A DNA stretch of 62,994 nt, the filler included, from Nemertoderma westbladi (Eukaryota > Animalia > Xenacoelomorpha), in NCBI GenBank assembly GCA_032718475.1. It is 3 parts of 3 records of this genome, joined end to end, with 100 filler letters (N's around TTAATTAATTAA, not from the genome) between each part and the next. Parts side by side here need not be neighbours in the genome. Positions count along the whole stretch, not along the records: positions 1 to 29,532 come from JAUCBJ010000571.1; 2 more parts are not named here. The stretch is one strand, 5' to 3'. The first letter of the stretch is position 1; each line of letters opens with the position of its first letter. Shown here in pieces: positions 1-62,994 of the stretch. The notes under the pieces were generated by a model. The model had not been told where the DNA came from. It was given only the letters and a program-made list of their open reading frames with translations, and made no database searches. The translations under genes were made by a program, and so were the position numbers.

Positions 1-254
1 CAACTCTCTCTCTTTCTCTAACAACGCAGTTCCCTCATCCAACTGCCTCTCTAATTCTTTCTGGTCTAGCGCCACCATGTCCAGCTGACATGCCAGATCT
101 ATCTCCAACACCATTCTTGCTTTTGCGGAGGATGTAGCAGACTTATCAGTCGCGACGGACTCCCGTCGCCTCTCTGTCCTGCTAACTTTCCCCCGCTTTC
201 TAGGATTCTCGCTAACCGACGAGACTGGGTATGTTGTTTCGTACACGTCACCGA

Positions 255-805
255 TGTGATGGAAAAGTTGTAATTGATGTTGTCTTTCGTCGTTATGTAT
301 AATAGCACAAGAGTTAGATAAGTTATGTATAATAATAATAGCAATATTGATGACAATAAATTGGTACGACAGTGATGTGACGGCAACAGTGACAGTAAAA
401 CAATGTTCTCCGTCTGCACTGAAACCGGTAACTGGATTAACTGAACTAGTAAATTGGTATGCAGGTTGATAATATACGACACACCAGTATTACTACACTG
501 CTACATTACTGTGGTCCTTTACCTAGTGGATGCTCTCCTTTGCCCCTATTGGCTAACGACCTGTTTCTCACCCTTTCACTCTCCGGGAGTGTTTCCCCTC
601 TGTCGCTAGCCCCCGCTAGCTGCCTTCCCTCTGAGGTGGTTTGACCTCTAACCTCCCTTTGTTCGTGGCTTTGGGGTTTGTACTGTCCCCAATATTGGGA
701 GTGATATGAGATTAGTTACTGCTAATCTCGTATCTCCGGTATATTGCTGAAAATGCCACCTCCCATTTTATGAGGGTAATTGAGGCGGAATTGAATCCGC
801 TCACA
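255..805 (-). mobile_element. Probable 5' LTR of a minus-strand LTR retrotransposon running off the left edge, inserted in the BEL remnant
   Basis: Bounded by TGTGA (255) and TCACA (801-805). BEL gag sequence starts abruptly at 806, and a minus-strand Glu/Arg-rich frame (MVLEIDL...ELERQLDE) exits the window edge. The second LTR is not visible. Confidence 0.4.
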
Positions 806-1630
806 GAAAGTCTTTGGAGAAATGGAGAGAAACTGTAACCACTTTAAACGTATGTTTCCTGTGCTTGTGCGCCAGACACAATAGAAGCAAGTGTTATTTA
901 AGGGACACCTACAAATGTGTTAAGTGTAATGGAAAACATCACTACCTATTGCATCAGAAGGATATAGACCCTCGTGTGGAAATAAAGATTAAATTCACCG
1001 ATTATTCCCCTTATGACATGAGGGGAAGTTCCGAACAGGAGTTCTATACGGACGAGTTCTCTATGGACGAGGAAAGTTGCAATAATGTAGTGGTCTTTAC
1101 AGCCATCACGTATGAGCCACCATTACGCCCAGAACAGTTGATTAACAGTGACATATCATTAAAGACCTCTGACCCAAAATCGCTCGATGTTAGAGAATTC
1201 CCCGTTTTGCAAGTTCGACTACACTGTAACAACCGTAGCGTCATCGTAAACGCCCTGAAGGATTCAGGAAGTTCTGGATCCTTTGTTGATCAAGACCTTG
1301 CAGAGGAGTTATTTAGCAAGGCAGATGGACATCCAATGAAATTAAATCTATCTCGCGTAATGCAAACCTGGCAATCAGTTATACAAACTCGTTATTACAA
1401 AATTTCTTTATCTGACCCCGGTGATATAAATGAAATATGTAAATTAAACAACATCAAGGTGGTTGCGATTAAGAACTTTACCGATAGTCAAGCACCTGTG
1501 TAAAACTGGGACAATGATGACTTTGTGAAACGTAATAACATCCCGTGATATAAACTCGATCGACCCGGAGTTCGATTATTAATTGGCCAGAACGCGCCAG
1601 AGGCCCTGGAAATTTTACAAAAACTCCCTA
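806..1630 (+). pseudogene. BEL/Pao gag-protease remnant
   Basis: CFLCLCARHNRSKC and CVKCNGKHHYLLH zinc knuckles, aspartic protease ALKDSGSSGSF and a downstream LLIG motif after stops. Truncated at both ends. Confidence 0.85.
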
Positions 1631-2281
1631 GTTTGCCTCTGTCTTTTAGAGCAAATCAATGCATAAATGGAAAAAAGGGCAAATAAACAGATACAGTGAG
1701 CGGTCCTCGGTGAAAGGTACACTAGCGCAATCTCGTTTATTGTATCAGACCGGACATCTTGCCTTCATTTTTGCATGGTTTATTAAGGAACAGAAAAGAG
1801 TCAAAATATATAAAAATTGAGAGTGAAAGAACATAATTTACTAAAAGCGCTAACAAATACACAACACACGCACACTACTGAATTTAAAAATTTATATAGA
1901 TTGCAACTTATACCCCTATATATTTGTAGCCTTTTTAATTTGTGCCTTTAATTGAATCAAACATTAAACTAAAATATATGTTACAATATTGATCTGTCTG
2001 TAGCTGGTCAATGAATCTCTCTTAAATTTGTTATTTAGTCGCTGCTCAGTCATTGAACGTTTGAACATGTGCTGCTCGAAGACCCCACAACGTGTCTCAT
2101 GTACTGTATACACAGTAGTGTTACAACTATGTGTAGGTAAGTCAATCTGTCAGTATTAATATTGTATATTACATTTTTTATAATATATTTCACAAAAGAA
2201 AAACCAAAAACAGGGTTATGAGATATTTTTCACGTTTTTGTAAGTGTAAAGTATGCTCAATTTGTAGGCTTTAAAAAACTA

Positions 2282-4364
2282 CCTTAATTTAATGAATAAA
2301 TACGTGAGAAAAAAGACAGTTTTGAGAAGATGAAGCAGTGTTACAAACTAGATGTTGTGAGTTGATAGTGGTTCTACAGAGTGATGCTGGGTTTTAGCAC
2401 TATTAATTTTACTTTTTTTTATTGCAAAATTAGATTCACTGACAAATTCTATGAATAAACTTTGAGAGACATTCCTTAACTATTCTTTGACAACAAATTG
2501 TCTATCTATCTATTTTGAGTAAAAAATGTGAAAATTAAAATGCAAGCCTTAAAAACTGAGTAAGTACTGTTATATTTATTTAAAAATATGAAATTTATTC
2601 AGTAAATGTTTAAATGTGAGACTGCTGTAATCAACTATTTTTTTTAGTAAAAAATAATAAACTTACAGAATATATGTTGAAAACCAAGAATCACCCTACA
2701 GAAAAAATATTAACTTATATACTATTATTAATAGTATATAAGTTCTATATATATACTATTAATTAACTGAAAACAGTATCTAGCACATATCCAACATTTA
2801 ATTTTACATTTTTTTTGGTCAAAGGTAGGATTCACTGACATTGTTCTAGAACTTAATAGAAATTGACATTAAAGACATCAAAGCACTATCTTAAGGTAGG
2901 TGTGACAATGTGTGAAATATATTTCATGTATTATGATCAAGGGAGATATTGTTATGATTATGAAAGCTAGTATGTTTGTTTAGTTAATAAAATAATAATA
3001 AGGTTATGAAGCTGTTTCTCACTTTGCGAGTCATTCCATAATCGATACACAAATAGTATGTTACAACTGTAAATACAAGTGTTAACTACGTATTTGTCCT
3101 GGAATATAAATAATTGACACCCAGGAAGATGTTCTATTTACGCCACCTAGAGAAATGAATAATTTGGCAATTATCAGAGATGAAATACACTCTGCTCCCG
3201 CTGGGCGGCTTTATCCTGAATAAATTGAGAAGCGCCTTCAAAGGGAACCTTTGACTAAAAAAAAATGTGAAATTAAATGTTGCCTATATGCTAGATACTG
3301 TTTTCAGTTAATAAGTTTGTGAATAATTTTAAGTAAATAGTATATAAGTTAATATTGTTTCTATAGGGTGATGTTTGGTTTAAACATATATACTGTAAGA
3401 TTATTATTTTTTACTAAAAAAGATGACAATAAATGAATACAACAGTCTCACATTTATATTTTTACGGAATAAATTTCATGTTTTTGAATAAATATAACAG
3501 TACTTACTCAGTTTTTAAGGCTTACATTTTAATTTTCACATTTTCTTTTTACACAAAATAGATAGATAGAGAGTTTGTTGTCAAATAATAGTTGAGGAAT
3601 GTCTCGCAAAGTTTATTCATGGAATTTTTCAGTGAATCTAATTTTGCAATAAAAAATGTAAAATTAATAGTGCTAAAACCCTGCCTTACTCTGTACAACC
3701 AATATCAACTCATAACATATAGTTTGTAACACTGCTTCATCTACTCAAAACTGTTTTTTCTCAAGTTCAAACATAATTAACCTGTCATTATTGTACTATG
3801 ATTAATATAATTTATACACAAATAGTATGTTACAACTGTAAATAAGTGTTTACTACATATTTGTCCTACGAAATAATTTTTCTAACACACAGGAAGATGT
3901 TCTATTTACACCACCTAGACAAATGAATAATTTGGCAATTATCAGAGATGAAATACACTCTGCTCCCATTGGACGGCTTTATCCTGAATAAATTGAGAAA
4001 CGCCTTCAAAGGGTATGGGAATAGCAAGTATCAAGAAACAGCTTCATAACTTAATTATTATTTTATTAAGTAAACATACTAGCTTTCATAATCACAACAA
4101 TATCTCACTTGATCACAATACATGATATATATTTCACACATTCTCAAGCCTACCTTAAGATAGTTCTTCAATGTCTAGCTCATATTTCTATTAAGTTCTA
4201 GAACAATGCCAGTGAATCTAATTTTGCAATAAAAAAAATGTAAAATTAATAGTGCTAAAGTCCAGCATCACTCTGTAGAACCAATATTAACTCATGACAT
4301 CTAGTTTGTAACACTGCTTCATTTTCTCAAAACTGCTTTTTCTCACTTACTTCATTAATTAAGG
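2282..4364. mobile_element. AT-rich foldback/MITE-like element with nested inverted and direct repeats
   Basis: Ends are CCTTAATT...AATTAAGG. ~2300-2450 is inverted at ~4210-4350 and ~3630-3765; ~2450-2790 at ~3290-3630; ~2820-3020 at ~4030-4225. ~3040-3245 is directly repeated at ~3810-4012. Confidence 0.7.
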
Positions 4365-4834
4365 GGGGGGGGGGGGATACCCCCCATGAACCTTTTTTTA
4401 AAATGGCTGTCAATTAGTGTTAAATGATAATATTGCTATTTTGTTATGGTCAACCACTGTATGGAAGGCCAAATAGCCTTTATAGTAAAATTTGAAAATT
4501 TATAGCCTCCTTCTAGCGGCTGGCGGCGGAATTAAAGATTTCACTAAAATTGCTACTCGTCCCTCAATTTTGGTCCAAATTTCTTAAAACCAACTTTTTT
4601 GGACTCAGCTTGATCGACTCTACAAAAGTTATCTTATATAATTTTTAATTAGCCATTTTTATTTTAATTAATTAAATTAATTAATTAATTATCATATTTT
4701 TAATTAAAATTGGCTAATTAGAAAAAATTGTAATATTTATCAAAATTCCATAAAATAACTTTTAAAGAGCTTCCAAAGCTCGTTCAAATGAGCCATAAGC
4801 CAAGAAAATAGGTTAAAAAATGACGGAGGAGTAG

Positions 4835-6974
4835 TGTTACGGTATATGGCGCTGTATATACATTATTAGCCGATGTACTGTGCGCATTATTAGCCATTAT
4901 GCAGTGCGCATTATTAGCCATTATGCAGTATACATTATTAGCTATTATGCAGTACACATTATTAGCCGTTCTACTGTACACAATATTAGTCATTATGCAG
5001 TATAATTATTTAGATAAGGCATGATAATGCGCGATGACATTTAGATAAGGAAAATAAAACGCCCATATATTTTGAATTCATTCATTTTGTATAGTATGTA
5101 GTCCTACCTATGTAATTTTGTAATAGGATAGTTCCAGGGTAGCAAGTTTCTTGTTGGACCCTGGATATAAGCTTGCTGTTATTAGCCTCGATAGGGCTAG
5201 CATCCAGGAACGCAATCCTAACCATTCAGCAGCCAGGGACATGATCCATTACCATATATGGTAATAATTTGCGATTTGGAAGCCCTGAGGTTCACAATCC
5301 GGCTTCCTTATTGGCCCAGCTGTTCCAGGTTGGTCTGATGGTGGGGCGGATTGGGGAACCAATGAGAGGTATATTGCGTCATCCCTGTTGCATCACCTAT
5401 AAATTGGCTGTATTTCCGGTATGTGCATCTAGTTATCTTAATCTTAATCTCTTAATCTCTAATTCTAGTTTTCTAGTTCTCAGTTGTTACAGCAGTATTA
5501 GTGGCAGTATTGTAGTTTTGTTTCTGGTTAATTGTTAATCTTTCGTCTATCTTTCTGTATTTCTCACTCAATTACTGCAAATTACAACTTTGAATTATGG
5601 TTTCTACTTCGATTATTAATTCCTGTGTGATTTAAGATGTGATAATCCCACGGGATTTCTTTAGACTGTCAGACTTTGCGATTTGCATGCGCCGCTACGG
5701 TAGCTATTCATCTTGATGGAGGGCTAAGGTACCGGTAGGCGGTGGGCGCATCGGGGGGTTAGCGACGAAGGGAGTAGCGGAGAATTCAAAGGCGGGCAAC
5801 GCTGGCGGGGGGTCACCGTTGCGGTCGGGCAATTTGCATTGTGGCGTGCGGACAGCTCGCTGGTACAGTAATTAGGGGGCTGATGATCCAGATTTTGTCT
5901 CTATTTTGTAGTATTAGGGGGGCAGGAATTGGGTTAGTTAGGAAGCCTAGATGTACCCGGGAGAGGCCTGCATGCTTTACAATTGCGAATTGCATGCATT
6001 GCGAATTATTATATTGTGCTGTGTAATTGCGAATTGCGTGCATTGCGAATTATATAATTGCGGATTGTACAATTGCGAATCGCGCATTGCGAGCTGTGAT
6101 TGCTGACGCTGATTGGTGTGTTACTGAAGTGTGCCTAAGATTACGAATGCTTAGATAGGCGCTCTTTTCTCTTTGATTGATTTCTATTTCTTAGTTTACT
6201 GTAAATAATTACTGATTAGGTCAAAGTAATACAGTATTTTAGGCTGTTACTAGTGAAACCCGTTGTGTAATAAATTAGAATTACGCATTCTGGAACTCTT
6301 AGTAATTAGTACGCTGTTACGTATTTGTGACTGTAATTAATTAGTAAAATTAAGAATTAGTACGCAGCATAGCGGAGAGTAGCTAAGGTAATAATTAGAG
6401 TACCGTAAACTATTCACGCTGGGCGGTTATTTGAATTAGCGGGCAATAAGCTAGATCGCAGTATTCAGTACGCAAAACGCATTAGTAATTTGCTGGCCTA
6501 AAGCCAGCCGTAGGCAAGTTTAGTCCCACTATAGGTATTAGCCCTAATAAACACTGTACCGATTTTGATTATTTTAAATATTCTCACATTCACACATTCC
6601 GTTAGGGAAACCCAGTCTTTGCGATTAGAAGGCGTAAGAATATACTCTGAGTGTAGAGCCTCTCACACTCGTCTTAAGTCAGCTTAGGGAGTCAATTCGG
6701 GTTTGTTGTTTTGGTTATTCCCGCGTGGCTCATATATTCGAACAGTTAGCTCTCTATCGAGTAATTGGTAGAGAAAGGAACAAGAAATTAGCAGGAGCCG
6801 TAGAAAATTAGTAAAACATATTAGTGGACGGCAGATTAGCGCCATCTAACGGCAATTAGCAGTTTTGTATTTAGCACCCCCTCACATTAGCAATAATACG
6901 CTCCTGATTGCCCTGTCTAATAAATAGAGCAGTTTTGTGTCTTTATTGGTTAGGCCAGGGTAGTTTGTTTAACA
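4835..6974 (+). repeat. 5' LTR of element 1 (2140 bp)
   Basis: TGTTAC...TTAACA. Matches 24019-26186 with about 8 substitutions and indels of 8, 2 and 34 bp by eye. Contains a ~25-bp tandem array (~4860-5000) and TTGCGAATT repeats (~5983-6090). Confidence 0.97.
5343..5435 (+). promoter_or_regulatory. Putative LTR Pol II promoter
   Basis: GGGGCGG GC box, ATTGG/CCAAT boxes and TATAAA at 5398 in canonical order. Motif evidence only. Confidence 0.5.
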
Positions 6975-7947
6975 GTAAAGCACGTATTTATTGTCTGCTG
7001 TAGGCCTACCGCGTACAGTAGGACATAGAGTATATTCTTTAGGCTGTTAGGTTAGTGTACTGTTTTACTTACTGTACTGCACACAGTGGATGTACGGTAG
7101 TGCGTTTTTACTTATTGCGAATACAGCAGTTCCTTAGGCCTTAGGGCAAGCTGTAATTAGTAAGTTTTTTGAAAATTTTAGCTAGGTTTGCGAGAATTCA
7201 GTTTCGGTCAAAATTATTGTAAAATCTAGAGTTTTGTACCGGTATGTTGGATAACCGCTTAGTTATTTTATACCATCTGGAGATACATGGCAAGACGGAA
7301 CTTCTGAGTTTGGGGTTCGTGTGGGTCTGCGGGTTCGGTTTGCACTCAGCGAAAGGACTGAAACTTTGGACGCGGACGTGGAATCTCACAGCAAACAAGG
7401 TTAGTTGTTCTGTTGGCACCATTGTGTTTGTGGAAGCAGTAAAAAATTATCGGTTGTTTAACTGCGAAGCTGAACTCAATTTATTAGTTAGGATATTTAG
7501 GTTTAGCCGACCATGGTTTTTTTGAATCGCTCGAGTTAGAGAGAGAGTTAGAGAGAGTCGCAGCCCGAGGATGTAGCCACGCGCTAGTGGATACATATAA
7601 TATTTGAAATAAAATTACGTTGATTAGAGCTATATATGCAAAATTAGAATTATTTGGATGGCAAATTCATTCTGAATATTTTGTATTAGATTCAGAAATT
7701 ATTTTGTGTCATACCGGTATTTAATTGCTATAATAGCTATATAATAATATTTTTGTTTAAATATTGTGCTAGTATTTGCTATAACTATACCCCATTAAAT
7801 TCACAATATTGCATTGCGAATTTATTTTGACATTTTGGACAACTAATTATTTGACAAATAATTTAATCGTATTTCGATTAAATTATATATATATATCTCG
7901 AACCTTTTGCGAGATATTTTTGCCGGAAGGCAAACATTATTTAGACT

Positions 7948-8493
7948 ATGAGTGTCTCAGAGAAGGAGGCACTAGAGGACAGCTATGAGACGGCGGCTGG
8001 ACCGCCGACTGACGATAGCGTCAATATTACTGTTGACGACAATGCCGACTATGACGACGCAGCGAGCGACGCTGACGTAAGTGAACAGGAGGACGAGACA
8101 GTAACTAGTGAGGAAGAACAACAACCTCAGGTAATAGTATTAGGATCCCCTACCGCTACTGTAAGGAAGGATTGCACAGCAACCCGGCCAGAGGTGAGTG
8201 ATAGGGAGGGTAGTGTAGCAGAAGCGAGAGCCCGGAGCCCGGTTTCCAGACCTGTGGGTATGGTAAGTGCCGTGGTCCCAACGGCTGTAAGGAGTACCCG
8301 TAGTTCCCGGAATAATCCTTCAAGTCTACCAAGTGTAAGTCAGGTAAGTGAAAGAGAAATAGATATCGCGATAAAGAAGAAACTTCGCGCGCACGCCGGA
8401 CATATAACTCGAACGACGGACAAGGTAAGGAAGATGCTAGCCGACTCAGCGAACATCGAAAGGGAAGGGTTAGTAGAGATTAGAAGAGGATAC
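7948..8493 (+). pseudogene. N-terminal part of element 1 gag, interrupted by a LINE
   Basis: ATG-initiated acidic ORF. Joining 8493 to 13702 restores the frame (...EIRRGY|NSALFKQTEEL...) into the 13777 ORF. Confidence 0.88.
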
Positions 8494-8678
8494 GACTATT
8501 CCCAATTTGTACACAGGATTGTGGTATTTCTACTTTATACTGTACTGTGCTGTCCTAATGCATACTTAGTACTGCTCGCCTGACTAGTGGACTTTTACTC
8601 AGACCGAGAAACTACCCCGGTAGACAGCTTTATCGATATTTTAATCACTCGCTAATATTCCAAATCTCCCCGTCCGGA

Positions 8679-9593
8679 ATGCCCAACTGGAAGGATGTTG
8701 GTGAGGCAATCCTCCGCCGCCTGGACGACCTACACGCAGGCCAAGATGAGCTGCGGAAGGAAATCAGGGAGCTCCGTGAGCTACAGGATGAGTTTAGATA
8801 CGAACTCAAGGAGGCACGTCAGGCAATCGTAACTAATACTGCTCGTATTTCCAATCTAGAGTCTGATAACGCGATCCTTATTAAGCACAATGAGTCATTT
8901 CAACGAAAGAATACCGCGCTCCTAGTAGAAAATGAGGAGTTGCAGGTCTACCAACGCCGTCACAACATCCTGGTCCACAACCTACCGGAGGAGAACAACT
9001 CCGCCAACGAGAGGGCCAGTCTCATCGCAGATGTTCTTACTCCACTTAAATTGTCGATCAACGACGTTGACGTCTTCCACCGATTAGGAAACGCGGTCCG
9101 CCCTCCGAGCTCGGTTAATGGATCTAAACCTCTTAAACCCCGCGCCCGCACCATGATCATCCGGTTCTACGGACACAGTCAGCGCGTCTGCGCTCTCCAG
9201 AATAAAAAGAATCTCGCTAAGCCGATCGCGATCACTGAACACCTTATTGCGAGTCGTGCGCTGCTTGTTAAATCGCTGCGCGCTCTACATCGCGCGGCAC
9301 GAATCCACTCGTTTTATACCCGCAACGGCGTCGTATTTGCCCGCGTCTGCGATGGCGACAAGCCGATGCGTATCGGGACTGATCGAGATGTAAATTGCCT
9401 CTTCCTTCCACCTCCTGCCAGCTCTGCTCCCGTAGATTCGCTACTCGGGAACCCCTCCACTTCCCCGACTGGGCCCACTGTTCCCTCGACCAACACTCCC
9501 GCTCGTCCCATTGTCCCCACCTCCAATGGTCGGATGCCGGGATCCTACTACTCGCCTATAGCTGTGGTCGAAGAAGAGGAGCCCTCCGAGTAG
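8679..9593 (+). CDS. LINE ORF1 (coiled coil + RRM/CTD, transposase_22-like)
   Basis: Heptad-rich N-terminus, RRHNILVHNLPE, DVFHRLG, MIIRF and ITEHL motifs. Confidence 0.88.
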   Translation: MPNWKDVGEAILRRLDDLHAGQDELRKEIRELRELQDEFRYELKEARQAIVTNTARISNLESDNAILIKHNESFQRKNTALLVENEELQVYQRRHNILVHNLPEENNSANERASLIADVLTPLKLSINDVDVFHRLGNAVRPPSSVNGSKPLKPRARTMIIRFYGHSQRVCALQNKKNLAKPIAITEHLIASRALLVKSLRALHRAARIHSFYTRNGVVFARVCDGDKPMRIGTDRDVNCLFLPPPASSAPVDSLLGNPSTSPTGPTVPSTNTPARPIVPTSNGRMPGSYYSPIAVVEEEEPSE

Positions 9594-10018
9594 TTTCCTA
9601 ATTTTCTCGTACCATTAACAAAGATAAAACTATAAAGCTTCATAAACATTTCAGAATGAAAGAAATTCAAATTATTCGGTGACTGGTAGGGAGCCCATAC
9701 CATTTATTTCAGTTTATTTTATGTAAGTTCCCGGTCAAATTATTCTTATTCATAAACTTTACTAATCATATTTCTTGGTTATATTATTTGGTATATCGAA
9801 TTATTAATACATTTCTTTATATCATCTCATTATAACATTTCCTATCATATTTTCATATCATTTTCTTCTTTAATACCGAACCATTTATCAACTTATGATA
9901 TCCACCAAGTAGATTACCTATTATTAAGGTAATAATGTTTATTACCTACCAATCTGCTGGGGAACCTAATCTAAACACCGAAGTCCTCCTAGTCTAGGCA
10001 AGTCCCTGTACAAATTGC

Positions 10019-13000
10019 ATGTCCGGCCAGCGATACAACCCACCCCCTGACCGTGTTGACTGTAATTGTGGTTTCTGTTTTTCTAAATTTTATCATTTTG
10101 ATCTAGTATTCCTCTGTAACTTATGCAATACGCACTACCATCGACAATGTGGTTCATTCTTAGATGCCCAGGATTTTTCAAATAACTCTGGGAACAATCT
10201 AATACATTTTTGTAATTTTTGTTACGCAGGTATATTTCCTTTTTACCCTGTATCTAATGATGACCTTGATATATTCTGTTCTGAAAATAGCGAGGACATT
10301 TCAGATTCTGATTATAAAGCTACTGGCAACATATTTAGTTCTATTAATCCCGATGATAATGTTAATTCAAACTTAATTATTGGCAACTATTACAATGAAG
10401 CAAAATTTAACAACACTTTCACTAGTGAGACTACCAACCCATCTTTCTCTGTCTTTCATTTAAATTGCAGGAGTCTAAATTCAAATTTTACGGCAGTTAC
10501 AGATTTCTTATCAACGCTCAATAACAAATTCGATATTTTGTCATTTTCCGAAACTTTCCTCACTAAGGACCACCCCATTAACAACATATGCATTGATGGT
10601 TATAAGAACCCTGTATGTGACTTCCGGGAGTATGGTAAGCTGACCAGGGGAGGCACAGCGATCTATGTCCGGAGTGAACTGGAGATGGTCGAACGTCCTG
10701 ATCTACACTTTCCTGGTCCGGAAAACTCCTGGGTAGAAATTTCTCGTCCACATCCGAGTAGACCACTAATTATAGGTTGTATCTATCGTCCCGACGAAAT
10801 ATCTTACGACTCATTTGCTACTAAACTAAATGACTCCTTAACAAAACTGGCAGCTACTAAACATGATGTAATTATTACCGGTGATATAAATATAGACCTC
10901 ATAAAGTCAACCAAACCCAATGCCCGAGACTATCTAAATATAATTTCATCTAACGGTTTTACCCAAACAATACAGCAACCAACCCGTATAACTACTCACT
11001 CTAAGACCCTCATTGACCACGTTATTACTAATATCCATTCATCTATTTGCTCCCCGGGTGTCTTCCTAACTGAAACTGGCACATCCGATCATCTAGCAAC
11101 TTTTCTCGTTCTTTCTAACTATTCTACTTTTTTCCGACCTCCGGAGACCAAATATGTGTATGACTATAGCCAATTCGATAAAACCAAATTTCTGAAAGAC
11201 CTGTACAATAAGCAGTGGACTTACAAAACTTCGACTGTACCAGTTTCTGATAAAGACAAATTCGATAACTTCTACTCAGAATTTACGGCTACTTGTACCA
11301 CAAATCTACCACGCAAGGCACTTAATAAAAAGTCAGTCTCTAAAAAACCGTGGTTATCCAATGGTTTACTATTGGCGATCCGCAAAAAGAACTTACTTTA
11401 CGCAAAGTCCGTCAAACACCCAACCACTGAAAATCACAACATCTTTAAATTATACCGTAACAAGCTAACTAGTCTACTTAGGTCTGCCGAGAAACAATAT
11501 TATACTTCGGAGTTTACAAATAATTCAAATAATATGCGCAAAACCTGGAAAACTATTAATAATCTACTTAACCGATCTAGTAAATCTTCTGTTCCAAAAC
11601 GTTTAAATATATCTAACAACGGTTCTAATTATAGTGTGACTTCCTCATCTGATATAGCTAACCACTTTAACGATTTCTTTTCTACCATAGGACCAAAATT
11701 AGCTTCTAAACTGCCAACCACATCACGCAGCCCGACTCGACATATTCAACATTCTAAATCTAACTCTCTTGTACTCACAGAAACTTCCGCTGTAGAGGTA
11801 CACTACAATTTACTTACTTTACGCGACAGTGCTTCATCCAATGACGATTTCCCTGTACACCTTGTTAAATTAGCCGCACCTATTATAGCAACTCATTTAG
11901 CCTACCTAATTAATCTAAGCATAAATCAAGGCCACTTTCCTAATTCTATTAAGGTATCCAAAGTTATCCCAGTTTATAAAGGTGGCGACCCCTTCCTGAC
12001 TACCAACTATAGGCCCATCTCTTTACTTTCAGTATTTCATAAAATCTATGAATCTGTTATATATTCTCAATTAATATCCTATCTGGAAAAATTTAAAATT
12101 ATTTCCCCTAATCAGTTCGGCTTTCGTAAGAAATACACTACGTCCATGGCTGTTATAAACATTGTAGAGTCATTACGTGAAGCTCTTGATAATTACGATT
12201 CTTCTTGTTTACTACTAATTGATTTGAAAAAGGCGTTCGACACGCTTAATTTTTCTATCCTACTTAGCAAAGTACAAATGTACGGTATCCGTGGCACGCC
12301 CTTTTCACTATTTTCTGATTATCTTACCAACCGTAGGCAGTGCGTATCTATAGATAACACTATATCCTCTCTCAGGTCCATTTCATGTGGTATCCCACAA
12401 GGGTCGGTTCTCGGGCCAGTCCTTTTTCTTCTTTATATAAATGACTTACCTAACTGCACATCCTCCCTCGCGACTCTCTTTGCCGATGACACCACTCTCA
12501 TGCGACGACACCGCCATCTGACTCCTCTAATCGACTCCATGAATTACGACGCTAACCTGCTCTATGACTGGCTATGTGACAACCGACTAACGTTAAATAT
12601 TGATAAGACAGAATACTCCATATTTAAAAACTCCAGATTCCAATCTCAATCTCACGGTCTATCCATTAATAGTCAACCAATAAAATTTACATCTGCATTT
12701 AAGTACCTAGGTATAATTATCGACAATAATTTAACATTCCGCAATCACATAAGCTATATTCTTAAAAAGATCTCTAGAACCGGAGGTCTTTTCTATAAAT
12801 TACGTCATATTCTCAGCCCACAGATTTTACGGATGCTCTTTTACTCGTTAATATATCCATACATCTACTATGGTCTCATTGTCTGGGGTGGCACCTACAA
12901 TACCATCACCAAACCTTTGCGAACAAAACTAAATAAAATTCTACGATGTATTACGTTTAGCCACCACCGGTCCTCCGCCTTTCCAATCTACCAACAACTA

Positions 13001-13306
13001 CGTATACTACCTATAGATCAACTTTTCCAATTCCAGGTCCTCTCACTAATGTACGATATTCATAGTAACCCCTCCCACCCTCTTTCCCACTTGTTCACCA
13101 GGGCTTCTTCAGTGCACTCCTACAACACCCGCTCTGCCTCCGCTGGTCTGTACCACCTGCCACATGTCCGTCTTATTGTCCGTCACCAGTCTGTATCTGT
13201 TCAAGGCCCTTTACTCTGGAACTCCTTGCCACAAAATATCCGTAGCAGCTCCAGTCTGAATATCTTTAAATTAAAACTTAAGAATTACTTGCTCAAAATC
13301 TCTTAA
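10019..13306 (+). CDS. LINE ORF2: PHD finger, AP endonuclease, reverse transcriptase (1095 aa, uninterrupted)
   Basis: N-terminal Cys/His cluster; HLNCRS, SET, GDINID, LIDH and SDH endonuclease motifs; NYRPISLL, QFGFR, DLKKAFD, GIPQGSVLGP and FADD RT motifs. Confidence 0.96.
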   Translation: MSGQRYNPPPDRVDCNCGFCFSKFYHFDLVFLCNLCNTHYHRQCGSFLDAQDFSNNSGNNLIHFCNFCYAGIFPFYPVSNDDLDIFCSENSEDISDSDYKATGNIFSSINPDDNVNSNLIIGNYYNEAKFNNTFTSETTNPSFSVFHLNCRSLNSNFTAVTDFLSTLNNKFDILSFSETFLTKDHPINNICIDGYKNPVCDFREYGKLTRGGTAIYVRSELEMVERPDLHFPGPENSWVEISRPHPSRPLIIGCIYRPDEISYDSFATKLNDSLTKLAATKHDVIITGDINIDLIKSTKPNARDYLNIISSNGFTQTIQQPTRITTHSKTLIDHVITNIHSSICSPGVFLTETGTSDHLATFLVLSNYSTFFRPPETKYVYDYSQFDKTKFLKDLYNKQWTYKTSTVPVSDKDKFDNFYSEFTATCTTNLPRKALNKKSVSKKPWLSNGLLLAIRKKNLLYAKSVKHPTTENHNIFKLYRNKLTSLLRSAEKQYYTSEFTNNSNNMRKTWKTINNLLNRSSKSSVPKRLNISNNGSNYSVTSSSDIANHFNDFFSTIGPKLASKLPTTSRSPTRHIQHSKSNSLVLTETSAVEVHYNLLTLRDSASSNDDFPVHLVKLAAPIIATHLAYLINLSINQGHFPNSIKVSKVIPVYKGGDPFLTTNYRPISLLSVFHKIYESVIYSQLISYLEKFKIISPNQFGFRKKYTTSMAVINIVESLREALDNYDSSCLLLIDLKKAFDTLNFSILLSKVQMYGIRGTPFSLFSDYLTNRRQCVSIDNTISSLRSISCGIPQGSVLGPVLFLLYINDLPNCTSSLATLFADDTTLMRRHRHLTPLIDSMNYDANLLYDWLCDNRLTLNIDKTEYSIFKNSRFQSQSHGLSINSQPIKFTSAFKYLGIIIDNNLTFRNHISYILKKISRTGGLFYKLRHILSPQILRMLFYSLIYPYIYYGLIVWGGTYNTITKPLRTKLNKILRCITFSHHRSSAFPIYQQLRILPIDQLFQFQVLSLMYDIHSNPSHPLSHLFTRASSVHSYNTRSASAGLYHLPHVRLIVRHQSVSVQGPLLWNSLPQNIRSSSSLNIFKLKLKNYLLKIS

Positions 13307-13701
13307 AATTACAAGATACTGCCATAGATTTCATTTCAGATCAGTATTACCAGCCAAACTCGATTTTATATTTTTACAAACCAGTAATAATATATACACT
13401 CACAACAACTGATTTTACATACCATTGCATTTGCCAATTATATTTTAATGTTTGACATACTATTTATGCTGCCACAATTTCAGTCAACAACAGTTACATT
13501 AGGTCTTAGTCATGTGTTCTAAAATATATACAAACACCCCTTTTCCTCCATGGTATGTGGGTGTTCCGAAGCTGAACTAGCGATTTGCTATAGTGGAGGA
13601 CCACCCACACAGTACCCAGCAGATTACAGTCTGCTGTGCAATTACTCATGAATTATTTCGTTTTTATTGAGGAATAAATAAACTCAAACTCAAACTCAAA
13701 C

Positions 13702-16700
13702 AACTCAGCGTTATTCAAACAGACGGAGGAGCTTGCAGTCCTAGCGAAGAAGGCAGTAGAGTCTCAGTCGAGCGACGTGGCGACGAGGATTTACGACAGG
13801 GTTTTAGCAGCCTTGTTGGAGCACCACGCGTTATCGGAGCGATTCCGACGAGTTAGGACGGAGAACTGGCTGCTATGGGCATCACAAGCGCAGGCGGCTC
13901 AGGTGAGTGACGCAGAGTTGAGAGACTTAGTGGAGCGGGAAGAGATCCAAGATAAGGAAGAGCGCCGTTATCAACGGGAAGTTACCAGCTGGCTGATGCA
14001 GAGTGGAGTGGTGGTACTGGGTCAGGTGCTACCGACGACGGAGAACATCCAACAGAGGACGTTGACTCCACCCGACGATGCATCTAGAGACAGTGGCGAT
14101 TCCCAGGTTAGTCACGCGCGAGGGAAAGTTATATGTGCTAGATCCCTTGTTTCTCACAACTCGGCGGAGGAGAGAAGACGCCGACTGGACGAACAACAGG
14201 CGGAAGTTTTGCGTGCCTCGGAAGCACGGAAGGAAGCCGAGCGGGAAAGGGAGCGAACACGTAAGTTAGACGCAAAGTTGCAAGAGTTGGAAGAGAAAGG
14301 TAAGCGTGAACAAGCGGAACGCGAACGCAAGGAACGCGAACTCCAACTTGAACGCGAACAGAAGGAACGCGAACTCCAACTTGAACGCGAACAGAAGGAA
14401 CGCGAACTCCAACTTGAATGCGAACAGAAGGAACACAAACTCGAGATCGAGAAGGAGCGACGGGCGTTGTATGAAGAGAAGGCGCGTGTGGAAGAAGAGA
14501 GCGCAGCGAGACGAGCGAGGGAAGAAGAAGAACGTAAACTGGCGCAGTTAGAAAGTGCGAGATTAAATTTAGAGAGCGAAGAACGGACCAGGAAGGCGAA
14601 TGAAATCGCCGAGAAGGGGATGCGAATGCTCGAAGAATGTGGGGCGAGTGTAGGGACAGAGTTGCGAGAACTGTTCGCACTGCAGAAGGCCGAACAGGAA
14701 GCGATAACTCTGGTGCCTCTGACTATACGCGAGTCGACGACGACCAGAATTCCTATACCCGGTCCAGCTATTACGAGTACACGGATCGCTAAACCGTTCT
14801 CTACATATCGCACACCAGTTGGTATTAGTGCTTCACCTATCGCGCAGGATCCACGTCATCAGAACGCACCACTACATACCGAACGAGACAACGGAGAGTT
14901 TAGAGGAGAAACTCCGACGGGCCGAGTATTAGGCGAACCGAACCCGCGGGTTTGGAATACGCGGACGGAGCGCCGACCCAGTTCGAAGGAGAACTTCCGG
15001 GTTAAACCGGAAGAGGGATCATATGAGAGACAGCGGATTACTCAGATAGAGCCGACTATGCAACAGAATCCTAGCCAGGAATTTATTACGAGGGATGAGT
15101 TAAGTGCTAGTTTAGCGCAAGCTATTTCGCCGCACATCCAACCTATAACGGACATGCTTAGCAACCTACAGTTAAAGGAAGCAACCCAGGTAAGAAGTAA
15201 TTCAAATCCTAGCAGGCCTGAGTTAGATAAAGTCCAGCCTAGTCAACGAGTACATATATCGGAGGAGACTATACCACATAGACCTCAGGTAAGGACGCCT
15301 GTCCCAACTATCTCTAATCCCAATTTCGAAAATTCGGCAGAGAAATTTATTCAGGACGCTTGGGTCAGGGCTTCGACGCGCAAACCATCGCGAGCGCTGA
15401 GGACTGACACTGAATCAAGCGATGAAGAGGAAGACATGAGACGTCAGAAGTCCCGAAACTATAAGGAAAGAAGGACGGACGCGGAGCAGGTAAGTCTTAA
15501 TCCCTGGGAAAGGACCAGACTTAACAACCCTGCAGAACTAAACCATTTGTTAACCCGGAACGACGCAACCCTTAGGGACATAGGTAAGTTTGCTGCTAGG
15601 CAAGGACTGCCGACGCAACAACCCCAGAAGTTTATGGGTAACCATAAACACTGGAGGACATTCAAAACCTATGTCGACGAACAGCTGACCAACAGCACCT
15701 TTACTCCCAACGAGAAATTCAACTATTTGCTTCAGATGCTCCACCGAGAACCTAGAGCCATTGCTGACAACTTCGTCGGCAATGAAAGAGCATTCGAATT
15801 AGCAATGAAGACGCTTAGCGACATCTACGGGAATAAAACCAAGATGGCACAGTCGATAGTGGAAGACTTGGGTAAGGGCGGAAGGATTACAACTCCGTTA
15901 GAGCTGTTGAACTTAGCGAACGCTATTTCAAACGCATTGGACATCTTAAGGACGGTGAATCTACCTCACCATGGTGATCACGCCGAAGTTTTAAAGAGCG
16001 TGATAAGACGTTTAAACATGCGTTACAGACAGAAATGGCGCAAATTAGAGAATAAGTTGGAGGGTCAAGGTAAAGTGTTGACACTTCAGCACATTCATGA
16101 CATGATAGCCACAGACGCAGTAGCAGAGATGAAATCAAACTTCTCAGAGGAGAATATGAGGGAGTCTAAACCTGTTACCGGTAAGTCTATGGTAAGTTTT
16201 GACGATGACAGGACCACTGTGACATTTAACTCAGTAGACAGATATAATTCGAGTACCCCAGCCTTTAGATCAGACTCGCGAGTATGGTCAGGTGAGCGGT
16301 TAGATAGACCTAGGTTAAAGCAACAGGAGTTGCCGGATGGATTTGTAGGTTGCCAATTCTGCTTGCTAAAGGAGGTAAGATCTGACGACCATAAGTTGGA
16401 TAGTTGCAGACGGTTCAAAGAATTAAATTCGGAACAGAGAAGAGTTCAAGTGCGGACGTTGGACACCTGTTGGGCTTGTCTTGCGCCAGGTCATGTACGG
16501 CGGCAGTGTCCGAACAGCAAGGACGGATGCATGGAATGCGGCAGACTACATCACAAGTTGCTACATGCGGATTTCCATACCCCAACGGACCGTTACTTAC
16601 AGCGAAATCCTCAAAGGAAGGGGAGCAAAGAACCCATATCGATAAGAAGGAATACATACACCGGCATTCAGGACGATGGTTACCAACCAGGTTCGTCGGA

Positions 16701-19700
16701 TGAGGATGACGAGTCGAGCGCGAGAGAAGTGACCTGCCAAGGTTTCACCGCGGACAGTTCATCAACCAGCGCACGGACGTATTTATCATCGGCCACGTCG
16801 GAAATATTTAGCGTGATTCCGGTGAAACTTACCGGCGATAAGGGATCAAAGCGAATATACGTGATGTTGGACACTGCGTCCACATTATCATATATAGACG
16901 AGGAAGTGGCGAGAGCCGTTTCTAGCTTCCAGGACGCAGAGGAGATCCAAATAGAGTTGAAGTCTATGCATGGAGTAGGAGACCTCAAGGGACACAGAAT
17001 TTCTGTAGAACTAGATTCCATACTTCCGAGAGACCAACATACTCGACAAGAACGAAAAGCTTTGCCATTGGATGGATTTAAGTGTCTAGCTATGAAGGGG
17101 TTCGGCAGGCAGTTAGGTAAGGTGCCGCCGATGAGTCCCATAGCACAGGAGTATTTTGACAAGCTCAGAGTACCCAGACACCAGGTAGGTTATAGGAATG
17201 TTTCTATGTTGATTGGTGCAGAACAGCTGATCGCACACCAAATATGGGAAACGAGACCAGCTGAACTGTATGTAAATGGACCACATGCCCATAGGACTAT
17301 ATTAGGTTGGTATACACGAGTACCCATGTCTTATGAGTTTACAGGTGGCGACAAGCCAATAGATAGATACGACGGATTACAGCCTATGACTGAACCACCG
17401 TTAGTAGAACCGCCAGACATAGACGAGTTTAGGAGAACCTGTATTGACCATTATAGTGACGTTAGCGAGTCGGACGAGGAGTTGATTCCCGATAATGTTA
17501 GGTTGTCGGAACCACTTCACAACGACCGGACAGATAGTGAACCCGAGGACTACTGTTATCAGACCCGTGGGTCTGGTTCAGCGGCCCACGCTACCTATTT
17601 GAGTAACGTTTTGACTTATACCGACATAGTGGAGGGTCAAGTGGCTAAATATCGAGACCTAGACATTTTCCAATACAGTGAGGAGGAATTGCAGAAGGAA
17701 TTGATACGCCAGGACCTCGAGACAGGAGCCAGAACTGTCGAATGGCTGGATAGGGACGCAATGGAACCCGGTGGATATGACTTAGCCATGTCCACGGACG
17801 AGAAACGGTCGCTGGAGATGATGGAAGATACCATACGTCTGCTACCGACTGGACATTTTGAAGTTGGAATGTTGTGGCGTCGACAACCACCTAAGTTGGA
17901 GAACAACTACAGCTTAGCCTTGAAAAGATTGAACGGAGTAAGGGCTCGGTTGTTAAAGAATCCGGACATTAGGGAGAAGTATTGCACCCAGATCAACAAC
18001 TATTTCGCCAAGGGATTTGCTGGGAAGGTAGAGGACCCTGACTTAGTAACGGACCAGACTTACTATCTCCCACACCACTATGTGTCTCACCCTGACAAAC
18101 CTGACAAAGTCCGAGTAGTCAATGACTGCGCAGCAGTCTATAGAGGTATGTCCCTGAATTCAGAGTTGATGGATGGTCCCAACCTGAACAACTATTTGAT
18201 AGGTATACTGTTACGTTTTAGACAGCGGCGATTCGCATTTACTTGTGACATCGAGGCGATGTTCCACCAGGTAAGAGCCTGTAAGGCAGACCAGGATAGC
18301 CTTCGATTTCTCTGGTTTGAGAATGAAGACTTATCCGGCCCAGTGGTTACATACCAAATGTACATTAGGATATTTGGCGCCCGCGATAGTCCAAACGGCA
18401 CGCTGTTTGTTCTAAAGAAAACGGCAACAGCCCAGATTGGTAAGTACCCAGTAGAGGTTATCGAGTCCATCTTGAGAAACTTCTATATGGACGACGGATT
18501 GGTGTCCAAAGACACAGCGGAACAAGCCATAGAAGTGGCTCACGGCCTGCAAGAGTGCTTGGCTACAGGGGGTTTTCCTCTAACCAAGTTCACTACAAAC
18601 TCGGAGGCCCTATTAGAGTCGTTCCCGGTGAAAGATCGCGGGAGCGGAGACATAGAATTGGGGGTAGAACCAATCCCCATGGCGCGAGTACTGGGACTCG
18701 CTTGAAATCCGAACACGGACAAGTTCCAGGTAAGAGTTAGATTTGAGCCCAGTAGCCCAGACAAAGTTTTGACAAAGAGAATTTGCTTATCGACGTTAAG
18801 TAGACTATTTGACCCGATGAACTTTATCAGTCCGGTAATATTACAGGCACGAGCGTGCATGAGGAAAATTTGGTTATCCGACCTAGAGTGGGACGAACCA
18901 TTATCTCCTATACATGCAAAGCAGTGGAGAGAGTGGGAAGCCGAGTTGCATTTATTGAAAAATATAGATGTGCCCCGATCCTACTTTCCGAATCAGCTGG
19001 TATTTCCAGCTGATCTCGAACTCCACTTGTTCAGTGACGCAAGTGACACCGGCTTTGGTATGGTAGCCTACCTTCGCTGAGAGGTAAGTCAGGACAAGTT
19101 TGAGACGGCCTTTGTGACTTCTAGATCAAAGACAATGCCGGTCAAATACATGACTGTCCCTCGTGCAGAGTTACAGGTGGCAGTAGTTTCAGTCGAGGTA
19201 AGTAAGCAGATAATAGAGGAGTTAGACACGACATTGACCTTATTCTATTGGACGGACGCATCCTTGGTGTTAGTATACATTGCAGCCGACAATATTGCAC
19301 TAAAGACATTTGTGGCCAACAGACGCGCTCAGATTGTCGACTTTTCGACGAAGGAACAATGGAGACATTGTCCGGGAGTGTTGAACCCGGCCGACATAAC
19401 TTCGAGAGGTGCTATGCCGGCGGAATTCTGTCAGGAAGAGTCCCAGGAGTTTTGGTTGCATGGACCTGATTTTCTAACGAGGACACAGGAACATTGGCCA
19501 GAGCGACTGAAGATAGTGACCAATCCGATGCCAGAAGATGCAGAAGTCAAAGTGGAGAAAGTCTCTAAGTCAAAGTCTAAAGCCAAACTCAAGTCATTGG
19601 AGTGGCCTGAAGAGTCATTGGAGCGGCCTGAAGAGTTATTGGAGCGGCCTGGAGACCTGTCAGACCTACAGACTTACGTGACGACTAGGTCTGGAAGGGT

Positions 19701-21457
19701 AAGTTATGACATAAAACCACCCTTACAGACTAGACGACGGTCACAGTTCGTAAGTGACGGACAGAAAATGACCGACACAATGGAGCCTTTGGTTTCCAAA
19801 CCTGCGGGTTTGGATTCGAAACTTCCATTAACTAGCGGACAACCGTCGCTGGCATTAGAGTCATGCAGTATTTATGATAAATTACTAAATTCGTCTGCCT
19901 CTTGGCTGACAATTTGTAAAAGAACTGCGTGGTTAAGCCGATACGTTTCGTACCTTTGTATAAAACATTCGGAACATTTGAGAGAACCATCGAGCACTAA
20001 TAGTGAGCAAATTCGGAAATTGAAACAACCTCTGACAGAGGATGAGATTGATCAAGCGGAATTAAAGCATTTGAAGCATTATCAAACGTGTGCCTTCCCG
20101 AAAGAATTCCATCTATTATCGGCTCAACGACCAGTTCTCTATAAACCCCTTAGAAAATGGAGTCCATTAATCCATAAGGGTTTGATTTGTCATAGATCGA
20201 GAATCCAGACTGTCGACATAAACTCACAGTTTAGGTTCCCATTGATAATCCCTAGTCACCCAATAGATTTGCAAAGAGCGATTCTATGGGATATACACAA
20301 GAGGTTGCATCACGCGGGAAGGTTACACTGTTTGTCGACAGCGAGACAGCGATTCATTCTATTGCAGCCAAGCAGGGCAGTCGGCACTATGTATGACGCC
20401 TGTCTGGTTTGCAAGAGAATGAACGCCAGAGTATTGGAACAGGAGATGGCTGAACTCCCGGAAGCGAGAGTGCAGGCATATGACCCACCTTTTACGAACA
20501 CAGGGGTGGATTGTTTTGGTCCGATTGAGGCAAAGAGTGGACGGCTGACCCACAAGCGATGGGGTCTGCTACTGACATGCATGGCTAGTAGAGCCATACA
20601 TATCGAGCGTGTGGCAGACATGTCGACCAAATCTCTGCTCCTGGCCTTAAAGAGATTTATGGCCAGGAGAGGACTAGTAAAGGCGTTCTACTCTGATAAG
20701 GGTACAAACTTTGTCGGAGGGAATAGCGAATTAGACGCGGCTCACAAAGCAGCACAGAATAAAGAAATTTCTGCAGCACTTTTACCACAAAGAGTTGAAT
20801 GGAGATTCAATACTCCAGAAAGTCCTTGGAGAGGAGGAAGTTGGGAGCGTTTAGTTCGTTCCATAAAACAGGCCATTGCAAAGACGTTGCCTGTAAACAA
20901 ACAACTTACCGACGACGAACTGGTTACAGCTTTCATTGAAATCGAGCATACCCTAAACTCGAGGCCGATAGCTATGTTGCCAGACGGTTGCATTAACGCC
21001 GAATCATTTGCTAATGCAGAGTCCAGCATTTCTTGTGCCGGCATCAGAACCCATTAGTGCCGACATATATAGTCGTAAGAGCTGGAAAATGACACAATTA
21101 GTTGCGTACACATTCTGGGAATATTGGCGGGATTACTATCTTCCCACCATATCCACCAGAACAAAGTGGTACAAAACGGTTCGGAGCCTCCAAAGAGGAG
21201 ATTACGTATTGATAACCGAGCCGATTGTTAAGAGAAAATACTGGGAGACAGGTGTCATCTTGCACACACACCCAGACGTGCAAAACATAGTGCGCACAGT
21301 CACTGTGAAAATTAGGTGCAAGTGTCCGCACCCAAAGAAGTGTAAAACTAATGGTTTACACACCTTGGACCGACCGGTCCAAGATATCGTGTTATTAGAG
21401 GAGACACGCATCGAGACGGGAGATTATAATTTGTCTCCTGCCTCAAAACAAAATTAG
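13702..21457 (+). pseudogene. Element 1 gag-pol remainder (gag, protease, RT, RNase H, integrase), disabled
   Basis: Three Zn knuckles, MLDTAS protease, YLPHH/DIEAMF/YMDD RT, FSDAS RNase H, HHCC + GVDCFGP/SDKGTNF/WERLV integrase. In-frame TGA at 18703 and 19078; frameshift near 20990 (ALTPNHLL continues in another frame). Confidence 0.95.
14330..14432 (+). repeat. 33-bp coding tandem repeat (KERELQLEREQ x3)
   Basis: Visible in both the DNA and the translation. Confidence 0.9.
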
Positions 21458-22155
21458 TGTTGGACGCAACTCACTTTGTATGCATTCCTCGTATGCAAAT
21501 ACTAGGAAATGCATAGGAGCGGGGTTGTGGTGATTTGCGTTGAGAATTTGTCTGGTGGGTATCAAAACAAAAATTTTATTTTCAAAATTTTTGGAAAATT
21601 AAAAATTAAAAAAATTAGAGTGAACCCAAGACAATTCCAAACGTTGTGTATAGACGCGTTTGAATTCGTCTATAGATAAACAGTAATTTGAAAGGTCGTG
21701 AAGCCTGGAAAATAGCATTTAGAAACCATGGTGACGGCTATATTATGTAGGAGTGTAAATTGAGTTTTGCAACTTCCACAGATTGGTGCCAACAGTACAA
21801 CTAGGGTGCTAAAGGTTAGTAGCACCAGGGCGTACACAGAACCCACTCAGTAGTTTGCAGTGAAGTGTGATGTTCGATTATCAAACCTGTGGGTTTGGTA
21901 TAATCGAGCCTTTCTAACTACTGTAGTTTTAGTACGAGTAATGGGAGTAGTTTGGGCATCAAAAAGTGAGTTGGTCACGGCCAGTTTATCTCCAAAGTTT
22001 TTGCGCTATGCATGGGAATAGGTTAGAGGATAGTTAGGAATGAGACGGGATCTAGAGAGTCGAACCTGAACTGCTGGAAGGCGGGGGGGGGGGGGGGAGC
22101 TCAGGAGGTCTGTCCTTCGACGGCATCTAACTGATTTACCCACCGTGTAATTGGT

Positions 22156-22680
22156 TTGCGTAACGAACTATTGGGATATATGTATTTGCGGCACAATGAA
22201 CCGCTACCTGCCGTCCGAGATCAATTCGACGGGATGCATCTTTACTGGAGGACTCGAGGCGAGGACGAGGCGACGCCAAAGGGTTTCAACGTATACAAGT
22301 CGTTCTATAAATGCGGTGAATGCATGAACAAACAAGACGTGGCGATTCCCGACCGACTGGACGAGCAACATCCTGAACCGATATTAACGCGATGTCAAGC
22401 TCACCAGTTCCTTAGATACAACGAGGGAGGTTACCCAATGAGCAACCCGATGATCGGTATCGACTTCAGCGGAAAGCGACCTCCGAGACCCATTACGCCG
22501 ACCGTTACGACTTTAGATCCGTATACGGAGATTAAACCCTGTTCGACACCCAGTTTGATAGAGACGACGGCGGCCATTTCGCTATACCGAGCCTACAAGG
22601 ACCTAGAGGCGCGGCGCGAAGCGATTTATACGATATTTACTCCAAATTATTTCAGGAAGTTTCAACGAACGCGTTATTAA
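22156..22680 (+). CDS. Unknown ORF between pol and the 3' LTR of element 1
   Basis: 174-codon open frame in a GC-richer patch, with CGEC and CQAH motifs. No family recognised. Confidence 0.4.
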   Translation: MRNELLGYMYLRHNEPLPAVRDQFDGMHLYWRTRGEDEATPKGFNVYKSFYKCGECMNKQDVAIPDRLDEQHPEPILTRCQAHQFLRYNEGGYPMSNPMIGIDFSGKRPPRPITPTVTTLDPYTEIKPCSTPSLIETTAAISLYRAYKDLEARREAIYTIFTPNYFRKFQRTRY

Positions 22681-23719
22681 GCCCGAATATGTCCAATCCT
22701 TTATATATCATCGTCGCTCTGATATATACGTCTAGATTTATTACCCAGCGCACAATTGGCGGCCTAAGGAGACTCGTTTGGGGTCATTGACCTCTGAACG
22801 AGTGGAGGATCAGGACCGCCGCGCCCACAGCGACAACAGCCGGAGCTCACAGCTCGCGGCAAGTGCCAGAAGGAGGAGTCCTTGGCAAGCGTCAAGCCAA
22901 GGACGAGCAGTTCCTACAATTGAAGAAGGAGGAGTTGGCGGAGGCGCCTACAGGGACACGGCAAATGGGACGAGGCCGAGGGAGGAGCACCAGTCGGGAG
23001 ATAGTCGGTGCCCAGGGAACGTCGTCGCCGGTTCCGGGAATTGACGCCTCAAGGACGCCGTCAACAGAGTCTACAGGGGGTAGACTGGTGTATCTGGAGA
23101 GGGGAGCGAGCCCAAGAGACCCAGGAGCTAGCCGATGAGACTATAATATCACGGAGCGACAGACTCTTAGACATATACATCATCGTTGCTCTGATGTATA
23201 TCGTAGGTTTTGATCAATCATTAGACTGGACTCATATACACTAGTCGTATCCATATTTTAGAATTTTATTTTCGAAGGCCGAAAAATATTGAAAGGAAAT
23301 ACTTTTCTTTATAGTCCGTTGGAAATATGATTTTGAGCCTATACTATATTTGATTTTGTGTATATGACTTTATTTGCTCTAAAGTTTATTGAAAGAGGCA
23401 AAGGAAGTGATTGGGGAGACAAACCCGCGGGTTTGGCTTACTCCTTTCACTTATCTGAGTAATCATCAAACCAAGATTATTTGCGTTTTATAAGAAATTA
23501 AGTAAAGTCCGAAAATGAAAGAAATTATTACGTATTTTATATTTAGTTTGATTATCGGCCTTTAATGCAATTTAGTTAAAAATTTAGCTTCAAATACGTT
23601 TATATTTAGTTTATTTTGTTAATGTTGATCGTTAATTTGAGATGGGAAATGGGGGACATTGTCCTAGCCATGTTCCATTTCAATAGGTAGACCGTCAATT
23701 TGTAAATAAATAAATGAAA

Positions 23720-23875
23720 GTAATATATTTTGTAAATTTAATTTTGTATGTAATAATCATTATGCAGTGAGAGAGATAATATTTTGTAAATTTAATTTCT
23801 ATGTAGTAATCGTTAAACAGTGAGAGAGATAATATTTTTGTAAATTTAATTTGTATGTAAACCCATTATGCAATA
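23720..23875 (+). repeat. ~55-60-bp tandem repeat (about 3 copies) in the element 1 3' UTR
   Basis: Recurring TAATATTTTGTAAATTTAATT...CAGTGAGAGAGA. Confidence 0.75.
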
Positions 23876-24018
23876 TCTATGGCAATATTTGTAAATAGTA
23901 GAATTTATAGTACCAAGTTATTTCGATTATTTGAAAGAAATTTTATTTTGTTTTGTATACATCACCTTATACTCTTCTACAGTTGGAGGGAAACATTGTA
24001 TGATTTCCCTTGGAGCGG

Positions 24019-26186
24019 TGTTACGGTATATGGCGCTGTATATACATTATTAGCCGATGTACTGTGCGCATTATTAGCCATTATGCAGTGCGCATTATTA
24101 GCCATTATGCAGTATACATTATTAGCTATTATGCAGTACACATTATTAGCCGTTCTACTGTACACAATATTAGTCATTATGCAGTATAATTATTTAGATA
24201 AGGCATGATAATGCGTGATGACATTTAGATAAGGAAAATAAAACGCCCATATATTTTGAATTCATTCATTTTGTATAGTATGTAGTCCTACCTATGTAAT
24301 TTTGTAATAGGATAGTTCCAGGGTAGCAAGTTTCTTGTTGGACCCTGGATATAAGCTTGCTGTTATTAGCCTCGATAGGGCTAGCATCCAGGAACGCAAT
24401 CCTAACCATTCAGCAGCCAGGGACATGATCCATTACCATATATGGTAATAATTTGCGATTTGGAAGCCCTGAGGTTCACAATCCGGCTTCCTTATTGGCC
24501 CAGCTGTTCCAGGTTGGTCTGATGGTGGGGCGGATTGGGGAACCAATGAGAGGAATATTGCGTCATCCCTGTTGCATCACCTATAAATTGGCTGTATTTC
24601 CGGTATGTGCATCTAGTTATCTTAATCTTAATCTCTAATTCTAGTTTTCTAGTTCTCAGTTGTTACAGCAGTATTAGTGGCAGTATTGTAGTTTTGTTTC
24701 TGGTTAATTGTTAATCTTTCGTCTATCTTTCTGTATTTCTCACTCAATTACTGCAAATTACAACTTTGAATTATGGTTTCTACTTCGATTATTAATTCCT
24801 GTGTGATTTAAGATGTGATAATCCCACGGGATTTCTTTAGACTGTCAGACTTTGCGATTTGCATGCGCCGCTACGGTAGCTATTCATCTTGATGGAGGGC
24901 TAAGGTACCGGTAGGCGGTGGGCGCATCGGGGGGTTAGCGACGAAGGGAGTAGCGGAGAATTCAAAGGCGGGCAACGCTGGCGGGGGGTCACCGTTGCGG
25001 TCGGGCAATTTGCATTGTGGCGTGCGGACAGCTCGCTGGTACAGTAATTAGGGGGCTGATGATCCAGATTTTGTCTCTATTTTGTAGTATTAGGGGGGCA
25101 GGAATTGGGTTAGTTAGGAAGCCTAGATGTACCCGGGAGAGGCCTGCGTGCTTTACAATTGCGAATTGCATGCATTGCGAATTATTATATTGTGCTGTGT
25201 AATTGCGAATTGCGTGCATTGCGAATTATATAATTGCGGATTGTACAATTGCGAATCGCGCATTGCGAGCTGTGATTGCTGACGCTGATTGGTGTGTTAC
25301 TGAAGTGTGCCTAAGATTACGAATGCTTAGATAGGCGCTCTTTTCTCTTTGATTGATTTCTATTTCTTAGTTTACTGTAAATAATTACTGATTAGGTCAA
25401 AGTAATACAGTATTTTAGGCTGTTACTAGTGAAACCCGTTGTGTAATAAATTAGAATTACGCATTCTGGAACTCTTAGTAATTAGTACGCTGTTACGTAT
25501 TTGTGACTGTAATTAATTAGTAAAATTAAGAATTAGTACGCAGCATAGCGGAGAGTAGCTAAGGTAATAATTAGAGTACCGTAAACTATTCACGCTGGGC
25601 GGTTATTTGAATTAGCGGGCAATAAGCTAGATTGCAGTATTCAGTACGCAAAACGCATTAGTAATTTGCTGGCCTAAAGCCAGCCGTGTAGGCAAGTTTA
25701 GTCCCACTATAGGTATTAGCCCTAATAAACACTGTACCGATTTTGATTATTTTAAATATTCTCACATTCACACATTCCGTTAGGGAAACCCAGTCTTTGC
25801 GATTAGAAGGAACGCATTTACCAGACTTTACAGTAAGATTAGGCCGTAAGAATATACTCTGAGTGTAGAGCCTCTCACACTCGTCTTAAGTCAGCTTAGG
25901 GAGTCAATTCGGGTTTGTTGTTTTGGTTATTCCCGCGTGGCTCATATATTCGAACAGTTAGCTCTCTAACGAGTAATTGGTAGAGAAAGGAACAAGAAAT
26001 TAGCAGGAGCCGTAGAAAATTAGTAAAACATATTAGCAGACGGCAGATTAGCGCCATCTAACGGCAATTAGCAGTTTTGTATTTAGCACCCCCTCACATT
26101 AGCAATAATACGCTCCTGATTGCCCTGTCTAATAAATAGAGCAGTTTTGTGTCTTTATTGGTTAGGCCGGGGTAGTTTGTTTAACA
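24019..26186 (+). repeat. 3' LTR of element 1 (2168 bp)
   Basis: Direct repeat of 4835-6974, followed by the AGTAG TSD. Confidence 0.97.
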
Positions 26187-26946
26187 AGTAGTAATTTAAA
26201 AATGAAAAATGTCTTTCCGAGAAAATGCCCTTCAAAGTTTAAACCGTCCCGCCAAAATTGGCTGTCTGCGTTCTGGTTGGTTAATTATTTCCGGCATGAA
26301 GGATGCACAGCAACGAGCTAAAATGTTCATTACGGGGGTTTTCGGGGTCGCTGATTTCATTTCCGATGTCAGTTTTAATTTTTGGTGGAATCTTGTCTGT
26401 CCGTCTGTCTGTCGGTCTTCTGTCTTTCTTACAATTTGACGGACAGACCGTCATATGGAAAAACAGTGATAACTCGAGAACTGAAAGAGGTCTCACTAAG
26501 CGGTTTTCAGATTTGTAATCCTCATTAAATTCTACACTAGATTAAATAAAGAAGCTGTAAAAGCTTCTGTGGGATATAACTGGCCCCTTTTTGCTTCGCA
26601 ATCCAGTTTCCCCCCAGGCGCTGGAATACTCTAAAAAGGTTCTCTAACTGTATATATATTCCCCTCGCCCGCAAGGTACCGTTACAGGTGTTTTAACGGA
26701 CATAAAAGTCATTCTGCTATATACGTGTTTTGGCGGACATGGTAAGGCAAAAAACCTGTAATGCACCAACTACCTTTCACAGCTTAGCCGTGATGATTCA
26801 TATTACGACATCTAACAGCTGGTTGCTGACATGGAAACAGCCATTGGACGCATAGTTCTTTGTTTGGCTTGAGCCAATCAGAGCGATTTTTCCTGTCGAC
26901 GTGTAGCTTTTCAGCCGATCATAAGGAGAGTGTTCAGTCTTACTGC

Positions 26947-27891
26947 CTTACTTGATACTTTGTTGTTATTGCTGTCTAAGCCAGAAACACCGGCCTTTTG
27001 GGAAGAACTCTAGTAAACTGCTTAGATTATAGAAAGTATAACTGTTACCGGCGGTGTTACCTCACTTAATTTAACTGCACTAATCATATTGTTTGTACTG
27101 CTATTTACCGTCAGTTATTAATTGTATCTATTTGTTGATGGAAATATTGCTCTTTGGAGAATACGGATAAATCACCCAAAATTCCCAATTTTCTTGATAC
27201 ACTACAGGTTAGAGAGGCGGGCTATATATAACAATTGCGATTTATATCAATGTGGTGTGTATTGAATCTAATGTTATTTAGTAGACACTACCTGAGTCAA
27301 TTGCTGTTCTCTTTATGTGTGATCAAATATACTGACGGTCGGCAGAATAGTGTGCATGATTGTGAGTGTGATGTGACTGGTAACAAAGCATTTCCTAAAG
27401 AATGCGACTTATACTTTAATCATAAGCCTTATCGTTGCGTTTAGTATAAGTCCTAGCTCTGTTTAAATAGATAGAGCGCCACGTCCTAAAGGAACTGTTA
27501 ATATTTCCCGAAAGTTAATAATATCTGTCAGAAATTAATTATTAGTGATCTATCGAATAATACAATAGGTTTACACTGCAACCTTACACTGCAATAATAA
27601 AATCTAAGCATCCGAATTCAGCCTCCCGGGTGTAGATCCATCGGGTGAATGATCGCGCATGGGCTGGCTTCGGCTAATGTTTTGTTTATTAGCATAAAAT
27701 ATTGTCGTATGCTAAAGGTGTGTTAATTAACTAAAAGACATATAAATTTTGGCAGGTTAAACTGCTAAAGGTCTTCAAAAGCGCGAACAGTAACAGTTAT
27801 ACTTTCTATAATCTAAGCAGTTTACTAGAGTTCTTCCCAAAAGGCCGGTGTTTCTGGCTTAGACAGCAATAACAACAAAGTATCGAGTAAG
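26947..27891. repeat. 102-bp inverted repeat (26947-27048 / 27790-27891)
   Basis: The arms are reverse complements with a single G-U-compatible mismatch. Confidence 0.97.
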
Positions 27892-27944
27892 TTAAAGTAA
27901 CCAAGTAACCCTAAAATATTCAGAAATTCAATTATTCTAAAATA

Positions 27945-28200
27945 ATTGACATACCGGTATTTACCATAGGCTTATTATATTTATTTCTATAAATTTGTGC
28001 TGAAATCATACCGGTACTCTGTAATTAATTATAGTCCAGAATTATACTTATATACTATAAGTGTAGGCTGTATACCGGTATTCACGATAGGCCTATTATA
28101 TATTTATATATATTTGTGCTAAAATTATATACCGGTACTCTGTGACAAATCTAGTCTGTAATAATACTTATATATATATTATAAGCATACCGGTATTCTA
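27945..28200 (+). repeat. ~60-bp-period repeat with an ATACCGGTA core (5 copies) in the element 2 leader
   Basis: ATACCGGTA at about 27951, 28008, 28072, 28129 and 28187. Confidence 0.75.
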
Positions 28201-28332
28201 ATATATTATATATATATCACGCTACACTGAGTAGCAGTATCGGTAATTAATTATTAGGCTAACAGTGATACTGAATTACTAGACTTGCTTTAACTGTAAT
28301 ATAGCAGTAGGCATTCAACTGTACAATCAAAC

Positions 28333-29532
28333 ATGGCTGACACAAGGCAAACTCTGTCAGATAGTCTCCTAGAAACAACAGCCTGTTTCTCAGATCAAAG
28401 TGTAGAGAATCCCAGACCGAGGTCTGAAACCCCTCATACTGTAAGAAGGGCAACCCCTGCAGTGGTTGTGACAGAACCTAGGTTGGTAGAAAAGATTTCG
28501 CAATTTGCGAAGTTAGTGAAGCGCCGTTGGTCTGCCATAGGCACTCGGGCCCAAGTCAAGCGGGATCAAGAAGAAGCTATAAAACAGCAGCAACCTCCTA
28601 GCCAAGAACCTGGTTCTCAGCGGCCCGATAGCTCCAGTAGTTCGGATACTGTTGAGCGGACGCCAGAACGCGGAGCGAAGATGGCGGATACGGTTTATGA
28701 TGGGCGGCCAGCCTGTGGGGAATCAACCGACGCCACTTCTTCTCAAGTGGAAAGTGAGGTGGAAAGCGAAGTGAAAAGTGAGGTGGAAAGCGAAGTGGAA
28801 AGCGAGGTGGAAAGCGAAGTGGAAAGCGAATTAACATCAGCAGAGAAGCCGCGAACTAGAGACGCTATCGACATTTATTTGTCCGACTATCAGCGATTCC
28901 TAGGAGACGAAGAGTTGAGGAGACGGCTGTCTGGACTTTCCCCTAATAGTGAAGGAACCAAGCTTGTGTTGGACGCAATCGATGCCGAAATGTTAGCTGC
29001 AAACCAAGCTGAATGTGATGAAAAACTCCGCCTCATTAGAGTCCGAGAAGAACAAATAAAGAAAAGAAGGATAGAGGAACAAAAGGCGGCGGCTATGGCA
29101 GATGCAGAAGCAGAAAGAAAAGCAGCAAAGGCGGCGGCTATGGCAGAAGTAGAAGCAGAAAGAATAGCAGCAAGGGCAGCAGCGGCAGAAGCAGAAGCAA
29201 AAGGAAGGGCAGCAGCGGCAGAAGCAGAAGCAAAAGGAAAGGCAGCGGCGGCAGAAGCAAAGGCGGAAAGGGCAGTGGCCGAAGCAGAACGGAGAGCCTC
29301 TGAGCAGACTATCCAATTGGAGTTGGAAAATCTGCAAGAGACGCAAGACAGTATAAATAAACAGTTTACTGCTAATCAAATGCAGATGATGAGTCGATCT
29401 ACTCCCAAGCGCCAAGGATACACATCATCGGAGGAAGGCGAGACCACCGATCCTGAAGGCGGAGGAAATAGATCTCGTCTAAGCAGGCGTAGAAAAACAT
29501 CTCACCGTCATAAACTGCCTGATTTGCCCCCC
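28333..29532 (+). CDS. Probable gag N-terminus of element 2 (partial)
   Basis: 400 open codons with ESEV and AAAEA repeats and a coiled coil. Its position after the LTR and leader mirrors element 1. Ends at the gap. Confidence 0.65.
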
Positions 29533-29632
29533 NNNNNNNNNNNNNNNNNNNNNNNNNNNNNNNNNNNNNNNNNNNNTTAATTAATTAANNNNNNNNNNNN
29601 NNNNNNNNNNNNNNNNNNNNNNNNNNNNNNNN
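29533..29632. other. Assembly gap with a TTAATTAATTAA linker
   Basis: 44 N + a 12-mer carrying stops in all six frames + 44 N. Confidence 0.98.
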
Positions 29633-30239
29633 AGTATACATTTTAATCAAACTGATATATTGACGACAGTTTTGTACATATATGTACAGATACAGTACTT
29701 TTTGTGAATAAACGCGTGGAAATAGCCATTGAATATATTTGTTGCCATAGCGAAATGCACCTTACGTATCTATAACTGCAAACAAATTTGAATAGTGGGG
29801 GAATGGGGATGGTGACTATATAAACCCAAATCCCATCTCGGCGAAATAATATTTCACCCCTCAAATTGATTGTCAATTAAGACCGAAAGGATGAAGCAGA
29901 TCACATGGAGTGCATAAGCGTGCGGCTACGTGGGGGGGAGGGGATTCGCCCCCCTTTGCCAATTCCCACCACACCCTACAAAAAAAAGTATTTCAAAAAT
30001 TGTAAAATTTGCGGACTGTGCAGTGTCGCGAGGGGGCCACCAATAATATTAACTTACTCAAAATATTTATATACTGTATTTAGTGCAATTTCGATCACTT
30101 TAATTATCATTTAGCTGGTTTATTTTATTGTTAGTAAATGATAATTTATGTTAGTATCGTGATAATTTAACAGTGGTGTTTAAGTTACGGCCAAGGACTC
30201 CTTGGTAAGGAGTAGGATAAACCAGGGGGGTAAAATGTA

Positions 30240-31133
30240 CACCATAACCCGTAATACAACAACCATTTTTAGGGGGTCGGAGCCCCCCCCCCCATAATTT
30301 TATTCAAATTTCAATAAAATGCTACGAAATTTGGTATGATGATGATGATAGATCGATACCTTTTCTTACTGGTGGCCTGGCCGGATTTTTTAATTTATGA
30401 GCTATTTCGATACAACAAGCCGTTAAAAATCGTCTATTTCGCAATATTTAGCCACCTCCGTCAGCTTTATTTTTCGTCTTTGGAATGATATCTAGATATC
30501 ATTAGAACCGCCTTCATCTGCAGATTCCGAATATGAAACCCGTTGTAAATTTCACCAAGAACTTCCGGAGATATTATCAAAATACTAAGGTGTAAATTTT
30601 GTGACGTAAATCGCTATAATTCTAATGTTTTATTTACTCAATTCTAGAATATTAATTATGGATAATGAAAAAACAAGATGGAGAGTTTTAAACGCTCAGC
30701 TAAATAATAATTAATATTCTAGAATAAAGACAACAAAACATCAGAATTATAGCGATTTACGTTCTAAATTTACACATTAGTATTTTGATAATATCTTTAC
30801 CAATTTGTGGTTAAATTTAAAACGGTTTTCAGATTCGGAATCTACAGACGAAGGCGCTTCGAATGATATCTAGATTACATTTCAAAGACGTAAAATAAAG
30901 TCTACGGAGGTGGTTAAACATTGCTAAATAGACATTTTTTAAGGGATTGTTGTATGGAAATAACTGAGAAATTGAAAAAACCGGTCAGGCCACCAGTAAG
31001 AAAAGGTGTCGATCTATCATCATACCGAATTTCGTAGCATTTTATTGAAATTTGAAAAAAATTAGGGGGGGAGGGGGGGGGGGGGGGGGGCTCCGACCCC
31101 CTAAAAATGGTTGTTGTATTAAGGGTTATGGTG
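30240..31133. mobile_element. Palindromic MITE (Tc1/mariner-type TA TSD)
   Basis: TA|CACCATAACCC...GGGTTATGGTG|TA. Arms of roughly 420 bp pair over nearly the whole element. Confidence 0.88.
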
Positions 31134-33019
31134 TATGTTGATTATATAATTTTATGTGTAGGCCTAGTGTATATGTTGATATGTCTATAAAATAAGAGAC
31201 AAACTAGTAACTAGGCCTATAATACAGTGTAAAAATAAATATAATAAGCCCCTATACCGATAAGTAGGGAAATTAGTTTACATTAATTGCATATAAAATT
31301 ATTTAAAAATTAAATATCGTGTCATATAAATGATTGTGCTGGGGATAAGTACGGTAGCTGAAATATATACACTGAAACTCATACATATACTAACTCGTTG
31401 CATGCACGTACTGTTGTGTAGTAGTTAGGCAATGTCAACCATGCCAACCTGACGATGCATACATGACCTTGGCATTCCTTCTGTATTCTGGTGTCACTGA
31501 TGTAGTTACTTACAACTAACTCTAGTATACAGTATGATTGCAGGATTACTGTGCCAAGTTTACTGTAAGTTGCCTATGCCCGATCAGCCTATACCATATA
31601 CCGTACAGTACTTATTAAAAGTGTTTTATCTGGGCTCTGGGCAATCAATGATTCAACAACATTGGGGTAAATCAATATGGAAGAATTGAGGGGAAAGACG
31701 GACTTGAGTGATGATGAAACTCAGAAATTATATGAACAAATATTACTTCAGGTTAGCTTCGAGCTGTAGAGCGTAGAGATTTGTGTGTTTCATACATAGT
31801 ACCGGTCCGGCATTGTCCGGTACTGATGTTTGAGTTGGATACTTCTGTCAGTCTGTATCTGTACCGGTACTTCCGGCAGTCCGGTGCGATAGGCATTAGG
31901 TACACTAAACAGTCACACCTCGATTCCTTGAGTCGCCGTTCGGAAATTCTCAACTACAGGTCAGCAGGTACCGGTACTGCTGTACTGGACTTCAGGACTT
32001 TCTGACTTTGGAGACTGACACCGCCTGCGTCTGACCATAGCCAGTCTGCCAGTAGCGGCAGGCTAGGCTGCGAGTATCAGCTGATTACACACACAGACAC
32101 ACAGTTACAGGCTGACAGGAATATATTAGATAGGAAAGCCGGCATTTAGTAACTGTAGTAGTCTGTTCTGTTCTGCTGTTAGCAGGTTAGTGCAGTTAGC
32201 TGGTTAGTACTGTAGTATAGTACTACAGCTGTACAGTAAACAGGTAAAGTAAACATAGGCCTGACTAGGCCTAAGCAGGTACCGTAAACTGGGGTTACTT
32301 TGCCCGGTGGGGTTACTTTGCCCAAACTTTTCACTTCTCATTTAACTATTATTTTTAGAAAAAAATATTGTTAATGTGGCGGCTATTAAGGTCATATTAT
32401 AAAGGTGAATTACTGGTGAAGAGAATGATATGAAAATGCAGTATGGTTTCATTTATATAATCAATGTAATATTATTTTGATGAAATTACACTAAAAAAAT
32501 CCATCAAAATCTATGTCCCAAACTTTACCTTGCAAAAGTGAAAAGTATTTCTGCATTTTAACAATAACTATATTATTAGTTTGATTCTACATTTATTCAT
32601 GCAAAATTTGAGCGGTTATACATACAAGTAATATTGCAAGTTAAATATTTATGGGAATTTTTGCCAGCTTGGACCATTTCTTAAAATATGGGGGCTACTT
32701 TGCCCAGCTTTTTTTTCACTTGGCACTTATTTTTCTGCCTATTTCGCTATGTTATTTAACAATTCTACCAGCACATTTACCTTATATATATTATCCCAGC
32801 AAATATTTGTAATTTACGGAGTGGGGCATGCCATTGTCAGATTGTCTATAATGGACTTAAGAATAAAAATCGTTAAAAATTATCTAAATCGGTGTGGAAG
32901 GGTTGTGGATAAGTTTACGAACAATCAGCCAGGCAAAGATTGGGCTGTTTATTGAACGTCAGAAAAACCAATTGTCATTGCCGTCGGTCATGAGGAAATA
33001 ATTGCTTACTTCGAACATC

Positions 33020-33288
33020 TAAAGAATACTCTGGAAGGGGTACCTATTCGTAATATTCTTAACTACCATGAAACAAATTTCACGGACAATCCTGGATCGA
33101 AGAAGTTAACTTTCAAGAGAGGGGTTAAGTATCCGGACAGAGTGCAGAACTTTTCCAAGGGAGCTATTAGTCTAATGTTTTCTGGAAGCGCCGATGGTAT
33201 ACTACAGCCCATTTACGTAGTGTATAAGACAACAAACTTATGGAACAATTGGTGCGAAGGAGGACCACCAAAGACCCGATATGCTCGA

Positions 33289-33319
<31 letters not shown>

Positions 33320-34230
33320 TGATCGGCATGCTGCATTGCAGCTGCATTTTTAAGAATGCTGTGCCGGCTTGTCAACAAAATTGCACCGCCACAACTCCCT
33401 ATCACCCATGACATTTGCTAGATCATCCGCATCTTTAAGGCCAGTGTCCTTTAAGATGCGTCTCAAGAAAGTCATGGGCTGTCCACCATGCTTATTTACT
33501 CCATGAGGCTGCCAAAGTACAAGATTATGCACTGGCTGGTCCTCACGGCGAAAGCAATGTCCTGCAAAGCGGAGGCGATTTTGTTCTAGTGTCAAGCTTG
33601 GGGGAACCAATGAGACACCTCCAATGTTATATAGTGTCTGGTTGGAGATGTGTGCATTGTACTTGACACAATGAACCCGGCGTAGCATTCTTGTGAATGT
33701 GCCATCCAGAGATTTGGTGTCCTCAGCAGTTAGAGCCCAGCATGGACTCCCGTAGAGGAGTACTGGAACTACTGCTGCTCTAAATAATCGGACCTTAAGT
33801 TTCCGATTAATTCTCGGTGACTTCCAAATCCTGGAAAGCCTATTCAAGGCTGCCCATGCCTTTCCCTTACGTATTCGAAGGTCCTCACCTGACTTCCGAT
33901 GCTCGAACTACCAGTGGTTGGTTTGATGAAATAGCATTTGAAGAGTGGTTTATGACTATTTGCTTGCCCTGGGCAAAACATCTTGAAGGGAAAAAGGTGG
34001 CCATTGGTGATAACCTTAGTTCACACATTAGTGAAGGGGTAATAGATCAATGTTCTCGCAATAACATTTCGTTTGTCTTCCTTCAAGCAGTATTTCACTT
34101 GAGAAACAATCCTTCCCACGTCTCCTAAATCAACTAATAATCAAGCTCAATGAGAATGGCAGAATGGGGCAGCATCCACAAACATTAAAGCTGGATTTCG
34201 AGCAGCTGGTATAGCACCATTTGATCCTAC
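33020..34230 (+). pseudogene. pogo-like DDE transposase, disrupted
   Basis: NYHETNF, GSADG..QPIYVVYK, SGWFD, IGDNLSSH and IKAGFRAAGIAPFDP motifs. Carries an RTE insertion and deletions. Confidence 0.88.
33294..33898 (-). mobile_element. 5'-truncated RTE-clade LINE
   Basis: RT C-terminus (LKVRLFRAAVVPVLLYG, RLRFAGHCFR), a (TAG)n tail and a 13-bp TSD ATGCTCGAACTAC (33281-33293, 33899-33911). Confidence 0.93.
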
Positions 34231-36349
34231 TAATGTATTGAAGAAGATTCCACATGTAACGAGCTCTGCTTCCCATTCCACACCCACCTCTGCAGAATCT
34301 TTGGTTCTTTCCAATGAGGTACTTCCTTCAACAGATTACTTCTCAGCAACAATTCAACATGGTGAGCCTGTGCCCACTGCAGTGTCCCAGGAATTACCAA
34401 GTCCTTCAACTGTATTTACTTCTGCTTCATGCAATGTTGTCTCTGCAATAATTAATAATTATTATATAATAGTTAATTAATAATTCCCCATTGCCATCTC
34501 ACAGGAATTACCAGGTACTTCAATTGCAAGTACTTCTTCTTTCTCAGGTGTTGTCTCTGCAACAATTCCCAATGGGCAGACCGCTGCAGCAGTGCAGGAA
34601 TCTCCAAGTACTTCAGCGAGAAAATTAATCTATAGTTCTCTTCTTGATTATTTGAAACTGTCACGTGAAAAGAGTAACTGTCACGTTAGTAAAATTACCA
34701 GGCGACGTAAATTGAATGTTCCTGCTGGAAAATCAGTATCCGCAGAGGAGTATGATAAAATGAAAAAAACGAGAGGAGGAAAATTTTCGTGGTCGAGATC
34801 GCTGTGCCATTCGAGGCCGCGGTGCCACTTGTGGATGTGGTGCCATTCCAAGCCATGGCACCAACCCAGGTCGTGGGACCAATCCAAGGGGTGGCAACAT
34901 TCGAGGTCGTAACAGTTTACATAGGGCCTACCCGTGGAGTGGGCCGCGGTCACTCTATGGGATTAAGAAGAAGGATCATTCGTAACGGAAATTATCATCA
35001 AGATAGCGAGTCTGAGAGTGAGGGAGAGAGCGACAGTTTGGATTCTTTCTCTGACACAGACACTGAACTGACATGACTGATAACACAATTGCTGCGATTT
35101 TGGATTCAGACAACATCAGTATCGACAACTTCGAATATGATGATTATAGTGACACTATGCTGCTACAGTATGAGTGAGGAAAATGATGTATGACGATGCG
35201 ACTCCAAGTAGATCGATTGCCAACTGGAATATGGATATGGAACTACCTGAACTAGGCCAATTAGAGGCACTTTATAATGATTATCATTAACTATTGTTTT
35301 GTTAGGTATATTTGTCTATTTTTTAGAACAGAAATTTACAATTACTGTCTAATTTGAGAAATTGCCAGTCTTGTTAGAGATAAATTTATTCTTATGCAAT
35401 ATTTTAGATTAGAAATTTACCATTCTAATTTGAAAAACATTTATACTTCTACAATTTTTCAGAATAGAAATTGCCAATCTAGTTAGATAAACTTGTATTC
35501 TTATATGATGTAATTTTATAGAATATAACCAAAGTTTTAGGTTCAGAATAGAAATATACTAGACCAATTAAAGAAACTCACCTGTTATTGCCTCATTATT
35601 CAATTCGATTTATGTAATTTTTTCGCATTATAAATTCTTATAGCATTTCTATAGGAATGTAGGAAATTTGATAAGGGGTGGTGCTAATTTTTTAAAATGC
35701 ATTTTATGGGCAAAGTAGCCCCTCAATGGGGCTAAATTCGCTCTTATCTGGTTGTGGTCTTTTATCTGGTTTTCATTGCCAAATTATAGCAAAAAGTGCT
35801 TGAAACAGTGTAAATTCATTTAGTGGGAAAAGTTAGCCATACCTGGCACCTGGGGCTACTTTGCCCATAGCATAAATTTGTAAAAAACTATAAAAACGTT
35901 ATTATATGCCCTTTGACTGAATGTGTTCACAAAATAAAATTACTAGTGCACCATAATTCACAATAAATACAGTGCTGGTAATAATGGTTGACATGTTTTT
36001 ACACAATTTAACAACCATATGCTTTCGTAAAAATGGGCAAAGTAACCCCATTTACGGTACGTCTCTAAGTGCTGAAGTGGCGGTAAGCCTTCCTTCCTGC
36101 CTTCTGTCGTCCTTTAGTTCAGTAGTTCACTCTGTCTGTCTGTCACTGTTGTATTATTGTTACACCTGAACCCGTCAGCCCGTGTTCTGTAACCTTTGGC
36201 TGTTTGGTAATTAGACGAGAAGGCGACAGACCTCTAGCAGCTCTTATCTGCTTATAGCAGTATCTGAGTATAGCTGTGTATAGTATCCTAGAGCTAGATC
36301 TAGCCCAATAGCCGATAAATTACTGTACCGGTACTATAATAATCAGAAA

Positions 36350-37564
36350 ATGCCGAAAGTTGATAGATTAGTGGCCGACGCGGTGGCATTTATGAGAAAC
36401 GCACCTCTTAACCAAATCGGTTCCAATATTTATTCCCTACCCGACGTAATTAACGAGATTAAAGACAAACAAACCCGCAGTCGTCTGTCTGTATTGCCGT
36501 ACAGAATTACCTACAAAGAGCCCTCCACCGAGTCCATTCGGTTCGTCTCAGAGTTCGCTAAGAGAACCGGGGATTACCGGAGTTTATCGGCCGTGGATGT
36601 CCGAGTGCTCGCCCTGTGCTACGAACTGGAGCGGGAGTGCTGCGGTGTCCAGCACCTTAGAACTGAACCGGTCCACCGCAGTGGTGAGCTGGTGTCTGGT
36701 GCCTGCACGGTGGGACCTCTAGACTCGGACATCCCTGGGTTTTATTTCCCTCAGAGGCAGAATGTTGGTTCTATAGGGACCGATACAGGTGCGACGGAAA
36801 GTGACGATGTTGATAAGATGGAAGAAAACGTTATTATGACAGTGGGCGAAGGAGAAATATTGGATGACTCAAAAACCGATGTTCCGGTATTGGATGAGGA
36901 GTCAGTTGATTCTGATGATCTTGATGATGACGACAACGACGGTAACTGGATAACCCCTTCCAACATTAAGACCCAATCCGCGGGAATTGGCGACGATATC
37001 GAATCGACGTGTGTAGAGATCCCAGTAGCCTGTCTAACTACCGATTTCGCGATGCAAAACGTTTTACTTCAGATCGGTTTACGTGTGGTTGCGTTGGACG
37101 GCCAGTTTATCTCGCGCGTGAACACTTACGTACTCAAGTGCAAGGCCTGCTTCAAGGTAACTTCAGTAATGAGCAATAAATTCTGTCCGAAATGCGGCAA
37201 CGACAGTTTAATGAAGGTATCATGTTCCGTGGACTCGGAAGGGGCGCTTAAGTACCACGTCTCCAAATGGAAACTGCTAAACACTCGCGGGTTAAAGTTC
37301 TCCCTTCCGACTCCCCAGGGAGGTAAACACGGTATCAACCCGGTGCTGTGCGCCGACCAGCCGTTGCCACACCAGCGGCTTTCTAAGAAGGCCCAACTGA
37401 AGACGAGCCCTCTCGACGCAGACTTGTACGTTCTCACCGGGTCACCTTTCGCCACCACCGACGTTCACAGTAAGGGGTTTAATCTGGGGCTGGCCAACCG
37501 CGGTTACACTCACAGCAACGCGAATCCCAGTCGAGATAAACACCGCTCGAAACATAAACGATAG
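36350..37564 (+). CDS. NOB1: RNA-binding protein NOB1 (18S rRNA site D endonuclease), single coding exon
   Basis: PIN domain (LVADAVAF, TGDYRSLSAVD), GNWITPSN, TTDFAMQNVLLQIGL and zinc ribbon CKAC...FCPKCGN. Confidence 0.97.
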   Translation: MPKVDRLVADAVAFMRNAPLNQIGSNIYSLPDVINEIKDKQTRSRLSVLPYRITYKEPSTESIRFVSEFAKRTGDYRSLSAVDVRVLALCYELERECCGVQHLRTEPVHRSGELVSGACTVGPLDSDIPGFYFPQRQNVGSIGTDTGATESDDVDKMEENVIMTVGEGEILDDSKTDVPVLDEESVDSDDLDDDDNDGNWITPSNIKTQSAGIGDDIESTCVEIPVACLTTDFAMQNVLLQIGLRVVALDGQFISRVNTYVLKCKACFKVTSVMSNKFCPKCGNDSLMKVSCSVDSEGALKYHVSKWKLLNTRGLKFSLPTPQGGKHGINPVLCADQPLPHQRLSKKAQLKTSPLDADLYVLTGSPFATTDVHSKGFNLGLANRGYTHSNANPSRDKHRSKHKR

Positions 37565-38486
37565 ACTCTGAGTCTATACACGCCGGCGCGTTTCCTTAGC
37601 TGATGGGGTACCGGTACCAACCGATTGAGGTGTGGTTCTACTAAATATAGTTTGTTTGTTTGTATACAACAGTTGGTGGTTGAATAATGGCGCCTTGTTA
37701 TTTGAAATACTAATGAATTATTATTAATGAGGATGGAATGTTGAAATACACAGCAGAATTGTAAAGAATTAGTTTCTTATAACCATTATTCTCATCAATG
37801 TTTTCTGGGTTGCCACTAATCTGCCCTCCGATAGCCAGGGAAAAGGAATTCATGGAAATATGAATGAAAAAAGTGAAAAAAAAATGCAGAAAATTCAATG
37901 TTTATTGTTTTGGTTCCCCCAACACGCCTCTGTAACCTGATCCTTTAAATGACAATGGGTCAATTGAGCAATGGGTCCGCGGACCAAATACCAGTATATA
38001 ATAACCAATAACCATCCTTATAATATTTATTCCATTTACTTGCTGATGAACATAGTAAATTATTGGATTGATAAAATAAATGAGAATGTCGCCATGGTTA
38101 CTCATGACCGAAATAGTACCCGTACCGGGGATTTGGATTTATTGAGTTTCTATTATAGTATAAATAATTAATTGTTTCCCTCCCACCAATTCAAATCGGT
38201 TTGGTTGGTTGCGATGGGACCCTCCACGTTGGCATGGACGCAGTACCGGTATCCATTTATGGTCAACATAATATTTAAAACCTCAGTTATTTTTTCAAAT
38301 TGTAAATCATATTATATTATTATGTAAACAAAGCAATATTGTCAATAACTCAATTGTGCTCAGATAACAAGATTTCGGAATAATTCGGATAACTCCGATT
38401 ATAATTATTTGAAGTAAGATATAAGTTTTCATTTACTTTCATTATCGAAGATTTCGTTGTCCATACAGGCAGCCCAATCAGGAGCG

Positions 38487-39368
38487 ATGGGAGACAATGT
38501 TGCGGAGCGATCTGGTGGAGTTCAAACCACAGGCGGCGGTGGCGTCGCTAAATCGGTGCGACCCACTTCCGGGTTCACCGTAAAGACCTCAGCGATCGAG
38601 AGCGAACCGCCCAACAAGGTATTCGTCAACGTCTGCCATTCCGAGTTGCTACCCGAACCCAAGCCGATGTCAGAGGAAGACCTACTGGAACTTATCAACG
38701 AGGAGGACAAAGTATCGGACTACCGAATTCCTATGAGTTTAGGAGAACCCCATGCTGAGGTTGACAACAACGGTAAGGGATGTACAGCGTACGACGTCAT
38801 AGTAAATACTCGCTTCTACAAAGACAAGATAGACCCTAAAGGAGAATACAATATAGGTAAAGGGAATCTATGGAAGGGATTTCTATTGACCATTGTATTC
38901 GAGGGCTTAGAAGCTAAATACGATATACAACTCAATCGTAAGTACATTATACTCAGGAATAAGAAGTATTTGGGAGAAATCCAACAACAATTCATTAGGG
39001 AGAGGCGGAAGAATCCATTAATCGAGGAGGTTTCTATGGAGACAAGGAAGTCCGAAGAGGATCGAATAACCCGGAAGTCCGGACCCAGTTCCCGGATCTC
39101 CGAGCCTAGGTACCGGTTGATTAAGGAGCCGGAAGTAGGCCTACCTACTACCGTGTATTGCGAGGTGAATCTACCGACTACGGATAGCGGAGATACGGTG
39201 GATGTTGATGTAGGAGAGGATAGGATCGTGGTTCACGATAAACCCCTTAAACACTACCTCGATATTTATTTGCCGTACAACGTCGTGCAAGCTGAGGTAA
39301 CGGCGAAGTTTCATTGTGACTCACATCTGTTGAAGATCGCAATGCCGGTGCAACCAGCCAATAGCTAG
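38487..39368 (+). CDS. PIH1D1: PIH1 domain-containing protein 1 (R2TP subunit), single coding exon
   Basis: GFTVKT, KVFVNVCHS, RIPMSLGEPHAEVD..GKGCTAYDV and a C-terminal CS domain. First ATG at 38487. Confidence 0.93.
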   Translation: MGDNVAERSGGVQTTGGGGVAKSVRPTSGFTVKTSAIESEPPNKVFVNVCHSELLPEPKPMSEEDLLELINEEDKVSDYRIPMSLGEPHAEVDNNGKGCTAYDVIVNTRFYKDKIDPKGEYNIGKGNLWKGFLLTIVFEGLEAKYDIQLNRKYIILRNKKYLGEIQQQFIRERRKNPLIEEVSMETRKSEEDRITRKSGPSSRISEPRYRLIKEPEVGLPTTVYCEVNLPTTDSGDTVDVDVGEDRIVVHDKPLKHYLDIYLPYNVVQAEVTAKFHCDSHLLKIAMPVQPANS

Positions 39369-40516
39369 TCCCTAGTAATGTGGAAACTTTCATTAAGGCC
39401 AAAGGTCACATACATAACTCCATTCAATAGTTTGTTGTTGTCCTCTTTTACCGGGATTTAATATAATTAAAATAATAAATGTATTTTGTTTTATGTTAAT
39501 TGTTGTTATCCCCCTTAGACACAATTAATTAATAGGCATCCCGCTTACGAAATCTGTATGTTTCTGATATTAACCACGACAAGTATTTTTACAGAGATCG
39601 TAATGTAAAGACAATAACAATGGCGTAGACCGTATTCAATGAGGATGGGAAGGGGGGAGATCCAATCTCGGCGAATTAATATTTCGTCTCAGTTCAATGT
39701 TAAATTACCAATTTAAGGAAAGGAGCAGTTTAGAGTTGCACGTTATTCTAACCAAAACATTAAATGAAATTCAAATGAACAGGTTGCGTTACCTTATTAT
39801 TTTTGATAGTAATCAGTTGTTATTTGCGTCGATTTTTCCCTGAGAGGGATGTAAAGGTTTATAAATATACTTAAAAGGTACCATTCTGCTCTGCCTCCAG
39901 TGTTTGGGGTGATACTCAGTATTTAGTATTGTGTTTCACATTTAAAGCATTAACGATTTGTAGAATAATTCAGGGCGGGGTTACTTCATCAGAAAAGTAA
40001 TATTTAAAAGTAATAGTTATTGTGCATTATAATATATAATATTACTCATTGAATTTATAAATTATATTATATTATTAATAAATTAATAAATATTATACAA
40101 CAACATAAATAATATAGTAAGGTGTAAGTAAAGTACTATAAAATACTAGTAATAGTAAATACTAAAGACATTGCTGGAAATAATGGATAATAAAATTATA
40201 GTACTATACAAAAATTCGGGACTGAAATTCCAAATTACATGGTAAACTGAAATTATTTGCCCATCTGATATTGCATGCATATTTAAAATATTCTTAAAAA
40301 AAACCTTTTATTCCGTACCTTTTTGTTCAGTATGTAATAATTTATACATGGTGGGGTGGTCCAATGAAAACTGAGGCATTTAGGTTTGTATTTACTATTT
40401 AGTAATTCTAATTTTTATTAGAAATGTATTACTTTAAGTGTGATAATTAGAAAAATGTAAGTTTAAAACTATTTAAGAATTCCTTTTTACAAGTATATCA
40501 ATTTTGTTAATGAAAC

Positions 40517-41063
40517 CTGAAGTAAGCAATGGTTTGAACCACGGAGCAGATGGTTGTACCGGAAGTAAGAAGGTTTGACCCAAAGAGCAGATGGTTGTAC
40601 CGGAAGTAAGCAATGGTTTGAACCAGAGCAGATGGTTGTACCGGACGTAAGAAGGTTTGACCCAAAGAGCAGATGGTTGTACCGGAAGTAAGCATAAGTT
40701 TGAACCACGGAGCAGATGGTTGTACCGGAAGTAAGAAGGTTTGACCCAAAGAGCAGATGGTTGTACCGGAAGTAAGCATAAGTTTGAACCACGGAGCAGA
40801 TGGTTGTACCGGAAGTAAGAAGGTTTGACCCAAAGAGCAGATGGTTGTACCGGAAGTAAGCAATGGTGTGAACCAGAGCAGATAGTTGTACCGGAAGTAA
40901 GAAGGTTTGACCCAAAGAGCAGATGGTTGTACCGGAAGTAAGCAATGGTGTGAACCAGAGCAGATGGTTGTACCGGAAGTAAGAAGGTTTGACCCAAAGA
41001 GCAGATGGTTGTACCGGAAGTAAGCAATGGTTTGAACCAGAGCAGATGGTTGTACCGGAAGTA
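40517..41063. repeat. Dimeric minisatellite, 13 units of 41-43 bp
   Basis: Near-constant GAGCAGATGGTTGTACCGGAAGTAAG separated by two alternating related linkers (AAGGTTTGACCCAAA / CAATGGTTTGAACCA). Confidence 0.95.
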
Positions 41064-41218
41064 ATACAACGTTAACACCTATAATTTTCCTGCCATGAAA
41101 AATCAAATTAATATAACTTTGAAACTTCCGCTACCTATATAGATTATAGAAGGTGGTGTTTTGATTTCTTAGTCTCAGTGTGTAAAAAATAAAATCCCCC
41201 CCCCCCCCCCCCCCACTA

Positions 41219-42097
41219 TTACGTGCTATAAACCCGAACTAATTCGCTAATCTCCTTCCTACATATGGGGCAGTAATCCTTCCTATTAACCAACTGTTTG
41301 CCGCACTGCATACAGCAGCACATGTGATGGCAAGGAGCGAACAAACAATCCTTCCGACGGTCCATGCAGATCGCGCAGTCTATATCGCGAGGACTCTGAG
41401 TGGGGAGGTCCTGTATGGGGTTGAGGTTGCCTCGGTGGGAGAGGAACGGGAGAGAATCTCCGGAGAAACTGATCGCGGTCCGTCGCATACGGAGTTGCTC
41501 GCGTCTCGCTATCTTCCTACTCTCAACCTGCTCCTCCGAGAGAATCAGAGGTTGCCGTCCCGATCGCATAAACAATGTTTTACCCATCGCCTGTAACAGA
41601 TCGCGGGCCGCGTCAAGGGTTTGTGTGGACGTACTCCGGGACATACTCACCTCTACTTCCGGTATGTTGTAAACCGGATGCAGCCAGCGGAGTCCGATAA
41701 AACGGTGGACGTTGACAGCAACGGCGGAGGACAATGAGTTCATATCCATAGATATTGTGTTAGTCGCTAAGATACAATCCGAAGTGCACATCGATGAAAC
41801 AGAGAAGAACAAATCCTTTTTAATCGCCTCGTTCTCGACTATAGCTTCGAATACGAATTCCGCATCTTTCACAACTTCCTGCAGTTCTCCTATACATAGA
41901 ACTGTTCCCAGGAAGTTATCAGTCAGCATTAAACCTTCCGATATTAGCTCGGATTTGTCCCGTTCCAGATTCTCGCGTACAGCTGCCAGAGCTCCGGGGT
42001 TTTTGTCCCAAACTTTAACGCTGTGTCCATGGGATGCGAGTTCCCCAGCTATCTTAACTCCCATTAGGCCACATCCGATAACCGCTATACGAACCAT
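41219..42097 (-). CDS. 3-hydroxyacyl-CoA dehydrogenase-like NAD-binding domain fused to a C3HC4 RING finger
   Basis: VIGCGLMG, VWD, FEAIVENEAIKKDLF, LATNT and MGK motifs; C-terminal CAIC...PCHHMCCCMQC...CPICR. Confidence 0.92.
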   Translation of the reverse strand: MVRIAVIGCGLMGVKIAGELASHGHSVKVWDKNPGALAAVRENLERDKSELISEGLMLTDNFLGTVLCIGELQEVVKDAEFVFEAIVENEAIKKDLFFSVSSMCTSDCILATNTISMDMNSLSSAVAVNVHRFIGLRWLHPVYNIPEVEVSMSRSTSTQTLDAARDLLQAMGKTLFMRSGRQPLILSEEQVESRKIARREQLRMRRTAISFSGDSLPFLSHRGNLNPIQDLPTQSPRDIDCAICMDRRKDCLFAPCHHMCCCMQCGKQLVNRKDYCPICRKEISELVRVYST

Positions 42098-42356
42098 TTG
42101 GTTAGGCAGAGGCGTTAGCCGGTAGGCCTATATTTTTACGGTAGGCCTATACGATTCGTTACCGCTGTACCGTTACAAAACTAAAGTAAACAAGCATTCA
42201 CATTCATTATCTATGAATGTAACATAATGCAAGTAACATTAATGCGAAAACACTTATAATGTACAACAACAACTGATGTAGGGAAAACTGTTAGATCTTT
42301 TAAAACCCATTCATGCAACCAGATGATAATAAATATTAAACTTTAACTGAACCGTG

Positions 42357-42795
42357 TGTGTACCAGTGTCACAGGCGAAAATGCCCCCCCGCGCGAAATG
42401 TCCTCCCCCCTCCCGGGCATTTTCGCCTAGCGCCAAATGCCCCCCCCCCCCACCCCAGAGCATTTTCACCCCAGATTTCAAGAGTGAATTTATTACATTA
42501 GAGCTTTATGACTTAGTACGGTGGATGATCTTTGCCAATTAATTTTTTTTTCAGAAGTTCCCCACCATGGCGTCATAATTTATGGTCGACCATAAATAAT
42601 GACGTCATGGAGAACTTGGTTGACTACATGATAATTAGGGTTTTAATTAGGGTTTGGGCCTGACCAACTAACCCTAACCAAAAAAACAAACAAATAAAGT
42701 GCTGCTTATGCCTACTGCAGTATTACTATACTTAAGGCTATGGGTTGGGGGGCATACCGCGCGGGGGGCATATTCGCCTAGGGCGCCGGTGCGCA
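42357..42795. mobile_element. Small MITE-like element
   Basis: AGGCGAAAATGCCCCCC.GCGCG at ~42373 is inverted at ~42758-42779, with a degenerate outward extension. Confidence 0.5.
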
Positions 42796-43440
42796 TATTA
42801 CCGATTGGGGTGCCGTTTCAGCCTAATTTAACATATTTACTTAATTTCGCGAATATTTAATATTACCAATTGGGGTGCCGTTTCAGCCTATTTGAACATA
42901 TTAACTTAATTTCGATATTCACAATTTAAGGCACCTTTTAGATGAAAGTAGCAGGTCCTAATGGCAGGCTTTTCTAAGCAAAACAATAAACTAAATTTAG
43001 GAACACAGTTTACAGTATAATTTTTACTTCCAGGGCACTAATTTTTCATTATTAATTTAACATTAACCCTATGGGAAGGCTGAAACTACACCCCAATTGG
43101 CTTTTTGCTACCGGTGCGCCAGTGCCATATAACTTTCCTTTGCTTAATTTATCTAATTTAATAAATTAATATTATTTTTAGGTATAAAATAATATTTTAG
43201 AAGTCCGGCCTGGCCTAGAAGCACCGGTTGTCAGTGTAAAGTAAAGTGACTGCCAAAATAAAATCCATCCTTCAACCCATTCAATCTGGGAAACGATTTA
43301 CGACATTATAATTATAATGTCTGTTAACTGAATTGATATTTTAAATTTGCAGTAAAATGTACTGAAGTTGTCAAGTAGTCTCAGTGTTTTTCTCTCGGTT
43401 ATGTTAAACAGCTTACAATAGATTAGGGGCGCCTATAATA

Positions 43441-44112
43441 AGGATGATAAAGATTACAGGCGCTCAAAGGATGGTATGCTTGAGCATGTGGACGACTTCT
43501 GTTACCTGGGATCATGGATCCGGAAGTCAGGTGAGGACCTTCGAATACGTAAGGGAAAGGCATGGGCAGCCTTGAATAGGCTTTCCAGGATTTGGAAGTC
43601 ACCGAGAATTACTCGGAAACTTAAGGTCCGATTATTTAGAGCAGCAGTAGTTCCAGTACTCCTCTACGGGAGTCCATGCTGGGCTCTAACTGCTGAGGAC
43701 ACCAAATCTCTGGATGGCACATTCACAAGAATGCTACGCCGGGTTCATTGTGTCAAGTACAATGCACACATCTCCAACCAGACACTATATAACATTGGAG
43801 GTGTCTCATTGGTTCCCCCAAGCTTGACACTAGAACAAAATCGCCTCCGCTTTGCAGGACATTGCTTTCGCCGTGAGGACCAGCCAGTGCATAATCTTGT
43901 ACTTTGGCAGCCTCATGGAGTGAATAAGCATGGTGGACAGCCCATGACTTTCTTGAGACGCATCTTAAAGGACACTGGCCTTAAAGATGCGGATGATCTA
44001 GCAAATGTCATGGTTGATAGGGAGTTGTGGCGGTGCAATTTTTGTTGGCAAGCCAGCACAGCATTCTTAAAAATGCAGCTGCAATGCAGCATGCCGATCC
44101 TAGTAGTAGTAG
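43441..44112 (+). mobile_element. 5'-truncated RTE-clade LINE (second copy)
   Basis: Near-identical to 33294-33898, with FCYLGS, a (TAG)n tail and TSD TATAATA (43434-43440, 44113-44119). Confidence 0.92.
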
Positions 44113-44713
44113 TATAATATCTCGTCGACCTCTCTCATTATTGCCAATCCTGATGCGATTCCGGCAATTTTTCGGCCACTAAACCATGAACCAATATAAT
44201 GTATTCCTAACTCTCATCTATTGTTTTGGTTCCTTTCAAATCGCCTCTGTAACCTGCTCCTTTACGGTGGTGAGGTTATATTCAGCCACCATAGATTTGC
44301 GTCCAGCCCCCCCCCCCCCCCCCCCCTGTCCCGTCATCTTAGGTTCGCCCCTATTACTGTTTTTTACATGAGTTATGAAAGTTTCAAGCCGAAAAATGTA
44401 TTTATTTATTTATCACTAAATACTGGCAGAACAGCTTTTTGTGTAATTCTACCTGGTACATAAGAAACAAACCAAATATTGATTGTTTTAAACCGGTAAT
44501 TTTTGAATTATTTGCTAAAAACTATTGGCAAAAAACTATTAACATAATAATTATTTGGAATACAGTAGATATCATTACAGTAATAAAACTATAAAGTTGA
44601 TCTTGTTGCAGCATTTAGCAGCGACAATAATGTTTCATAATAGAATGTGAAGTTACACTGTGCAATTCCTTTCACCTGAATGAAGAAATACAGGCCAAAT
44701 AATAGCAGAATGA

Positions 44714-47700
44714 CACAGTGGGGCTGATATACGTTTTATAAAATAAAAATGCCCAAACTAACTGATTTCATTTTTTGGTATACTTCAACACCCTGGTTCC
44801 GACCCTGACATTTTTAAAATCTTTTGCTGGTGTCTTTTTCTTAAAATTACTAAATAAATTAGTAATAATAATAATAAATAATAACACCAAATTTATATAG
44901 CGCACTATCTATAAATAAATAGGTCTAATGCGCATTTACACGTACATTACATAATATTAGTTCGGAAAAGCCTTAAGAAAATAATGTGAATTAAGCATAG
45001 TTTTGAAAGAAGCTAGACTGCTCGCTATCCTGATTTCCAATGGTAGGTCATTAAAGATTCTCGGTGCAGCCGCCGAAAAAGTGTTTAAATGCGCCAAATG
45101 TTTTATAGTTGGTTGATGGTACAGTACTACCAAAGTTGAGTTATACTGCGATCGTGTCACTTTGGAGTTAATTTGAATTAATTCAGCCAAGTAATCAGGA
45201 GCAACTCCATTTAAACACTTCCAAGTTATTAATGCAATCTTATACCTGATTCTGAAAGATGTTGGCAACCAATGAAGGTCTTTGAGTAGAGGTGGCACAT
45301 GAGAACGCCTATTAACACAATTTACAACACGTGCGCAATGATTAATCACACTTTGAAATCTTTGTTGTAGATAATCCGGAATACCAACTAATAGAGAGTT
45401 ACAGTAGTCCATTCTCGATAGTATTAATGACGTCATCAGCTTCACAGTTTGCTCCCTACTTAAATATCTTCTTATCCTCGATATATTCCTTAAATGATAA
45501 TTGGATACCTTTACAATAGACGAAATGTGTCTTTCCATGTTCATTTTGTCATCAAGTATGAATCCTAAAGATTTGAAATGAGATACTGAAGTCACATTTT
45601 TCTCACCAAAAATAAGAGTTACAGGTTCAATATCAGCAATTGCAAAGCGATTACGAATTATCATAAGCTCGGTTTTGTCACTATTTAACATAAGGTTCAC
45701 AGACACCATCCAATTATCTAGTATATTTATCATATTCACTATCTCATTATTGATAATATCTAGATCTTCAAGAGCAAAGATGAAGTACAGCTGTGTATCA
45801 TCAGCATAAATCTGAAAGTTTAAGTTCATGTCCATGCAAAGTTGAGCAAGCGGCAGAGTATATAAGTACAATAACGGTCCCAAAATCGAGCCTTGCGGGA
45901 CGCCAGAATCAAGTTTCACCACACGAGATCGAACTCCTTTGATCATTACCCAAAAAGATCTCTCACTAAGATAACTCTTTAGCCAATTTAGTACCGTCCC
46001 TTTAATTCCTATATCCATGAGGCAAGTAATGAGTTGATTATAATCTACTGTATCGAATGCTGCCGATTGATCCAATAGTAATAAGGCAACTAGCTTTTTG
46101 TTATCCAATGCACCCATGATATCATTATGAATACGTGTCAGCATAGTTTCAGTTGAAAAATGTTTTCGATACCCTGATAAGAACTTTGAAAGAACACGAT
46201 TTTTCGCCATATGTAACTGTAACTGAAAAGCTACTTCTTTTTCACATATTTTTGAAACATATTCAAGGTTAGAAACAGGTCTGTAGTAGTTATTAACATT
46301 TGGATGCAAATTTCGCTTCTTAATGAGAGGGCTAGTCACAACAGTTTTTACTTTGTCTGGGACGCAACCAGTTGTTAGAGAGACATTGATATACCTTGTA
46401 ATAATAGGTCTTATTACACTTATAACTGGTTCTGAACGCAACAATGATGCTGGGATGGGGTCAATCAGCGAATAGGTCGTTTTTAGTTCATTAATTATTT
46501 TAGTAACTCGATCTTCTGTGATCGTATCAAATGTAGTCCACTCTTTATCACCAACATTGATGCTGACTGAGCGAAATAATCTGCAACAGCATTGGAATCC
46601 CTTTTTAATTGAATCTTTTCCTTTATTTTATCAACTTTTTCTTTAAAGAAACTTGCAAACTCCTCACAGAGATCTACCGAGTTTTCATGTTCTGGTAAAA
46701 TCACCTCAAACCTTTTACCGCACAGTTTTGAAACAGCAGAACATAACCTTTTATTATCTGAGCAATCAGAAATTAATCTAGACACACAGCTGTCAATTTT
46801 TCGTATAGAAAAATCTATTCATTCGACCGGAATAGACCAATAATGTCGTCCCGGCAACTTGCAAATATATCATTTCCGTCACCATCTACATCATCCTGTA
46901 TATCATCGCCATTATAGTCCGACATAAAGTCGGCAAAATAATTAGTATTTACGAGTTAGCGGCGTTCTGATGCAAATTTACATTACCGCAGTCTAGCAGT
47001 TTGAATTGCTGTATTGTTGCTTAAGTTCATTACGTTAATTACGTCAATACTATTTATAATAATGCTATATATATTATAAAAAATGCCCAGACCAAATTAT
47101 AGCATTTATCGAGAATTTAAATCAACCTGATTTTGAATCTGTTAATTTTATAATATTTCGTCGGTGTCTTTTAGAGTAATTAAATAAATTAAATATTAAA
47201 TAATATTAATATTATATTAGCAAACCGGCTAATATAATCAATTGTAGTGAAGTCAACTTACCGTACCGTACTGCTATTGCATTGATATTAGTATCATTCA
47301 AACCGCAATGGTCGATTTAGTGGGGGTAGACACCATCAAAACAATGGTCGAGTTATTGCTTCTCGAGATATCGGTCAAAATGTGAGCGCGATTCATATAA
47401 ATGAGCACATAACTTCAGCATTTCAATATCAATATATCACAATATCACAAAAAATATCAATTTTTTTATACTACTATTGTTTTGATGGAGTCTACGACTA
47501 CTAAATCGACCATTGCGGTTCAAATTTAAGCATATTCCCTAAGTCTGTTATTTAAGTCTGATTTTTAGTGATATGGTGATATATTGCATTAACTAGCTTA
47601 CCTAGTGTAATTTAGATTAAGTCAGCGCTCACATTTTGACCGATATCTCGAGAAGTAATACCTCTACCGTTGTTTTGATGATGTCAACACCCACTAAATC

Positions 47701-48157
47701 GACCATTGAGGTTCGAATGATACTAATATCATTGCAATAGGAGTAAGATAAGTTGATATTCACTACAATTGAGTATTAGGCAGTTCTGCTATATAATATT
47801 AATAAATTTAATATTATTTTAGAATATTATTACTCTAAAAGACTAAAGATACTAGAAACTATAGAGAACCTATAGAGAAACTAAAGAGACTAGAAATATT
47901 ATAAAATTAACAGATTCGGAACCGGATTAAAAGTCTCGAAAAATGCTATAATTTGGTCTGGACATTTTTTATAATATATATAGCATTATTATAAATAGTA
48001 TTTATTACTAATTTATTTAGTAATTTTAAGAAAAAGACACCGGCAAAATATTTTGAAAATATCATTTTTGGAATCAGGGCGTTGAAGTGCCCCTAGAAAT
48101 GAAATCAGTTTGGCCGGGCATTTTTCTTATATAAAAAGTTGGTTCAGCCCCACTGTG
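44714..48157. mobile_element. Non-autonomous foldback DNA transposon with CACAGTG termini (Transib/Chapaev-like), interrupted by an L2 LINE
   Basis: CACAGTGGGGCTGA...TCAGCCCCACTGTG. 44714-44865 pairs with ~48003-48157, and ~47047-47520 pairs with ~47560-48002. Flanks are ATGA/ACGA. Confidence 0.85.
44863..46790 (-). pseudogene. 5'-truncated L2-like LINE (RT)
   Basis: YRPVSNL, DQSAAFDTVD, GVPQGSILGP, YADD, LHWLP and FSAAAPRIFNDLP motifs; (TTA)n tail near 44863-44883; frameshift near 46500. Confidence 0.9.
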
Positions 48158-48528
48158 ACGAAGTAGCTAAAATTACAAAATCCATGGATTAAATCCTAGG
48201 GTTTCCAATCAACCGATTGAACTGTAGATTATAATTGAATTTGAATAATTTTGAGTTGGATTCCTACGTCAAGTATAAACTATAATTTACAAATCATATT
48301 TCCTTTTCTTTATAGCCTTGGCTGGGCTGAAGCCCTTTACAAAAAAAAACATTAACTAAGTTTAACACAATGAAAATTGATTAGGGTGGCTAGATAGAAC
48401 AATAACAAACAGATAAATATAGTTACATTTACATTATTAGTTAAACTTGGCAATAACATCGTACGAACAATAACATAACACACAGCGGATTAGTAATAAT
48501 TACCATCGTTTGGAGTCCTACAATAATT

Positions 48529-51500
48529 CTAGGAGTTTGTATCACTAGGCCTTACTGGGAATTCCACAGAGTATCTACAGTACTCGTAGCCCAATCCCGA
48601 GTACAGTTTACAACCGGTAGGGGCGCTACCGGCCCCCCTTCCGTGACTACCGATCAACCAATCCATACACGCGTTAGTCTGTGCGTCGCTAACGTAATGG
48701 CAATGCCAGGCGGCCAACCAGCGCCGGAACTTAGTGTGCTGGGCGAGCCGCACACTCGGGTTTAGTTTCTTTGCGCGGGTCAACGCCATCCGTCTGTAGA
48801 TACAGTCCCCGGTGCCGCCGATAAACGCCATCTTGTAGGTGGAGGAGTCGAGCCGGCACTCGGCCCCGTCCTGCACCGAGAGCCGCTCGCTAATAAACTC
48901 CGTGCCGCCCTCCCCGCTGTCCCATTGTCGCTTCAACGCTTCACGCATCGCTTTAACGTTGCGCGGCAGGAAGATCGGCCGTTTAAGAAGACCCTCCCGC
49001 AACCCGGGAGTTATAGAAACATCGACGGCGGTCTGTCCGCCTAGGTAACTCGTCCACTTCGAAACGGAATCCGCGAAATCCTCCGACTGCTGATCCTCAG
49101 CCGACTCTAGTAACTCGAAGGTTACCTTCCTCGAGTCCTTATAGACCAGGACCTTAAAGCAGTTGTCGTCCACGAGAATCGTCTCAAACCGTCTCTGATA
49201 GGCGAGGAGTTCCTCGCTGATTGATGTCATCGCGACGGTGGGTGTCAGCACGGCCTCTCCTAGAGCCAACCACGCGTCGCGGCACTCCACGCACACATCG
49301 TCAGTGACCAGGTTCTGTAGCTGGCGCACCGCGTTCACTATGAGTTTATCCAGGGTGAACCCGATGTAGGCGTTGATAGTGAACATATCCCGCAGTCCAT
49401 CCTCGAAGGCCGTGGTTTCCAGGTTCCCATCCAGCAGTCCCTTCACCATCTCCAAGGTCTCGGTGTAGTACCGGGACGACGGCACCTTGGAGCAACGCCG
49501 TAGTCGCAACGCCAACGCCGTAACCTGGCCTTCCGGAGGTGCGCCCTCGATTCGCTCCGAGTTCTCCAGCCCCGCGATCTGATTGGCTAACCGGCGGAAT
49601 CGATCTAGTCGTTCGCACAGGATGCAGTGGAGACGCAGGAATACGTACCAATTGGAGTTGGCCATAAACATGGCGGAGTAGTCGGTGGGACATCCGTTGT
49701 AGAAGGAAGATAGACCCCCAGGGCTCCGGGGACGGGGGGAGTCCTGTTTATTGTTCTTCTTCCTTGTAGAACCGCCTAGAAAAATAATTAAAAAGGAGAA
49801 AAAAAAGGAAATAATTCATCACAAATAAATAATGAATTAATATTCGTTGGTAGATAGTGTTTCATTCCAAATATTTTATTCGCGAAATATTTACTCGCGA
49901 TTTTTTTTTCATGTCTCAATATTTTTCAATATAATCGCACTACTCGCACCCCCCCCCCCCCCCCCCCACACTAACCCTTTACGGCATCGTCGTCGCTGGA
50001 CTGACGCGAAGCCACTGGATCGTTTGAATCCACATCGGAGAGCTCCCCTCGAGATGCGAAGAACAGATCGGGTAGGAAGTGGAGCAGTAGACGCTTAATG
50101 CGCCGCTTCTCGTCAGCGCCGAGGGCGGTGAGCCGCTTAACGTGGTGTATGAGTAGGGTAGCGGCGTCCGCCATCACTCCCCCCTCCTGGACTGCGTCCT
50201 GCGGGTAGGACAGCGTTAGATGGGCCCCCGTGACCGGCTGCGGGGTCCCCTCGTTTATTCCGTGGGCCGCAGTGGCCGATACATTCTCCTCCCGTTCATC
50301 GAATAGAGACTCGATCTCGTTAAGTAAACTCTTTCCTCGGATTAGCTTCACGTCGTTTTGCTTGAAGTTAACGCTCTGATGGTCTAACGACTTTAGGTAA
50401 TATTTCTCGTTCAGTTCCCGCCAGCCCTTGTTAAATCCTCTTTGAGCTTCACGCCACTCAACCTCCTTACCTGCAAGAAAAGAACCATTTATTAATAGAA
50501 AAGTTAGAATCTAATATAAAAGTTAGAATCTAATAGAAAAGTTAGTATCTAATAGAAAAGTTAGTATCTAATAGAAAAGTTAGAATCTAATATAAAAGTT
50601 AGAATCTAATATAAAAGTTAGTATCTAATAGAAAAGTTGGTATCTAATAGAAAAGTTGGTATCATAGAAAAGTTAGTATCTAATAGAAAAGTTGGCATCT
50701 AATAGAAAAGTTAGTATCTAATAGAAAAGTTGGTATCTAATACAAAAGTTAGAATCTAATATAAAAGTTAGAATCTAATATAAAAGTTAGTATCTAATAG
50801 AAAAGTTGGTATCTAATAGAAAAGTTGGTATCATAGAAAAGTTGGTATCTAATAGAAAAGTTAGTATCTAATAGAAAAGTTGGTATCTAATAGAAAAGTT
50901 AGAATCTAATATAAAAGTTAGAATCTAATAGAAAAGTTAGTATCTAATAGAAAAGTTAGTATCTAATAGAAAAGTTAGAATCTAATATAAAAGTTAGAAT
51001 CTAATATAAAAGTTAGAATCTAATAGAAAAGTTAGTATCTAATAGAAAAGTTGGTATCTAATAGAAAAGTTGGTATCTAATAGAAAAGTTGGTATCTAAT
51101 AGAAAAGTTAGAATCTAATATAAAAGTTAGAATCTAATAGAAAAGTTAGTATCTAATAGAAAAGTTAGTATCTAATAGAAAAGTTAGAATCTAATATAAC
51201 AGTTAGAATCTAATATAAAAGTTAGTATCTAATAGAAAAGTTGGTATCTAATAGAAAAGTTAGTATCTAATAGAAAAGTTGGTATATAATAGAAAAGTTG
51301 GTATATAATAGAAAAGTTGGTATCTAATAGAAAATTTTAAGATTTAAAACCCCACAAAAAAGTTAAAATCCAAAAGAAAACTAAGAAAAATATCGTAAAC
51401 CGGGAACCTACCAACCTAAACAGAGTGTCTGTAGTAGTATTTATTATTGTGAGCTTACAATGGATAAGTTAGTAACTTATATATAAATTAGAATGTAATA

Positions 51501-53350
51501 GATAAATTATAGGCCTAATCGATTAGATCAGTTAGAATCTAATAGAGAAATTAGTATTTGCCGGTATGCGACTTACTCTTCAACCGTTTCAGTACGACGG
51601 GGACTGCCACAAACGGAGTTTTCTTTAACCCGTCCAGAATATCCGTCGCTTTGTCTCCGTAAATCCGTTGTATCGACTTACAATGGATCACCTCCGAGGT
51701 CCCTCCCAGACACCCATCCAACCGGAACCGGTTCAACTCCTCCTGACCCATCCGACTCATCCTCCGGGCGACGCCATCCAACACCCGGATGGTGGCGAGA
51801 TTGGACTCGAGGACAACGTCCAACTCGTAGCGCTCGTCCTCGCACCGGTAGATCTGCTCCTCGAACTGCGTCTTCCGGGAGGAGATGAAGGTGGAATCCT
51901 CCGACCAGGAAGGGAAGGACACCCAGACATCGTTGAGACACTCCCGGATCGCGTTGGGGAGTCCGGAACGGCCGGTGCAGCTCGCCGGACGTCCGGCGGC
52001 CTCCGGGATGACGCGGTAACTCGCGCCATATCGTTTACACGATGAGAAGTCAATCTCCATGTAATCCGGGTTGTGCGGGCGCTGCTTCTGGGTTGGCGGG
52101 TTTGGCGTCGCAACAACCGAGTTCGCCGGGAACCCGAGGAAGTCCTTGAACCCGCGGAGGAGTTCGGGGAACTTCCCGAGGAATGGCGTGACCAGTTGGA
52201 GGAGTTCGAGACGACCGACGATCTCGTTGTTAAACATCGAGAGACATCGGAGGAAGTTCTCGTAGACCTTCTGGGAGCGGAGCGCCTTGCGGACCCGGTC
52301 GAAGAAGGCGAACTCGTTGAAGCCGCCTGACTTCCCGACCTCAGCGAGCGCAGGGTCCCGGGGGAGTGCAGGGTCGCGGGTCAGCGGATCGCGAGACGGC
52401 AGATCCCGGGCGATACGCGGCCGTTTCCGCTGCCCAGCACCCGTCGCCCCGGGACGTTTAACCGCGGGTTTCCCGGGGGACTTCCCGGCGAGGCGCCGCG
52501 GCGGGGATACCGCGTCGACGGCTTCTGGGAGGAACTGGGAGAACTCGCTGAGGAGATCCTCCGAGCCGTGGAAGAGTCGAGCGACTTTATCGTAGACCGC
52601 GGATTCGGTGAGACTGAGGGAGTAGGAGGAAGGGCCGTGCGCGGTTCGGACTAGTCGCTGTTCCTTCTGGTAGGTGTGCAGAATCTCGAGAAACTCCTTG
52701 TAGATCTCCGGTTGCGATGCAAACCGGAGTTTAATCTTGTTGACGTAGTTTATCGCGTGGTTGAACTCGACGGGTTGGGCATCGCCGACACCGGCACTCG
52801 CTCCTGGGGCGACGCCATCCGGCACGGGAGAGGTGGGCTCGGTGATGGGAGAAGGGGAGCGGCTCCGGGGAGCGGGTGGGGAGGATGGGGGAGCTGCGTA
52901 GGAGTGCTGCGAGGCGATGTGGTGGGCGGGGGCGGAGGGGGGCGGGGTAGCCGTCGGCAGGGGGGCAGTCGCGGCGTGCGGGATGGAGCAGACCGGGACG
53001 CTGGTTGTCCCGTACGGGCCGCGAATACGGGTGTGCGTTATCTCGCCGCCTCCCGAACTCTTCTCCACCGTCACCTCGATCTTGTACCCAGGAGGAAGGA
53101 AGGTGTTGAACCCGACGATTAGGTCCGGATGGCCTTTAAATAGGTTGGAAACCCGTTGGATTACCCCCGGAGTATCGATGCTTTGCGATTTGAACTCTTT
53201 CATAATGTCTAGAAATTCGTTATAAACTTCCGGCCTGTTTCCGAACTTCAGTTTAACCTGGTCGAGGTAAGTAAGTGCGTCCTCCACCTTTAGTCGCTGG
53301 AAGGGTTGCATTGCAACGCCCTGGTGGAATATGTTTTCCGATTGTTCCAT
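48529..53350 (-). CDS. SIN3A: SIN3 transcriptional corepressor; join(53350-51577, 50470-49976, 49775-48529), 1171 aa
   Basis: PAH1 ([14 protein letters not shown]), PAH2 ([12 protein letters not shown]), PAH3, HID and Sin3_C (NWYVFLRLH). GT-AG phase-1 junctions give a 3516-nt frame and restore [17 protein letters not shown]. Confidence 0.95.
50494..51335. repeat. 19-bp minisatellite (~44 copies) in SIN3 intron 1
   Basis: Unit AATA(G/T)AAAAGTT(A/G)G(T/A)ATCT. Confidence 0.96.
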
Positions 53351-54780
53351 TTACCTGACTCCGTGCAGCCGTGTCTGTCGTTAAACAGTTAAACTCGGAA
53401 CAGAAACAATAATTACAGAATGATATAATTTAGGAACTGAGGGCTGGAGCCTGGACAGCTGGAGGGACAAAGAAAAAAGTTGCTAGGCCAGGCGTACAAC
53501 AGCAGAACAGTACAACCTACAAAGACCAAAGCGACCGAAGGACCGTTCACCGTTACAGACAGACAGAATGGTATTCCTTGTTGGTACTGCAGTACTGTGG
53601 TAAGGGATGTAATTATCTGACTGACTGACCTACTACTACAGCGCTATTCGTACTCGCGACCGGTACCTCAACCTCAGTAAGTCTGGTACCGGTACCGGTA
53701 GGGTAGTCAGTACCGTACTGCCGTACCTGGCGCGGCGGATGATTAATTTCCATATGCTAGGGGTTAGGCCTTCTGCTGTACTGTCCAGCTGTCAGACTGT
53801 AGTATGGCTACGGTACTGTAATTAATAAACGTAGCGTAACAATTTACCGGTCAGCCCGTCCCGGTAGGCCTATCAGCCTATGCGATTGAAAATGGCAAAT
53901 TCAATGCACCTGTCAGCCTGTGTTCTGTGTACATACTGTGTACTGGTAGCGCTGTCAGGCTGTACTTTGTACTTCTGTCTGTCTGTAGCGTACCGGTATT
54001 CCTGTATTTAGGTGGTACTGTCTGACTGTGGTAGGTGAGTCTGTCAGTATACTGACAGTGCAATACTGTATAATACAGTAATACTGAATACTGTAATACA
54101 GTACAGCCAGACAGCAGTAATACAGTAATACTGCATTACAGCAATAGGCCTATGCATAGGGCTGCATAGGGAGCATTGCCCTCCTGTCAGCTGTGACAAA
54201 GGCCAGCTGCAAAATAATAACAAACCACGAAATCAACAAAGATAACAAAACGATGTAGTACCGAATGAAATTATGGCATATGGCGGGAATTATTGAATAT
54301 AATGTCATTCAGTCATTTTGGAGGAACCACGATGTCGATTTAAGATGGGGGACCTTAACAAATAAGTTAAGTAAGGCTTAGGTTCAAAGTAAATGTACAT
54401 TCCCGCATTAACTAAATTATATTAATGCACATTCAAGTTATTTAAATGGGCATTTAGAGTTGTAATCCTTAAGTTAAGGGCCCCTTTAAATTTGAGGGAG
54501 CTTTAGAGCAACCGTCACCATGTCTTTATTTGATCATTGACACATTATGTAACTATTATTTATATCGTACAGTATCAATAATATATTTTAGATATGCTTT
54601 ACCTTTATAAGCAAATTTGGTTGTGGGGCGAGCGACGAAAGTAAGCGAGCTTTAGCATACAGGTACCACTAACTCAATCGGTGGGTCTGTTTTTCTGTTG
54701 TGTTCATTTTTAAACGTTAATAACTTAATAAATTAACTGGTAGTAATTCCTGGCAAAGTTCCAACAATCGTAACTGAACT

Positions 54781-55311
54781 GAGTTATAGTCTGCAGTTCT
54801 CTTAGTCTGCCGCTAGAAGGCAAAATATCTGTAATTGACATCCTTTGACACATTGTTAATTATGACCCATTCAAGCTGCAACTTAGGGTCGCGGTAATTG
54901 GTATGCAGTTTTCCAGTCTGTACGTAAAACGTCTGGAAATGATAACCTTCCATCGCTTCCTTCATTTTAATCCTTTAAAGCTCAAACTTAGGTATCGTTG
55001 GTTCCAGTTTGAAACCAAAATTTTTGCCGAAACGGAGATTGCTGCATTTATTTATGTTGAAATGTATTCTGAATCCGATTGACACACGTATCTATCAGGG
55101 AGAACGGATTATAAACAATAACGCGAAATATCTGATTTTTTAATTTCATCCCAACAAAGACGCAGCCTATGGAGGTTGACGGTCTAGCATGTAAAGTATA
55201 TCTGTCAAGTTGCAGCTTGAATGGGTCATAATTAACAATGTGTCAAAGGATTTCAATTTCAGATAATGTTGCCTTCTAGCGGCAAACAGAGAACTGCAGA
55301 CGGATGAACTC
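54781..55311. mobile_element. Inverted repeat / MITE-like element
   Basis: 54790-54884 is the reverse complement of 55207-55300, with several mismatches. Confidence 0.7.
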
Positions 55312-56714
55312 CTTTGAACGAAACAACTAATTGTCGTACAAATCTGCCAAGTTTCAGCTTAAATTAAACGGATTAAAAGCAAAGAAAATGGAGGTACGCG
55401 TACAGAAATGGATAATTTACTGCACCTGGCACTTTGCTAGTATTTCAAATTTCCCTCCAAAATATTTGAATTATATGACATTAATTTTCTTTCTGAGCTG
55501 AATTATATTTCATTTGTTTTTCTGGTTGAATTATATTTCATTAATTTTTTTCTGGTTGAATTATATATTTAATTAATTTATTTTTACATTAATTTCTTTT
55601 TACATTGCATTATAATTCATAAATTTCATTTTATATTTCCCATTTTAAAAATTAATGAAATTGACCACATTCAGCCACCGTATTATATCGACATACACAA
55701 ACGGTATGTGAACGCACCTTTACATTGATCACAAAATTGATCAAAATATTGGGTATGGGTACCTGGGGCATAGCAGCCTAAAGCCACTATTTCGTGCAGC
55801 CAGCTTGGTAAGTTCATTTCTATAGCTAGTTTTTTAGAAAATATTTCTTAAACTTTTTAACAGGATGGTGTACAAATTTTGCAACTTTTATTAGGTACGC
55901 GTTTCGAGCTTACTGGCCCTCCTCAGTGTGGTGTCGGATTCGACCTAGGCTATAGTTGGAAGCCGAAACAACAAGACAGCTGCCATTTTATTACCCTGTC
56001 ATTATTATTATTGATAGTAGACCTACTGTAACAATGTGTTGATAAGCTGTGTTATTGAAGTGTTTGGAAAGAGCGGGTACAGTGGACGCAAATCCCATTA
56101 TTAGATATCCCATGAAATTTGTGGCTATTTATGGGGGAAAACCTCAATAATTGAATGCAGTAGACTGCCAGCAACAGGGTGTCCGACATATTCTGCACAA
56201 ACCAATAAGCGGCAGCAGTAATCAGGGATACAGCCGACAACGCACAGGCATATTTTACAATATCCACCCCGCTTATTAATTAGTCACATTATATTTAATT
56301 ATATTCCACAACATATTTTACTCTTTGACCCATTTATACGGATCTTTACTCTGTTTTAATCTAGAATAATTCTGTTTAATTTTTATTTAATATTTTACAA
56401 CGTCTATTGATAAAAGTAAACATTAATATTAAACCAAAAGTGAAACTAATTATCCAATATATATAAAGTTTAATATGCCATTAATTAATAATCATTTCGT
56501 AATGTTACAATTTTGAAATTTAATAAATTAAAAGAAATACAGGTTTAATACAAATACAAGTTTTTGTAAAGTAATTTACTGTTATGATGATCCTCGTGGC
56601 ATTATTTTCACTAGTTCACTGCGTTCGTTCGTTTAACAATTACTCGGATCACAACACTCCCACTCCCCTTTAACAGCAAATTGTTTGATTTGGGGAAAAT
56701 TGATAATGAAGACT

Positions 56715-57788
56715 TTAGAAATCTATATGTTGGCCAGTCGAGCAGGAACATTGGGACTCACGATGAGCGCCACTACTAGTACTAGTAGTAGACACAAAGG
56801 GTGTCGACTCTAACAGCTGTTTGTTAACGATACTGTTGTGTTTACCCAACACCAATCGGGGCAGATCCTTATTGAGGCCCTCGAGCAATGTGCAGGAGTG
56901 GCAGACCGGTTGGGACGAGACGTAACCACAACGGACGCAACTCCGTTGCACGGGCCGCTTCACACGCGAGTCCACCACCAAACTCTCCCCGGAATACACA
57001 ATGTTTAGCACCGTGGACGGGTCTAATCGCTCCAAATCTTTGAGGTAATTCCGCACGTGTCCGCGGTAGGAATCGGGTGCGTAACGACACTCAGTGGAGA
57101 AGTAATCCAGTCTCTTATAGTAGGCGTATAGAACAATCTCCTTCTGATAGGAGTACTTAAAGGGTTTAACCCGCGGTAGATTGCCTTCCGAACTTGTAAT
57201 GATATCGGTGCATCGCTGCAGTCGCGAAGTATCTCCGCGCATTATATTCATAAGGATCGTCTCCGCTATGTCGTCTGCGTTGTGACCAGTGGCGAGTTTA
57301 TCGGCCTTTAATTCTATGGCGCCTTTATCCAGGGCTTGTCTACGGAAAACCCCACAGAATGTGCAGTTACTTTTCTTCCCTATTTTCTCGACGATTGAAT
57401 CCATAGTCCAGCCGTACACATCATTGTAAGAGAGTATCTTTAGAGGCAATCCATATTGCAACTCGTTTCGTTTTACCGTCTCCAACGAATCATCCCGATA
57501 GCCAGAAATCCCCTCGTCTATACTCAGAAGGAGTAACTCTATCCCGTAGTTGTATTTATCGTTGAGGGTTTTAAGCACGTGGATTAGAACCGTGGAGTCC
57601 TTTCCTCCGGAGGCACCTAGGGCTACGCGTTCCCCAGGAGCGAATAGTTTATATCGAGTTATTGTGTGGTGGATTTCTTCCTCGAAAGCCCAAAAGAAAC
57701 ACTCTTTGCACATTGAATGGCCGGTTTTCGGTCGCTTCAGAGCCGCGCGCTTAACGCAACCATGTCTCATACACATTGCGATGTCCAT
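56715..57788 (-). CDS. CTU1: Cytoplasmic tRNA 2-thiolation protein 1, single coding exon
   Basis: PP-loop [43 protein letters not shown] and terminal zinc fingers. Confidence 0.97.
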
Positions 57789-58048
57789 TACAGAATTAGA
57801 GTATCGATTATTATTGCCTTTATTGTTATTTAACAGTGCTTCAAAAGAGCGGACTGCGAACCATAATCAAGCCATAACGAATTCTGCAAGGTCAATTTGA
57901 ATTACCTGATTTGCTGATTACCAGTCTGCCAGACAGTACCATGTGATTGATTACCGGTACATGGCAACATGGCCTCCTGTAGGGTAAATCTTTTCGACCT
58001 ACGCGTAGATACGCGTAGTTTGTAACTTCCATTCCTGTCATTTACCGA

Positions 58049-59281
58049 TGTAAAAGCTTTTGTGGGATAACTGATACGTTTGCCTTTGCTGGCCAGTTCC
58101 CCCCCAGTCGCTAGAATACTCTCAAAGGGATTTATAACTAAAATAGTGCAAGCTACCAGCTTATTGGCTGATGTGCTGTACGGAGATATCTGGGCTCAGT
58201 TTAATCGGCCAACTAGTTTAGGGAGGTAGCCTATACCCTGCTGTCCGTGTCGGCCAATAGAATTTGCGTAGGCGTTGATTTCGACCTATCCCAGCGCTAC
58301 TGAACTGAATTTCCTATCTCACTGCTCATCCTCTGTGTTGAACGGGGCTTCGTGGAATAAGAGTTTTTGGTATACTCGTATAGGGGAAGTAGTCATATGA
58401 TTTTATATGATTCTGTTGTTATGTTCCCATTTTTCGCCATAACACCGGCTTTTTGGGAAGAACTCTAGTAAAACTGCTTGAATTATCGAAAGTATAAACT
58501 GTTATCTCAATAACTCACTACTTAACGCATCTTAACATACTCACTTAATTTAACTGCATTAATCATATTGTTTGTACTGTTATTTTACCGTCAGTTATTA
58601 ATTGTACCTATTTGTTGATGGAAATATTGCTCTTTGGATAATACGGATAAATCACCCAAAATTCCCAATTTTCTTGATACACTACAGGTTAGAGAGACCG
58701 GCTATACATAACAATTGCGATTTATATTAATGTGGTGTGTATTAAATCTAATGTTATTTAGCAGACCCTACATGAGTCAATTACTGCTCTCTTTATGTGT
58801 GATCAAATATACTGACGGTCGGCAGAATAGTGTGTATGATTGTGATTGGTAACAAAGTATTTCCTAAAGAATACGCTTTATACTTTAATCATAAGCGGTA
58901 TCGTTGCGTTTTAGTATAAGTCTTAGTTCTGTTTAAATAAATAGAGCGCCACGTCCTAAAGGAACTGTTAATATTTCCCGAAAAGCCAATAATATCTGTC
59001 AGGAATTAATTATTAACGATCTATCGAATAATACAGTAAGTTTACGCTGCAACCTTACACTGCAATAATAAAATTTAAGCATCCGAATTCAGTCTCCCGG
59101 GTGTAGATCCATCGGGTGAATGATCGCGCATGGGCTGACTTCGGCTAATGTTTTGTGTATTAGCATAAATTGTTGTCGTATGCTAAAGGTGTTTTAATTA
59201 ACTAAAAGACATATAAATTTTGGCAGGTTAAACTGCTAAAGGTCTTCAAAAGCGCGAACAGTAACAGTTTATACTCTTATT
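58049..59281 (+). mobile_element. LTR of the element 2 family (copy 3): LTR ~58049-59260 plus the start of the internal region, cut by the gap
   Basis: Starts TGTAAAAGCTT like 26556. 58441-59275 closely matches ~26987-27803, while the U3 middle has diverged. Confidence 0.85.
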
Positions 59282-59381
59282 NNNNNNNNNNNNNNNNNNN
59301 NNNNNNNNNNNNNNNNNNNNNNNNNTTAATTAATTAANNNNNNNNNNNNNNNNNNNNNNNNNNNNNNNNNNNNNNNNNNNN
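59282..59381. other. Assembly gap with a TTAATTAATTAA linker
   Basis: Same 44N-12mer-44N structure as the first gap. Confidence 0.98.
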
Positions 59382-59419
59382 ACCTGAAGACTGTTTTATT
59401 GATTCATGCATATGAATGT

Positions 59420-61172
59420 TTAAAATTAGCACAAATTAATATAATAAAACAAATTAATATAATAAAATTAATACAATAAAACACAGAATCTCTGATGAAT
59501 ACCGTTGTATAACAATGACTATAGAGGAAAAATAAATAAATAGATTATGATAACTGTAAATGTGTCTAATTGAGCATGGAATGAGATATTCTACTCTGCG
59601 AAACGCTCCAGGGACATCAGGAACAGCGAACTTCGAAGATGGTTGGGTGAGGAAGGAACTCCTGTGCAATGAAGGTAGTGCAGCGTTGTTGTTGCTGGCT
59701 GACTGCAGATCCAACAGACACATGAGTCGCATGGCCGCCAGCATTCGGACGTAGAGCAAAGGCGCTGGTGGCAGCCGTTTGAGACTAGTTGTGCAGCGGC
59801 ACGGCGACGGAAGCCGGTAAGGTACTCCAGGTTAACTGGACTCTCGGCGAGAATGTCAATGGCGCTCAAAATTGATGAGGAGGAAGCATACTTGCTGATT
59901 CCACACCACATTCACCAGTAAAACGCTCTAACTTTTTGCACATGGTCGAGGTTTACTGGATCGCCGTCAAGGAATATGGAGCAACCGTATGTGACTTCTG
60001 GAAGAATCAACGCGATCCACAGACGCTTTGCAGAGTTGACAGATATGAGCGTAAGCTTCACTCTACCGGCTAAAAGGGCACATGCTGCGAGACCTTTATT
60101 GTAAAGGTGGCGATAGTGACTACTTGGACCATTTTTTGTTGATAGAACTACTCCTATATAGTTGAACGATGAGGCAAATTCGATCTTCTGACCATCGTAC
60201 CATAGTACGTCTGATTGGGCAAGGCGACCGCCGCGTCTGAATTTAACTGCCTTTGTCTTCAGGAGGTTAAAAGTGTGTGTGACGCGTGACGTGTTTTGGA
60301 GGCAGTAAGTTTCCAGCTTCTTTAGACTTTGTTGGACTTCTTCTAAAGAGTCGGATACAAATACCAGGTCGTCAGCATACATGATTTGATTACTATGCAT
60401 AACGCCGTAGAGAGAAGAAGGGGGAGATCCGATACGAATAAGCTGAAGAGGAGTCGGGAGAGTTTGTCTCCCTAAATAACCCCGCTTGTTTGCGAGATAG
60501 GTTCTAATACATAATCTCCGATACAGATGTAGTTTATTGCTAATATCGACCAGATTGCAGTGATTCACTTTCTGCTGATTCCCAGCCTCGATATTTTCAA
60601 ACATAAAAGACGCCTGTCTAAACTGTCGAACTCGAAAGCTTTCGTGAAATCTATAAATACACAGTAGGTGCGACCACCTGGAATAGAGAGAGAGATCTCT
60701 GGATGCGCTGGCGGAGGACCGTGACAGCAATTATAGTGGACCGCATGCGGCGGAAACCGTACTGGGCGTTGGGCAAAACGTTGCAGCTCTCCGCCCAGAA
60801 TAGTCTGTTGCCCAGAATAGCAGTGTAGATTTTCAGCAGATTCGAAAGGAGAGCGATTCCACGGTAAGAGTTCGGAGAGGATCTTACACCTTTTCCCTTG
60901 TAGAGGGGAATGAGGTATGAGGTCAACCATGCGAGTGGGCGGACCGCGAAATTAAAACACGTCGAAAATAGTACCATTAGGAAGGGAAGTAAATGGCCGA
61001 ATCCAGTTTTAAGCACCTCGTTAGTGATTCCGTCGGGCCCAGGGGCTTTTCCGTTCTTCTGATCATTTACAGCTTTAGTTAGTTCGGTGGCAGCGATTGG
61101 AGCATCTAACTCGTCACAGTTATTAGAGTCTAAATCAGGAAGTTCTTCAACTTTATCACTATGGATATTCAA
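59420..61172 (-). pseudogene. Degenerate non-LTR retrotransposon RT fragment, probably within a SEL1L intron
   Basis: KAPGPDG, YRGIALLS, QYGFRR, FIDFTKAF, YADD and KTK motifs spread over frameshifted ORFs. Confidence 0.88.
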
Positions 61173-61438
61173 ATATTAAAAAAAAATTTGTATTCCTAAA
61201 TATGGCAAATGTTTCCCGGGAAATAAACTCTTTATTACCAGGTAAATATAGCAATGAAAGTGGGAGCTAGTTAAATAAATTATAAAACAGCTGTTGTCGT
61301 GTCACAGTGCAGATGGGAATAAAGCACAATAGGGGAAAATAAATTTGTCAAGCGCCGTTATTAGAGTAATATAAAACAAATTTACATCACTATTTAGGGT
61401 CCCAAAAAGTCAGGATCAGGACCGGTACAGACACCCAC

Positions 61439-61833
61439 CTGATATTGCAATGCGGCCGCGTTGTAATCCACTGCGGTCCCCTTCCCATAGTAATGGTAGT
61501 CGCCGATCTTTAACCTCGCCCTCCCGTACCCCTGGGCGGCCGCCCTGCCCCAGTAGTACAACGCCCTACTCAACACCTCGTCCGCGGGCACCTGCAACCC
61601 TTCGTCCACCGCGGCACCGCCCCCTCCCATCCCGTCCATGATGAAGGCGGCGTTGGATTGGCCCACCACGTAGCCCAACTCCGCCAGCACGGTGTAGACA
61701 GTGACTGCCGCTTGTCGGTCGTTGTTGTGGTACAGACGATGGCCGTCCATCAGCAGTTGCGACCAACGGCCTCGTTCCGCCACGTTCTTAAAGAACTCAA
61801 CCGCGATGGAACAGGAACGAATCATCCCCATCC
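61439..61833 (-). CDS. SEL1L: Internal exon of SEL1L (Hrd3, ERAD)
   Basis: RSCSIAVEFFKNVAERGRW, LAELGY..GQSNAAF, WGRAAAQGY and KIGDYHYYGKGT. Bounded by CAG| and |GTGGGT splice sites. Confidence 0.9.
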
Positions 61834-61869
61834 CTGGATGGATACAATAAATAAACCAACATCATTAAA

Positions 61870-61960
61870 TAATTCACCACCAGCGGGGATCGAACCCGCG
61901 TCTCCCGATAAACGTTTAGGTATTCCGCCTATAGAGGCCTATTATAGAGTTGGATCATCC
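61870..61960 (-). mobile_element. Degenerate tRNA-like/SINE head
   Basis: B box with T-arm stem GCGGGTTCGATCCCCGC. No clear A box or cloverleaf. Confidence 0.35.
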
Positions 61961-62543
61961 TAAGTCCTGTTTAAATTACTTAATTTATTCAATCTATGGA
62001 TGTTAAAATATATAAACAATATAATTAAATAATGTTCCGACATTTTAGTACCAGGCACGTTTTTATTCGGATTAAAAATGAGAGACTGTCTGTTAGTGTC
62101 TGGGTATAGTTCCGTATCGGACATTAAGTTTCACCATCACAGTTAGCGCGAATAGATTACCAACTGGCCACACTGACCGTCTACGGTGACCAACCTACCA
62201 CGCACCCACAGTGCCACAATGTCCAGTCCGCCCATAATGCAATGGCAACTAACTGTACACAACCGCAGTGCCACATTCCCACACACTGCCTTTGTCACAC
62301 ACATGAAACACTTATTTACATAATGCTCTCGATTCCTTATTTAACTCGCTACGGTCGTTCCTCTGTAAAAAAAAATTAGTTTTTCTTTATATAATTTGGC
62401 ACAACTCGGACACCCCAACGTAGGCCGACATATAGACGTAAGTGGGGGCATCGCGCACACATAATTCCAGAACAGCCATTGCGTTGAGGTACAATTAGTC
62501 GGACCTAGTCATTCGCCCGCTAGCGCCCAACAGAGGAACTATA

Positions 62544-62820
62544 AAGTAATGTAAAGTAAAGTAAATTTTCTTCGGCCGCTAGGCCAGGGATTACGCACAA
62601 AGTCTGATGACTTATTTCCAGTGCGGTCCCCCCAGAACTTTACTCCCCAGAGGAAACTCCAGTACTCATTTAGCTACCACTTAAGGATGCAAGGCAGAGA
62701 TGCGCCCTGGCTGTTCTCTTTAAAGCATTCGTGCCGAAACGAAAACTGCCCTGGCCCATGTGAGGATCGAACCCACGACCTACGGGAGATGTGAATTCAA
62801 TGCAACCACTACACCAAGGT
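62544..62820 (-). mobile_element. tRNA-derived SINE (~277 bp)
   Basis: A box TGGTGTAGTGG, B box GGTTCGATCC, a (TTTAC)n tail and a 9-bp TSD GGAACTATA (62535-62543, 62821-62829). Confidence 0.88.
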
Positions 62821-62994
62821 GGAACTATAGAAGTCTGTGTGTATGTAGAATTCCTAAACTTTTGATAGACTACTTGTGAAGCACTTCTATTAAAGATATA
62901 TCGATTTATTAGCGTTCATCACGGCAATAATGACGACAGACGGGTCCACTAATGATAACACCCCAACGCAAAAATAGGACCTCGTGGCTCGCCC

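Follow-up and report, generated by a model that had tools for sequence, protein, structure and literature searches.

Self-priming of reverse transcription has been described for the Tf1/sushi elements (accessible portions of PMC6317226 and PMC3601003), which are Ty3/gypsy chromoviruses. In Tf1, the RNA pairs through its first 11 bases with the primer-binding site (PBS); RNase H cleaves between bases 11 and 12 (PMC7175516, accessible portion). A pretzel fold has been reported for this element (bioRxiv 10.1101/2022.12.06.519325, accessible portion), and in about half of its cDNA the PBS/primer persists as a single-stranded copy (PMC11042837, accessible portion). The initial annotation of the locus studied here attributed self-priming to Tf1/sushi elements, but this account was incomplete, as self-priming is also predicted for the TAR lineage of Ty1/copia (Houba, Osr-1) and for Tcn1 (PMC6317226). 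The criterion used in that work, as given in its accessible portion, is that at least 10 nt of the LTR are complementary to a site 0-5 nt past the 5' LTR. The same portion also records half-tRNA primers without TGG in Copia.

The Belpaoviridae, by comparison, are described by the ICTV as tRNA-primed, with an 18-nt PBS for tRNA-Arg or tRNA-Gly, and the same account calls BEL/Pao replication poorly understood (PMC8742986). Our literature searches, which lay outside subscription journals, Repbase, GyDB, and supplements, found no paper describing BEL/Pao elements as self-primed or splice-primed. Within their accessible text, PMC3118150 lacks the terms primer, PBS, tRNA, and intron, PMC554778 lacks PBS and tRNA, PMC5408687 lacks PBS and self-priming, and PMC8220671 mentions the PBS generically only.

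The window (the whole stretch of 62,994 nucleotides from Nemertoderma westbladi, assembly GCA_032718475.1, that was analysed) holds two LTR retrotransposons, elements 1 and 2, the latter in two copies (A and B), whose features given below are all on the plus strand. As the window consists of three pieces joined by N spacers, and the piece holding copy A of element 2 stops at 29532, sequence past this position is not part of that copy. The reading that we favor, with a probability of about 0.72, is that element 2 is a high-copy, probably BEL/Pao retrotransposon likely primed by a fragment of its own RNA, and that a 102-nt inverted arm in copy A is likely a one-off over-copy of this primer.

The near-perfect inverted copy singled out by the initial annotation is indeed present. 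Arm 1 (26947-27048) and arm 2 (27790-27891) are 102 nt each and 99% complementary, with a spacing of 741 nt; their sole mismatch is T26953 against G27885 (a G-U pair in RNA), and pairing ends on either side of the 102-nt duplex. Arm 1 would correspond to a long self-primer, at its minimum length, with its 3' end at 27048 and its last 10-15 nt pairing with the ordinary PBS of the family, and arm 2, its antisense, would be the one-off over-copy. As had been noted, an initiator-like TCAGT (26934-26938) lies ahead of arm 1, with CCAAT/ATTGG boxes upstream by motif reading. From such motifs, the transcription start zone is predicted at 26936-26952, either at the A of TCAGT (26936) or ~30 nt past a weak TATA-like word at 26920, around which a TATA scan found no box with one mismatch or fewer; this promoter prediction is weak. 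Taken by itself, the 102-nt arm would set a lower bound on the length of the primer and put the predicted start near 26947-26952, not far from the initiator-like word. Since a predicted poly(A) signal (AATAAA, 27596-27601) lies downstream of the primer end, an R region would be left for strand transfer. No tRNA gene was found in the window, nor any Rfam match at 26400-28400.

Six public runs carry the copy A stretch or part of it, four of which (X1, X3, X4, and X5) were examined as contigs. The element 2 family is variable and very abundant, with 23,663 records matched in X1. Two X5 contigs enter copy A at 26556 from a purine-rich tract ending like the tract before the 3' LTR of element 1, so that element 2 has the polypurine tract before the 3' LTR expected of LTR retrotransposons, and two X4 contigs enter at the same position from other sequence. 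At 27789/27790, five contigs in X3 and 3+2 in X4 exit into long flanks that are mutually unlike and without arm 2. Together, these entries and exits into unlike flanks delimit the 5' LTR of copy A (TG...CA, 1234 nt) as 26556-27789; the similarity between copies A and B also begins with TG (26556/58049) and has the same 3' end. The TG...CA terminal repeats of element 2 thus also occur as 3' or solo copies with other flanks, confirming the expectations of the initial annotation that the LTR ends at 27789 and that 3'/solo LTRs lack the second arm. An LTR extending past 27891 is ruled out by the same exits.

The LTR of copy B (58049-59260) is 89% similar to that of copy A over 846 shared columns and has a different U3 middle. 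A comparison of 26556-26985 with 58049-58440 shows that the two LTRs agree over their first ~95 nt and again from ~26986 onward, with unlike U3 middles, which likely reflects promoter swapping between subfamilies. The core PBS of copy A (27790-27804) lies directly 3' of the LTR end and lacks TGG; it is complementary to the LTR of element 2 itself, as had been proposed, pairs over 10-15 nt with 27034-27048, and abuts the LTR end, as in the Tf1/sushi elements. In copy B, the PBS (59261-59275; 0/60 shuffles) forms 14 Watson-Crick pairs and one G-U pair with the primer site at 58491-58505. This primer site is one A longer than that of copy A and the PBS one T longer, showing that the two sites co-vary. 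Pairing in copy B stops after the 15 nt of the PBS, and its contig ends 6 nt later. The LTR is not followed by TGG in either copy or in any of the junction contigs listed, and the PBS of element 2, like that of element 1, lacks the complementarity to a tRNA-Arg or tRNA-Gly 3' end that the ICTV describes.

Among the junction contigs listed, exits from copy A at 27798-27801 number 11+3 in X1, 2+3 in X3, 1 in X4, and 1+1+2 in X5, most of which run on into the motif that follows the copy B PBS. Every listed junction contig of the four runs, like copy B, keeps only ~9-15 nt of the long arm. Therefore, as sister copies diverge after ~9-15 nt, the long arm is not the normal PBS of the family. In all four runs, the pairing of arm-1 contigs ends exactly at 27790, although the sequence past the primer end varies. 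The read depth beyond 27801 is explicable by arm-1 contigs on the opposite strand, and high depth resumes from ~27902, where the sequence is back to the family leader. In one X5 contig, the six-letter word just past the post-PBS motif is the same as the last six letters of arm 2; on this single contig, the word could possibly have been the landing site of an over-copy jump.

In the mechanism that we propose, transcription would begin near 26936-26952, the leader would fold to bring the bases up to 27048 into pairing with the PBS, and the RNA would be cut after 27048, by RNase H if the analogy with Tf1 holds. This cut would yield a primer of ~100 nt, paired only through its 3' 10-15 nt, which would remain attached and be copied during plus-strand strong-stop synthesis. 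A normal cycle would keep the paired 10-15 nt only, so that the PBS and the LTR site stay matched. On the line leading to copy A, the entire 102-nt copy would have been fixed, displacing the normal post-PBS leader and rejoining the family leader by ~27902. In many relatives, described below, the paired site would be formed only once an LTR intron has been spliced out, element 2 representing an intron-less form.

The short PBS might be used for self-priming while the 102-nt arm arose from a DNA-level template switch extending a 15-nt inverted repeat, or from assembly, so that it would not record the primer length. We regard this as unlikely, even though the 102-nt arm is known from one assembled copy only and none of the pieces listed (four runs; X5 complete) bridges from 27789 to beyond 27801. 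The start site is, moreover, a prediction, and a perfect TATA in one relative (L018) would give a primer of just 16 nt. Nevertheless, arm 2 begins exactly at the LTR end, the arm ends within ~11 nt of the predicted start, and the sequence is back in the family leader at ~27902, for which two switches would be needed; the one mismatch between the arms speaks against a fresh assembly echo.

The initial annotation had instead taken the 102-nt duplex for the working PBS of an active subfamily, recopied in every cycle. The near-perfect arms agree with this model, and so does the predicted pairing probability of the site, which is 1.00 in copy A (0.70 when copy A is cut to 15 nt; the low values in copy B, 0.35, and in the 5' LTR of element 1, 0.00, speak against the reading that we favor; no pretzel fold is shared among the predicted folds). 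The depth at 27801-27820 could, in addition, conceal long-arm copies beneath the arm-1 contigs. However, the divergence of copy B and of all the listed junction contigs in four runs after 9-15 nt does not bear out a renewal of the long arm in each cycle, and no relative carries a long arm at its PBS, making this model highly improbable in our view. Most likely, the 102-nt arm is accidental in origin but would still record the 3' end and the minimum length of the primer.

The assignment of element 2 to BEL/Pao is likely, based on the polypurine tract end, the LTR end, and the PBS start that it has in common with element 1. The AACA/GTAA junction of element 2 is the same as that of element 1, whose ends are set by its target duplication, and both putative primers end in TTAC, two likenesses that the initial annotation had pointed out. 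The gag-like ORF of element 2 (28336-29532) is of low complexity and coiled-coil-like, and is cut by the contig end at ...HKLPDLPP, an end similar to the beginning of the DUF1759 region in the relatives; the truncation falls where an LP...F.G capsid motif starts in 31 of 50 long relatives. This ORF matched no Pfam family and no real homologue, representatives gave repeat-driven matches only, and its match to one BEL/Pao gag is weak and composition-driven. The contig stops at 29532, short of the pol and the 3' end. In one scan of metagenome contigs at the DNA level, a 21-nt LTR pattern found no other copy of element 2.

Element 1 is a complete BEL/Pao element (4835-26186), with 2.1-kb LTRs that are 97.5% alike and a 5-nt target duplication (AGTAG). 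Its DUF1759, Peptidase_A17, integrase, and DUF5641 domains and its reverse transcriptase (RT) matches place it in BEL/Pao, on a long branch whose position inside the group is unsure. Directly after its 5' LTR (4835-6974) lies a 10-nt PBS without TGG (6975-6984), which matches the 3' LTR (24019-26186) perfectly over 10 nt (25147-25156) at offset 0 and the 5' LTR with one mismatch (5971-5980). Shuffled sequences did as well in 1/60 cases against the 3' LTR and in 8/60 against the 5' LTR, and taken alone this self-match is modest. The pol of element 1 is interrupted by stops near 18703 and 19078, and its long 3' region contains an unassigned 181-codon ORF (22135-22680). A LINE lies in the same orientation within the element (8559-13306; ORF1-like 8559-9593, endonuclease-RT ORF 9998-13306), with an ORF at 7945-8583 on one side and the main gag-pol ORF on the other. 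At 25366-25375, ~220 nt downstream from where the contiguous primer site lies, the LTR has a strong splice-acceptor-like site followed by TTTAC, the last five primer bases; a good donor was not found, and the site is possibly a relic of a spliced form. A spliced primer was tested for elements 1 and 2 and was not supported.

To recover relatives, the polyprotein of element 1 was aligned with 29 homologues, and the best 80 of 229 metagenome-contig loci were retained; viral contigs searched with the pol alignment contained no relative. In 13 hand-picked loci, the 3' end of the LTR was set by a direct repeat and unlike flanks (the LTR starts of L018 and L046 were placed by eye). The PBS matches a predicted GT-AG exon-exon junction in the element's own LTR in 11 of these 13 loci, over 10-15 nt and with 0/300 shuffled PBSs in each case. 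These 11 loci represent about nine families, with predicted introns of 67-186 nt, GTAAG or GTACG donors, and pyrimidine-rich acceptors. PBS/LTR pairs taken across families match over 8 nt at most, except for L009, L014, and L036, which have a common junction. Of the two remaining loci, L059 has a contiguous match of 11 nt to its own LTR (0/200 shuffles), and L049 has no self-match and the only TGG site of the 13. The splice-junction pattern was first spotted by eye, and the choice of donor patterns and of the offset rule came after the sequences had been inspected; the contiguous-match test was non-significant for most relatives, the signal coming with the splice junctions.

A blind scan of 89 non-coding segments from the 80 loci retrieved matches in 15 loci, against 1/445 shuffled segments; single weak matches (L006, L003, L044, L017, L068, and L077) were left out of the counts. 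A contiguous site of 11-13 nt was found in 5 of 29 further segments, against 4/580 shuffles, with an offset of at most 6 and an AC/AT rule that were fixed after viewing two of the five matches; the other 24 segments had no contiguous site, many of them probably without a whole LTR and PBS. In every match, the PBS lies 0-6 nt from the LTR end. All 12 self-matching loci whose ends are defined, and 15/15 blind matches, have putative primers that terminate in AC or AT, a possible cleavage signature, and exon 2 supplies 5-7 nt of the primer in the spliced forms. Folding of five elements gave the site a predicted pairing of 0.63-0.97 when the leader was spliced and of 0-0.03 when it was not (5/5). 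The predicted primer lengths are 16-194 nt in relatives, L059 having a perfect TATA and an initiator that give a predicted primer of 103 nt, and about 540 nt or more in element 1.

A quickly built RT tree of 101 rows, with SH-aLRT as its only support measure and rows with short RT matches omitted, recovered an 85-row group with a support of 91 that takes in all 22 spliced-labelled rows, L059, and element 1, and leaves L049 outside; the label tests on this tree did not differ from chance (500/500 shuffles were as low). L059, an intron-less form, is nested among spliced forms in this tree, a state likely due to intron loss.

The pairing between PBS and LTR could also be structural, acting in packaging, masking, or splicing control, with priming left to a host RNA, for example a tRNA fragment. 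The tRNA priming of Belpaoviridae according to the ICTV (PMC8742986) and the half-tRNA primers without TGG in Copia (PMC6317226, accessible portion) lend some plausibility to this explanation, to which we nevertheless give little credence: the PBS varies by family yet follows each family's own LTR, it stays within 0-6 nt of the LTR end in every match, and the only TGG element with defined ends (L049) is without a self-match. Finally, the idea that a MITE occupies 26947-27891 with the arms as its terminal inverted repeats, which would account for two arms flanking 741 non-coding bases, is excluded by the lack of a target duplication at the arm ends and by a unit that is not bounded by the arms, its interior extending upstream to 26556 in both copies and stopping at 27789 in 3'/solo LTRs.

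Self-priming from the element's own RNA remains our preferred reading for element 2, which would work like Tf1, though not necessarily as a member of the Tf1/sushi group. As in Tf1 and Tf2 of Schizosaccharomyces pombe, the PBS adjoins the 5' LTR and is complementary to the element's own leader; in those elements, the match is ~11 nt, no tRNA is involved, and a primer copy is found on the cDNA (accessible portions of the Tf1 literature cited above). In contrast to the Tf1/sushi elements, where the primer is the first ~11 nt of the RNA, the 102-nt arm would imply a longer primer, the paired site of element 2 would be the 3' end of a ~100-nt leader, the site of the relatives spans a predicted splice junction, and element 1 and the relatives are BEL/Pao rather than Ty3/gypsy chromoviruses. 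The TAR Ty1/copia elements and Tcn1 are alike in the self-match criterion and differ in superfamily and host, and the accessible portion of PMC6317226 mentions no long or spliced primer for them. Compared with the ICTV Belpaoviridae, the LTRs, polypurine tract, and gag-pol are alike, whereas TGG is lacking at the LTR end in elements 1 and 2 and in 12 of the 13 relatives with defined ends.

More broadly, we lean, at slightly better than even odds, towards a scenario in which a large marine branch of BEL/Pao dropped tRNA priming and uses a ~100-nt primer cut from the 5' end of its own RNA, often after host splicing of an LTR intron. The arm of copy A would then be a reverse-transcribed fossil of the whole primer, marking where transcription begins as well as where the RNA is cut.

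The rest of the window contains other repeats and host genes. Two inverted, 5'-truncated LINE 3' ends (33306-33898 and 43521-44114) are 99% identical and carry TAG-repeat tails, and foldback or MITE-like elements, some of them nested, occur at 2289-4362, 30238-31135, 44714-48157, and 54789-55301. NOB1, PIH1, Sin3, and CTU1, host genes whose ORFs are long and unbroken, lie within 36284-57866, together with an ORF on the minus strand (41219-42127) that combines the NAD domain of a 3-hydroxyacyl-CoA dehydrogenase with a RING finger.

If the proposed mechanism is true, self-priming would reach into a third superfamily of LTR elements, and its primer would be freed from within a long leader. The over-copied arm yields base-exact predictions, namely an RNA 5' end at or before 26947-26952 and a break after 27048. 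Self-priming would also explain the missing tRNA sites in such elements and give a rule for locating their LTR ends. In the relatives, the primer would depend on splicing, so that the choice of genome would be tied to RNA processing.
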